From Antedon mediterranea (lineage: Eukaryota; Animalia; Echinodermata): a stretch of DNA of 64,000 nucleotides. Shown one piece after another: positions 1 to 64,000 of this stretch (positions are counted from its first letter, which is position 1; each line of letters begins with the position of its first letter). The position numbers were made by a program, and so were the translations under genes. The stretch covers positions 24,301,648 through 24,365,647 of the forward strand of contig NC_092673.1 of NCBI RefSeq assembly GCF_964355755.1, in the 5' to 3' direction. The notes beneath the pieces were generated by a model. It was not told the origin of the DNA. It was given only the letters and a program-made list of their open reading frames with translations, and searched no databases.

Positions 1-208
1 GTACATGCCCCAGCACATGCCCTAGTACATGCCCCAACACATGCCCTAGTACATGCCCTAATACATGCCCAACACATGCCCTAGTACATGCCCCAACACA
101 TGCCCCAACACATGCCCTAGTACATGCCCTAGTACATGCCCCAACACATGCCCCAGCACATGCCCCAACGCATGCCCCAGCACATGCCCCAACGCATGCC
201 CCAGCACA
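1..208. repeat. 12-bp minisatellite (ACATGCCC(C/T)A(G/A)(C/T))n, truncated by window start
   Basis: Repeating acatgccccagc / acatgccctagt / acatgccccaac units read directly. Confidence 0.95.
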
Positions 209-2483
209 GTACTGTATGTCCCATCTGTTTTTCCATATTAGTATAGGAGAAGTAGGGTATAGTGTATATGTACAGTATATACTTATTTAGGTCCGCCATA
301 TACATTACAAACTAGCCTTGTTTTAAATTTAGTTTAATTAAGTGACTATGATGTTTATTTAATAGGGACTCCCAAATACAGTAGTAAGTTTTAATATTAA
401 ATTTCAAATCTTAATTTTTTATATTAATACCCAATTCTAGCTGTTTCATGCTGTTATAAATATTTAAATGATTTTTTGGTGGATCTGACTATCGATTTAA
501 AAATTCAAAACATTCAACACTTGGAAAGGATAACTTGTTTACAGTCATGAATATTTCATTTATCAGCTATATAGTTTTCATTGTTAAAAAATAATAGATG
601 TAAAAATTGTCTTATTTAACTATAAATTTATAGCCTTCTCATTAATAATAAAATGATCGTCATAAACGTGCGTAGATGACCAGAGCTGACTCTAAATTTC
701 ACGCCTTCATATTGGAACAGAATCTTTATCACCAAAAAGCAAAAGGTTAATTAAGAAAAAGTAGAAAAAAGACCGATTATCTGAATTTGAACTCAAATGT
801 AAAATAATCTTGTGTAACCTACATACTGAAATAAAATTTTGAATTTTATAAATCTATTTTGTCTAGATTGTCTTTAACTTTAGTAAAAAATTATTTTAAT
901 TTGTATTGATTATTAATAGGATAGCTTGGAATAAACATTTCCTGTAAATCGCTGAATGAGGGGAAAATTAAACAGTTTTAATTAACAGTGTCCTGTTAAT
1001 CTTTAGGTTCTATTGTTCTCATGTTGTTCAGTATGTCATGATAGGCTATTGTTTTTTCTGTCAAAATGTATTTAACACAGTTTGTCATATTAAAGTGATA
1101 AATAGCACAAAGGCAATCTAACAACAGAACAGTTCGTAGATAGGAACTTTTAACAGTGCTTTGATCTTATGTCTTGCTGCAACAAATACCAACAGTACTG
1201 TCATACGGTGTCTGTTAAGGAGCATGGAATTGATCATGCCCCTTTGATCTCCGGAGCTCAGAATGTCTTGATATAACCAGGACTCCCTGATATAACCTAG
1301 TATAAATTTTCTATGTGATTTAATAGTAAATTTGAAGCATCATACATCATGTGAAATACTATGTTATGTCATCATTACATGATAATTAATCATGTTTAAT
1401 ATCGTATATTACAACATACCACATGTCACTGTCGACTCTCGAGTGAACGGTTGGCCTGCGAAGCGGTTCCTGTTTTTTGGTGAACCACGACAAGCTGTCC
1501 TCGATAGACCTCGTTCTCAATCCATTTTACGAGTTGCTTTCAATTCATGCGAGTATGCTACTTACAAGCTATCAAGCTAGGACACAAATATTTTTTGTCT
1601 TCACACAATCACATCAAGAGCAGCTCACGATAGAGGACACATGTGAACAACAAGCATAACAACCTATATTGTAACCTATACATTCTCAACTTTATTTCTA
1701 AAAGAGCTTATTTTCCATTCAAACATTACACCAATATTGAACAAGAATGAGGTACTGACTTGGAGAGTATAATGCCTGACTTAAAATTGAGTTATATTTA
1801 TGTAACATGAGCCCAAACAGAAAACTGCTCTTATATTAATCCATGTCGGATAAGGACATGCATATTAAATTAATTATTTTTTGGATTGATTTTTACTTTT
1901 ATGGTCATAATAGTCATTAGCACCAACAATATGGCATCTATGAGCTGGTCAATATGAAAAGCACTTAGCGGAGTAGAAAGTTCAAAATATGTTGCAAAAT
2001 AAATTTTATACACATTATATCTTACCTTTACCGTTTATTTTCATAGCAACAAATGGCTCCACTCTTGAAAGTACTTGACCGTTCACACTGGTCACAATGT
2101 TCCAGTAATAAGCTTATAAATGAAATTTTGATGATCAGTTTGTGTAAGATGTGTTTTACTTTATTTTTGCATAGTAAAGTGTTGACATTTGAGTTTTTAA
2201 ATGTTGAACCCAATGATGAATATGACATGATAATATATTTTTGTCTGCTGGGTGACCTTTTTTAAGACAAAGATCACAATTATCTCTTCAGTTTACTGCT
2301 TTCTAGTGTTTTTTTTTTAAATTTTGTTGTGCCATATGATTAATTTACTTGTCAGTAATTCAATCTTGATTACTATGGTACTAATGTTTCCACCTTGTTA
2401 TGTGTTTCTCTTCTGTGGATCAATAATTAAAGAAAAAGTGTGTAGGCTTTTGTTGTCATTCCTATTTATTTCCAGTATATTAA

Positions 2484-3984
2484 AGATGTACAGTATTGTC
2501 CCTTTGTCAAATTCCAAAAAAATAAAAATAAAAAGATTTCGAAAAAAAGTGGGTCATTTTGAAGTATCATATAGTTATTAACTTTCACCAAAAAATAGTC
2601 GGAAAACAAAATCATTTAACTGAAATACAGACGTGTTTTGGTTAAAAAAATAACTTTGACTTCCAGTCAAAGTTTTCGATCAATACATATCTCATAATGC
2701 AATGCGCATATTTGGCTGCTCTGTATGCATAATCATAAAACTTCCTCGCGATCTGTGTGAAAACACCTTCTCAACCGTGACAAGTTGTAAACAATCCTAA
2801 TTAGCATCATGCATGTATACTCATGGTTTGAAATCTTTGTTTACTTTGTTTACCAGACGAAATCTAATCAAATTAATTTAGCTATTAATTACGTAAAATT
2901 GTTGTTTTTGTCTAGTCTGGGTTCCAGACGGAGTTTTACGGTCTTAATATTAGTAAAAAGATAAATATTTTGGCACATATAGCGTTTCATACGTATACTA
3001 CTTGATTTTGGATACTCCGTCTGGGGAAACACGCACAAGTCACATGGTTTGACACCAAGAATTCTTGGTGCATACGATTATCCGGTTGACTAGTTTCAGC
3101 TGCATGCGATTGGCTACTCACTCGTACACCGTTTTAATATTCATATTTCAGAATTTCAAAGACTCAACAACTAAGATGATGCGCATGTTACGTTTAGAGA
3201 ATGTGTACTTGGGTATTTATGAAAGTTTCTGAAGGCTAGAAATTATTTTATATGCCTAGTAGTCTGGTAAACATTTGATGGGATTTTTCCCAAAAACATG
3301 AAAACTCGTCTTGATATGATATGCTAGCTTCTCCGCAAATCAAACATTGAATGGATCATTTATTACGCGGAGTTAATTTTGATTTAATTCACACCCAGAC
3401 CCTGTCCTGTTCTGTGTGGTGGTGTAGCCCTGTTGTTGTGTGCCGCCGATGGTGGTATGTAGGCCTACTTTATTGGCGTTTTATTTGGCAGGTCATACGT
3501 GCGAATTGAGTAGGACCTACGAAAGAGGCCTAGGCCAAGGACTAAACAATTAATAAACAAAACAACTTGGCATTACGATTTTATATTTCAACAGTCTCGA
3601 TCGTACATTCAGCACTGTACGTACTCGATCATTTTCATTTTGAAACAAAATGATCATTGGTTGATTCAAAATCCATATTTACATACCGCCCGCCCCATAT
3701 AGCCAAATACGGTATGATAAACTACGTCATTCTTATCGGATGTTTGCGGTCTGCAAATCGATTTCTATACGTGTTTCACAAGTCTGTATTTTCAGACAAA
3801 AATCGCGGTCGAAATAAAAACAAATAAATAAAAAAAAAAGATAATACAGACTTGGGGCAAGTCTAGTTTTTGTCTTGAATTTTCGACTTTAAAGTGAATA
3901 ACTTTAATATTACTTTGATATAGCCAATAACAATTTAGTATATTTAGACCTTCATTTTTTTGTGTTTCAAGGGACAATACATCT
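2484..3984. mobile_element. Kolobok-like non-autonomous DNA transposon (host of AcademH-like insertion)
   Basis: TTAA|AGATGTA(cagta)TTGTCCC ... GGGACAATACATCT|TTAA. TTAA target plus purine-purine start is the Kolobok rule; same TIR as the 40535-40862 copy. Confidence 0.7.
2913..3865 (+). mobile_element. AcademH-like non-autonomous DNA transposon, copy 1
   Basis: TAG...CTA termini, exact 9-bp TSD GTTTTTGTC (2904-2912 / 3866-3874), subterminal palindromes; near-identical inverted copy at 32235-33159. Confidence 0.8.
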
Positions 3985-4899
3985 TTAATAAACAATTTCA
4001 GTGAATTAAAGAGAGCTAGAGCTAACTCTTTGCTTCTTTTTTTTATTCTCTCTTTTTTTATTTTATTCATCTAAACAATTTTTACAAAACTGCCATGAAA
4101 TTCAGTTGCTATGCAACATAGCAACACGTTTTTTACCATTATATTTTTGTTTTGACAGTTAAATGATGCTGAGAGCCATTTGTTTATTCAGTTCATCTAT
4201 GTGATATTATATTTGTGTATCTACTCTTTTAGTTATATGCATGACCGTAGAAACCAGTAGGGCTACTGTGTAATGAACTTGTTTATGAATTTAAAATGCA
4301 CACATTTAAAATGGTGATATAAATATATAGAAAATGTTTTTTTGTTCTCGCTTTAATAGGGGTTTCTCCTCTTCTATTTCAAGAACATAAACAATGTATA
4401 CAAAGTAATATAGAAAGTGTAAAGTAGTAGTAAATTCCATATTTTAATGTTAACTTCCTTTCTCCATTTCAGTTGAATTTTGAATATTTATGTGTATTTG
4501 ATATTGGGAAGTCTAATTATTGTGGAATAAACAAACTTTAATTATATACTAATGTAGATTGGTTCTAAATGTTGATGATTGTGTTCATCATGAATTTCTA
4601 GCAATCCTAGTTGCTTGTAATTTACTATATGAACTATAGTTCTTAGAATACCTATCTTTTATTAAGAGGTCAGCATTCTTCCTAGATCTTTAATTAACAT
4701 AGATTTCTTAAACATAGAAGTATTAAAAATTGTGCAAAATATACTGCAAAATCACAAAATCAATTTTATTTTGTTACATGCCTATTTATGCCTAACCACA
4801 AAATAGTTTGTCACACAAAAATACGAATATTATTGAGAAAATTAAAGAAGTAAATGATGTCCAGTATGTCCTTTTTATAAGGGTTTCTAATTAATAAGG

Positions 4900-5625
4900 G
4901 GTGTTCTTAATATTGAGTGTACTCTTAATATTTAGTGTACTATATTGAGTGTACTCTTAATATTGAGTGTACTCCTAATATTGAGTGTACTCTTAATATT
5001 GAGTGTACTCTTAATACGGGTGTCCTATTTATACTGAGTGTCCTCTTTATACTGAGTGTCCTCTTTATACTGAGTGTTCTCTTAATATCGAATATACTCT
5101 TAATATTGAATGTACTCTTAATATTGAATGTACCCTTAATATTGAGTGTACCCTTAATATTGAGTGTACTCTTAATATCAAGATACTCTTAATATTGAGT
5201 GTACTCTTAATATTGAGTGTACTCTTAATATTGAATGTACTCTTAATATTGAGTGTACTCTTAATATTGAGTGTACTCTTAATATTGAGTGTACTCTTAA
5301 TAATGGGTGTACTCTTAATATGGGTGTCCTTTTTATACTGAGTGTTCTCTTTATACTGAGTGTCCTCTTAATATCAAGTATACTCTTTATATTGAGTGTA
5401 CCCTTTATATTGAGTGTACCCTTAACATTGAGTGTACCTTTTATATTGAGTTTACTCTTAATATGGGTTTCCTCTTTATACTCAGTGTCCTCTTTATACT
5501 GAGTGTCCTCTTAATATTGAGTGTCCTTAATATTTAATGTCCTCCTTTTGAGTGTCTTCTTTTTGAGTGTCTTATTAAATAGCGGTGAACTCTTAATAGG
5601 GGTGTCCCAATATAAGCGTTCAACT
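4900..5625. repeat. 18-bp minisatellite (TTAATATTGAGTGTACTC)n and variants, probably expanded inside a MITE
   Basis: Dozens of ttaatattgagtgtactc / tttatactgagtgtcctc units; the ORFs at 4935 and 5320 are translations of this repeat. Confidence 0.9.
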
Positions 5626-8600
5626 GCAAATAAACGAGAAGATTGTACAGATTGGCAGCATTATACATGAAACACCTGTATGTACATTATAATATGTGTT
5701 ATTCTTGCTTCAGAACTGGCCTAATAGACTGTTTTTTTAAACCACACTCTTAATGAAATATGGTAAGATAGAGATCACCACTACAAATGTAAATAGATGT
5801 TCACAGATGAGTTCCGCTAAAAAAAAGTAAAACCATTATCAACACCATAGTGCAATTACTAATAAAATAGAAAACCGCTTTCTTTCATAATAACTAATAT
5901 CAATTATGCAAAAGATGCTGTCCGTGATTTATGCGCTATCTTGTCCTTATCTCTCGTGGTACCGACATCCGCACACTCCACCAAGGGACAGATTTCAGAA
6001 ATTTCAAACACATTACAAAAATAGATTTCTTTGCAAGATTGAGAAAAACATTTGCCGCTCATGATAATATAGGTTCATGTAATGACTAAAAGAAAATTAA
6101 ATGCGTTTTTCTGTAATTTATATAATTATATTGGATGTTTTTATTGTCAGTATTTTTATTGCTATCCAGGTTTTTAAAATATTGTGAATTAATCAAATAA
6201 AAATATTAGTTTAAATAAATTATTTATGATTACTAATTTAAAATCAATACAATTTCAAGTTCTAATAAAACAAAAATGTTTTCATAATCCTAATAATTGT
6301 CATTATTAAGCATCAAAATTAGCAATTTCGTTAATTTTTACAAAAACTGGAATAAAAAAAAATTACATTATCCTGACTATATTTAGAAGTATAATTTATA
6401 GTCAAGTAACAGCAAATCTCACAATTTATTTTAAATAAACTAGGCAGTGGCATTGTTAACTAGACTCACTACGCCATGTCATTGGCGTTATGTACAATAG
6501 CTACGTACCCCATCTTAACTAACGCCTCCAAGCTAACTGCCATTTGACCGTATTTCAAGATATTTACCTATTAACCTCATGTATTTTAAATTTGGTTGCT
6601 CTAAAAACCGTATGCTCTTGATCTGAAAGTGCATGAATTTGTTTATAGTGAAATAAAAGTATACAAGCTGTTACCGCCGTGCTCCTTCCAGGAATACGTA
6701 TCGCTAGTTAAAACAACAGCAATGATGCAATAAGTCGAGACTAAACACTGTTTTAATTTGGCGGCATGGTATTTGTAGATCCGGCCATTGCGGTACACAA
6801 CAGTGGAGGTTACGTAGTTGATAATTGATGTAACAACTCACAAAACATGAGACTTTAAATTACTGTTATTTTTTGCCCTTTTTTAACAGCTGTTAAAAGC
6901 CATTTTAAAATCTAAAATAGAGCCTGGGCTAATTTTAAATGTAAAAGGATAAACTCGTGTGGATTACCTTTTACTTGCGTAAGCCACGCCAGTCTTGCCC
7001 AGTTAGTAAAGTGTGAAGGTACCCTCTGACTGGCATTCATCTGGCGAGGCTAGACCCATTGTTGAAATAGGAGATGTAATATTAAACAAACAAATAGCAT
7101 GGATACATTTAATTGTGTCATAAATTGAAATGCTTCTTTAAAATTGACATGTTTGCAAGCGTTTACCTGATGGCTTTGTTTCGCTTTCCATTTACTGATT
7201 ACAAAGGTTAGATTCGCGGGATATAATTGTGCGATAAATATATTTTCCTTGCATTTAACCTGGATTAAATGACTTTAGTTAGAATCTATTTTAGTTTGAC
7301 ATCTGACAGAGTAAAAATGGATTAACAGAGTGTGTTCTCTGTGGATACGATGCATTATATTGTTGTCATTCTGTATGCTGTAAATTAGTTGGCAACAATA
7401 CTGGCGATATCCACAAGGCTACCCAATGATCGCCTTTGCCGAGTGATTTATGATGTATAATGGGAATATAAAGCGTGAACAATGTTATTCTTCATCCTGT
7501 CTTACATGTAGCATAAGTGCATTTGATAAAAAAAAATGTTGTAATGTTTAAAAATGCATCTTGATTCATTTCGTGTAGTTTTAAAGCCTGTTTCTATTCA
7601 AGACTTCACAATACTCTTAATCGGAATCTGTTTTTATAAATCACAATGCAGTTTTTATTAAAACTGAACCAGTTTCTCATATCAATTTTTTATGGTTGGT
7701 TTTGTAATATGTAATTGAGTAGTCAAATGTGTGTTCCTTTCAGAGTCCATTTGAGGTGAAGTCAAAGTGACCTAAAAAATGTTCCACAAGAACCAGTTTA
7801 AGATCTGTTCTTGCGCAGCAAGACAATAAATCAGGCCGGGTTGTTTGTGGTCCAATTCCAACGAGTGAAAGACTAAAAAACAATGGTTTTAATACAATAA
7901 TCTCCAGCTCAATAGAAAAGTATTTGTTGACATACATTACCAATCAAGACTGTATTTAATACGAGAATTAGAAATCGTCATCGTTCATTTGCATAACCTT
8001 GCGTAACCTATATTCCATGTTCATTACACAGTCTACGACAGTGTAATGCTCCATAACAAAAGCTTATGTATAGTACGTTTGCTAATGCAATAATCTTTTT
8101 CAGCTATAGTAATGATCTATTTATACAGATTGTTTTAAGAAATTGCAGATAGAAAATAAGAAGAAATTAATAAACAGAACGAATAAAAAGTAAATGTTCG
8201 AAAATCATTAATTTACAGATATGATTATTGTATTAGAAATGTTTAACCCTGTATTAACCTTCTTTAAACCCAGCATATAACCTTGTTGATGTATTCTTTA
8301 TATCTTTAATTGTCATTGCCATATTTCCTTGTGATATCCCAAAGGAAATGATAGTATAACTGTAACATGAAATCAAATACTATTGTACTCCACAAAATCT
8401 GCATATTAATTTCTCCTGAGATTTTATAGATATTTATCCATATCAGTAACAATATGTTACTAACATTGTATTTTCATTAAAATCTTCACTTTATTTTCTT
8501 TGTAAAATGGCCGCAATAATTTTGTGCTCTAAAGAAAAATAATTCTGATAAGATAATGCTGGATTATTAATTGAATTTTTAATCAAGGACGCTTTTTACT

Positions 8601-9399
8601 TAATCTTTTATTATTATATAATAATATATTACACTGACATACTATTTTGTAATATACATTAGACTTTATATTGATAGGCAATATTTATATATTCATAACT
8701 ACAGGTAATCAGATTGTATTAATTAAGTCAATATCATATGTCAGTACAGTATGAACTATATGTATGTATTCAAAGAAGATTGATACATATATATTGATGT
8801 ATGACCATGTGAAAGTCCCAATAGATTTGTATAAAGCCATAAAATCAGGGAGGTTTAATAGTTCGAACAAACACTTTTTTTCCTGAACTGCCCTTTTCAA
8901 ACGTGATATATTCAAGTGCTAGTTAAATGCCTAGCTTATGAACTATGTTGACCGATCCTAGTAAGAATTAATTTCACTTCATCTACTAGACATATGCAAA
9001 ATAATCTTTCTATACTCGATTTTCACTTAACTTCCAGTGTGTTTCAACATTCAAAACATTTCATTCATATATCGAGCTATTCTATGCATATCGATGCATT
9101 TCATTCATCATATCGCGTCATAAAATTCATATCATCGAAATGTTGCGTAAACGGCGTTCCATTACAATCACAAGGGTTATCCGCAAATCAGTTGCGGGAT
9201 AACCCTTGTGATTGTAATGGATTTGAATTTATCACTACGGACGAGTTATCCGCAGTGCAAACGCCACATGCATGTCATACGTTAGAATATTGCGCACCTC
9301 CTCCTCCTGTAAGAATACTGGCTACAGACTTAGACAAAAATGAATTGTGAATCTGTGAATTTCCTATTATGTATATAACCCGCTTTTAAAAACAGCTAA

Positions 9400-9566
9400 A
9401 GTTCTGTCTATACACTATCAAACTTTCTGTGACAAAGAAATGTGATGTGCCCAAATATGGTAGTGATATGCTTAAATATGGTAGTGATAGGCTTAAATAG
9501 GGTAGTGATATGACATCATCACATCACTTTTTTTGTCAAAGTACTTTGATAGTGTAGACACTAGCT
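9400..9566. mobile_element. PIF/Harbinger-like MITE (family AGCTCTGTCTACACTATCAAACT..., internal CCAAATATGGTAGTGATATG repeats)
   Basis: TIR ...TGTCTACACTATCAAA / TTTGATAGTGTAGACA...; TAA/TTA flanks. Further copies near 14230-14373, 40888-41007, 43068-43188, 44424-44551, 51165-51316, 52942-53094, 55968-56085, 58215-58367, 60775-60915. Confidence 0.75.
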
Positions 9567-12276
9567 TAAGGCTTATTTCTCAATGCTCATTCTGCTCTAC
9601 TATTGACAACAAATAAGTTTTCGTCATTGTTGTTGTTTAGGTTTATATAGATATATAATAGACATTTTAAACTCAGAACTCGTCCCTTCAAGAATCATGC
9701 ATACTGTATGTTTATTCCTTTTTACCTTTGACCTTTTACGTTGACATTTAAAAATGCGATGGGGGTGTCTCATTAATTCAATCAACGTTCAACATTAGAA
9801 AGTTCATACATTTTGAATGATACTTCTTAACTAAACACCCCCATCATCTCAAATTTACAGTGTTTACGTTCTCCAACCGTATGACAATTCTTTTTGTATT
9901 TTGCTATTAAACAGCTTTCAATTTGTCCTAAATTAAACCAAATGCCATCACTTTATAGTGATTTCTACCAGTAAGATATACACTTGTACGTAAGTGTAAA
10001 GTAAATGTCAGTTTTTATTTTTTATTGTCTTTTGGTGCCATGTCTCTGCTCTGCGTGTGTACTTCAGGTTTTGTTTGTATTTTGAACGCAATCAAACGGA
10101 GGATAGTAGTTTGAAATTTATTATACAATTAGTGTGCGTTTATGAAATTTGATGTTCCGGGGACGTCCCTAGATAAGTCGGTCATTAATCATTCCTTAAT
10201 GGGATTTTAATGGCTGTCCGTCTGCATTTAGCTGGCTTCGGAAGCTGTAGTTGACCAGGCGCATCTTCAAGGTACTAATAGACACTTTTCCTTTGGGAGT
10301 TTGAATGACCTTTCAGATATAAACAGAAGATTTTATAACAATTCTAAGAAATTATGCAACTTTCGTGGAAAATTTTAATTATTATCCTGTGGAATTCTGT
10401 TTTTTTGCTGACTAGATTTGAAGATGTTCCAATTCTCTGGTGCCAAAAGCACGTTGCTGGTGCCTATTTGGTTAAACACGGCCTATACAATACATTTGTT
10501 CTAATGTCCTAAAATTCTCAAATTCAAGACAATTTCTGTTTTGTATCCACTTCTGCTCTCATTTTAAATGTATGATATGTTTTACAAGATGATGGACTTC
10601 TATAAACAGACATACATCATCGTAGCTCAATTACAGTAACTTAATACTTGACACAGAGTACTAATTCTGTAAACTCAGATCTCAACATATGTATTTTGTT
10701 ACTTCATTATATTAAACATTTTCCAATATTCAAATGTGCCCGTGAATTCTTTGTACCAGTAACATGTATTTAGTTAAATATTTGTTTAAAAGAAATTTCA
10801 ATACTGTAATTGCATTCGAAATCTACAATAAGTGTATCCAAAGTTGATAAGGGCCTGAGTTATGCTTTCGTATCATACTTGGCGTACATGAATCAGGAAA
10901 AGATTAGTGGAAGCCACCTCTGATGACACTGATCTTTCATTCGTCACGAAAGCTGAAGGTACAAGATTATTTAACGACTCTTTTGATACAAAAGTAAAGC
11001 ATCAATGATTTTGACCTCCAACCAATCAAATTTACCCCGGCATCAGATGTTCGCCCAAATCTGTGACACTTCAGTTTTAAACAAAATTATTATTAAAGCG
11101 ATTTAAAGCAACGTTACGACGCTATAATATGACATTGCTTACGATATGAAAACATAACTCTTTGTATCTGAACATACCCTAAGTCACTGTATGAATTTCT
11201 ATTGAATAAATATTGTATAAGTTAAATATTGCTCTTTGACTTTATTCAACCTCCTGAGCATAGTATTTTGTGTGCCAGGTATTTAGTCAATACTGTATAA
11301 TTTGGATATTAATTGTTTATTACTCTTTGATGACAACCTCCTGAGCCTAGAAAACTGTATTTATGCAAGAGATAGTTTTCATAGATAGGATCTGCTGTAC
11401 AAGTTCAATGTTACATTTTTAACTTGGTTACTTTCTTGAGCCTGTAACTGGCAGTATGCAAGACACAGTTATTTGTATAAATTTGATAGGGTTCGCTGTA
11501 TAATGAGCTAAAGTTAGTATATAGTATGTGAGGGTTGGTTTTTTTTTCCTTCAGTTTTTTTATTTGAAATTCATAGTATACAAATTAAATTTCGGAGATA
11601 AAAACACAAAAAGTCAAATTATATCTATTGTGGTCCTTCAAAGGAATAATTAAAAAAATAGAGTTATTTTTATATAATCAATACTGTATAAATTTGATAT
11701 TTGTTAGTACTCATTGACTTATACAACCACTGAGGTTAGAATTGCCATTTTCGTAAAACGTAGTTAAAAGAAATCGGTATATATTAAATTTCAAATTATT
11801 TTTTTGACCGACTACATAAGTAGATGAATATCTTAGAGAAATGTTAGAATTGATGGATATTTTAATTAACAGGATTCCAAGCCTGATGTTTTATCAATGG
11901 ATTTAAGCCTAAAGCTATAGGTTTACAGACCCCATTATTGCAGATATGCCAATGAATAAATCAAAATTTAGTATACAAAAAATCGTACAGTGGATAATGA
12001 TCACCTTTGGCTATTTTTTAGTCGTTTTGTCATCGATAAAAAAATATGCTGTTCTACATTTATTGAGCACGTTTTTCTGAATGAACTGGTTTACAGATAT
12101 TTTTATATTCTATATTTATATTGAAATTATATATATCGGAAATAAAAATAAAACTTCAAACTACGTTTAATATTACGTGACAAATTTGTTTCGTAAAATT
12201 TGTTGTGCAAGATAAAGTAAATAAAGTAACCAAATTTTATTTTTATTTCTAATATATATCTAGCTTTACCACTATT

Positions 12277-13257
12277 AGAGAGGTTTCGCAATCTTACGAA
12301 TACGATAACGAAAACGGATACGTCACGCACACGTATTCATTTTCGTAAGCCATAAAAAAATCTGTTTCGCATGGCAACGAAATATTGAGGCGCGTCCAAA
12401 ATATGACAGCGGTAAATTTGAGCGAAGCGCAGGCAAAGATTGTATAGCGCCGCTACGCGGCGCAAGATAGGTAACTGGGTGAGACCTTTGTAATATCCAT
12501 TGACGCCATTCCGGCGGACAAATTTGAACCGGAATAAAGTCGTTGTCAAGGCAATATCCACAATGTTTCGGTTAAAGAACGAAGTTGTCTAACCAAACAT
12601 ATCAATGTAAACACACAGAATTAATCGGAAAGTGTCCAGATCTCAAAGAAACTTTTATTTTACTTTGTTTACATAATTTCTTCCCTTTTCCATGAATCAC
12701 TCATCAAGATGGTTAACCACAGATACTTCGAGGCGGACCGCAAAATTTAAACCATTTACATTTAAATCACAATAATAACCTGTCCGCCCGAATGGCGTCC
12801 ATGGATTTACTGGGCGCGTAGTGTTATAAGATAGGAGCTTGGCAACAGTTACCTATCTTGCGCGGCGTAGCGGTGCTATACAATCTTTGGCGCAGGTACG
12901 TGTCGCTTGGTGCTTGGCTGCCTAGGCCTAGCGTAACATCAAAGCGAGTGAGGACTTTAAAAACTGCTATTTATCAAAATTGACTTGGCATTTTAGTAAA
13001 TTACTTTAGTAAATTACTTTAAATAAATCTATAATCCCGTCTATAATTATATTATAACAATGAATCATTCCTGATTCAAATGCCAAATGTGCAAAATAGA
13101 TAAAAACTTTACTCGTTTTGTAGTTACGAAATGACTGGTGATATTCGTCAACACGAATACGCTTTACGAATATGAAATGGGGATCAGCTCAAAAGTTTCA
13201 CAAATGTATGACGTATCCGTTTTCGTTATCGTATTCGTAAGGTTGCGAAACCTCCCT
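12277..13257. mobile_element. Non-autonomous DNA transposon with ~50-bp TIRs and 3-bp ATT TSD (PHIS group, Pangu-like by ANT target)
   Basis: AGAGAGGTTTCGCAATCTTACGAATACGATAACGAAAACGGATACGTCA ... TGACGTATCCGTTTTCGTTATCGTATTCGTAAGGTTGCGAAACCTCCCT; ATT at 12274-12276 and 13258-13260. Rejoined flanks resemble an uninterrupted repeat at ~25585-25700. Confidence 0.8.
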
Positions 13258-13344
13258 ATTATCAAGTGCTGTAACCAGACAGTCTAATTATCTCTTACTT
13301 GTATATATCTAAATTATATATTTCTACATATATTTATTTCACTT

Positions 13345-13590
13345 TCACTGATGAAGGGCTGGTGTTGCCTGAAGGCTCTGCTAACTTTTCTGTTTTACTT
13401 TTATCGTTTTGATTTAGTAGCTTTTTGCATATTTAATTTGTATCTCCATTGAGATCCAGCCACTGATACCCACAGCATTTTCATTTTGTAACTCCATTGA
13501 GATCCAGCCACTGATACCCACAGCATTGTCATTTTGTATCTCCATTGAGATCCAGCCACTGATACCCACAGCATTTTCATTTTTTCAGTA
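13345..13590 (+). mobile_element. Penelope-like terminal fragment with degenerate hammerhead motif and three tandem ~49-bp units
   Basis: CTGATGAAGGGCTGGTGTTGCCTGAAGGCTC followed by three copies of TCCATTGAGATCCAGCCACTGATACCCACAGCATT; homologous to 39555-39752 and 48938-49087. Confidence 0.6.
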
Positions 13591-14428
13591 ATGTGGATGT
13601 ATTTATTTTTAAATTATATATTTATATCTAAAACATATATTAATATATCATATATTCATATCTAAATTATTGGTTTGGATATTAAACCCATATAATTAAT
13701 TTTTGTGAATGTTTTTGAGGAGAATAACAGGTTTATGACATTATATTTCAATAAATACCTATTTTTCACTCCTACATGTAATATTTTTGTGTATAATTAT
13801 CCTCAAATTCAATAACCTACCTTTTATCACTCTTGAATTTAACCTTTTTAACTATTGACAACAAATTCACTCCTACATACAATACAATAAACCGTTTTTA
13901 TTTTTTCAATCCTACATTTAATATTTATTACAAACTTTGTTTTGTCCCCTGCATATGTCAGAGTTCATTTATTTTAGGCCTGTGAACAAATTAAATAAAA
14001 ATACATACATTAATTACCTCAGCAGTTTTCTTTAAATATTGAAGTAAAATCCTGTAAATACAAATATAGGGTCCAATTCATATGCCTGGTCATATAGTAT
14101 GAATTTTAAAGAATTATAAAGAGCAGAACGACAAATGTTTGATTGTGTGGAAACCATTTTTGCAATTTTTTCATTTGTAAGAAAAAATTCTTCATAATTT
14201 TTGGAATATATCAAAATTTAGTAAACTTAAGCTATATCTACACTACACATTTTACGGGAGAAAAAAAATGTGCACATGGACATGATGTCATATCACTACC
14301 ATATTTGGGCATTTCAATACCATATTTAGGCACATATTTGTGGTCAAACTAGTTTATTAGTGTAGACAGAGCTTTAGTAATTAATCAATATTTGCGTCAT
14401 TCTAAAGAGAAATATCAGTTAATTTACT

Positions 14429-14463
14429 CAGGGAGGTATAAAAAATATTTTTATACCTCCCTG
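14429..14463. mobile_element. 35-bp palindromic mini-element with 7-bp TSD (P-element-like MITE remnant)
   Basis: ATTTACT|CAGGGAGGTATAAAAAATATTTTTATACCTCCCTG|ATTTACT. Confidence 0.75.
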
Positions 14464-15787
14464 ATTTACTGGTCTTAATAGTAATACATCTGTTGGCATA
14501 TTGCTATTAGAATGTGCAGGATATAGAGTGATAGGAGCTAAATAATAAAAATATGAATATAATATGGGAGCTTACTATTTAAAGTACTAGCATTGTCATC
14601 CATAAAACAATGCATATTGTTGATATTTATATTCTAATAAAAGTATTGGTTTTCAGACATATATATAGCTGTCTTCACTGCTTGAGAATAATAATTGTCA
14701 TTAAGGCATGACACCTTAACTTGCTGGTTTTTGTTAACATACGTAGGAGGGCAGTATGCATGTTGAGATTAATATCAGATTATACAGAAATTATTTGTAT
14801 TGAAGTGAGCCCTCAACTGTTCGGATTAGTATTGACAATCACTATTTCAGACGTACATTTGTGTCGCTGTTTGTAACAGGCCCTGGCTAATTCCCTGATT
14901 GCTATGACATAATTTTCATAAAGTGGTGCTATTATATATAGCTTTTATAAAAATAATAAAATTGTTTGCTAATTTTATTTTCACTCTTTAGCTTTTATCT
15001 TTTAAAAGACCCAAGTGCAATTTCAAAATGTTCAGCTTATGGTGTAATGGACTAAACTTACCTGTTATGTAACTCACTGTTATTGAGTAGATAATTTACT
15101 AAATGTCTAGGTCATGACAATAGACTATGGAGGTTGCCTAGGTGTGATGAAAGCTGTTATTATTACATGCATGGTAATACTATTGTTCTAACATGTTAAT
15201 TTACTTTAATTATAACAATGGGATGTCGCGCTATATTATAATGATAATGTATTGTATTGTTTATTTTTGTTTAATTGAATTTATTTGATTGCACACATAT
15301 TTGGCAAACTAGGTGCCAGTAAATTATATATACAGTGTGTGCAATGGTTACTATTTTTGTTTGCTTTTTATTGAATTTTATTACAAGATGGTAACCTCAG
15401 GGTACCAGTAAATAGTGCTAAAAGAACTCGTATATTATTATTATTATTATATATATACAGTGCACAATTTTTGGTTCGCTTTTTATTTTATCATTAACAA
15501 GTTAATAATAAGATGGAACAGCATTCTTTTTAAATATATCTTAAAAATATTTTGTAGAACTGCTTAGTATTTAATGGAAATATTGAAAGACAATTTTCAA
15601 TGATATGCATTGTATGTGAGATTAAAACAAAGTTAAAATTACCTCTTGTATGCACAGGATATAAAGCTTCATTCCCACTAATACGCAGCACAAGAATGTA
15701 AGCGCAACGCAACCGCTGCTAAACTACGGATACTCTATCGCTTGTGATAGTTAGTAGATAAATTACTTATGTTGCGCTTACGTCCCT

Positions 15788-16842
15788 CAATCAATCAATC
15801 AATCAATCAATCGTTCGATTTATATAGCGCCATTCCAACATTCATGGCTCATGGCGCTGTAGAAAAAATCAGAAAAGGTGAGTTTTGAGTAGTGACTTAG
15901 GTCGTGTTCGTACGGTGGTTAAAATAAGCGCTTAATTTCACCCATGCCTCGGGTTATAAATTGAGCGTTGTTCGTACTTGAAATATTTAACCGCTTAAAT
16001 GCTTAATCGACGAATCACAAACCGGAAATTACGTTTTAAGGTCAGTTGTCTTTACAACCTACGACCCCATTTTCGCACGCTAGTTTCGTGTTGTATATTT
16101 TTTACTCGCGATCTTTCTTTACAATAACAATTACTTGCTACCTTTTACACTGCTTATCCTTGCGACAAACCTTATGCCTCTTAACGCCGATAATCCTGCC
16201 GAAATATGCCTTCTCCTGACGACCATTATTTTACTCATTGACGAAGAATTTGAGCCCAATGTTACACGACGGAAACACCCCCGACCAGCGGCTCCCCGAC
16301 CACCAGCTAGGCCTACTAAGCGGTCTACACCAACAAGGACAGCACCAGCTGACGATCGCTCTCGAAGCGTGTATGGAAGAGCTTCGTAGGAGAAATGACG
16401 GGCCTAGGCAGCGAACGTTTGTCAAAATTTGACACATTGCCTCTATCGGAGATTTATTATCCTCGAAGGCCGAGTATAATTGGAGTATCGCTGAAATAAC
16501 CTGCAAATTTGGTGAACATTTTACCTCGAATTTTTTGTAGCCTGAGGCAAAAGTTAATTGGATCACGCGAACGGAAATCGGGAATAAGCTGGTATTTTCA
16601 ACCCCTACGAACAGGCCCTTAAAGTGACTCAATAACGATGTGTGTTTAATGTTCAAGGGTAGGTGGTTCCAGAGCCTAGGTCCAGCAACACTGAAAGTCC
16701 GATCTCCCCAACCATGTTTGCTCTTTGGAATGTCCAGTAGCATCTGATGACTAGATCTTAGTTCTCACTTTCCCTTCTTGACTGTCAACAATTCTGAGAG
16801 ATATTTTGGAGGGCAACTATTTAGGCATCGGAACACCAGCAC
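15788..16842 (-). mobile_element. 5'-truncated L2/CR1-group LINE (ORF2 C-terminus, 3' hairpin, (TTGA)n tail), interrupted by a MITE
   Basis: Minus strand reads VFRCLNSCPPKYLSELL...LDIPKSKHGWGDRTFSVAGPRLWNHLPLNIKHTSLLSHFK, resuming after the MITE as SLLKTHLF*; GCGCCAT..ATGGCGC stem, then TATAAAT and the (TTGA)n tail. Confidence 0.85.
15900..16618. mobile_element. PIF/Harbinger-like non-autonomous element with TTA TSD
   Basis: TTA|GGTCGTGTTCGTAC ... TACGAACAGGCCC|TTA; removing it restores the LINE reading frame. Confidence 0.8.
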
Positions 16843-18076
16843 GTCTCTGTGTTGCATCCTAGTGTGAACCAAGCTTTAAACAAATATACAGAGAGGGAAT
16901 TTTACTTTTATGTATTTATTTATTTTTTAGTTTTAATGCTTGTAATATTTATTGAATTATCTTATAATAATCTAATAATTATACCATATAATTATTATTA
17001 TTCTTTGTTTATAGAAAAATAATAATACTGCTACGACATACTGTACAGTCTGTAATATTTTGTCTTGCTATTAAAACTTCAAAACTAGTGCTAGTTGATA
17101 TTTTTTACAAAGTGATGTCAGTAAGTTTGTAAATTCAACGTTCTGTAGAATAAATTAATTTGTCACTGAATATTAGTTAACAAACTGGGCTAAACTGGAA
17201 GTGTTACCCTCTCTAAAAAAAATAGATTTTGTACAACTAGTACAACTTGATGAAAAAAAAAGTGCATAGTCATATACAGTACATGGTTTCTTAGTCTGGA
17301 CGGAATGAATTTAAACTCGTCACCCACCTCAGCCTCACATATAATCTATATATAAATTTACGTAAGGGCAAAATTCGGTAAATCGCGCCTTACTTCTAGA
17401 ATTTTCACTCGATGGTATGTAAAGTTGGTTCGTACTTTCGGTACTGATTTTAACCGCCTGATGTAACCCTGTTTGCTAATTAAATTGAGTTAAATAATTA
17501 GTTATTGACGATTAAAACGAATTTAGGTTAAACGATTTGCCCCAAATAGGGGTGTTTTCCGATCGTGGTATACACTGTCTAATGGATGTCCATCTTAAAA
17601 AAATACCCGCCAAAAAAATGCGAGGAGGCTTCGCATTTTTCTATCTCCTCCTATCCTCGATAATTGTTTTTAATAGCTGAAAACCGGTTGAACAGCTAGA
17701 GTACACCATCATAATGTTGAAGACAGGCCGATTTTCTTTAAAAAATACTATTTTGATAGATTTAATATACGATTATACAAATGTATTGATTTGCGATGAA
17801 TGGAACATCCCAATCTCTCAGTCTGCCAGAGTTTGGTTTAACACAAGTACTGTAGGTAAATTTATGAGCCCTTGAACACATACGGTAGGTAAATATATGG
17901 GCCCTTTGAGAATAAACTTGCAATACTTTGACAATACTGTAAATACCTATTAACTATTTTTCATTTGAATCGAACATTTCTTACTGTGAATGTTCGTACT
18001 GTTAGATGTAATATAAAAATATATACAAATAAACTTTATTACTGAGACTGTGGATAGGCTCTACTGTTAGATATAC

Positions 18077-18245
18077 TGTAATATGGTGGCGCTAGACCCC
18101 AATTTGCATACACACCTGAGTGGTGGCGTGCTAGGTATTACTGTATATAAAGGACGTGTTGTTTTGCCATTAAACACTTGTACTTATCGTAACTTACATG
18201 GTTGTCTCTCTGTCTCATTTCTTTCGTTTAACACCAGACTTTACA
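18077..18245 (+). repeat. 5' LTR
   Basis: TGTAA...TTACA; octamer ATTTGCAT 18102-18109, TATATAAA 18144-18151, ATTAAA 18169-18174; identical to the 3' LTR by eye. Confidence 0.97.
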
Positions 18246-18277
18246 TGGTGTCAGAAGTGGGATTCGAACCCACGCCT
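18246..18277 (+). promoter_or_regulatory. Primer-binding site complementary to tRNA-Leu 3' end (extended, >=32 nt)
   Basis: TGGTGTCAGAAGTGGGATTCGAACCCACGCCT is the reverse complement of AGGCGTGGGTTCGAATCCCACTTCTGACA-CCA, the T-arm, acceptor stem and CCA of metazoan tRNA-Leu (CAA/CAG type). Confidence 0.9.
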
Positions 18278-18278
18278 A

Positions 18279-18737
18279 CAATCGACAAATACGAAAGTTT
18301 TCTGAAGGTTCTAATTGCTCAAGAAATTTCTTGAAAATAGTAGCTGGCTCCTTTCGCTGCTCTTCCGTTAATGTCCATGTATTATATCTGCGAAGACCTT
18401 CTTCGCCTACGGCAAGAAGTATCAAAGGGACTTGTCGATCTATTGTATATATCTCGTGTCAACAATGACTGAACACGTTCCACGTTTTGATTGGAGCTCG
18501 CCAAATGCGGCAGATTCGTTTAAGTTATTTCAACAACGTGTTGAATTATATTTCCAAGTCAAAGGTACAGACGCAGATCGACAAGTCCCTTTGATACTTC
18601 TTGCCGTAGGCGAAGAAGGTCTTCGCAGATATAATACATGGACATTAACGGAAGAGCAGCGAAAGGAGCCAGCTACTATTTTCAAGAAATTTCTTGAGCA
18701 ATTAGAACCTTCAGAAAACTTTCGTATTTGTCGATTG
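18279..18737. repeat. Perfect 163-bp inverted repeat: leader 18279-18441 is the reverse complement of gag 18575-18737
   Basis: Base-by-base comparison from CAATCGACAAATACG to GGGACTTGTCGATCT showed no mismatch; the 133-nt spacer contains the ATG at 18465. Confidence 0.95.
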
Positions 18738-21700
18738 AAGCTAAGGAAATACACACAAAAACAAGGGGAGTCGTTGGATGAGTTTATTAACCGATGCAAA
18801 TTGCTTGCTCTGAAATGTGATTTTAACGATAGTGAATTGAATGAGCGATTGATAGAGCAGATAATTGCTAGTACTCCCATACCGGAATTACAGAAAGATC
18901 TAATGAACAAACCAAAAGGATTTAATGTTCAAGACGCGCTCAAACTTGGTCGGAGTTACGAAGCCTCCGCCGCCCATATAAGTGAACTACAATCTATGCA
19001 TGGGCAAGGACAAATCGCTAACGTTTCATCACTATTCTACCAACAACAAAAATGTAGGAATTGTGGCACAGATCACCGTTTAGACCGTCAGGACTGTCCT
19101 GCTCGTGATGACGTATGTAGAGCATGTGGTAAGAATGGCCATTGGGCTAAGTTTTGTCTAACCAGTAAATTTAAAGATCATCGTAGTCGACCAAAATATA
19201 GAACTAATTATGCTCAAAACCACCAACGTTACCGACGGGGTCAATCCCCAAGACAACGGGGTAGATACCAACGCAACCGCCCTTATGGATATGATAGAAA
19301 TGTACATTATTTGGAACAGTCTGAACAGACGCATACTGATGATAACGATACTGATTGCATGAATACGCAATTTGAATCATTTTCTTTCTCCTCTATACAA
19401 GTATCCAGTTTCTGTTTCCAAGACGGACCGAAACCCCGAGACGAAGCTTTCGCAAATCTCAAAGTAAAACTTGACGGCAGACCAGGCACGCATAACTTAC
19501 AATTAAAAGTTGATACTGGCGCACAAGCAAACACGCTCCCACTTAGAACATACCGTCACATGTTCCCGTACAATTTGAATACAAAAGGCTACCCACAACC
19601 AAATGCATTGGAAGCCACGCAGAACGTTTTGACGGCTTACAACGATACAAAAATAAAATGTTTTGGTACAACAAGAATACATTGCTGTTACGAGAACTCT
19701 ACATGGTTGAGTACCACATTTTTTGTTGTTGATGTTCCAGGCCCAGCTGTAATCGGTCTTCCAACATGCGAACAACTCCGCATTGTAACACTGCACTGTA
19801 ATATCAACAACACACCAACCAAATACAATCCCGTAGTTAATAACATCGAAGAACTTATTAAACTTTACCCTGACCAGTTTGATCGTATTGGTGAATTCAA
19901 AACGATACACAAGCTTGTTGTTGATCCTAACGTTCCCAGTCGAATGAATGCACCGAGACGTACACCTATTGCTTTAAAGGAAATGATAAAGGCTGAACTT
20001 TCAAAGATGGAGCAGTTAAATATCATAAAGCCAATTGAAGAGCCAACAGAGTGGGTAAGCTCACTAACGTATGTGACAAAAACAGATGGTAGCATTCGTG
20101 TTTGTTTGGACCCTAAATATTTAAACATGGCACTTGTCCGTCCGCAACACAGAATTCCGACACTTGAAGAAATAAATCATAGATTCGCCAACGCAAAGTT
20201 TTTTTCCAAACTCGATGCCAAAGCTGGTTATTGGTCAGTAAAGTTAGATCACGACAGCCAGAAACTTACCACTTTCCAAACACCCTTTGGACGCTATTGC
20301 TTCCAGCGTTTGCCTTTCGGATTGTCTGTGAGCCAGGATATATTTCAGCTTGAGATGGATCGAATCATTGGAAAATGCAAAGGTGTTTGTGGAATTGCAG
20401 ACGACATAGCAGTATTTGGTTCCACTGAACAAGAACATGATGCTAACCTGATTAACTTCATGAAAGTTGCAGAACAAACCGGCCTCGTTTTAAACTCGAC
20501 CAAATGTCACATCAAACAAGATAATATAACATTCTTTGGTAACGTTTATACCAATAAGGGAATTAAACCAGACCCCAAGAAAGTTCAAGACTTAAGAGCT
20601 ATGCCTGAGCCTACAAACAAAACAGAACTTCAACAATTTCTTGGAACTATGACTTACCTCTCGTGTTTCATTAAAGACTTCAGCACGAAAACAACAGTGT
20701 TGAGAGATCTACTTAAGAAGGACGTTGAGTTCCTTTGGGAAACACATCATGCAAAAGCATTTGAAGCTTTAAAACGCGAAGTTTCCGAAACAACGTTACT
20801 ACAATATTATGATGTAAACAAACCTGTCATCCTTCAATGCGACGCAAGCATACGTGGATTAGGGGCCACACTGTTACAATATGATTGTAACGATCAACTC
20901 AAACCAATTACTTATGCAAGTAAAAGCCTTACAGACACTGAACAACGTTATGCATGTATCGAGCGAGAACTATTATCCATTGTATTTGGAGTACAACGAT
21001 TTCACACCTTTTTATTTGGACGAAGTTTCCACGTTATTACGGATCATAAGCCATTGATAATGATAACAAATAAACCACTAACATCTGCACCTCCTAGATT
21101 ACAACGGATGCTGATCAAATTACAAGGATATAATTTTACTATTGAACATTTACCAGGAGTCAAAAATCAACTTGCCGATGGCTTATCACGTTTGCCTAAT
21201 ATGAATAATAATCAAATCATTGATTTGGATGTGCGTGTTGATCTTGTTCGTTTCTCCACAGAAAAAGTAACTCAACTTCAACAACAAACCACCGAAGACC
21301 CAATCCTAAACCAACTTAAAGGCATCATCACCAATGGTTGGCCGGAAAACATCAAACAGTTACCGACAGATATGCGACCATATTGGAGTTACAGAGACGA
21401 GATGTCAACCGACAACGGCCTTGTGCTTAAAGCTCAACGCATCGTAATACCCTCAACTATGCAACGTGATATACTGCTACAATTACATACCGCCCACCTT
21501 GGTCAAGAAAAAACAAAACTACTTGCTAAGGACACTGTATTTTGGCCGAACATCAATAAAGACATTGACCAATTAGTTCAATCATGCTCTATATGTCAAC
21601 AGCACCAACCATCACAAATGTCCGAGCCTCTCCTGCAACATGACATACCAACTAAACCATGGAGCGTACTTGGAGCTGATTTGTTTACGTTCGACGATCA

Positions 21701-22553
21701 TCAATGGCTAATTATATCGGACTATTACTCGAAGTATCCGATCATTCGCAAACTACCTGAATCTAGTCCAAGCAGAGTCGTCATCGATGTTTTCAAGCAA
21801 GTATTCGGCGAACATGGCGTTCCATCTAAAGTTGTAAGCGATAATGGCCCGCATTTTTCCAGTTTCGTGTTCAAAGAATTTGCTAAAGCCTGGAGTTTCG
21901 ATCATACAACTTCTTCACCCAGACGACCCCAAGGTAATGGGTACATCGAACGTCAAATACGGACGGTAAAATCAATATTAAAGAAAGCTAAACAATCGTC
22001 AACCGATTATGAACTTGCACTTCTTCATTGGAGATCTACACCAGTTAGTCAATCTCTTCCCAGTCCAGCTCAATTATTAATGGGAAGAAAATTGAAATGC
22101 AGTCTACCAACAAAGATAAGCCTAACCAACACCAATGACTCTGACAAAATATACGACGAATTGAAGAAAAGGCAAGAAGTTCAAAAGCATTATTATGACT
22201 TGCATGCTCGTACAAATGAACTAACCCCATTAATTCCAGGTCAACAGGTCAGAATCCAGAACCAGAGTTCTAAATGCTGGGATCCTGCCACTATACATCG
22301 GATAGCTGACGAACCAAGATCATTCTTCGTACAGAGTCCTAATGGTAAAATCACCAGACGAAATCGACAACACATCCGAGAAATACCAGTCAGTACGCCT
22401 GTACTACAAGAAACAACCGTACCTAACAAACCTCTCAACCCAGACCCACAGGATAAACCAGATGTGAGCAGAACTGAGATCGAACCAGAACAACCTATAA
22501 TTCGTACAAGGTCCGGACGGGAAGTGAAAATCCCTGATCGATATAAACCATGA
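18465..22553 (+). CDS. Gag-Pol polyprotein (Gag with two Cys/His knuckles, aspartic protease, RT, RNase H, integrase)
   Basis: CRNCGTDH...C and CRACGKNGHWAKFC knuckles; KVDTGA protease; LDAKAGYW / RLPFGL / IADD RT; CDAS / TDHKPL RNase H; H-H-C-C and ADLF / SDNG / ERQ integrase. The PR-RT-RH-IN order is Gypsy. First ATG at 18465 (the ORF track starts at TTG 18432). Confidence 0.97.
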   Translation: MTEHVPRFDWSSPNAADSFKLFQQRVELYFQVKGTDADRQVPLILLAVGEEGLRRYNTWTLTEEQRKEPATIFKKFLEQLEPSENFRICRLKLRKYTQKQGESLDEFINRCKLLALKCDFNDSELNERLIEQIIASTPIPELQKDLMNKPKGFNVQDALKLGRSYEASAAHISELQSMHGQGQIANVSSLFYQQQKCRNCGTDHRLDRQDCPARDDVCRACGKNGHWAKFCLTSKFKDHRSRPKYRTNYAQNHQRYRRGQSPRQRGRYQRNRPYGYDRNVHYLEQSEQTHTDDNDTDCMNTQFESFSFSSIQVSSFCFQDGPKPRDEAFANLKVKLDGRPGTHNLQLKVDTGAQANTLPLRTYRHMFPYNLNTKGYPQPNALEATQNVLTAYNDTKIKCFGTTRIHCCYENSTWLSTTFFVVDVPGPAVIGLPTCEQLRIVTLHCNINNTPTKYNPVVNNIEELIKLYPDQFDRIGEFKTIHKLVVDPNVPSRMNAPRRTPIALKEMIKAELSKMEQLNIIKPIEEPTEWVSSLTYVTKTDGSIRVCLDPKYLNMALVRPQHRIPTLEEINHRFANAKFFSKLDAKAGYWSVKLDHDSQKLTTFQTPFGRYCFQRLPFGLSVSQDIFQLEMDRIIGKCKGVCGIADDIAVFGSTEQEHDANLINFMKVAEQTGLVLNSTKCHIKQDNITFFGNVYTNKGIKPDPKKVQDLRAMPEPTNKTELQQFLGTMTYLSCFIKDFSTKTTVLRDLLKKDVEFLWETHHAKAFEALKREVSETTLLQYYDVNKPVILQCDASIRGLGATLLQYDCNDQLKPITYASKSLTDTEQRYACIERELLSIVFGVQRFHTFLFGRSFHVITDHKPLIMITNKPLTSAPPRLQRMLIKLQGYNFTIEHLPGVKNQLADGLSRLPNMNNNQIIDLDVRVDLVRFSTEKVTQLQQQTTEDPILNQLKGIITNGWPENIKQLPTDMRPYWSYRDEMSTDNGLVLKAQRIVIPSTMQRDILLQLHTAHLGQEKTKLLAKDTVFWPNINKDIDQLVQSCSICQQHQPSQMSEPLLQHDIPTKPWSVLGADLFTFDDHQWLIISDYYSKYPIIRKLPESSPSRVVIDVFKQVFGEHGVPSKVVSDNGPHFSSFVFKEFAKAWSFDHTTSSPRRPQGNGYIERQIRTVKSILKKAKQSSTDYELALLHWRSTPVSQSLPSPAQLLMGRKLKCSLPTKISLTNTNDSDKIYDELKKRQEVQKHYYDLHARTNELTPLIPGQQVRIQNQSSKCWDPATIHRIADEPRSFFVQSPNGKITRRNRQHIREIPVSTPVLQETTVPNKPLNPDPQDKPDVSRTEIEPEQPIIRTRSGREVKIPDRYKP

Positions 22554-22741
22554 TACGAACTACGAATACCTCAAAATTGTAACGATATTGCGAACATTTA
22601 TAACTTAATTTTTTTTTTTTTTTGACTGTATGATATTTTGCTAGTATGTTGTTTCAAGTTTGCTGTGAAGGGGATGTTGTTATATATTCTAAATGTTTAT
22701 ATTCTAAAAAATCTAAAAAAAAACTTTCTATTTTTGTCGAT

Positions 22742-22749
22742 AAGGGGGA
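22742..22749 (+). promoter_or_regulatory. Polypurine tract
   Basis: AAGGGGGA immediately before the 3' LTR. Confidence 0.85.
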
Positions 22750-22918
22750 TGTAATATGGTGGCGCTAGACCCCAATTTGCATACACACCTGAGTGGTGGC
22801 GTGCTAGGTATTACTGTATATAAAGGACGTGTTGTTTTGCCATTAAACACTTGTACTTATCGTAACTTACATGGTTGTCTCTCTGTCTCATTTCTTTCGT
22901 TTAACACCAGACTTTACA
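22750..22918 (+). repeat. 3' LTR
   Basis: Identical to 18077-18245; followed by ATAC. Confidence 0.97.
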
Positions 22919-25350
22919 ATACAAATAAACTTTATACTGACAGTTCCTTCTCAACGTTTGTATTAATTAATAATTACCAAAAATATAAACGTCGTAGTGG
23001 TGTATCGTGACATGTACTTTAATATTTCAATCGATTATGACAGTGACAGTTTTAACAAAGTATTAAATCGCAAATGTTTTAGGCCTACTGTATTTAGAGG
23101 TATATTATTTATAGGCCTATAAAACATGAACAAAATATTTCGTTACTCAGTGGATAAAGAATATATTTAAAAATTGTTCCTCTTTGTACCTATCCGCTTT
23201 CCCATCCCTCAACCCTAATGTTACATAGCGAGGAGGCTTCGCATTTTCCTATCTCCTCCTACGATAATTGTTTTTAATAGCTGAAAACCGGTTGAACAGC
23301 TAGAGTACACCATCATAATGTTGAAGACAGGCCGATTTTCTTTAAAAAAATACTATTTTGATAGATTGCTAGAGTACACCATCATAATGTTGAAGACAGG
23401 CCGATTTTCTTTAAAAAATACTATTTTGATAGATTTAATATACGATTATACAAATGTATTGATTTGCGATGAATGGAACATCCCAATCTCTCAGTCTGCC
23501 AGAGTTTGGTTTAACACAAGTACTGTAGGTAAATTTATGAGCCCTTGGTTTAACACATACGGTAGGTAAATATATGGGCCCTTTGAGAATAAACTTGCAA
23601 TAGGTTCGGAAAATGTTAAAAACCAATTTCTATTATTTGAATCGGTAAACAGTTTCCATTTATTATACATTGATAATGAAACATGAAATATTCCTATTTA
23701 TGTCCCTCGAGGTTCATTACAATTTATATTTAGTAGTCCCACGGACTTCATCTTAGCCACTCCCCCGAGTGCTAAGGCCAAATTTATGATACCCTACTTT
23801 CTATGTAAGTTTAGTTACAGTTAGTTCTTGACGATAATACAACGAATTTAGGTTACACCCTTCGGCCGCGAAAACGTTTCTGTACAAATATGATACCGAT
23901 TGGCTTTATTTCATTCAACAGCGACCATAATCTCGCCAATTACAGGATAGATAAACTATTTTATTATTGATGTGCTTATAAATTAAGACTCATGTAAACA
24001 GCTTGATTACATCATTTTACAGACAAACGAAACTTTTTTAAACCTACTGTTTCAATAACTGAGTATAATACTGTATACGTTTTCATAAGTAAGTGCATAT
24101 ACATTTTCGTGTTTTCATTGACGAGATTGTAATAGTAACTTCAGTAACTATTACAGTACTTATTTATTATACGACACAAGACAATTGTATCTGACAGGTA
24201 CGTACATTATTCTAAAAAATAAGTCTAGATAGATCCCTTAGGCGTCATAAATCACAGGCCAACAAATCAGTACTCATGACAGAAATTCGACCCAGTTTGG
24301 TTCACACAAATGTTTACAGGAATTTCAACACCACAACCGATGATTTGCCCTAAATATTTAGGTAGACTACAGTTTAATTTTTCACTGAATAGGAGCTTGC
24401 ATTTCCGATTTTCATTTCGCAGAATGTCTAGGTCTATTTATTTAGTTTGGTTCTTATAATATATAAATACAATCAACTTTATTACTGCGGTTCCATCACC
24501 ACCACCACGTGTCGCCCAATTCCCGTACATACATTTCCATTTCTCCCTAATTTCTTTAATCCACATAAATTAATTGTCCTTTATGGAATCCAGTATTGGT
24601 TTTGTTGTCTCTATTTCTGAATACCCCAATTAGGGGGACACTTCCGTTTTTGTTTAGTGTCCCAAAAAAGTCCCCGTCCGTGGATTCTACTGTATTCGAG
24701 AACCATCTGTGAGCACCCCTAGATGGTACGCGAGCGAAGCGAGCGTGCCATCTAGTAAGACACAATTACCACTACACAAATTGACTTTATATTGTGTATT
24801 GTATGTTCATTTATGTTGTACCAAATGCATATTACACTCAATATATAGTATATAATATGTTATGCAAATACTATGGTAGCGAAATTAAGCCTACTCCATT
24901 ATATTAAATTTGCTACTCTTGGTAATATCATGTTTCATATAATTCAACATGGCTCAAAGAATTTTTTTTGTATTGATAACAATGCTGAAATTATTAAATA
25001 TATTATGGAATATAAATATAGCCCTAAAAAGTAAATTAAAAGATTTGCATTTTATTGGTAACCAAAAATAAAAATCAGAGGAAAAGCAAAGAGGTTTTAA
25101 GTGTTGTTAGTAGTACTTCAATTGCTATGCAGCTGCCTTCATTATGACTGGCTGCTAAGGGAAGAAACAATACAGTCATAGCAGAGCGTGTTCTTATTAG
25201 CAGAAGCAATAAACGAGCACAGTGAAAGTTGGCCTTGATGTAGTACATGGTGGTACAGTATTTCTATTCATTTCATTAAAAGCAAGATAGACACTAAAGG
25301 ATATTAGAACCATGCTTGTTAGTTGATTTATCTATTTTTGTTGGGGAAAA

Positions 25351-25421
25351 ATGTCTTATTCAAATTATTACAAGGTCCCTACATTGGAGGCTGTAGACTT
25401 CAGCAGAAGTACAAGTCGGGA
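25351..25421 (+). CDS. Candidate alternative first coding exon A of the KCNT gene (MSYSNYYKVPTLEAVDFSRSTSRE)
   Basis: AAAATG start, open frame, strong GA|GTGAGT donor in phase 2, which fits the 44206 acceptor. No homology support. Confidence 0.45.
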
Positions 25422-26517
25422 GTGAGTAAATCAATTATTGATTATTTCTTTATTTTTTATATACAAATAAGTTTTTGTTTTGCTTTTTTGCGTGAATTAT
25501 ACATGACATATTATTTACAAATAGATCATGAATTGTTTTAATACATTTCAAGTTTGGTCATATTAAAAGTGTATAGCCTACAGTCTTGTCAAACGAACAA
25601 AATCTGTCGTGTAAGATAAAGTATATTATGAAGTAACCAAGTTTTAATTTTATTTCTGATATATCTAGCTTTACCAGTGGTATCTAGCACTGTAACCAGT
25701 TATCTCAAAAGCACTACAACATCCCAAGTACATCTTTAGTAAATTCATTTCATGTTCTACAATTGTAGTGCACTGAAATTTAGCAAACGAGAAAATCAAC
25801 TTGCTAATAATATATCATATTATAGAAATAATATGATTATCCGTTTTGTATATTAATGTTTAGCTTTTGTTTTGTAATTTTAAGGCGTCTCTCCATTTCT
25901 GGAGGCTTTTTTTTAAATAAATAAATTGAAATTGTTCCGGGAGGTGGTCTCTTTACTTTCTGTATGGCAGCAAAATGTTATATAAATACGTACTTAAATA
26001 AGAAGTGAACACAGGTGGTTATTAGAAGTCATTTTGAAAAAAAAATTATTAGATTGGGAGAAGGCCATCTAATCATACAAATTAATATATGTTGTAAGTT
26101 TCTTTTTGTCATGTGTATACAGTAGAACCCCTTCTTTGGGTCATTAAAGAGGACACTTCTATGTAAATGAACAAAGAGAAATAATTGACCTTAAAGACCA
26201 TGCCCTTTAAGCACTTGGTTCTTAAGTCTCTCTTATATGGACTTAAAGCTGGTAGTTCAGTGTACATATTTCAGTCATATTCACCTTAATAAAGATTCCA
26301 GTTTCATCTTTTGAAAGAGTTGAAAGCTACCCCGATGTACTAGTCCATTGCAGCCCGTTATTGTTGCAGATAAGAGACCGTCATTTAGTGGCAGCTTGAC
26401 ACTAAGGGGCTCATCTTCCAATGCACTTTGTATATATAAGTACATATAAATAAAAATAATTTATTATTTTTAATATTATACGGTTATTCGGTTGTGGTTC
26501 AACCCTCATTTACTTAA

Positions 26518-27145
26518 AGACCCCTTCCCTGCAATTTTGGACGTTTTTTGGAAAATAATACATATATATCACTTTAAAAACATTAAACCATGTCATTCCT
26601 TGTCTTAAATGTACGTTTTATGGTAAATTATGATAAAAAGTGAGAAACAATGCACTACATAAGTAGCTCGCGGCGATCGACCTCTCGTGGACGGTCTTAG
26701 GCCTAGCCTAGCTTGGCTTAGTTTTGTAGGCCTACACTGGTAAACATCGGTAACGTTCGAACATCATACACTTAGCTATATGCCTAGCCTGACGTTGTAT
26801 AGTTGCTGCATTAATTGTCTTTCTATTTTTGCCAGACTCCGTTGATACAAATTGGGGAAAACCCGGTATTTTCGCTGAAAAGTTAGGAGTCTTCCATTTG
26901 TTTTGGCCTCACGATCGATCGAAAAGTAGGCGAATTACAGGTGAAAAACAAAAATATCAATCCGCGCGCAATGCATTTTGGGATTTATAGCGGGCCGCTA
27001 TAATTATTAGAATCGACTTATTTTTCACATTTTTAACCGTTTAAAGACGAAAAAAGTTATCGCAATAGGACCATATAGTATTATTTTTACATTAAATATA
27101 GTTTGTGATCTTAAATTAGATCTAAAAAACGTAGGGAAGGGGGCT
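26518..27145. mobile_element. Kolobok-like non-autonomous element
   Basis: TTAA|AGACCCCTTCCCT ... AGGGAAGGGGGCT|TTAA. Confidence 0.75.
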
Positions 27146-29489
27146 TTAAATTATATTGATAACATTTTTTAACCATTTGAGACCATGCATGTGGTTGTCC
27201 AGTTCACTCTACTCTCCCTACTCCATCAGAGTAAATAATTTATTCAGTATCTTGGCAAATACTATGATACAGTACACATTTTCAAGTTTAATAGCGTAAA
27301 TACAGTGTATTTTACAGTACATATATCCATCTATATAGAAATTTGTCAAATTACAAAAGGACAAATCTGTTGATGCAAGGTAGGATTTCTACTCTTGAGA
27401 ATGAATCCTTTGAGTTACAATAGAAACAATTGTAGTCTAATGAGTAAAAATGATCATTAGTACAAAAGGACTATTACACTCATTTAAACGTCAAGACAGA
27501 TATTTGTTACCATAATGATAAAACTATAATTCTATGCATAATGTCCAATTTGTCTTGTCTAACACAGAGGAAAGGGATTAGGTATTAGTTTCTATTGAAT
27601 AAATTAATTATATTTTGTATAAATTAAATATAAAGGCAGGCCTACTTTTGTATATTGTTCATACTCGACACTATTTCGTTTTTCTTTAAATTATGAAATG
27701 TGAATTTTGCTTTAGTTGTGTAACAAAATACATTTTATATCTATGTTTAAATTGAAACTTATATAGTATTATTTTAATGATTTTAAAAGAATGAAATGCT
27801 AAAAACAGTAGAAATATTTTTTGAATTAAAATTAGTACACCTTTTCAGTCTAATACTTAAATTGCCAGAACAAATCCATCATTATGAAGTAAATCCGACA
27901 AGCCTCGTTACAACTTGCAGATGTCATGAAAAATAATGGGAAAACGCAAGAAAAAGTACCTTTGCAATCTTCCTTTGGCGATAAGACTAATTTAGCCATT
28001 CATGAGGTACTAGTTTAATTTAAAAGATTACTTAAATATTTGATGTTGAAGATCCAAGAAGCATAATGTAAATAGGTTATAGTTGACAATCCTATATCTT
28101 GTATTGACTAATATATCGTCTAACATATAAATATCAATATTGTTTGACCAGCTGTACTGTTTATACATTAACGACCACATACTATAAACAATGTCCTCAG
28201 TTTCCAGTTAAACTTAAGGACCAGTAATAATACATTTAACATTTATTATTAACACACTATAGCTATATGAACTCTCTATGTTGATAACTCGCTGTACGTG
28301 TACGTACTAAGGCTGGTGTAATTTATGCAATTCGTAATGTAATTCGTAATGTAATTCATAGATTAAAATTCCAAAATGTTCATTATCGTCTTAATGTATG
28401 AATATAAATATTGTTTGATCAGCTGTATTGTACATTAATCACCACATAGTATAAACAATATTAACACACTTGGTAACCAGCTATGATACAGTCTATTTTC
28501 CATTTTATAACTCTTAGGTTACGTCCTCACGTACAGTCGTAAAGGTAATCAACAGATTAAAATGCCAAGATGTTCACACAAACATCATTCGTTATAATTA
28601 TCACAGAAATCAGAATACCTATTTTTGTTTACACGTGATAGATGATGGCCATCTCTTTTTTTTTTAATGGGGCCATTCCTTGAAATACAACCATCTTATT
28701 TAACTTCAATTCTTTCCTAAACGTTAGCTCCAAAATGATCTCTGTTTTGATTATAAAAACTTAGAAGGGACATATTACCAAAATAAAAAATATTTGTGCA
28801 TAATGATAATGTCCTTAATTAAAATTGGTTCAAGGATTTTGATATTATTAAGAAGTTTTCTAATGTACTGCAGTAATTGTTCTATCAAGGCCTTATTTCA
28901 ATTTTTATAAAATGAACTTAGAATTTAATTGACTATTTTTATAGTGCCCAATCAAATGTAATAGGAAATTTTATAGCTTTCTATTAGAGAGATTAGGGAT
29001 AATTTCAGCAACATATTGTGTATTGAAACTAGCACTATTTATGATTCCATTTTTTATAAAAATCGATTGTAGCAAAACAACAAACATCATTTTAGTAACT
29101 ATGATTGAAATATATATTTATACTGGGTATCTCACTGTACCTAGCTTTTGTTGGTATATTAAAATTCAAATGTATTTACTTCAACAAAGTACACATTGTT
29201 GAATATACAAAAGTACATGTAAACAATAAAATATATGGAAAATACAAATATTTTAAATATTACAAAGATTTAAAGTACTATCAAATGTTTTTTATTAAAG
29301 CACAGTGCTTTACTTTATAGAAGCTTAATAATTATATGAAGATATGTAAATATCGTATGTTTGTAGAGTTTGACAAAGCCAAACTTGTCATAAATTTGTA
29401 AGTCTTGCAATAAACTTATAAATCTAAATGAAACTTGCAATATACTTGTAAGTCTAGATTTAAACTCATCACCTGGGACGTCTTGTTGC

Positions 29490-29557
29490 AATAATAATAA
29501 TAATAATAATAATAAGATTTTTAAAGCGCACATACCACTCCAGAGTGCTCAAGGCGC
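29490..29557 (-). mobile_element. L2-type 3' tail with (TTA)n
   Basis: Minus strand GCGCCTTGAGCAC...GTGCGCTTTAAAAAATC(TTA)n; similar tail on the + strand at ~49963-50027. Confidence 0.6.
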
Positions 29558-30125
29558 AAACTTGCCATAAACTTGTAAGTCTTGTTGCAAACTTGCCATA
29601 AACTTGTAAGTTTGTTGCAAACTTGCCATTAACTTGTAAGTCTTGTTGCAAACTTGCCATTAACCTGTAAGTCTTGTTGCAAACTTGCCATAAACTTGTA
29701 AGTGTCAATGCAAACTTGCCATAAACTTGTAAGTCTTGTTGCAAACTTGCCATAAACTTGTAAGTGTCAATGCAAACTTGCCATAAACTTGTAAGTCTTG
29801 TTGCAAACTTGCCATAAACTTGTAAGTCTTGTTGCAAACTTGCCATTAACGTGTAAGTCTTGTTGCAAACTTGCCATTAACTTATAAGTCTCAATGCAAA
29901 CTTGCCATTAACTTGTAAGTCTCAATGCAAACTTGCCATAAACTTGTAAGTCTCAATGCAAACTTGCCATTAACTTGTAAGTCTTGATGCAAATTTTCCA
30001 TAAACTTGTAAGCTCTCAATGCAAACTTGCTTGAAACTTTAAGTCTTGATGCAAACTTGCCATAAACTTGTAAGTCTTGTTGCCAACTTGCTTGAAACTT
30101 TTAGTCTTGCAAAATTGCCATAAAC
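29557..30125. repeat. 31-bp minisatellite (AAACTTGCCATAAACTTGTAAGTCTTGTTGC)n
   Basis: Tandem units read directly; degenerate units extend left to ~29380. ORFs 29469 and 30039 are translations of the repeat. Confidence 0.95.
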
Positions 30126-30453
30126 GTTGAAATGAAACTCTGCAATTATCTCAATGGAATGTAGAGATGTAAGATTGTCAATTACCCACCTATTATTCAT
30201 TGTTTGTGTTTTCAAATAAATTGCAAATTGTGTTTGTGTGTAAATATTAAGGAAGTACATCCATTTTATTATGAATCGATGCTGTTGTATTTTTGATAAT
30301 TAAATAGAACTCTTAATTAAAAATTGAATTTGACCTTGGTAACTAAGTTCATCACATCTCTTGAAAAAAAATTATTAAATTACTTATGAAATTAAAGTTG
30401 ATTATTGCCAACAGTAGAAAATATTACAATAAAAAATGTCTTAGTTCCATATT

Positions 30454-31449
30454 CAAGCCCGTAGCCAGGGGGGGGGGGGGGGGGGTTTATAGTTTAGTTT
30501 ACAGCAAACCCCCTTAAATGACTGCGAACCCCCGTCCCCGACATGCCGAATACCTTACCCTTATCTCCGAAAATCCTCCAAATACGTGCACCACAGTACA
30601 AAAAGTTGTTTGTAAATTGAAAAATTTGTAAACTCGTTTGTGAATAACTGATACAGTACCTTCTTCCCTGTATGAGCGTACTTCGAGCGATACGTGTCTG
30701 TAAATTCTAAGAGTTGCAAATGAATGGCTGATTATAACCTGAAAAATAAATGTTTGGTTCCTGCATATGTAACATGATATTGACGCTTCTCACAGCGAGC
30801 TAGCTGGGGTACGAACGATTCGTACAAAGTATTTATGTGTGGCTATGAGTATAATGTATCATCATCATAGAGGATTATAGTGAATATTAATATATTACAC
30901 TATAATATATATGGTATCATGTACTGTAGTTCACATTATGGCATCCGATTATTCTTTTCTAGACCACCACCAGCCGATACGTACTCAAAACTGTATCAAT
31001 ACCACCTATTTACATTGGCATATTTAATTTCCTCAACAAATTGCTTTAAATAAATATTATAGATAGAGCTATAATAAGAATTGCATTTTCCTTCACCCAG
31101 TGTGCTTTTTTCGGGGCTTTTCCTAGACGTACGATCGCATTGAACTTGAAAGCAAAATAAAATACCGACTGAATTATCAAACAATCGGCGGTTCCGCACA
31201 GAGCACGCGCATCTAACGTACGGCAACAAATGTTATCGTCCTTTAAATAGTCCACCAGTCCAAGTACGATCGTTTTACTCATTTGGTAGCATATGGCATG
31301 AGAGTGTTTTTTCCGGCCATCTAGGGGTGTCATTTAACAAAATTCGCTTCGCCTCAGGCCCCACCCCCAAGGGGGAAGGGGTGACCCAAATACTTAGTGT
31401 CCGAACCCCCCCCCCCCCCCCCCCTTGACAGATCCTGGCTACGGCCCTG
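30454..31449. mobile_element. hAT-like non-autonomous element with poly-G/poly-C subterminal runs
   Basis: CAAGCCCGTAGCCAGG(G)n ... (C)n..CCTGGCTACGGCCCTG; ATATT on both sides. Confidence 0.7.
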
Positions 31450-32234
31450 ATATTTTTTTTAATTCATTAGTGGAATATTGGTTATTGTGTTTGAGTAGCA
31501 ATGGAATTCTGAACTCTAATCTAATAAAAAACCACAAATCATATTAAAAAGCACACCCACATAAACAGGAAAAATTAAAACACTTAGTCCAATCACATTT
31601 AACGTATGCACTGTATTTTGCTGTCAAGGATATTGTTTCAACTTTGAAAGGATTGAGTAAATGTTTTCCTGCGTCTAACATGTTGCCAGCATTTAATACC
31701 AATTATTTTGGCAGATCGTTGCTAGCAGTAATTTCCATTCTCATCTTTATAGCATTTATTCATGGACATGGACACTGTATACTAATATATTTTATCGTCT
31801 ATTTGTGTTGAATGTGGTTTTTACTATCATTTTGTCTATTGAATTTTATTGATTTTGACAGAATTGTATTTTTAAGAATTTCTTTTTTATCGATTTTTTT
31901 CCGCTAATGCATTGTAATATGTTGATACATCGCTGTTTTAAAAATGGATATAACAGACAACTATGAAATGTATGATTAATGGTGTTTATTGGTTGCCATG
32001 ATATTTTACTTGTCGTCATTCCTCATTGTAATTCCTTATTCCAAAGTTTACTGTAGTTTTGCATGCTTATTTAACGATAGGTCTTACTATACTGAATCAT
32101 ATTTTTGCACATGTACGTATTCCTGAATGGTTTAACGTAAAGAATTATATACAGACTATTACTATAGGGAAGGAGTACATTTTTAAACTAGCAAGGGTTT
32201 GAATCACAACTTTGTAATTTTTCTTAATAATCAC

Positions 32235-33159
32235 TAGACTTGCCCCAAGTCTGTATTATCTTTTTTTTAAATTTATTTGTTTTTATTTCGACCGCGATTT
32301 TTGTCTGAAAATACAGACTTGTGAAACACGTATAGAAATCGATTTGCAGACCGCAAACATCCGATAAGAATGACGTAGGTTATGATACCGTATTTGGCTA
32401 TATGGGGCGGGCGGTATGTAAATATGGATTTCGAATCAACCAATGATCATTTTGTTTCAAAATGAAAAAGATCGAGTACGTACAGTGCTGAATGTACGAT
32501 CGAGACTGTTGAAATATAAAATCGTAATGCCAAGTTGTTTTGTTTATTAATTGTTTAGTCCTTGGCCTAGGCCTCTTTCGTAGGTCCTACTCAACTCGCA
32601 CGTATGACCTGCCAAATAAAACGCCAATAAAGTAGGCCTACATACCACCGGCACACGACAGGGCTACACCACCACACAGGACAGGGTCTGGGTGGGAATT
32701 AAATCAAAATTATCTCTGCGTAATAAATGATCCATTCAATGTTTGATTTGCGAAGAAGCTAGCCTATCATATCAAGACGAGTTTTCATGTTCTTGGGAAA
32801 AATCCCATCAAATGTTTACCAGACTACTAGGCATATAAAATAATTTCTAGCCTTCAGAAACGTTCATAAATGTACCCAAGTACACGTTGTCTAAACGTAA
32901 CATAGCGCTGAGTCTTTGAAATTCTGAAATATGAATATTAAAACGGTGTACGAGTGAGTAGCCAATCGCATGCAGCTGAAACTAGTCAACCGGATAATCG
33001 TATGCACCAAGAATTCTTGGTGTCAAACCACGTGACTTGTGCGTGTTTCCCCAGACGGAGTATCCAAAATCAAGTAGTATACGTATGAAACGCCATATGT
33101 GCCAAAATATTTATCTTTTTACTAATATTAAGACAAAACTCCGTCTGGAACCCAGACTA
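32235..33159 (-). mobile_element. AcademH-like non-autonomous DNA transposon, copy 2
   Basis: Reverse complement of 2913-3865; exact 9-bp TSD AATAATCAC (32226-32234 / 33160-33168). Confidence 0.8.
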
Positions 33160-36031
33160 AATAATCACCAGTCTTTTCGGGCTTATAGATAGTAACTGTA
33201 CAAATTTTCACATATGAAGACTAAACTGTAGGTTTCTTCATTGCGTAAATACCCCCCATGCCCGCTAAGAGTAGTTTTCATGTACGTACAATTTAAAACC
33301 TTCCTAGTACAATTCCTGTAAATTTAATAACCCTGTGTATGGACATTTACATTTTTACATTGTGCAATTACAAGAATAATTACTATGTACAAAAAAAACG
33401 ATGGGTTGGACATAAATGTAAGATGTTTACGTTATACTATGGAAAATTAATTGTCTAGACATGAAATTAATGATACTACTTTACAAGTTGGTACATATAA
33501 GATAGTAATTATAAGATGTTGTTCTTCTGTAAGAAATTTAAAATTTAATTTTAACTAAATAATATGTTATTTTCATAACTGAAAATTAAAATGATTGAAT
33601 TCGTTGGAATAGCAAATTCTCTCTGAAAACCAGACATTATGGTTTGATTGAAATTACATTTAGAAAAGCAGAATGTGCAGATATGTGAGAGTTGTTTTAC
33701 AGTAGTCTGAAAATATGTTTTGCAACATTGTAATTATAGTAGGGAGCCCTCTTTAGTTTCAAATGAATGACATCCATAGTTCATTTATCTAAATATTTCC
33801 TCTATGCTTTAACAGTGGTAATAAATAAAATAATAATTATTATTAGTGGGCAATAATATTAGTTTTTATTTGTATTATAATTAATATGTCATAATACGTT
33901 GTAATAACATATACCCATCTTACACAACCGGCAAAATATGTGAATTGCATACCGTAACCCTTGTCTTGAAGTAAAGAGGGTAGAGGAAAGCACCAATAGC
34001 TGGAAACAGGGTAATCTTGCGCGCATGTAAAATCCATAATATATGGCACCTCTAGTTGGCCGCAATGACGCTTTATAGCATGCTTGCAATCAGCAAAATG
34101 ATCAGAGCCTACTTTTTCCGCCGGTTAACACACATGACTGAGGATAACAATGTTTTCGTTGAATGCGAATATTATCAATTAATATTAATAAATTAAATTG
34201 ATTTTCTTGTTAGTCTATAGTTTTGTTGAACAACTTTATGAGTCATCATTTAAAGATTAATAAGAAAGTTTGATGAACTATGACATTATTATACCCAAGA
34301 GGTTACTGTACTGTATGTATTAATGAATAGAACTTCAATGACATTAATAATGGTAAACTACAAATTAGTATTCTAGCTTCAATACTAATTACTGGAATAA
34401 TGGTATGATCCAATTATTTGAGTTCAAAAATTGTTTAATCATCATTATTTTAACTGCTTTGAAATAGCTTTGCATCAGAGAGCGATTAATGAATCAGATG
34501 TTTTGCCCTTCTCTCACATAATTGTACTGAATGTTTATAGTTCTTTGCAAAAAAATTGTACAAATGATTCTCAGGTGGGACTCGAACCTATGACCTCCAG
34601 TGCACAGGGTAATCAGTAGGCATTAGGTACAGATTTAATGCGAGATCTTTAAACTTTCAATGATTTTAAAAAAATAATTAATTTGGTAGCTGTAGAATAA
34701 TTAATTGGATTTTGTTTGATGCCCCGAGGTAAAAAGAGCAATTTAAAAATAATATAATATAGTACAGTAGAACACCATATTATTTCCTTTGAAACAAATA
34801 AGAGGCAATGTTTTCCACTAGTAAAGCCCTATTCAGGAGATGCCCCTATTAAGGGACACTTCCTTGGAAACAAATGATGGACAATATACACTACACTACA
34901 ATCAAGCACCTATCAAAGGGACACTCCTAAAATTTCCCCATAAAATAGTACTGTAATTAATTTTTGAAATAATAATAATATAATAATAAATAATTTTCAT
35001 GATATAGCTGTCTGTAAAAATAAAAAATTAGATATAATTTACATCATAAAATTAGCTGCATGATATGACAGACAAGAAAATGTTATTAATAATGTTCCTA
35101 CTCAATAATTAATAATGTTATAGCATATGAGAATTATAACTGCATCACTTACAAATTTGTTGTAATAATGAAAAGAACATTAATGTTTAAATTAATAAAA
35201 GTTTTAAAACATTATAGTTATGATCCCTACATACAGTAACCTCCACTTTTTTTTATAGTTCATTTGTCATGATCATCGGCAAAACACTTATCTTTAAACA
35301 AAAAAAATAATACCTTTTTTTTTATATCAATTCAGACATTCAGACTTGATAAGAATTGTTAAATAAATTCCCAATTTTGTTAATGAGTGTTTTATTAGCA
35401 TCATCATTTTGCTATGTATCTGCCGGGAATATTAAATTATTGTAAACCTACTGTAATAGCGCCCTCAACACCGAAAACATGGAACTTTTTCAAACTAGAA
35501 TCTTTACCAACATGTCTCAAATTTGTTTTTTTTTTCCTTGAAATACATTCTGAACATAAAATAATAAAGTCCATTCAATACTGACCATTTTAAAATTCTA
35601 ATTGATAATTGATGTTTTTTCAAAAAATTTACAGCATGTATGAACTTTCATTCACATTATAATTTAGTTCAATATCAAAAGTTAGAGAATTTTTAAAATG
35701 TAGCTGCTAGTTAAAAACCAATAAATACAGAAATATACAGTTGAATATTAATCAAATGATGTACCACCATGACAGTGAGGTCACAGAAGCTATTAGTCAT
35801 GCTTGATCGATCATGCATGACAATCAGTGATGAAGATCTGAGGAGAAGGATTTGTTGTGACTTGCTTGCTGCCTCATTAATGTGCATCAATTAATATTGA
35901 AGAAGTATATTTATAAGATGTAACATACTAGTGTTTATGAATATTTGAAAGTTTGGATTTTGAACACGTTTTACTAATTTTTGTGGATCAGTTCTTGTGT
36001 GTATTTTTATATCATTTGGTGAGGTATTACA

Positions 36032-36072
36032 ATGGAGCCTGAGCTCAAGTCAGATACAGGAGAGAAGGAAGT
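36032..36072 (+). CDS. Candidate first coding exon B of the KCNT gene (MEPELKSDTGEKEV)
   Basis: ACAATGG Kozak context, open frame, GT|GTAAGT donor in phase 2, which fits the 44206 acceptor. Confidence 0.55.
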
Positions 36073-37370
36073 GTAAGTATTTCAAAGGCAAATTTTAAGG
36101 ATAATGCTACTATAATAATACTGATAATAGGTACAAAAATAAATTATACTAAATATTTGATTGTTAGTTTTCTAGTTTTTTTTGTTGTCTAGATACAACA
36201 TTATGAAAGTATGTTTCCGTACATGTTTGATCAAAATAGTTGGCATAATTATGTGAAAGCATTATTTGAACACACATATTATTCTCACAGATTTTCTCAT
36301 CTTTATCGTTTCAAATTAATTAATTAAATTTTAGTATATCACCGGGCGGTTTAAAATTTATTCTGTGCCGGGTTGTGTTTATATAAATAAATAGTATTAT
36401 CTACCGTTTCCATAAACACCTGTTCTGAACACATTTTTGTATGATAGTCATGACTCCAACCAGTCTATGAAGAAAGTGGATATTAGTTTTATTCATATAT
36501 TAATCATGAAACGTTTTACCTAAATATCTAAATATAAAATTTATCATAGTCAACTGCTCTGTGAAATAAGTGGAAATATTAAATTGTTGATAAAAAGATG
36601 GAAGTTAAGATGGAAGATGGACAAATATGCCAATATTTAACCTAAAATCTATTTAACATTGTATTCACTATAAGTTAGTCTATGAAGTAATTCAATTATT
36701 AATAAAGAATTTATCATAGAAACATGCTATGAAATAAGTGGAAATATTAAATTGTTGATAAAGAAAATGAAGTAAAATGTAAAAATATGACAATGTTTTA
36801 TACCTAATATCTAAATTTAACATTTGTTCACTATAACAATCAATAACATTAAAAATCACAATTATTGATTTGAAGGAAATCATCATACAAACTTTTACAA
36901 ATGTTTCACCTGTAATGTTTCAATATATTACATTTTATTCACGATAAACAGTAAGTCAAAATCATTATTGATATCATAGAAAGATGTTACAAATGTTTCA
37001 TCTATAATGTAAGTATTATAACATCATCACTTGAGAGTGAATAAAGCAAACTCTGAATATTATGCATATGATTCCCAAAAGGAATCACTGTCTATCTATC
37101 ATAATGGTAATAACGTATGCAAATTAACTTGGGAATGAGAGACTCAACGAGAAGTCTTCCAGGATAAATGCATTCTAAAAGCATTATTAAGTATAATAAT
37201 TATTTATGAATATTTCAAACAAAAGATGTCCTTTGAAAAATGATCAAATGTTTTTAAACAGTATTCCTTGTTTTTTCCTTTTCTGATTTTTAAATTTTAC
37301 TTTTTCCCTTCTGACATTCTGACTGAAATCTGGAAAACACAGAATTTTTATTAATACATAATTATATACA

Positions 37371-38826
37371 CTAGATGGTACGCTCGCTTCGCTCGCGTAC
37401 CATCTAGGTCGTGCCCACAGATGGTTCTCGAATACATAGTAATTTCAGCGTTTAAAAAACTGGCGACTTCAAATGCACATGCAGGACAATAATACATGTT
37501 GTTTACAGGAACGAATAAATAGACACGGTGATTTATGTACTCAACTAAAATTAGCACCCCGGGAATTACTTCCGAAAAAGAAGTTTGTCACAAAATAAGA
37601 AACAAACTGAATTTGTGTTTTGTATGTAACATTTGGGTTGAGGGATGGGGAAGAGGATGGATGCAAAGACGAACAATTTTTAAATATATTCTTTATCGAT
37701 TTAGTAACGAAATATGAATTGTTTTCATGTTTTACAAATAATATACCAGTAAACACAGTAAAACATTGCGATTTAATACTTTGTTGAAACTGTCACCGTC
37801 ATAGTCGATTGAAATAGTACAGTACATGTAACGATACATCACTCTAATACGACGTTTATATTTTTTTGAAGTTACATGATTACAAACGTTCAGAAGGAAC
37901 TGTCAGTAATATATTAAACACCTCTAATCGCGGCAAATCGTAAATTCGCTTTAATCGTCAATAAATAATTATCTAACTCAACTTAATTAGTAGGCCTAAT
38001 GGTCAAGTGTTTCATAGAGCCAATTATGCTACCCAACTTGTATTGAAAATTAAGTTGTTTCCTAACCACCAAAGTTGTTCTGCGTTTAGGGCATGTACTG
38101 ATCATTCGTACTGTAGGCCTGTCCTCTACTGACTTTACAACGCTACTCATGCCAGTGAGGGGAGGGTGGTGATGTTGGTGGTGGTTTAGCTGCAATAATA
38201 AAGTTGATTGTACATAATAGACGGCGACTGGAAAGGCTAGCTCATTATGCGTTAAAAAAAAAGGATTCCACAGATTGGAAAAAAATGTATCGAATTTCTG
38301 TTATGACTGTACAGTACTTGTCTTTACGACGCCTGAGGGAATAGACACTTGTGGAACAGAGATTGGAATGTTCCATTTATCGCAGATCAAAACATTTGTA
38401 TAAACGTATATTAAATCTATCAAAATAGTATTTTTTAAAGAAAATCGGCCTGTCTTCAACATTATGATGCTGTACTCGAGCTGTTCAACCGGTTTTCAGC
38501 TATTAAAAACAATTATCGTAGGAGGAGATAGGAAAATGCGAAGCATCCTTGCATTATTGTCTGCGGGTATTTTTCAAGTTAGACATCCATTAGACAGTGT
38601 ATACCACGACCACGAAACACCCTATTTGGGGCAAATCGTTGAACCTAAATTCGTTTTAATTGTCAATAACTAATTATCTAACTCAATTTAATTAGTAAAC
38701 ATGGTTACATCAGATGGTTAAAATCAGTACCGAAAGTACGAACCAACTTTATATACCATCGAGTAAAAATTCTAGAAATAAACTGCGATTTATCGAATTT
38801 TGCCCTTACGTAAATTTATATATAGA
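37371..38826 (-). mobile_element. Non-autonomous Helitron, copy 2
   Basis: Minus strand A|TCTATATATAAATTTACG ... CTAGATGGTACGCGAGCGAAGCGAGCGTACCATCTAG|T. Confidence 0.85.
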
Positions 38827-39299
38827 TACCAAAGTGGACATTTTCATGTTATGTTCATAGAATTACCAAACTTAACCTTCAGTTGTTGAAATTAAATAAC
38901 AGTAAATTAAATTATGTTTTCATTTGATAGCCAACTCGCTGCCTCATAGTTGAAGAAGCTTTACAGTTCGCAATTAAATTCTTCATTTCGCAGAAGCGTG
39001 CATTACGCATTTGGTTTATGGTTTTAATTTAGTTTTTTCGTAAATGTCGGTGTGTTTGACCAAACACTGCTAAGTCGTTTATTAAGTAATATAATAAGAC
39101 TAACCCCTGTTAGCTTCAAAATGAAAATCATAGATATACATAAATTTAATTTAATATTTAGACAAAATGGTAGAAGTGTGACGGGAAGTATATTAAGTAA
39201 CTAACCCCTGTTGACTTAAAAATGAGCATCATAATTGCATGAACTATAGTCGAGAACTACTGTCTTCCACCATACCACATTGATGGTGTAAAATCTCCC

Positions 39300-39385
39300 T
39301 GTGGTCTAAAATTAGGTAAGATATCTGCCTACCAATCGCACAATTCCAAGTTCAAATCTCTGTTAGGGTGGATTTTTCTTACTAA
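39300..39385 (+). mobile_element. Degenerate tRNA-derived SINE head
   Basis: GTGGTCTAA..GGTAAGAT..GCCTACCAATC..CCAAGTTCAAATC A/B-box-like layout; related minus-strand copy at ~58416-58485. Confidence 0.4.
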
Positions 39386-39554
39386 CAAATCACATCTTCA
39401 CTTAATTAATTTCCAGCATATCAGTGGGTGATTTAAGTTTCTCTGCGGCTGCTTAGATGTATTGTTTATCTAATCTTGTCTTGTTTTATTTTATCAAGCT
39501 TTCTTTACCTTTGTGTATCAAGCATTCTACATAGAATCTTAAATACGTTTATGT

Positions 39555-39752
39555 ATATCTGAGGAAGAGTTAGTATTACCCGAAAGCTCTGCAATTTCTT
39601 CTGGACTGTTTTACTTGATTAGCTTTTCGCTTATATTATTTGTATCTAGCCACTGATGTCCACAGCATTGTCATTTTGTCAGTGCTTATTTTATTTGTAT
39701 CTCAATTGAGATCAAGTCATTGATACCAACAGCATTGTCATTTTTTCCAGTA
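39555..39752 (+). mobile_element. Degenerate Penelope-like terminal fragment
   Basis: CTGAGGAAGAGTTAGTATTACCCGAAAGCTCTGC plus AGCCACTGAT..CACAGCATTGTCATTTT, homologous to the 13345 and 48938 copies. Confidence 0.55.
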
Positions 39753-40534
39753 ATTTGCCTTTTGATTTCCTTATCTTTTATACAATTTATACATCTTTAT
39801 TTTAGCATATCTTTTGAATATTTATACCTTACGTATGATCTTTACATATAGCCAGTGGTATTTCATATAGTTTATACTTAAAGCAGTTGATTAATATTTT
39901 AACTCATTTTCATTCTGCTCCAGCGAGCACCGTTCCGTTCAATTAAGTTATAATCAATGTCTTTTATAAATAATTTAGTGCATTCGGCAGTACTGAAGCA
40001 ACAGTATTTAAGACGTTGCAATTTATTAAATTTATATTGAATACACGATGTATACAAACTATTCAATTGATATAAAAAATGTATTTATACTGTATATGAA
40101 ATGAGATTATATCATAATAAATATCAATTTAATATGAATATCCTTATTGATTATAAATATGTGTTATATGTATCAATATGTAAAGTTATTTATCATACTG
40201 TTTATCAAATTTGTTCAAAGATGCAATAAATTACAGGCTATCAAATTCAAATATACTTTAAATTTACTTTAAATATTATTTATATTTTAAGAATTATTAT
40301 TGATTATTGTTAAATTATAAAGTATAAATGTTTTAAAAAATAGTTACAGTTTCTTTTTATAATGTTACCCTTTTCATTCAATTTCAAATAAATGGAGATG
40401 AATATTTAAATTATTTTATTATCGTATTAGCCATCTCTTATGAAATTTCTTATATTCACAAATAGAAAAATATAAATGTTACCAAATATTATCTATACTT
40501 ATAACTGTTGTGTTGTATATACAGCCAACTTTAA

Positions 40535-40862
40535 AGATGTATTGTCCCCCAAAAACATGAAAAATGAAGATTAATTTAATCAGACTTTGAATATGTTATT
40601 TTGTAGTTTTAATAAAGTTAATCACTTCCATAGAACTTCCACGAAAAAAATAATGTTTTCACTTGTAAAATGACAAAAAAAATGGTTAAATTCAACCAAA
40701 AATCCATTGGCTGGCAGCCAATTTGACCATTTTTGCTTTAAATTAAATTTTTTCAGGTAAATACATTTCTTTTTTTATCCAATTTTTGGTCAAATTGGAT
40801 AACTATTATGTTACATTAAAATGGAATATTAAAAATTGTTTTTTTAGGGGGACAATACATCT
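40535..40862. mobile_element. Kolobok-like MITE
   Basis: TTAA|AGATGTATTGTCCCCC ... GGGGGACAATACATCT|TTAA; degenerate inverted copy at 41498-41706, fragment at ~54690-54905. Confidence 0.8.
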
Positions 40863-43800
40863 TTAAAAAAACTGACACATACAGTACGCTCTGTCTACAC
40901 TATCAAACTAGTTTGACATTAAAGCGTGTGATGTGCCCAAATATATGATAGTGATATGCCCAAATCATGTCCATATTATGGGCACATCACACTTTTTTAG
41001 ACAGAGCTTTATTTGGAAGGATCAAAATGTTGAATCCAATGAAACTATTTTAGTTATTGTAATTGCAAGTGTAAAGACTGTTTGGATGCAATTAGACATA
41101 CAATACAAATACATTTACATATAAAATAATTAATCATAAAATGAGAGTAAATACCCAGATTACAAAGAATTCTAAAAATGTAATGAATGTAATAAATTAA
41201 CCTAAATAATATAATACTTTTATTCTTGAAATATAATATATGTAAATTGCATTTTGTAAAATTAATAAGCAAAGTTTAATCAAATACTAAATAACAAATG
41301 AATAAAAATATTATTGTGGTTTAATGGATGTAATTATGCAGAAGTTACGAATATTAATGTATTGCCTGATGACACCAGGCGTTATAATAATCTGAATATA
41401 CATAAAGTACATGCTTAATTTAACCCAAGGGGTTTTATTGGTGAAGAGGATATTAGTACAGTGATCTGCTATTTTATGTTGAAAACAACTACATTAAAGA
41501 TATATTGCCCCACTGAAAAAAACATTTTTATTTTTTTTATGCTAATTTAATGTCATGTAATTGTTATTCACAAAAAAAAAATCTTATTGTAATCTAAAGC
41601 AAAATAAATTCATATTGACTGATATTTATTAAAACTGCAAAATGGCCTATTTAAAGTATTTTTTTATTAATCTTCATTTTTCATGTTTTTCTGGGTCAAA
41701 ACATCTTTAATAATATGCTTGGTGTATAATTTACATTTTTTTTTAGGAACATGCAAAATAATTTCAGCTTCAGTATTTCCTTTACCATTTGTACCCAATT
41801 CCACTTTAGATCTATGTTTTATCTAACACCAAGTGTGATTCCTGTCCTTTTCTTTGCAACAGAATAAAAGTATATTTCAAATTTATGATGAAATATTTAT
41901 ATACAGAATTGTCTATTTGGTGTGTGTATGTGTGGGGGATGCTATTGTATTCATAATGACATTAATTATTCATAATTACATGAATAATTAATCAGTAACT
42001 ATTAACTCAATAACTAAGTTCATTATTGATTTATGTATTTTGCTTTTCAATATCATATTTCTTAATTTTGTTATATATAAGTTAAAGATATTATATTGTA
42101 TACAATTATTTAATTATGATGTTGTATAATTGAATATGATGTTGCTATTCTGATATGTTTTCTATGGTAACAAGACAACACTCGCATTACTTAGTAATGG
42201 TTTCCACAAATAAATTGGAGAAGTATAACTATTGAAGGTTTTTAATCAAACTGAATTGGAAATGGATAGTTGTAAGAAAATATCAATTTTATTTATGACC
42301 ATACCATGGCAACTCCATTCATTTACAGAAATAACTAGTGTAATAATCTTAATCTCTATCATGTTGTGCTATTTGTCTTCGGTTAGACTTGCGTACACTT
42401 CATTCGCATTACTTTTTTTTCCTTGGTACGATATCTATCATTGACTGGTCGATTATGAACTTGCAAAAGATCTAACTTTTTAATCAAAGTATTTGCTTTT
42501 AGTCTCTGGTCTTTTAACTCTCCTTAAAAATTCTAACCTATTAAATTGGCTAGAGTATCTTTTACCTAAATATGTATAAATAATATATGTAAACATTTCA
42601 TAGAATACAGGATTTTTTAAGAATTAATGGAGGAAATAATAATTATTTCCTCCATGATTAAACAAGTGTTTAGTTCGATATGGTTGAATGATTCCAGAGC
42701 ATCATACGTCATGTTTCTCGCTACTCTTTCGGGTCAGACATAGTAAACACACTTTTTAAATAAATCGTAAAAAATATAAATGTTGAATTTTTTTTATTGT
42801 TTCTTTTGCCTATCTAGACTAAACATTTAAGCCTATAATACATGTCAAATAAGCAATTGAAGTGACGGTACCTATCTCTTGTATGTTAACAACGGTGAAA
42901 ACTCATGAGATAGATTTTGCCACGCACGTGTGACGTCACAGCAATTTACGGCGACGGCTTTACTGCGAGCGCATGCAGCGGTATCGTAAATCTTGCGATT
43001 GTTCTGAAATCATATGTACATCCCTAATACGTTGTTAAAATATGGTTCTCGGTACAGTTGTCCTTTAAACTCTGTCTACACTATCAAACCAGATTGACAC
43101 AAAAAGTGTGATGTGCCCAAATATGGTAGTGATATGACATAATCATGTCACATTTTTATCACATAAAGTTGATAGTGTAGACAGAGCTTAAAGCCAAATA
43201 TAATTCATAATGGGTGTTACTTTGTCCAATATGGTACATTTATTGGATATTTTACGTATTGGCGGCCATCTTGGATTTGACACCCTTAAGCTTTTTTTAA
43301 AAAATGGCAACATATTTTTTTCATTACTTTACATCCTAATGACACTAAATCAGCTGGAATTTTGCTTTTAACAAAAAAATGACACGAAATTACATAGTGG
43401 CCTACACTATATGTTTCTATGATAATACAATGGTTGATTCAAAGTTGAGTTTAGAGTGAATCTTGTAGTATGTTATTAAATCATAAGGAACGAAATTGAT
43501 TTTTCTCTTCACTTTTGATGGAGAAGTAACTCTGGTAAAACACTTCAGGATGTATTCTCAAGTATTCCCTTTGATTTGTTAAGAGAGTAAACATACAAAC
43601 AAAGGCTATTTAAAACATAAAAGAAAAATCTATATTATAATCATTATAATATTTTAAACATAGATGATAATCGATTAATATAAATTACTTTATTAAACAG
43701 TTGTTTATGTTGTATTATCCATTGTTTATATATTATTACTTGAATACTTTCAAGTATTATTTGTATTCATTTTAAATTTATTTTTATTGATTTTAATGAT

Positions 43801-44205
43801 GGAATAAGAGTAGTTCAGTTTGAGCTCATATCATGCATATTGTGTTCTTTGTAAAGTTATGTATTTTTTTAAACTTGAAGAAATATTATTATTAGAGAGA
43901 CAGACCGACTTATTTTGGCCTCCTTCTGCACACTTTTGTTCTTTATTATAAATGTTATATGCCTGCAGAGAAACAATAAAAACAAACTTCAATGGTGTAC
44001 TTCCATTTTTCTGTCCCGCATACATGTCTGTTCTTAAAAAAACGTTTTTCCATAAAGTACAATTGGTGTATTATTATCTAAACATTTTTAAATTATAAAG
44101 ATATTAGTTACTGAATTGCTTTTATCTATTGATATCTTACAAATTCAATTCAATTATTTTATTCTGTCAATTCTTTCAATTTATTTACACTTTTATATCT
44201 TACAG

Positions 44206-44285
44206 AGTGCGTGTAGAATTCTTCGTAAATGAACAGTCATTTAAGGAACGATTACATCTTTATTTTATAAAAAACCAACGATCAA
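44206..44285 (+). CDS. KCNT1: KCNT exon, 80 nt ([26 protein letters not shown])
   Basis: tacag|A GTG CGT ... TCA A|gtaag. Confidence 0.95.
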
Positions 44286-47200
44286 GTAAGTTGAATGTAT
44301 TACTTATTATCTATAATCCTAAGTGGTTAATGACATACAAAAACTTGCCTTTATTATTCTGAGTCTGTTGATGTGTGACATAATATATTTATTTTATTAA
44401 ATCCTGCAAAATATCAAGCCTAAAGCTGTCTACACTCAATCTATTGACAAAAAAGTATAATGTGCCCAAATTTGGTAGTTATATACCCAAATATGGTAGT
44501 ATGACGTCCATTGGGTACATCACAAAGTTTGATAAGTGTATAAAGAGAGCTTAAGATTCAGAGAATACTCTTTTTGTTAACAGATAATAATATTATTTAA
44601 TTTAGATGGCATTTTAACTAGTACAGTAGTAGTAGTAGTTATTTTTATGTAAATTTTGACCATTTTTTTAAAAATGATATTTTCTATGTCATTTGTATGT
44701 ATATTTTTATCTCTCTATCTCCATCTTGGCGGTAATCTTGAAATTCAAATTAATTATAGAATGATATATTATATACATTACTAATGTTAACTTTTTTTAT
44801 ATTATTGCTGTATTTCTTTGAATTCATATTTATGATGGAAATCGGAATTATATTTTATCATTTAAATTGCTTCTGACGTGTTGTCATAGATACCTTAACT
44901 TTCATTTAAACATGTTTCTGAAGAGTTGAATTTCATCTTAACGTCATACATCTGGGTATGATAAAATATAAGATAAGCCACTGAATTGTATACGTTTATA
45001 AATTGACTGAAAGCAGGCATGTCATGTATCTGTGTTTCTATTGTATAAGATACATGATGCTAATTGAGTAAGTATATGGGTTTATAACATATAAGGTTTC
45101 AGATTTGAATTCCACATACATTTCGCTAAAATTACATTTTTAGGTTATTTTTTTTGTATCTTTGTGGTAAATTTAGAATTTCTTTAAATTGTGTTCATCC
45201 TGCCTTTTTATGTTATCCATTCATTGTATGTGCAAACACAGAACAAATTTAAATTACTGATGGGCGAGCATACCATCTAGGTTGTGCCCAGATGGACGTT
45301 CTTGAATACACAGTAATTTCAGCATAAAAAACTGGAGATTTCAAATGTACATACCGCAGGACTATAATACATTAATTGTCGTTTACTGAAACGAATAAAT
45401 AGACACGATGATTTGTGCAGTCAACTAAAATTAGTACCCTTGGAATTACTTCCGAAAGAGAAACCAACGTTTGATTTTTGGACTCATTTTAAACAAACCC
45501 AATTTGTGTTTTGTATGTAACCTTAAGGTTGAGGCAATGTACAAAGAGAAACCATTTTTAAATATTCAGCAACTAAATATTAATTTTTGATTTAGGCCTA
45601 TAAATAATATACCACTAAATACAGTAAAACATTTGCGATTTAATACTCTGTTAAAACTGTCTCTGTCATAGTCGATTGAAATAGTAAAGTACATGTGATG
45701 ATACACCAGTACGACGTTTATTTTGTTGTATTATTAATTAATACAAACGTTGAGAAGCAACTGTCAGTAAATAGTTTATTTGTATATTATGTGTTCATAA
45801 TCTAACAGTAGGGCCGCCCACACTTAGTTTATTTGTATGTTTGTCTTCAACATTATGATTCTGTACTTGATTGAGCTGTTAAACTGGTTTTCAGCCATTA
45901 AAAACAATTATCGTAGAAGGAGATAGGAAAATGTGAAGCATCCTTGTATTATTGTGTGCGGGTATTTTTCAAGATGGACATCCATTATACAGTTTATACA
46001 ATGATCGGAAAACACCCCTATTTACGGCAAATCGTTGAACCTAAATTCGTTTTAATTGTCAATAACTAATTATCAAACTCAATTTAATTAGTAAACAGGG
46101 TTTTCAGGTGGTTAAAATCAGTATCGAAAGTACGAACCAACTTTATAATACCATCAAGTAAACACTCTAGAAATAACGCGCGATTTACCGAATTTTGCCC
46201 TTGCGTAAATTTATATATAGATGGTTATAAAAACCAGAGTTAACATGGTTTGATATTGTATTACCCATTTAGAGCTTTAGTACTAATGTCACTAATCAAT
46301 CAAAGTCCATTAAATCCATCCAATAACAAGTCTATTTTTTTCACTTTCCTTTCTTTATAATTATTTCATGTTCTTTTGATGTTCAAAGACTCTCTTTCAG
46401 CCCCACATTTTTGTATTTAATGAAAATACTGTAGTTTGTTTGGAGACCTAATTATCAATTTATTCTACTTGATTAAGTCAATGCCTACTGGGAATTACTT
46501 AAAGATGTGGTCAACTAGCTAGTGAATATATAATTAGCTAATGATGAGAGGCCTATGACATTAAATTCATGATGAAAACAACATGAAAACTAGACAATTG
46601 AATTATGCTATTAGTTGTTGGCATAAACCAAATGTGCTCTACCACATGGTTAATACTGTCTATCACCAGAGATGGATTTAGAAGGAGTGTATTAGCAACA
46701 AGGTGTTCAGGGCCAGTTTTTCTGGCATAGCAACATATAAGATGTTTATTTCAAATTTAATTTTGAGATATAATTTAGTTATTAAAAATGTTTTCCTGTT
46801 TTATTTCCAAAAAAAAGTGATGAATTTATTCACATTCACAATTTTTTCGCAGCAGAAACATGCCCGTAATGACAAAACTGAGCAAAAACTCTGTTAATTA
46901 ATTATACCCTTTCATCAAAAATATTTATACTGGTTTCCTTAACAACAATGATAAAATCCAAATTTATCATTTTTCTTAAATAACTGGTTTGGTTTTATAA
47001 AAAGCCTTTTTTTTATGCAATCAAGTCAAGTTGCGCTTTAACTCTTTTATTAGTGCAAGTCTCATCAAGGTGGCATTCGGTTACTATAGAAACTTAATAA
47101 TATTCTTCTTACCTAGAACCTTAAGGAGTTTTTTTTTAATCTAGGAAATGAAAAATTTAGCTGTCTTATTATTAAACAAGAAGACAATTGCGATGATATT

Positions 47201-50200
47201 TAAAGGAAATAAAATTAGATGAAAATGCACTACTTATTAAGGGAGATCTTTTGTTAAACTTCACTTTAATTATCCACACATGGTGCTATGTTGATTAATT
47301 AATGCATACGCTTTTTAACATATAACAAAAGAAATGTACTTTCATGTCCTTTCACTTTCATCTCAACATTATGGAAACTTTAAAATTCAATAATACTGCA
47401 TCTCATGTGTATCACATGTGATGCCTGTATCACAGGAGGTTAGGTTTAAGGGTTTGGATATTAACATGTTTATTACGGAATTTGCTGAATTTACTGGTTA
47501 CTGTAAACGTTTTACACCTTCTGTTTGTTTTTTTTTCTCGTATGATAATTTGCTAGAGCGCTGTATTGTTTGCAGTTTATTTTTTTATTACATTTAATAA
47601 CAATTTCTATTGATTTAAAAAAAAATTGATTTTTTTTCCTACAGCTCTTCGAATACGTTTAGTAAACTGTGTCTTTAAGCTACTTACAGTTATCTTATAT
47701 TTGATTCGTGCGTCAACTGATCAGGATCCAAAAGCGGTCAAATGGTAACTTTATAATTTGTTTTTAATACAATTTATTTCTTTATCTTATTGATTAATAA
47801 AAAAAAAAACATCCATTAAAATTATAAACTAATGGCAGTCATCTTGTTGATTGTGACATCATTGATGAAAGGAGGGTAAAGGCCAATTTTTACAGATTTG
47901 CGGTAACACTAAGCGGAAAACAAACAAATATCTGTTACAGGTATTTCTTATGTACCGTTTACACACAACACCGTTTACGCGAGACAATAAATTGTTTTTC
48001 CGCTTACCGTTTATACCGCTCGTCTGTGTAAATTGGCCATAATTGCGACATGTGATGGTGGCAGCATATTTTTTTTATTTCTTTATTCGAATTCACAAAA
48101 ACACAACATATAAAAACAAAGAATGAATTCAGGGTAACACAAAAAAGTAACCAAAGGTCTAACTTATTTCCATTGTGGCCTTAAGGATAAATGAGTAGTG
48201 ACAATGCGGACTTTGTGATAATGATAAATTTAGGAACAATGTTGGAGTTGTCAAGGTTGTCACCGAGAGGTGACAATAATGGGAGTGGTACATATTGATA
48301 TGCAAATTTCCAGAATTTATTTTCATTTATTATTGCAAGCTTAAACAAACATTTAAATTTTTATTTTTTAGTTTTGGTTTAGAACATCCACACAACACTT
48401 GGTAAGTTAAGAACGAGTATGGTTTATTTTTTAAACTAAATTCATATTTTTTAAGAAAAGAATGTAACCATACATAACTTATGTTAATTTTTATGGAGTA
48501 GCCAACCTGCTTGCCTTGTAAATGAAAGGTAAAAAGTTTTTAGAATAAATATTCAAAACGTATTCCGTCAGTCCAAATTTAGAAACATGTCCTGTATAAT
48601 TTGTTTTTCTATTAATTCAACAAATAAAACAGGAGATTATAGATGCAAGATTTTAGATGCACAACTTAAATTCATCAATTTAAATGTAGTAATGCTAAAC
48701 ATCTGTTGCATAAACAGATATAATAATATTTTAACATAAAAAAATGAATATTTAACATTTTTAAATGTTTTTTCTTCGATAGTACGCCAGGAGAAGCAGA
48801 TTGCATTTATTGGTAAGTTATTATATTGCTAATAAGCAGATAATGATAATTGAAAATCAATAGAATTATCTACATATTTGTTGTCATGCAATAGTGATTA
48901 AATATCACTATATATAAATATATAAATCCAAAGGCAAATTACTGAAAAAATGACAATGCTATGGGTATCAGTGGCTGGATCTCAATGGAGATACAAAAAT
49001 AAAAAGCTAAATCAAAACGATAAAGTAAACAGCCAGAAAAGTTAGCAGAGCTTTCGGGCAACACTAGCCCTTCATCAGTGCAAGGGATAAATATATATAT
49101 ATATATAAACACAACAGGCACAGAACATGCATTCTAAACAGCCCGGTGATATACTGAAATTGAATTAAATAATTTTAAACGATAAAGATGAGGAAACTAT
49201 ATAAATATATATCTATAATTATCTCGTCACAACATTCCTGCTGAAATAATTAGAAAATGAACGTGATTGATTTTACTGAAGTTTTTCAAGTGAAAGGCTA
49301 ATAGTTGCATATGTAATAGTCCATTGTTTATTACACATAGAGGATTTAACGGCTCCAAAGAACAATTATTTACTCAATAATTCACTCTAAATATTCGTAC
49401 CACTTTGTTTAATTACATGAACTCCAAAATAGTAGACTGTTGCTATGGAGATTGGTTTGTTTATTACCTGTCTAAATCGTTATTGTTGCTATTAATGGTT
49501 GCTATGTAAAACCATGGTTAACCCATGCCTAACAAACATGCCATTTATCGTTGAACGTAATTATCGACTAAGCAGTATTATGTGCAACATTTCAAATCAA
49601 TGTGTGACAGTTTTATATCAAAGTGTATGCAATTTTATATCCAGTATTGTTATTGCTAATAAGAGCTAAAGTTCCAGACCAGTTAATTACATCAACAAAT
49701 AATCTGAATTTGAGCAGTCTAATGTTTTTATTGTCTAAATGCATATCTTCTACAGTATTTACAACACATGCAAAAGTCATATTTATGATCGGTTATTTAC
49801 AACACCTAAAATGCATATATATTTCTTGTGGCCAATGCTATTAGTTCCTTAAGGCTAGGACATCCACATTTATGGTGGAACCGTGTGGAATTCCCTACCT
49901 ATTTCACCAAGTTCAAACAAGCTTTTCATTATTTTAAATTATTGCCATCATCTATTTTAATTTATGTACAGCGCATTGAGAGCTTGCTTAGATGCGCTAT
50001 ATAAGAATGAACTATTATTATTATTACAATTTGTCCATCAAATCCGCTTATCCCGATGTTGCATACAAAATCCCATGGGCTCATCCTGGTGGGATTCCAC
50101 TGCTTCCGGATCGATCTGGATCCAGATCTCTTTTTTATGGGGATATATTATCAATCTTGCTCAACACTAGGTTCAAATTCTACAAATTCCACGTATGTCC

Positions 50201-53200
50201 ATGCAATGGACACTTTATTATTGTTGACTATAATTCTATGTAGAAGAAAAACATAGCATCAACCTGCATACGTCATTGCATGCATCTCAGAAATTGCTCC
50301 AATAATTATTAGTAAAAATTAATAAAATATTTTATTCTACTTTTATTGACCGTTTTGTATAAGTTTATACATGAGACTTGTAATCAATTCATTTTTATTA
50401 TTATTGACAAGTTATTGTAAGTTTTAAAAAAAATATGATAGAATATTTATTTTCTACTGTAATATTATTTGTTTGTATATTGTATTAAACCATCATTCCA
50501 CACATTATTATTATTAAATATTATATTGTTGTTATACTATTACTGTTGTTGGTCCGTAGAGGGCCTAATCTGAATTTCCTCCATTTCCAGTAAAGCTTAA
50601 GGATGATAATTACTACAGGCCTTGTCTTTTAAAGCAAGCGAGTGCTTTTAACATTTACAACATGCTTAAATTTGGTAAACTTCTACAAACCAAAATACAA
50701 ACAGCACACCTACATCATCCCTGAATGTATTGAGGAGTGCAGTTTGTACCACACCTATAATTTTCAAAAGTCAAGGCCTGTTACTACATTTACCTTTTAC
50801 CTTATAATCATCCTTCAACATTTGTTGTTTTTCACAAGGCCATTTTACATAAAAAAACATTGATGTACAAAAACAATTAATCTTTAGTAACAAAAAACAG
50901 AAGTATTTTCTATTTTGATTGATTACATATCTTTTAATAAACGAGTATATGCCATGTAACCAAAGATACAACATGCATTTAATATAACCATCATTGTTAT
51001 TTTCATCCTCGTATTATTGTAAGCAAGTAAATTGTGTTTTTTTTTACAATGCGCGCATTACATAAAAACATTGATGTAAAAAAAAACAACCTTTCGTAAC
51101 AAAAACAGATAATTTAATGATCTGTCAAATTGGATTGAAAAATTGCTCCACAAAAACCGGTTTAAAGAAATGTCTACACTATCAAACTTTATGTGACAAC
51201 AAATTTGATGTGCCTATATAGGGACATGATGATGTCATATCACTACCATATTTGGAAATATCACTACCATATTTGGGCACATCACACTTCTAGTTTGATA
51301 GTATAGACAGCTAGCTTAAGAACTGTTCTTAGAAATCAAACTGGAATCGAATGAAACATTGTTTACGATTGGTTGTTTTTGTTGGTTTTGTCTGTACCCA
51401 TTTGTGCTGGCAAGAAAGCGTTCTTAAAAAGAACTCTTTTTTAAAACCGTGTTCTTCTGATCAATAGAGATGAGCCCAAAGTGTAAGCTCCCGTCTACCT
51501 ACAACTGTCTCCATTTTAGTATAATAAAAGAGGTTACACCACACTTTTTAGGCCTAGATGTGTTGAAATTGAGCATATATTATATGTTAATGATCTGTAT
51601 ATAATTCTTTACATTAAACCATGGTTTAACGTAAATAATTATTTACAGGTAGTATTTTGTTTGTTTTTCTAGGCCGGCAATTTTATGTGTTGATCGGAAA
51701 GACTGGATGTTTGGATTGCAGTGTGCCTTTGCATTAATTAACTTATTCCAAGTGCTTCTTCTTCTATTTTTAAATTATAAGGTGATTTATTGAATAGTTA
51801 TAGCCAATGAATTATTTGCTGTAATTCAATTCCACAGTCATCATGTTGCAATTTATAATGTTCCATTAAACTGCTGACACTGCACTCAATGCATGTACAT
51901 AAATACACATTCACCTTGTCAAATGCATACCAATCCAAAATGTCTGTCTAATTTCGTCTAGAGTTAATTTTTTTCATTTTTGTAGGGAAATATTTTACAA
52001 CAAATAATGAGCATCAGTATGGTACTGGAAGCGGTTACTACAATACCTTTTGTAATCACAGTAAGTGCTACCAAGAATTATGAATACTCTTAAGGGGACA
52101 CTTTACAGGAAATGAACAATGGACAGTATATGTGTTTTGACACTGTGACCAACCCCTATTCAGGAGACATCCCTATTTAAGTGGACACTCTCACAGGAAA
52201 TGAACAAGGGGCAGTATATGTTTTTTGACACTGACCAACTATTCAAAAGACACCCTATTAATGGGTCACTATCTTGTGAAATATACGAGGGGCAACATGA
52301 TTTGATAAAGAGTGGCCCAGCAATATATATTGTTAACACTTGGCCAACCTCTATTGAAGAGGACATCCTATTTAAAAGACCTGGACCTTGGGATTTGAAA
52401 GGCAAGGCACAAAGCTACAACTCCATTTAATGAATTACAGCTTCTATTTTTCACATTAAAATATGTCGGTTCACATACATCCAATATTGTCCTTAAATTA
52501 TAATTGTAAATTTGATGTTATTTATAAAACTGGATAGATGAATATTCTAACTCTAATGTTGGCCTTATTCAAATACGGGTTCTTTCAATCTGGTTTGTAC
52601 GCGACATACATAATACTCAATTGTCAACATTAATAAACAGATGAATAACTCTGTATTACTTTGTATGCCCATAATATACATAAACATCTAATCCATTAAG
52701 TGTTACTTTCATTATTGCAAGAGATATATTCTCTGCTTTCTACAATACTATCTGTACAGTAATTGATGCATTGGACCTAATATGTAGGATTGAAACTTTG
52801 GCATTGTGAAAAAAAGATCATATTGGAGAAATCTTTTGGAGCCATTTATTTTATTTCATATTAGATACATCCTGTGTTAAATACAGTGATGTACAATTAT
52901 GATGAAATGTTGTCGTCATTACAAATCAAGTTGCTCTATAAAGCTCTGTCTATATTATCAAACTAGTTTAACAAAAAAAGTGTGATGTGCCCAAACATGG
53001 TAGTGATTTGCCCAAATATGGTAGTGATATGACATCATTATGCTCATATATGGGCACATCATATTTTTTTATCACATAAAGTGTAGACAAACCTTTAGAA
53101 ACTGGCTTTAATTCTGATCACTGCATGTGTAACTGCATTAATGACTCCTCTGTATAATTTCCTTTATAAGAAATGCAGCATAATTTGAAACGTATTATAA

Positions 53201-56200
53201 TCATACTGGTATTACATCTGCGTATCTATGATATTCAACTTCCTACTCTTTCTAAAAGAAATTCCAAACTATAGCTCAAATTTCTAATAGTAATTTAAAG
53301 TTTGCTTTATATAGCTTTGTAAAAAAAGTGTGTCCTCATTGGCCGTCAATTTGAGTACAGTAGAACCCGTTCAGGGGACACTTTTGGTACCCAATTAGCA
53401 TAGTGTTAACACATATGTTGTCCCTCATTCTTTACAAAGAAATTGCCTCTAGAAGTGTCACTGAATAAAAATGTCCCAAAGAAGGGACACTAGTGTAAAT
53501 GTCATATTGTATGTAGATGTCGACATACCAGAAAAGATCAACCAGATGAACTTTACTTTTAACATAAGTTTTTAATTATTTATTATTAAATTATATCTGT
53601 TCTTTTATCCACAGGTTGTATGGCCAGAGAGCCATGATCTTTTCGTGCCTGTTTTTTTAAATTGCTGGTTAGCTAAAGAACTTCTGGAAAACTTATTTGT
53701 AAGTTATTCACTTTAGTCCTGTTTCTGCTGTGAATAACCAGTTATTAACAGTGTGAATAAATTAACCCCAATTTGTTATCAGCAGAAACGGGAAACATTT
53801 TCAATAACCGGTTAAATGGCGGCCTGACAATAATGGTTAAAAAAACACCCAATCGATTCGGTGTTTGAACACAATTTAACTGGTGTTATCGATGTGCAAC
53901 TTTTCGCTGCAACGCAAATTAACAGTTGTTTTCAGATTGACCTTGAATTAACTACACTGTAGTAATGTTTGAATTGATCGCCAGATCTCATTACATTTAT
54001 TTCCTAAATAGATTCACTGTGTATTTATTTTCATTACTATCTGCAAAAATAATGGCTGCAAACATTTTTATATTCTCAAATTTGAAAAACGCTTAAAACA
54101 TAGAATAATTATATGTACATGAAAAGGATGCGTTTTGTTACTATGCTATTATTGAGAATCTGTACGTAAAAAAAAATAATCGGCAATTATTTTGAAATAA
54201 ATGACATACAGAAAAAATTTAAATTTAACAAGACTATATTCTAGTATAGTTTACAAAAATATTCTTTAATTGTTAATTCTAATTTCATTACAGAATGACC
54301 TTCATCGTGTAATGCAGCGCCCTCACTCGGCCTTATCACAACAAGTTTTTATCTTAATAGTTACAATTATGTGTTTGATAATCACATGGTAAGTATCAAT
54401 CATGTGATAAAGATTATTAGAAATTTAGATCATTTCTATGATGGAGATGTTTGTTTGAATTATGTAAGGCCTCACCGGTTCCATTAATTAGACTCGGTGA
54501 ACTAAAAGTTTTGAAATTAGCAGTATTGATTGTATTGTATCTTGAGAATTGAATGTATACATTACATGCGTTAACATCAAAGCTCTGTCTACTGCCTTGT
54601 TTATTATGACTGTCTGTATTCAGAACTCATACATCAAATTACAATACAATACAAAATGCACTTTGGAACATTATGGAATTCCATGGCTAACTTAATAACA
54701 TTTTTTGTTAATTTTAATGCCATTAAATAGTTATCCACAAATTGGATCGAAAAAATAGTCAAATTTGCTGCCAGCCAACAGGTTTTTGGTTTGATTTATT
54801 TTGTCATTTTATAAGGGAAACATTTTTTTGTATTTTTTTTCTACAAAAGTTATTTAATTGATTAAAAATACCAATTAACCTAAGTCTGATTTTATTAATC
54901 TTTTTTTTTTCCATTTATTCATTCATCCATTCATTCAATCTTTTATTTCGGAAACTCTGGTCTATAGAAAGTAAAAAATTACATATAAATGAAATAAAAT
55001 AAACACTAATTACTACTACTCATCTCAGGATGAAATTCCACCTGCATCTTCGACTTAACTAGGACGTTGCTTATAATGTTTGAAAAAAACAATTCTATAA
55101 CTTAATGTCCAGTCAAAACAGTATTTGATTTTTGAGATATGTTAGTAAATTGTTGTCTGGAAAACTATGCATTGATTTCTATTGCATTTCATTTTTTATT
55201 TAATTAAAATGTTGAAAACATTTCAGAAGCAAGAAATCACTTAGCTTGCGGCCGTGATAATAGTTTAGCAGTAAAATATAGTTGTCGCTTTCTATTAGAA
55301 CATGTAGCAGTATTACTTTGTATTGTCATAATGCCCTATGTATAAATGCAAAACCTTCTTTAAACCTAGATGCAGTATGTAAAGTTATGGCATGTTTGAT
55401 CTAGTTTCAACTATCTGTTAAAATTCATTAAGGATCAGTATTTCAATTATTCTCCACTGTATTATGAATAATTATTAACACACATTACTACTTGTTTTTT
55501 CTTGCAGTGCATGCGGTATTCATCATTTAGAGAGGGCAGGCTTGGAGATCACTGTATTCGAGGCTCTTTACTTCACCGTTGTGACCTTCTCTACAGTTGG
55601 GTATGGTGATATTAAAGTAGAAATTTGGCCATCGCAACTCTTTGTAATCTTAATGATAGCAGCTGCACTTGTTGTCCTACCAGTTCAGGTAAAATAACAC
55701 AATTTTAAGTTTTATTGTCAAAAACAACTGTATTTATATTAGGCTTTTAGAACTCGTAGCTTTTCTTTCTTTTCATCTCTACTGTTAATTAGCAAACTTA
55801 AAAAACCAGAACTAGACTCCAACTCGACAGTGACATAAGAGCATAGATTTTTTAGCAAATGAACAGAACTGAAAGAATCAATTGTTCAAGCACTTGTGTG
55901 TACAAATTAAACTGAGTGCAACTAATACAATTGTGTGTTACTTTGAGTTGCCAGTTGCATTCAGTTGCACATCAAACTAGTTTGATAAAAAAAGTGTGAT
56001 ATACCAATATATGGTAGTGATATCCCCAAATATGGTAGTGATATGCCCAAATATGGGCATAAACTTTCATAGTGTAGACAGAGCTTAAGCCTACATTTAT
56101 TTGCGAGAGGCAACATACATTCTAATTTGCTGACTACTCTGTTGCCATGCATAAAAACACAAGCACAAAACTTTTCAGTAATGTTGTTTTTACCAACAAC

Positions 56201-59159
56201 ATAATACAAAATAAAAAACAATGTATTGAATATTTTAATTTCAGATAATATTTATTTAGATAATAATGAATGAATATATACAAAATAGAAAAAAGATATT
56301 AAAGTGAACATAGATAAAGCAGTAATTGGTAGTCATTATTATCGTGGATCCCTTCTAGAAGTTAAAAACTTGTCTCGTAGGGACCCACAACAAAACACAT
56401 TACTAAAAAAATAAAAATAACCTAGAATATATAATTAAGGATAAAAAATTACAGTATAATATTACATAACTAACATCTTCTTTATAAAAATTATTTAAAT
56501 TATATTTCAATAGTTTCATGATAATTATAAATGAAATAACTACCGATATTGGTAAATGAAAAAAAAAATATGTATACATAAATTATAATTCCAGTATATA
56601 TATAGTATATACTATATATACATTATATATAGTATAGATTAAAGATTGCAATAATAAACAACAACTAATATTTTGTGTAAGACGTAAATAGTATATGAGT
56701 ATAAATAATGATAATAAGCATATTAACTAAGCAGTATAATATTTAGATATATAATGATTCTTTAACTTTTTTCGGAAAGTAAATAATGATATTGACGTTT
56801 TGATATTTGGTGGGATATGATTCCACAAATTAGGACCTGATATAGTTATAAAAAATTTAGTTTTAGTAAGTCTAGCAAAAGGAATGTTTAAATGAGAAGT
56901 TCTTAAATTGTAATTGTGAAATTTGGTACGTTTACAGAGCATATCAATCATAGAAATAGGAAGTTGCATCAAATTTCGTAATTTCTTTCATTTGATTACC
57001 TGATACACAAGCAGTATCGCGTCTAGTTAAACATCCTGTTGTATCGCGATCTTCATCACTATAGGATATTTGGGTTAAGTTAATATATATGGGTTAAATG
57101 CTATGTTTATCCTGACACAATACTGAGGGATTTTTGTTGTGATATCATAGGAGAGTCAGCTGCATTGATTACTCAAATAATTATCCTTTAGATTAGTCTC
57201 CCAGTTTAATCAAACAACTATCATTTTCAAATGACATTGTTGGAAATAATGTAGTTCTAATGTTTGTCTAAATTCTAAGATGAGGCAATTTCCATTTCAT
57301 ATCTGATTATGAAAGATATTCTTTGCCCTGAAAACATAACTATTCCAATTTGTCAGATTAGTTTTGAATGAAAATAGGTCAATTTATTTTGAACCTTAAC
57401 TAACAGAGACTGTGATTTGAATTATTACAAACGATAAATGAAAACAAGATGAAAGTATGACATGTTTTCAATAGAGTATATATCAATTTCAAGACAATTA
57501 ATTACTTTTATTTAGGCGTATTGCCAAAGATTGCCAATAGTGAATACATACACAAGACATTGCAAACATATGATGTACATAAACACAGTCTTTTCAGGTT
57601 TTTTTTCATGTTACCTATAAAATAATTACAAAACATATTGAGCAGCTCAGAGAACAGTAGCTGTTCTGACATATTGAACACTCAATATTGCATCACCTTT
57701 ATTAACTATAAGCAATTCTACCATGGTTGTTATTTAATTGTTTCATGAATCAACTCAGTTAATTCATTGTCTATAACATTAATTTTGTAGCTCAGTAGTA
57801 CAATAGTATGTCAACATGAATTTCCTATTAGATAAATAAAAAATAAAATGAACTATATTTACTACACAGATGGAAAAGATGGCATTACTTTTGATAGAGA
57901 AGCAAAAACAGGGTGGTACTTACAGCAATCATCGTGCACGTACAGAAAAGCATGTCGTCATGTGCGCATCCACGCTTCATTATGATCTGGTCAACGACTT
58001 TTTAAATGAATTTTACGCACATGCCCACTTACAGGTAAATTGGTTATCATTGCAACTTTCAATTTATTTAGTTTCCCTTCTATTTGTTTTGTGTATATAT
58101 TTTAGGCAAATTGTGAAAGATAACCATAAGCAAATTCACTATCCTTCTTAAAGGTAGCAATCCTGTTCACAAGACAAACATAGACACAATGTACTCTACA
58201 AAAACAATGTCTTAAGCCTTGTCTACACTATCAAACTTCATGGGAAAAAAATGTGATGTGCCCATATATGGACATGATAATGTCATATCACTACCATATT
58301 TAAGCATATCATAAATGGGTACATCACACTTTTTTGTCACATAAAGTTTGATAGTGTAGACAGAGCTTTATTACAAGTTTTTGGGAGTGAAGTTGTTAAT
58401 TGTCATTATAAAAATTCCTGACAGAACTTGAACTCGGGACCCTTGGATTGGTAGCCAAGCATCATAAACCACCAAGCCACAACTCAATTGTGACATGACA
58501 TGCTACATGATGGAGGAAACTTGTACTTGCAGATGAATATATACTTCTTTGATTCTCTTTTAGGACTTCTTTGTTGTAATGTTGACTCCAAGTGAGTTGG
58601 AACCAACTGTAAAGTGGCTTCTTCAAGTACCACTCTGGTCACAAAGGGTCATCTACATCCAAGGATCTGTTTTAAAGGACACAGATCTCGTCAGATGCAG
58701 GTATTGTAAATGTACAGAATACTCTGGTGTAATTGATAAAAACTCAGTTTGTGTTCTGTACAATATGAACAGTTGTGTTCTGTCTCTGGTTTGATCACAG
58801 TATGGATCATTTTGCTTTATTTTAAATACTTTTAAATGTTCAGGTCAAATTAGCATATTATGCTTGTATTAGCTAGTTGGTCAACATAAATGGTTAATTT
58901 AATCTCAAAGACATTGAGTCTTGAACTGACAAAGAGCGTAGACCATCTTATATGTTGTAATTTATTTGTGAAAAAAATTTGACACAACATTCAATTGTGT
59001 TTTTACGGTTCTTTGTGCCATGGCCATAATTGACCTTACAATCATATTATATATTATTATTGTTGTTATTATTATTTTTTTTAATTAATCATCAGAATGG
59101 ATCAAGCAGAGGCATGTTTTATTTTGTCACCAAGAAATAAAATGGATCGGATCGAAGCG
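44206..59159 (+). CDS. KCNT1: Slo2/KCNT sodium-activated potassium channel (KCNT1/KCNT2 co-ortholog), spliced, partial (3' end beyond window)
   Basis: Eleven AG/GT-bounded exons splice in frame to [26 protein letters not shown]...[13 protein letters not shown]...[14 protein letters not shown]...DFLNEFYAH...[21 protein letters not shown]...[10 protein letters not shown], all Slo2-family hallmarks. Confidence 0.96.
45257..46221 (-). mobile_element. Non-autonomous Helitron, copy 3 (older, 3' hairpin partly deleted)
   Basis: Same TCTATATATAAATTTACG 5' end and shared internal blocks with copies 1 and 2. Confidence 0.75.
47645..47744 (+). CDS. KCNT1: KCNT exon, 100 nt, S1 ([33 protein letters not shown])
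   Basis: acag|CT CTT CGA ... AAA TG|gtaact. Confidence 0.93.
47881..48039. mobile_element. Harbinger-like MITE
   Basis: GGCCAATTTTTACAGA ... TCTGTGTAAATTGGCC with TAA-type flanks. Confidence 0.55.
48783..48812 (+). CDS. KCNT1: KCNT 30-nt small exon, S1-S2 loop ([11 protein letters not shown])
   Basis: ttcgatag|T ACG ... TAT TG|gtaagt; phase 2/2, ends in the conserved Trp codon. Confidence 0.75.
48938..49087 (-). mobile_element. Penelope-like terminal fragment
   Basis: Reverse complement of the 13345-13590 family; carries an intact hammerhead core. Confidence 0.6.
49045..49081 (-). ncRNA. Minimal type I hammerhead ribozyme motif
   Basis: GCA-CUGAUGA-A-GGGC-UAGUGUU-GCCC-GAAA-GC-UC-UGC: both core boxes, 4-bp stem II, palindromic AGCU stem III, short stem I. 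Confidence 0.6.
51673..51781 (+). CDS. KCNT1: KCNT exon, 109 nt, S2 ([36 protein letters not shown])
   Basis: tctag|G CCG ... TAT AAG|gtgatt. Confidence 0.92.
51986..52060 (+). CDS. KCNT1: KCNT exon, 75 nt, S3 ([25 protein letters not shown])
   Basis: tgtag|GGA ... ACA|gtaagt. Confidence 0.94.
53615..53698 (+). CDS. KCNT1: KCNT exon, 84 nt, S4 ([28 protein letters not shown])
   Basis: acag|GTT ... TTT|gtaagt; uncharged S4 typical of Slo2. Confidence 0.95.
54294..54388 (+). CDS. KCNT1: KCNT exon, 95 nt, S4-S5 linker and S5 ([31 protein letters not shown])
   Basis: tacag|AAT ... ACA TG|gtaagt. Confidence 0.95.
55508..55688 (+). CDS. KCNT1: KCNT exon, 181 nt, pore and S6 (...[40 protein letters not shown])
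   Basis: tgcag|T GCA ... CAG|gtaaaa; K+ filter TVGYGD. Confidence 0.97.
56230..56972 (-). mobile_element. 5'-truncated CR1/L2-group (Crack-like) LINE: ORF2 C-terminus plus AT-rich 3' UTR
   Basis: HNYNLR...[30 protein letters not shown] motif at 56727-56972; the 3' boundary is approximate. Confidence 0.7.
57870..58034 (+). CDS. KCNT1: KCNT exon, 165 nt, linker and RCK1 start (MEKMALL...[29 protein letters not shown])
   Basis: acag|ATG ... CAG|gtaaat. Confidence 0.96.
58564..58700 (+). CDS. KCNT1: KCNT exon, 137 nt, RCK1 ([45 protein letters not shown])
   Basis: ttag|GAC ... TGC AG|gtattg. Confidence 0.96.
59096..59159 (+). CDS. KCNT1: KCNT exon, 64 nt, RCK1 ([21 protein letters not shown])
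   Basis: atcag|A ATG ... GCG|gtaagc. Confidence 0.95.
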
Positions 59160-59859
59160 GTAAGCCAAAATATTTGTTATCCCAGTAGTGAATGATTCCC
59201 TCATAAAGAAAAATAAAACATCATGCTGATCATATTCACACTTATGTAATATCATTTCATGTATTGAAATTTATGATTTTTTGATAATGTGTTTGTGTGA
59301 TAAATTTGTATTTTTATGGTTCATTCTAAATTTATGCCTAGTATTCTTTCTATATCTAGTGTGTCATATACTTCAAAAAGTCTCTCGGTAGCCACCAATC
59401 ACACATCTCCAATCAATTTCATACAATACAATTTCATATATGTAGTATCTATTAGACGGTAGGCAGGTACATACCCCTATTAAGAAGACACATGTGGGAC
59501 TTTAACAGAATGCCCCCGTATAATGGGGATGTCCCTTGAATAGAGGTTGGTCATAGTGTTAAAGCATCCACTCAATCATTTCACAGGAAAGTGTCTCCTT
59601 AATAGAGGTCTCCCAAAGTAATTGTTCTACTGTAATATGTGTTTTGTTAGTTCAATATGGTCATTCCACTGCAGTGTTTACTCTTCTACAGTGTCTTCTT
59701 CTCTTTCACCAAATAGCATTCCAAAACATTCGCAAAACATCATGTGATTCAATGCCTGTGTACATGTTTTGGCATATATTTGCATAATTGATACCAATAT
59801 GGTAATAAAATTTTGATCAATAGCTATAAAAACAATGTGTGCTAGAGAATTTTGAATAG

Positions 59860-60660
59860 TGAAATAAAATGTAATCATCTTTAGCTTTTTATAGGCCTAT
59901 AGCATACTGTAGGTGTAATGAAAACGTACTATTAATTGTCAACAGCAATATAGGCCTATACGGCATATGACGATGTAAAAGTCATCATCACACAGCTTAT
60001 TGTAGTTACAGTCCTGAAGCTTAATTGGAAATTCATCATTAACAGCGTAGTTATAGGCCTAAGCATACTGTTGGGCCTAATGAAAATGTAATATTCAATG
60101 AGAACAGCAATATAGGCATATAAGGCATAATGACGATGTAAAAGTCATCATCACACAGCGTAGGCCTGAAGCTTAATTTTAAAATTCATCATTAACAGCG
60201 TAGTTGTAGGCCTAATGAAAATGTAATATTCATTGAGAACAGCAAGCATAATGACAATGTAAAAGTCAACATCACACAGCGTAGGCCTGAAGCTTAATTG
60301 TGAAATTCATCATTAACAGCGTAGTTATAGGCCTAAAGCATAATTAAAATGTAATATTGTTGTAATGAAAATGTAAAATTCATCTTCAATACATTTTTAT
60401 TGTGCCAAAAGCATATCATCCCCTTCATTATATATATTAGAAGCCCAAAGTGTAAAATTCATCTTTAATAGCATAGAGGTCTAATTAAAGCATACTGAAA
60501 ATGTGAAAGTCATCAACAATGTTGTTATATCCCTAAGGCATAATGAAAACGTAAAATTCATCTTCAATCTCGTTGTCATTCTGTAGGCTTGTGTAATGTT
60601 CATATATAAGGTTTTAATAGACCTAAAAAATGATTAAAAAGTACTATTCATCGTCAGCAG
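59860..60660. repeat. Degenerate tandem repeat array (TAATGAAAATGTAA..ATTCATC / GATGTAAAAGTCATCATCACACAGC units)
   Basis: Recurring sub-units arranged in higher-order blocks, three of them containing GTAAAAGTCA.CATCACACAGC..CCTGAAGCTTAATT. Confidence 0.75.
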
Positions 60661-62065
60661 TCTTGTTATATCTTCAAATGTATTTGTTGTTGAATGTGTA
60701 GAATAACATTTTGTTGTGTATATTAAAATTCAAATTTTACTTTAAGTACATAAATAATTCTCACTAAAGCCTAAGGTTCTGTCTACAGTATCAAACTGTA
60801 TGTGACAAAAAAATGTGATGTGCCCATATATGGACACGATGATGTCATATTACTACCATATTTAAGCATATCACTACCATATTTGGACATGTCACAGCTC
60901 AAAACATGGCCACTACCACATTATAACAAGCACAAATTAAATTTCAAATTTCACTTTAATCGACAATTAATCACGCACAACCATTTTATGTAAAGTTAAA
61001 ATGTTAACTGAGAAAAAGGTGTGTTCCTTTACATTAATAACATTATTGACTAATACAGACCATATCATCAAATTTTGATGAAGCATGCAATAAATCCATC
61101 GTTAAATTAACGGTGATCTACGGCTCATTAGATTATAATCTCGTAAATGTCACATGGAACATTACATTTATTATTTACCATGTTAATAGAATATTTCTGA
61201 ACTACAAAATGAAAATGTTCTACAACAAATATTCAATGAAAATATTGAAAATGTTAACCTATAAGGCTTGGTTCCCACTAGCGACGTAATGTAAGAAAAT
61301 GGCCTTCCAATAATTGTGTTTTACCCCACCCGCGAGCTATCGAACATGCAATGTTTGCAGCACTGTTGCATCTTTCCCACTTGTTCCCACTTGTGATTGT
61401 GCAATACAGCACTTTACGTCAATATTTTGTTGCATTCTAGTGGGACCAAGGTTTAGTAAAGTCAACAATGTTTTTCGAACCTCTATTAAGGGGACGCCTT
61501 TGGAATCCCACAATGTAGCCCCTGGGTAGGAGTGTCCCAAAGGAGGGATTCCACTGTAGTTGCCTAAGCTGGGTAAAACTTGCAGAGTCAAAAAAGCGAT
61601 GTACAGAAAGTGATATTTCCTATTTCATATATTCTATTGTATAAATCCAGTGCAATTATGACTTTATACTTGCACAAGTATCAACAAATTGTTGTGATGT
61701 TGCACTTTGATCATGTTAACTTATTCTTACGAGATATTTGCATATTCAACTTGTGTTTTCATCTTGCATAACCAATAACTATCTGTCTGCTATATAGGCC
61801 CTGCTCAAAAATTGGAAGCGCAAAAAACGGTTTGGTGAAAAGTTCAAGTTGATTTTTAATCGATCAATGCGAGATCGGGCTGTAAGCTTTATCATTGCTA
61901 GTCGTTATATTTGTTGCTTGCTAGATTCAGAAGGTTTTGAAATATTTGTGCAAATTGTCCTCCAATAGCAACCCAATTTTTATTTTTGCATTTGTATAAA
62001 AAAATTATATCATATCAAATCAATATTACTAGTTTATAGCAATTTATATCTTCATTTTTAATTTA

Positions 62066-62261
62066 GGGACCATGTCAAAATTTGCTTTACTGCAGTAACT
62101 ATATTTTTGTGTTTACTTTTAAACCGGTTTATCAATATCTTAAGTATCATACGCAGTGTAGGGTAGTAAATGCCTCAAACTTCTACATTAAAAAAACCTA
62201 AAATCATATATTATTGCTAGTTACTGCAGTAGCTGCAATAGAATAATTTTGACATGGTCAC
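62066..62261. mobile_element. Harbinger-like MITE with TTA TSD
   Basis: TTA|GGGACCATGTCAAAATT ... AATTTTGACATGGTCAC|TTA; inner IR TACTGCAGTAACTA / TAGTTACTGCAGTA. Confidence 0.7.
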
Positions 62262-63535
62262 TTATTATTATTATTTACACGAATATTTCATTCTGGATAA
62301 AACAATTTCAATTTCAATTTCAAAAAGAAAAGAAAGAAATAACTCTTCTTCTTCCAAACTCAACAATTTCCTTTACCTTCTTAAATGTATTCACTGTATA
62401 CTATAGCTTTGTCTTGGTAACAATGTGAATAATTATAGCTTTAACTTTATTAAAAATATACCACAACTTTTTGTTTTCATTTTTCTCCATTATTTTGGCT
62501 AGTCCATTTTGATTGGTTAAGAAATATTTTGAAGGGTCTAATATTGATGGACAGACAAACATTTAATTTCTTCTGAAATCATACATTCAGTTTGATGTTG
62601 TAAAATTGTCAGTTTTTTTGGTTTTCAACATGTTCCATCTATCCCCGCTAGCACCTGCATGCACCCAATATGAATATTTCTATGTTATATTTAGTTTTGC
62701 TTTCCGATATCCACAAAATATCAATACAATTGCCAGATGTTCTAATATCCTATTCATATGCATCTTGAGGGGCTTGATCAATATTGACTATTCATGGCTT
62801 TGTGTTATTTGACAAAAGCAATATATTAATTTACATAATTATCTATTTTAAGATCTTTTACTTAGAAAGACCTGGTTTCACTAAGTAGTGAAGACTCTAC
62901 TTTGGTTTGAAAATCTGAGAGTAAGCCATTACCAAAAGAAATATTTTAGATGATAAGTAATATAGTAAATAACAACAAAAAGCAAACAAAAAAATGACTG
63001 TATGCCTACAATGTGGAAAGTTTAAGGCTCCCTGGGTATAACCTAGGGATTGGAAGAGGGGTGGCGTAGGATCCACAATTTTGAAATAGTGTGGGTGGGT
63101 AGGCCAGGTTAAAAAACTAAAATGAAGTGCACATAACTTTTTTTACATCTCCTCTTGGAGTATATATTATCATACTTCTATATTGTCCTGGTTTTTTAAT
63201 AGTATAAACATTTTCAGTCTATCATGACGTGAATAATGTAAAAACTGATCAGTATGATGGTAATACATTTATTACCATCTAATGATATATATATAACTTT
63301 TATAACTTGATTTTTCTTGTTATCTATGATCCTAATTCAAATTAAATTCGCTACCATGACAACAAGAAGCAAAAGAATACTTTTGTTTATTTACTATAAT
63401 GCATTTTTAGTACATATATTTATTATGAATAATATATGATAATTTTATTCTATGCCCGGTTAGCCGACTAATAAGTTAGAGAAGAAGAGAAAGCTCTATG
63501 TTTGCTTTAATAAACACATTTTTCTATTGCACGCA

Positions 63536-63589
63536 TCAAAATGACCAGAACATTCAAAATGACCAGAACATTCAAAATGACCAGAACAT
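63536..63589. repeat. 3x 18-bp tandem repeat TCAAAATGACCAGAACAT
   Basis: Read directly. Confidence 0.9.
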
Positions 63590-64000
63590 TATACAGGGAA
63601 GGTTTTAAACTACAAACAGAAACAGCCCTGGAGCAAGTACAGTATCTTTCTAGTGAACAAATTTATTATGATTATTTTTAACTTTATTTTTTCATTTTCA
63701 GAAATGACTAATATTTACACTATAACATATTTTTATATAGTTCCCACAAGTGTTGAGATGGACAATCAATTGACCAATTAAAATTATTCTTGATTGTGAG
63801 GCATTTGATAACAGGCAAACTGCCTTAAAATATCTTGACGTTTTTCGAGAAACGCCTAGAGTACTTATTTTATACTGCATCGACTTGCATTACATTCCTT
63901 CGCAATTCCCATATATCAATCATTTTCAATTAGATGAGTCTTCCCAAATGTCCATCTCTTCTCTGCAGACGCCTTTTATAGTTTTTTAATTGTCTATTGG

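What the first reader, a model, noticed from the sequence alone, without database searches (positions are those of the whole stretch)
18246..18280. PBS copies at least 32 nt of tRNA-Leu, reading through the m1A58 stop
Seen: complementarity runs from CCA through the acceptor stem and the whole T-arm into the variable arm (TGGTGTCAGAAGTGGGATTCGAACCCACGCCT). Known: plus-strand synthesis normally stops at m1A58, limiting a PBS to 18 nt. From memory, some invertebrate tRNA-Leu(CAG) read ..CTGTAGGCGTGGG.., which would extend the match to 35 nt (..GCCTACA) and overlap the antisense-gag segment by CA; this needs checking. The extension also places a full B-box (GGTTCGAATCC, minus strand 18260-18270) in the element. 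Inference: RT read-through of an under-modified primer, or a family using extended primer pairing or TFIIIC binding.
Basis: partly seen in the sequence, partly recalled or inferred. Interest (0 to 1): 0.7.

Follow-up and report, generated by a model that had tools for sequence, protein, structure and literature searches.

The report
Over-copied primer tRNA, scrambled retrotransposon leader
One young jumping-gene copy carries an over-long DNA copy of a tRNA end joined to a backwards piece of its own gag gene, likely a frozen one-off copying error in which reverse transcriptase ran past its normal stop, possibly halted at a second tRNA methyl mark, and would leave a hairpin predicted to disable this copy.

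Summary
The extension is real, but it is likely half of a single copying accident rather than a family trait. The site is the PBS of a very young, intact Ty3/gypsy element (identical 169-nt LTRs). Nucleotides 19-29 fit a tRNA T-arm at 11 of 11 positions (chance about 3.5e-7). The 32-35-nt length and the Leu identity could not be tested, because no host genome is held. The extension runs straight into a perfect 163-nt antisense copy of the element's own gag. In 3 of 4 sequencing runs laid, the family's usual form has a different leader at that junction. In 97 related loci, no PBS-like site passes 18 nt. Best reading: an over-long plus-strand strong-stop DNA was rescued by two short-homology template switches that replaced the leader. 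A 35-nt copy would end one base before the variable-loop m3C reported for fly, fish and human tRNA-Leu(CAG); the loop geometry is recalled. The B-box is a by-product. Sibling PBS length remains unseen. This scan noted over-copied primers before in two other genomes (unchecked notes).

The parts
18073..18076 (+). left target-site duplication, 4 nt
   Evidence: repeated at 22919-22922
18077..18245 (+). 5' LTR, 169 nt, TG...CA ends
   Evidence: identical to the 3' LTR
18246..18263 (+). canonical 18-nt PBS (tRNA positions 76-59)
   Evidence: exact 18-nt match then divergence at 7 distinct sites in other elements
18264..18274 (+). extension copying tRNA positions 58-48 (T-loop, 5' strand of T-stem, position 48)
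   Evidence: 11 of 11 structural positions, chance about 3.5e-7; Rfam T-arm hit
18275..18280 (+). likely copy of the 3' side of a long variable arm; 18276-18280 also matches antisense gag at 4 of 5 positions (junction microhomology)
   Evidence: tRNA origin inferred, host tRNA not seen
18260..18270 (-). B-box consensus, a by-product of the copied T-loop
   Evidence: no strict A-box on this strand in 18240-18460
18279..18441 (-). antisense copy of gag 18575-18737, 163 of 163 nt identical; stands where the family's usual leader is
18371..18472 (+). out-of-frame upstream ORF created by the antisense segment (ATGs at 18371 and 18377; 33 and 31 codons), overlapping the gag start
18441..18464 (+). 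remnant of the usual leader, 24 nt; position 18441 is shared with the antisense arm
   Evidence: contigs of X1, X5 and X6 align from 18441 and carry other letters before it
18465..22553 (+). single uninterrupted gag-pol ORF, 1362 aa: RT, RNase H, integrase by Pfam; two Cys/His knuckles and a protease-like motif by eye
18575..18737 (+). gag segment that templated the antisense arm; 3' arm of the predicted hairpin
22741..22749 (+). polypurine tract
22750..22918 (+). 3' LTR
22919..22922 (+). right target-site duplication

Best explanation
This copy of a young Ty3/gypsy retrotransposon carries at least 29, likely 33-35, nucleotides copied from a tRNA 3' end, joined to a 163-nt backwards piece of its own gag, likely made in one faulty round of reverse transcription. 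[quoted passage not shown] Any transcript would fold a 163-bp stem around the gag start codon, so the copy is predicted to be poorly translated.
For: T-arm fit 11 of 11, chance about 3.5e-7. The copy begins at a CCA end, as a mature tRNA does (eukaryotic tRNA genes lack CCA; general knowledge). The extension abuts the rearrangement with 4 of 5 nt microhomology. LTRs 169 of 169 and arms 163 of 163 identical, so insertion and rearrangement are equally young. In 3 of 4 runs laid (3 studies, 2 coded organisms) a different leader joins at 18441; in X1 one unbroken 527-nt contig at depth 228.7 carries that form, with no listed difference from the window. 0 of 17 distinct PBS-like sites in 97 loci pass 18 nt; 0 of 24 loci tested have a leader-gag inverted repeat. 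Read-through past A58 to later modifications is known for HIV-1 and normally blocks completion (PMC13191261 section 10; PMC8599865 passages). [quoted passage not shown]
Against: The PBS of true siblings was not seen: only the 30 letters next to 18441 of their leader were displayed, so an over-long PBS inherited by the family cannot be excluded. Another genome's unchecked note (e1-10321918) reports such a family of about 500 copies. No listed contig in the 4 runs bridges either of the window's own junctions (contigs cannot show absence). The base opposite A58 is correct, although fly and human Leu-CAG show about 95% misincorporation there with TGIRT, so nothing marks the template as modified RNA. 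The m3C stop needs a CAG primer with a 4-bp stem and 3-nt loop (recalled); Leu-CAA shows no variable-loop site in 22 of 22 table rows. The last 2 nt are shared with gag, so the end point is 33-35. The relatives surveyed share only about 30-65% protein identity. The TSD is 4 nt against 5 nt in 3 related elements.
Confidence: 0.68

Rival explanations
1. The over-long PBS is inherited: an earlier read-through was fixed in the family or a subfamily, and the antisense gag insertion is a second, later event in this copy.
For: An extension placed 3' of an intact PBS would be copied in later rounds (inference). HIV-type primer over-extension sequences exist (PMC13191261 section 10). An unchecked scan note reports a family of about 500 copies with an over-long PBS in another genome. 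Sibling PBS not seen.
Against: Needs two rare events whose ends coincide to within 2 nt. 0 of 17 distinct related PBS-like sites are extended. The reported HIV over-extension reaches positions 54-55 only.
Confidence: 0.17
2. Chromosomal repair after integration: a break in the leader was mended by polymerase template switching, first onto a tRNA gene or tRNA through the PBS homology, then onto nearby gag in inverted orientation.
For: The correct base opposite A58 fits an unmodified DNA template. Junction overlaps of 1-5 nt and an inverted insert from 130-300 nt away resemble templated-insertion repair (general knowledge).
Against: Needs a distant tRNA template to be found, whereas RT holds the primer covalently on its template. 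No divergence in LTRs or arms leaves little time. Over-copied primers are reported at PBSs in other genomes (unchecked).
Confidence: 0.08
3. The extension is kept for function, as an extended primer-pairing site or a TFIIIC-binding B-box.
For: A full B-box is present at 18260-18270.
Against: Any copied T-loop gives a B-box; the 9-mer consensus has 28 hits in the window; no strict A-box. No conservation in related elements. The copy is too young to show selection.
Confidence: 0.03
4. Assembly or library artefact (fold-back chimera).
For: Perfect inverted repeat; the window's junctions are not bridged by any listed contig in 4 runs.
Against: A fold-back cannot create 11 or more tRNA-specific bases found nowhere else in the window. 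Both LTRs, the TSD and the ORF are clean.
Confidence: 0.04

Closest known systems
Over-extended plus-strand strong-stop DNA of HIV-1 and HTLV-1 (PMC13191261 section 10; PMC8599865 and PMC11251516 passages)
   Same: RT copies the primer beyond A58 and stops at a later modification; the product normally fails plus-strand transfer.
   Different: Reported later stops are at 55, 54 and 37 of tRNA-Lys3, seen in vitro or in culture. Here the copy ends in a long variable arm, and it was integrated into an animal genome after a rescue rearrangement.
Retroviral 'deletions with insertions' from RT template switching (PMC3187697 passages; Pathak and Temin 1990 and Parthasarathi 1995 seen as reference titles only; Pulsinelli and Temin 1991 recalled)
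   Same: Element sequence is replaced by a templated insert through switches at little homology.
   Different: Those are single-cycle vector mutants. This is a natural invertebrate LTR retrotransposon insertion whose insert joins extra tRNA to antisense gag.
Primer over-extension sequence of lentiviruses and spumaviruses (as described in PMC13191261 section 10)
   Same: tRNA-complementary bases directly 3' of the PBS.
   Different: That is a short conserved family trait reaching about position 55. This one is 11-17 nt and is absent from all related PBS-like sites examined.
Maize Mu killer (recalled; named in scan notes)
   Same: An inverted duplication of the 5' part of a transposon that would give a long hairpin RNA.
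   Different: No expression, small RNA or silencing is shown here; the element class differs.
Ty3/gypsy elements of marine invertebrates (K02A2.6-like proteins; Mag-like by recall)
   Same: Domain order RT-RNase H-integrase, one ORF, short LTRs, the same PBS type; 52% identity to a sea-urchin protein, up to 58% over the full length to unnamed ones.
   Different: Their PBS-like sites match for 9-18 nt and their leaders hold no antisense gag.

Membership tests
Ty3/gypsy LTR retrotransposon | direct LTRs with TG...CA ends, PBS, PPT, TSD | tested here: met
Ty3/gypsy LTR retrotransposon | pol order RT - RNase H - integrase | tested here: met
   Pfam hits at aa 569-723, 789-920, 1026-1186 of P0001
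Mag clade | RT phylogeny groups with Mag/SURL reference elements | not tested
   no named reference was fetched and no tree was built; the single ORF and two knuckles fit by recall only
Over-extended plus-strand strong-stop product | tRNA-complementary sequence continuous from CCA past position 58 | tested here: met
   11 of 11 positions, 58-48
Over-extended plus-strand strong-stop product | matches a host tRNA and ends at a blocking modification | not testable with these tools
   no host genome; m3C site known from other animals only
Over-extended plus-strand strong-stop product | misincorporation opposite m1A58 | tested here: not met
   18264 is the correct complement; not required if the primer was unmethylated
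Deletion with insertion by RT template switching | normal sequence replaced by a templated insert with short junction homology | tested here: met
   the RT origin itself is inferred
Family-wide primer over-extension sequence | extension conserved in siblings and relatives | tested here: inconclusive
   0 of 17 distinct sites in distant relatives; true siblings' PBS not seen
Pol III type 2 promoter | A-box a short distance upstream of the B-box | tested here: not met
   no strict A-box; relaxed matches only at 18409 and 18442, about 140-170 nt away (consensus patterns recalled)
Mu killer-type silencer | inverted duplication able to form long dsRNA | tested here: met
   predicted stem over the whole arm, -329 kcal/mol, z -43
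Mu killer-type silencer | transcribed, yields small RNAs, silences siblings in trans | not testable with these tools
   needs stranded RNA and small-RNA data from a carrier

The most novel reading that the evidence does not exclude
One RT accident both recorded a second strong stop at the variable-loop m3C of an echinoderm tRNA-Leu(CAG), a modification readable from genomic DNA alone, and created an LTR-driven gag hairpin that silences its own active family in trans: a natural 'killer' copy born during retrotransposition.
Probability: 0.1. Interest if true: 0.72.

Novelty: new variant of a known kind. Interest (0 to 1): 0.4.

Why it matters
It shows how an over-copied primer, normally a dead end, can still be integrated: by sacrificing the leader through short-homology switches. 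If the 35-nt end point holds (about even odds), genome assemblies record RT-blocking tRNA modifications beyond m1A58 in animals with no tRNA chemistry data, and a census of such ends becomes a cheap test. The same accident builds a long self-complementary gag hairpin under an intact LTR, a direct route to family-specific dsRNA. As it stands it is one copy with no function shown.

Tried and rejected
No whole genome is held, so neither the tRNA gene set nor a copy census could be run. Sequencing runs: 14 holders listed, no RNA holder on record; 4 of 14 were laid, on 18281-18574 only; the lack of bridging contigs is not taken as absence. Single-protein queries in viral contigs found no relatives; the alignment found 80 loci kept of 201 in metagenomes, 1 in viral contigs and 13 in genome contigs, none near-identical. 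The census filter dropped L001 and L002; one search includes them. 70 of the 97 loci gave no counted site or share a locus with another (27 sites after CA at the 9-nt cut-off), because of other primers, shorter matches or missing 5' ends. ARAGORN: no tRNA in the window or in 60 loci. Searches for an invertebrate tRNA-Leu(CAG) sequence failed; the zebrafish supplement and one mim-tRNAseq file were too large to read and may hold the relevant positions. Classic papers on aberrant transfers are not held. Searches listed no report of an over-long PBS in a genomic retrotransposon copy; the library lacks most subscription and older papers, so this is weak. Scan look-ups by sequence, by place and for m3C stops were empty. 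Rejected: Pol III promoter (no A-box), chance match, tRNA gene (no full tRNA, CCA present).

Full report
Setting. The finding is the primer-binding site of an intact LTR retrotransposon. The LTRs (18077-18245, 22750-22918) are 169 nt and identical, with TG...CA ends, a 4-nt TSD and a polypurine tract. One uninterrupted ORF runs from the ATG at 18465 to 22553, with RT, RNase H and integrase in Ty3/gypsy order. No env-sized frame lies in the element. Homologues include K02A2.6-like proteins of sea urchins and molluscs. An unchecked scan note calls the host a feather star. No whole genome is held.

The observation. Without a host tRNA I tested the extension by structure. If nt 1-18 are tRNA positions 76-59, then nt 19-29 must give the T-loop invariants, five bases that pair with 61-65, and a pyrimidine at 48. 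The window meets 11 of 11. No other of 1,381 TGG sites in the window exceeds 6 in a row, none of 17,879 sites in 97 loci exceeds 8, and the chance from base composition is 3.5e-7. Rfam finds the same T-arm, below its gathering score. So at least 29 nt are tRNA-derived. Two further positions (18275, 18278) do not match the adjoining antisense gag, which fits at least 33 nt; 18279-18280 fit either side.

What the extension is joined to. Positions 18279-18441 are the exact reverse complement of gag 18575-18737 (163 of 163). Only 24 nt (18441-18464) precede the ATG. At the left junction, 18276-18280 matches antisense gag at 4 of 5 positions; at the right junction one base is shared. I laid contigs of 4 of the 14 listed runs on 18281-18574. 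In X1, X5 and X6 (three studies, two coded organisms) other letters join at 18441: 176, 92 and 30 loose letters, which agree over the 30 shown. X9 starts inside gag. In X1, which may be the source sample, one 527-nt contig at depth 228.7 runs unbroken from that leader through gag. So the usual form has a different leader and no antisense gag at that junction. No listed contig bridges the window's own junctions, which contigs cannot turn into absence. The siblings' PBS was not displayed.

Relatives. An alignment of 43 proteins fetched 94 loci; 3 more came from a PBS pattern scan and so match the first 18 nt by selection. Among these 97 loci, 27 sites follow a CA and match the PBS for 9 nt or more. 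They reduce to 17 distinct sequences with exact runs of 9-18 nt; 7 stop at exactly 18 (3 of them from the pattern scan) and none is longer. T-arm fits are 0-2. None of 24 loci tested has an inverted repeat within 1.2 kb of the PBS. These are distant relatives, so they show the clade's norm, not the family's.

Mechanism. Shown: the extended tRNA copy, the antisense gag, the replaced leader, the short junction overlaps, and no divergence in 169 + 163 paired sites. From papers: plus-strand synthesis normally ends after 18 nt; minor products reach positions 55, 54 and 37; over-long products normally fail transfer (PMC13191261, section 10 and passages; PMC8599865, passages; PMC11251516, passages). 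Template switching yields deletions with insertions (PMC3187697, passages), and RTs can prime on 2-nt overlaps in vitro (PMC3035444, abstract). Inferred: the over-long end was rescued by two switches. Either it primed on gag-sense RNA and then moved to the minus strand at 18441, or the minus strand folded back, copied 163 nt of itself and met the over-long end. Both routes give this sequence, and I cannot separate them.

[quoted passage not shown] Fly Leu-CAG shows 94% misincorporation at a variable-region C (PMC8062790, supplement rows), while Leu-CAA has no such row in 22 of 22. With a 4-bp variable stem and 3-nt loop (recalled), the middle loop base falls at 18281, the first position that is clearly gag. 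A 35-nt copy would then end one base before the m3C. I give this about even odds: the host tRNA is unseen, and the last two bases are ambiguous. The base opposite A58 is correct, which fits an unmethylated primer or faithful read-through, and also a DNA template.

Consequences, all predicted. The transcript would fold a stem over the whole arm (-329 kcal/mol, z -43 for 18281-18760) with the gag ATG in the 133-nt loop, and two out-of-frame ATGs open a frame that overlaps the gag start. The copy is therefore likely poorly translated and could be a dsRNA source like Mu killer (recalled; also named in scan notes). Nothing here shows expression. The B-box is the copied T-loop; its consensus occurs 28 times in the window and no strict A-box accompanies it.

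Novelty. Both ingredients are known from retroviruses. Six searches listed no paper on over-long PBSs in genomic retrotransposon copies, but the older literature was not readable. Two unchecked scan notes describe over-copied primers in other genomes, and one a fold-back at a Copia front end. What seems particular here is the end point in the variable arm and the rescue through antisense gag. PMC12789967 and PMC3587641 (passages) gave background only.

Verdict. A real feature, likely a single frozen RT error; a new variant of a known kind; interest 0.4. The count of PBS lengths in true siblings and the host tRNA-Leu sequence would settle it.

Noticed in passing
window 18073-18076 and 22919-22922; L049, L050, L087: The TSD here is 4 nt. 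Three related full-length elements have 5-nt TSDs, and two others (L052, L081) show none.
   Followed up: partly
window 17344-17925 and 22919-23602; also 37623-38827 and 45593-46222: The element sits inside a patchwork host repeat with further, inverted copies in the window and local duplications on both sides; class not identified.
   Followed up: partly
L085-L097: 13 contigs in prokaryote MAGs encode relatives of this retrotransposon protein, most likely host-animal contamination.
   Followed up: no
L006, L020, L032, L035, L036, L038, L054: Several relatives show a second recurring PBS-like sequence after the apparent LTR end, suggesting primer switching within the clade; many PBS matches are only 9-13 nt.
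   Followed up: partly
window 3-225, 4906-5607, 29550-30138: Tandem arrays with 12-, 18- and 31-nt units.
   Followed up: no
window 2941-3867 and 32233-33134: A roughly 900-nt repeat in two inverted copies at 96-99% identity, probably a young dispersed element.
   Followed up: no
window 9417-9524, 14282-14335, 43083-43157, 51160-51303, 52957-53082, 55971-56045, 58209-58334, 60769-60913: A short dispersed repeat family with 21-nt internal subrepeats in both orientations, MITE- or Helitron-like by appearance.
   Followed up: no
window 16231-16764 (-) and 19503-19973 (-): Two stop-to-stop frames of 177 and 156 codons; not examined.
   Followed up: no
runs X1-X10: The family is held at high word share in coded organisms A (0.91-0.95) and B (0.55-0.56) and at lower share in C (0.29), so it is conserved or recently shared across labels.
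   Followed up: partly

What the first reader, a model, noticed from the sequence alone, without database searches (positions are those of the whole stretch)
18279..18737. Retrotransposon leader is a perfect 163-bp antisense copy of its own gag: a built-in hairpin enclosing the start codon
Seen: 18279-18441 is the exact reverse complement of gag 18575-18737, starts immediately after the extended PBS, and leaves only 23 nt of other leader before the ATG (18465), which sits in the 133-nt loop. An LTR-driven RNA would form a 163-bp perfect duplex. Known: such duplexes are Dicer/ADAR substrates and block ribosome scanning; rearranged hairpin copies can silence a family in trans (as Mu killer does for maize MuDR). 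Inference: this copy could be a self-made endo-siRNA killer allele, or the family uses a cis-antisense switch to control translation versus packaging of its single ORF.
Basis: partly seen in the sequence, partly recalled or inferred. Interest (0 to 1): 0.85.

Follow-up and report, generated by a model that had tools for sequence, protein, structure and literature searches.

The report
Retrotransposon copy with self-antisense leader hairpin
One young jumping-gene copy in a feather-star genome has most of its normal leader replaced by a backwards copy of its own gag gene, likely a one-off copying slip that is predicted to fold its RNA into a long hairpin, which would cripple this copy and could (untested) help silence its relatives.

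Summary
It is not a family feature. Contigs of 4 public runs laid across the inner junction never show it (0 of 9 records); 3 of 4 runs carry the same different, ordinary leader joined straight to the ATG, and none of 15 leaders of more distant relatives is complementary to gag. The family translation/packaging switch is therefore rejected. The anatomy is a 1-4-3-2 template-switch replacement whose outer junction sits at the end of the tRNA-copied primer-binding tract, which points to a slip during reverse transcription; a host replication slip or an assembly chimera is not excluded, because no raw read across either junction was seen. The RNA is predicted to form a -303 kcal/mol duplex with two new upstream ATGs, so the copy is likely dead in cis. 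It is built like Mu killer, and may lie sense in a host channel-gene intron, but transcription, small RNAs and trans-silencing are untested.

The parts
18073..18076 (+). left copy of the 4-bp target-site duplication
   Evidence: flanks printed; same four bases follow the 3' LTR
18077..18245 (+). 5' LTR, 169 bp, TG...CA, TATA-like box at 18144 and ATTAAA at 18169
   Evidence: 100% identical to 3' LTR; motif scan (consensus matches only)
18246..18280 (+). primer-binding site, extended: complements a tRNA 3' end through the whole T arm (at least 28 nt, probably about 35); tRNA-Leu by recall
   Evidence: T-stem 5/5 pairs, T-loop 4/4; Rfam T-arm match 18257-18274 minus, E 0.00023; 31 of 36 identical to the PBS region of L017
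18279..18441 (-). arm 1: 163-bp antisense copy of gag that replaces the family leader; carries two out-of-frame upstream ATGs (18371, 18377; 33 and 31 codons, stop ending 18472)
   Evidence: family leader differs upstream of 18441
18442..18574 (+). 133-nt loop: last 23 nt of the family leader, start codon 18465 and gag codons 1-36
18575..18737 (+). arm 2: gag codons 37-91, the template of arm 1
18465..22553 (+). single intact gag-pol ORF, 1362 aa: two CCHC-type knuckles (197, 218), protease DTG (350), RT, RNase H, integrase
22742..22749 (+). polypurine tract
   Evidence: sequence
22750..22918 (+). 3' LTR
22919..22922 (+). right copy of the target-site duplication
44204..59159 (+). host KCNT2-like (Slo2) potassium-channel exons for residues 33-416; the exon for residues 1-32 is not in the window, so the element may lie sense in intron 1 (inferred)
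   Evidence: 12 exact peptide blocks against P0122, Antedon mediterranea; residues 1-32 score 48 at best against 172 self and up to 43 shuffled

Best explanation
This is a rare, likely single-copy rearrangement of a young Ty3/gypsy retrotransposon in which the family leader is replaced by 163 bases of antisense gag, likely by a double template switch during reverse transcription, and its RNA is predicted to fold into a long duplex that would block translation of this copy. Shown: the inverted copy, the intact LTRs, ORF and target duplication, and that the common family form has a different leader up to base 18441. Inferred: polymerase left the template 24 nt upstream of the ATG, copied gag 18575-18737 in reverse (1 base of microhomology), and was rejoined at the end of the tRNA-copied tract (about 2-3 bases of microhomology), which is where plus-strand transfer happens; the cDNA then integrated normally. 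Whether the nascent minus strand folded back, or plus-strand strong-stop DNA mis-primed on a second RNA genome, cannot be told. Predicted: any transcript, from the LTR or from a host intron, makes a 163-bp duplex; with two new upstream ATGs and the loss of most of the leader (probable packaging signals) the copy is likely dead in cis. It could feed the dsRNA/siRNA pathway against sister copies, but no evidence here shows that it does.
For: Exact inverted copy. Ordinary leader in X1, X5 (organism A, two studies) and X6 (organism B): the same 30 letters precede 18441, loose parts 176, 92 and 30 letters; in 4 of 4 runs arm-1 sequence is seen only as gag; 0 of 9 records cross 18441|18442 in the window's form. 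The X1 and X5 records run unbroken from leader through ATG and both arm-2 ends. Arm matches family gag with 0 differences in X1 and X5. Switch-point order is the 1-4-3-2/3-2-1-4 type of PMC5453318 (passages). The outer junction falls at the end of the tRNA-like tract. LTRs identical, ORF open, arms identical, so the event is recent. Inversions are a known class of defective provirus, 6% in one HIV set (PMC6235535, passages). Stem energy -303.1 kcal/mol, arms unpaired probability 0.001, two upstream ATGs overlapping the gag ATG.
Against: No read or contig crossing either junction was seen, so an assembly or library chimera is open; the outer junction was not covered by laid data. Logan contigs are simplified graphs and drop rare variants (text; PMC12424806 passages), and it is unknown whether X1 is the source animal: its 0.92 word share fits equally with lacking this locus's flanks and junctions (0.915). 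The extended PBS may be a family trait (L017 has a degenerate one), so it is not a copy-specific footprint of read-through. A junction within a few bases of the PBS end is suggestive only; host replication switches give the same pattern. The family's sequence at the outer junction is unknown, so that microhomology is inferred.
Confidence: 0.5

Rival explanations
1. Same structure, but made after integration by a host replication or repair template switch (four-point type 1-4-3-2, or end-joining with a templated insertion); a neutral accident.
For: Type 1-4-3-2 is 31% of human-chimp events and needs no long homology (PMC5453318); such events create hairpin RNAs (10.1101/2023.04.19.537475, abstract); inner junction has only 1 base of microhomology.
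Against: The outer junction coincides with the end of the tRNA-like tract, a landmark only for reverse transcription; identical LTRs leave little time after insertion; 163 bp with jumps of 130-460 bp is long for the short-range events described (my reading; the length figure of that paper was not seen).
Confidence: 0.25
2. Assembly or library artefact: a chimeric read or amplification template switch inside a multi-copy repeat.
For: 0 of 9 records in 4 runs show the inner junction, including the best holder X1; arms are perfect; the flanks contain near-identical local duplications.
Against: It needs two switches that return to the original strand and land exactly at the PBS end, while LTRs, target duplication and ORF stay perfect; contigs drop rare variants, and X1 may not be the source animal.
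Confidence: 0.2
3. A family-wide cis-antisense switch between translation and packaging.
For: Only the anatomy of this one copy.
Against: Ordinary leader in 3 of 4 runs, two organisms; longest leader/gag complement 7-10 nt in 15 of 15 relatives tested against 163 here; a -303 kcal/mol duplex is not switchable. Caveat: short-read contigs would break at such a hairpin, which biases relatives against it.
Confidence: 0.03

Closest known systems
Mu killer (Muk) of maize MuDR
   Same: A rearranged transposon copy with part of itself in inverted orientation, predicted to give long dsRNA matching the 5' part of active copies (PMC1563492 passages).
   Different: Muk is a DNA-transposon derivative in a plant with shown hairpin transcript, small RNAs and heritable methylation; here an LTR retrotransposon in an echinoderm, ORF and LTRs intact, 163-bp stem, no activity shown.
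Antisense nested EVADE insertion in Arabidopsis rdr6
   Same: LTR retrotransposon copy whose arrangement could form a hairpin and was proposed as a silencing trigger, also untested as an siRNA source (PMC11624286 passages).
   Different: That is a whole element inserted into another; here a 163-bp internal templated replacement at the PBS.
Four-point template-switch mutation, type 1-4-3-2 / 3-2-1-4
   Same: A segment is replaced by a reverse-complement copy of nearby sequence, creating a perfect inverted repeat in one step (PMC5453318); source of new hairpin RNAs.
   Different: Described for chromosomal replication and short tracts; here 163 bp, inside a retroelement and anchored at the primer-binding site.
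Defective proviruses with inversions and strand-transfer errors
   Same: Inversions are a counted class of defective HIV proviruses (PMC6235535); tRNA read-through past A58/U54 spoils plus-strand transfer (PMC8599865); deletions from strand-transfer errors are in print (Pulsinelli and Temin 1991, title only in a reference list; details recalled).
   Different: Somatic retroviral dead ends; this one is in a genome assembly of an invertebrate and keeps an intact ORF.
Ty3/gypsy elements of the Mag group (SURL-like)
   Same: Single ORF, two CCHC knuckles, PR-RT-RH-IN order, short LTRs; named relatives are 'K02A2.6-like' proteins of sea urchin, sea star and molluscs; Mag C-clade includes echinoid SURL (PMC8220671).
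   Different: Best full-length relative is 58% identical; clade placement not tested with labelled references.

Membership tests
Ty3/gypsy LTR retrotransposon | paired LTRs TG...CA with 4-6 bp target duplication | tested here: met
   169-bp identical LTRs, 4-bp duplication
Ty3/gypsy LTR retrotransposon | PBS after 5' LTR and PPT before 3' LTR | tested here: met
Ty3/gypsy LTR retrotransposon | pol order PR-RT-RH-IN, no env | tested here: met
   Pfam RVT_1 538-692, RNase H 758-889, integrase 995-1155; DTG at 350; no further ORF of 150 aa or more before the 3' LTR
Mag clade / SURL | RT/RH phylogeny groups with Mag references | not tested
   no labelled reference sequences were obtained (SURL paper not held); resemblance is recalled plus names
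Mu-killer-type silencing allele | inverted duplication of element sequence able to form long dsRNA | tested here: met
   (prediction of fold)
Mu-killer-type silencing allele | rare derivative of a family whose other copies are normal and match the arm | tested here: met
   ordinary leader in 3 of 4 runs; arm identical to family gag in X1 and X5
Mu-killer-type silencing allele | hairpin is transcribed and processed to small RNAs | not testable with these tools
   no holder on record as RNA was listed; contigs cannot show it
Mu-killer-type silencing allele | dominant, heritable trans-silencing of active copies | not testable with these tools
   needs crosses or carrier/non-carrier expression data
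Family-wide cis-antisense leader switch | inversion present in most copies and conserved in relatives | tested here: not met
Four-point template switch 1-4-3-2 | ancestral segment replaced by exact reverse complement of nearby sequence, then return downstream | tested here: inconclusive
   inner junction and template fit; the family's sequence at the outer junction was not seen

The most novel reading that the evidence does not exclude
Reverse transcription itself occasionally mints 'killer' copies: a strand-transfer slip at the PBS puts antisense gag in the leader, and this copy, driven by its LTR or carried in the host channel-gene intron, produces dsRNA and siRNAs that silence its still-active family in an animal. 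It would be a natural Mu-killer counterpart for an LTR retrotransposon in a deuterostome, caught just after birth.
Probability: 0.1. Interest if true: 0.75.

Novelty: new variant of a known kind. Interest (0 to 1): 0.35.

Why it matters
How a host first recognises a new retrotransposon family is an open question; rare hairpin-forming copies are one proposed trigger, shown for a maize DNA transposon and only suggested for LTR elements. A young, rare hairpin copy with identical arms, in a family still shared at high identity among related animals, would be a clean natural test case if it is real and transcribed. If it is not expressed it is a neat but minor mutational fossil of reverse transcription.

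Tried and rejected
No whole genome is held, so copies could not be counted. No second family copy in the window. P0001 found nothing in viral contigs; a 36-base leader/ATG pattern found nothing in viral or prokaryote genome contigs; P0001 is not in the protein collection. No RNA holder listed (X5 is only guessed to be RNA): no evidence on expression either way. X9's record starts at 18476 and says nothing on the leader. No tRNA gene in the window or in 33 loci scanned, so the primer's identity (tRNA-Leu) is recalled, not tested. The idea that the extended PBS is a copy-specific footprint of tRNA read-through was weakened by L017 (14 of 18 identities beyond base 18, shuffle p 0.015), although 0 of 15 relatives keep an intact T arm. 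Of 22 loci examined for a leader, 7 were dropped (L001 no upstream DNA; L004, L006, L010, L015, L024 no plausible PBS; L023 duplicate of L022), and 4 of the 15 kept have doubtful PBS calls (L002, L005, L012, L016). No strong splice sites that would remove arm 1 by simple consensus. A bacterial promoter scan was irrelevant. Earlier findings of this scan: nothing. Literature searches returned no report of an LTR element with its leader replaced by antisense gag; subscription journals are not covered, and two older papers were not held.

Full report
Observation. The sequence is as described. 18279-18441 is the exact reverse complement of 18575-18737, 163 of 163 bases, and cannot be extended by a perfect pair at either end; the 133-nt loop holds ATG 18465, 23 nt after arm 1. 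The window has no N. The longest perfect inverted repeat in 57 related loci is 9-33 bp, so this is not chance.

The element. It spans 18077-22918: two identical 169-bp LTRs with TG...CA ends, a 4-bp target duplication, a polypurine tract and one open 1362-aa frame with two CCHC-type knuckles, protease, RT, RNase H and integrase in gypsy order. It is therefore very young. The best full-length relative among 132 hits is 58% identical; named hits are 'K02A2.6-like' proteins of echinoderms and molluscs. Mag/SURL affinity is recalled and supported only by these names and PMC8220671 (passages); no tree with labelled references was made. The PBS is longer than the usual 18 nt: it keeps the complement of a full tRNA T arm (5 of 5 stem pairs, 4 of 4 loop positions; Rfam T-arm match). 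That the primer is tRNA-Leu is recalled. The host is a crinoid: exons at 44204-59159 match an Antedon mediterranea KCNT2-like channel exactly over residues 33-416.

Is it a family feature? No. Thirteen public runs hold the stretch or part of it; I laid 4 of them (X1, X5 organism A, two studies; X6 organism B; X9 organism C), all contigs, on 18281-18574. In 4 of 4 runs arm-1 sequence appears only as gag (opposite-strand joint 18441 to 18574). None of the 9 listed records crosses 18441|18442 in the window's form. In 3 of 4 runs the same different sequence precedes 18441 (loose parts of 176, 92 and 30 letters); X9's record starts too far downstream to tell. The X1 and X5 records run unbroken from that leader through the ATG and both ends of arm 2, so the inverted form is at most a minority there. 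In X6 a variant at depth 37 beside 701 survived assembly while the junction did not appear. Among more distant relatives (31-59% protein identity for those used), the longest leader/gag complement is 7-10 nt in 15 of 15 leaders (7 of 22 candidates dropped and 4 PBS calls doubtful, see Tried and rejected). Short-read contigs would break at a long hairpin, which biases this second test, but the first test does not depend on it. The family switch is rejected.

Is it real? Not shown. Logan contigs are simplified graphs (PMC12424806, passages) and drop rare variants, so their silence does not prove an artefact; and X1 may not be the source animal, since its 0.92 word share is what one gets if this locus's flanks and junctions are absent (0.915). 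The outer junction was not covered by laid data. In favour of reality (inference): an artefact would need two switches that return to the original strand and land at the end of the PBS while leaving LTRs, target duplication and ORF perfect. I put artefact at 0.2.

How it arose. Against the family form, the copy is leader-replaced: leave at the PBS end, copy gag 18737 to 18575 in reverse, return at 18441-18442. This is the 1-4-3-2 order (mirror 3-2-1-4) of the four-point template-switch model (PMC5453318, passages). The inner junction shares one base with the family leader. At the outer junction the tRNA-like tract probably overlaps arm 1 by 2-3 bases, judged from relative L017 (31 of 36 identical); the family's own sequence there was not seen. 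The PBS end is where plus-strand strong-stop DNA is transferred (established retroviral biology; PMC8599865, passages, describes read-through past tRNA A58/U54 spoiling this transfer), and inversions are a counted class of defective provirus (6% in PMC6235535, passages). I therefore favour a slip in reverse transcription (0.5) over a host replication or repair switch after integration (0.25). Against over-reading: L017 shows that an extended PBS can be a family trait, so the extension here is not proof of read-through in this copy, although 0 of 15 relatives keep an intact T arm; and PMC5453318 argues that chromosomal events are inter-strand, so a fold-back route is not implied by the pattern.

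What it would do. With a start assumed about 28 nt after the TATA-like box at 18144, the stem begins about 105 nt from the cap; the 163-bp stem evaluates to -303.1 kcal/mol and both arms are paired with probability above 0.99. Arm 1 adds two out-of-frame ATGs in weak context whose frames end at 18472, across the gag start. Scanning to the gag ATG would be blocked (established knowledge, recalled), and most of the family leader, the usual site of packaging signals (recalled), is gone. The copy is likely dead in cis. The arms show no A-to-G differences, so there is no sign of a cycle through edited RNA. Arm sequence equals family gag with 0 differences in X1 and X5, so any siRNAs would match sister copies. 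A hairpin forms from either strand, and a second route to transcription exists: the exon for channel residues 1-32 is not in the window (best score 48 against 172 self and up to 43 for shuffles) and the first exon found has a canonical acceptor, so the element may lie sense in a long first intron; an alternative downstream promoter would undo this. No expression data were available.

Comparison with what is known. It is a Ty3/gypsy element by every feature tested. It is built like Mu killer (PMC1563492, passages) but transcription, small RNAs and trans-silencing, the defining features, are untested, so it is not filed as a killer allele. A hairpin-capable nested EVADE copy was proposed, untested, as a trigger in Arabidopsis (PMC11624286, passages); Sirevirus LTR palindromes are siRNA hotspots (PMC4728375, abstract); template switches create hairpin RNAs in primates (10.1101/2023.04.19.537475, abstract). 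Searches found no paper on an LTR element whose leader is replaced by antisense gag; the library lacks subscription journals. PMC3587641 and PMC9278108 were seen as passages only and add only background and one reference title. No supplements were read; the length distribution in the supplement of PMC5453318 bears on the host-switch rival.

Verdict. Observation confirmed; family switch rejected; most likely a rare template-switch accident giving a cis-crippled copy. New variant of a known kind, interest 0.35. The killer-copy reading has probability about 0.1 and would deserve 0.75.

Noticed in passing
window 44204-59159 (+): Twelve exon blocks of a KCNT2-like (Slo2) potassium channel, exact peptide matches to Antedon mediterranea P0122 residues 33-416; first coding exon absent from the window, implying an intron of over 44 kb.
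   Followed up: yes
window 18393 region as laid in run X6 (gag 18575-18737 equivalent): Organism B holds a gag variant with 25 bases missing (depth 159 of 606), a likely frameshifted subfamily.
   Followed up: no
window 17900-23100: The family is held at word shares 0.92-0.86 (organism A), about 0.53 (B) and 0.27 (C), so near-identical copies occur in several organisms; close host relatives or horizontal transfer not told apart.
   Followed up: partly
L017 338-375: A distant relative (39% protein identity) keeps a degenerate extended PBS, 31 of 36 identical to this element's: tRNA read-through tracts may become fixed in some families.
   Followed up: partly
window 17344-17972 and 22919-23644; copies at 37623-38827 and 45539-46222 (reverse): The retrotransposon is nested in a host non-coding repeat; 17620-17972 recurs just downstream of the element with a 69-bp tandem duplication.
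   Followed up: partly
window 2941-3867 and 32233-33134: A roughly 900-bp repeat in inverted orientation at 96-99% identity, 29 kb apart, probably a young non-autonomous element.
   Followed up: no
window 3-225, 4906-5607, 29380-30138: Minisatellites with 12-, 18- and 31-bp units.
   Followed up: no
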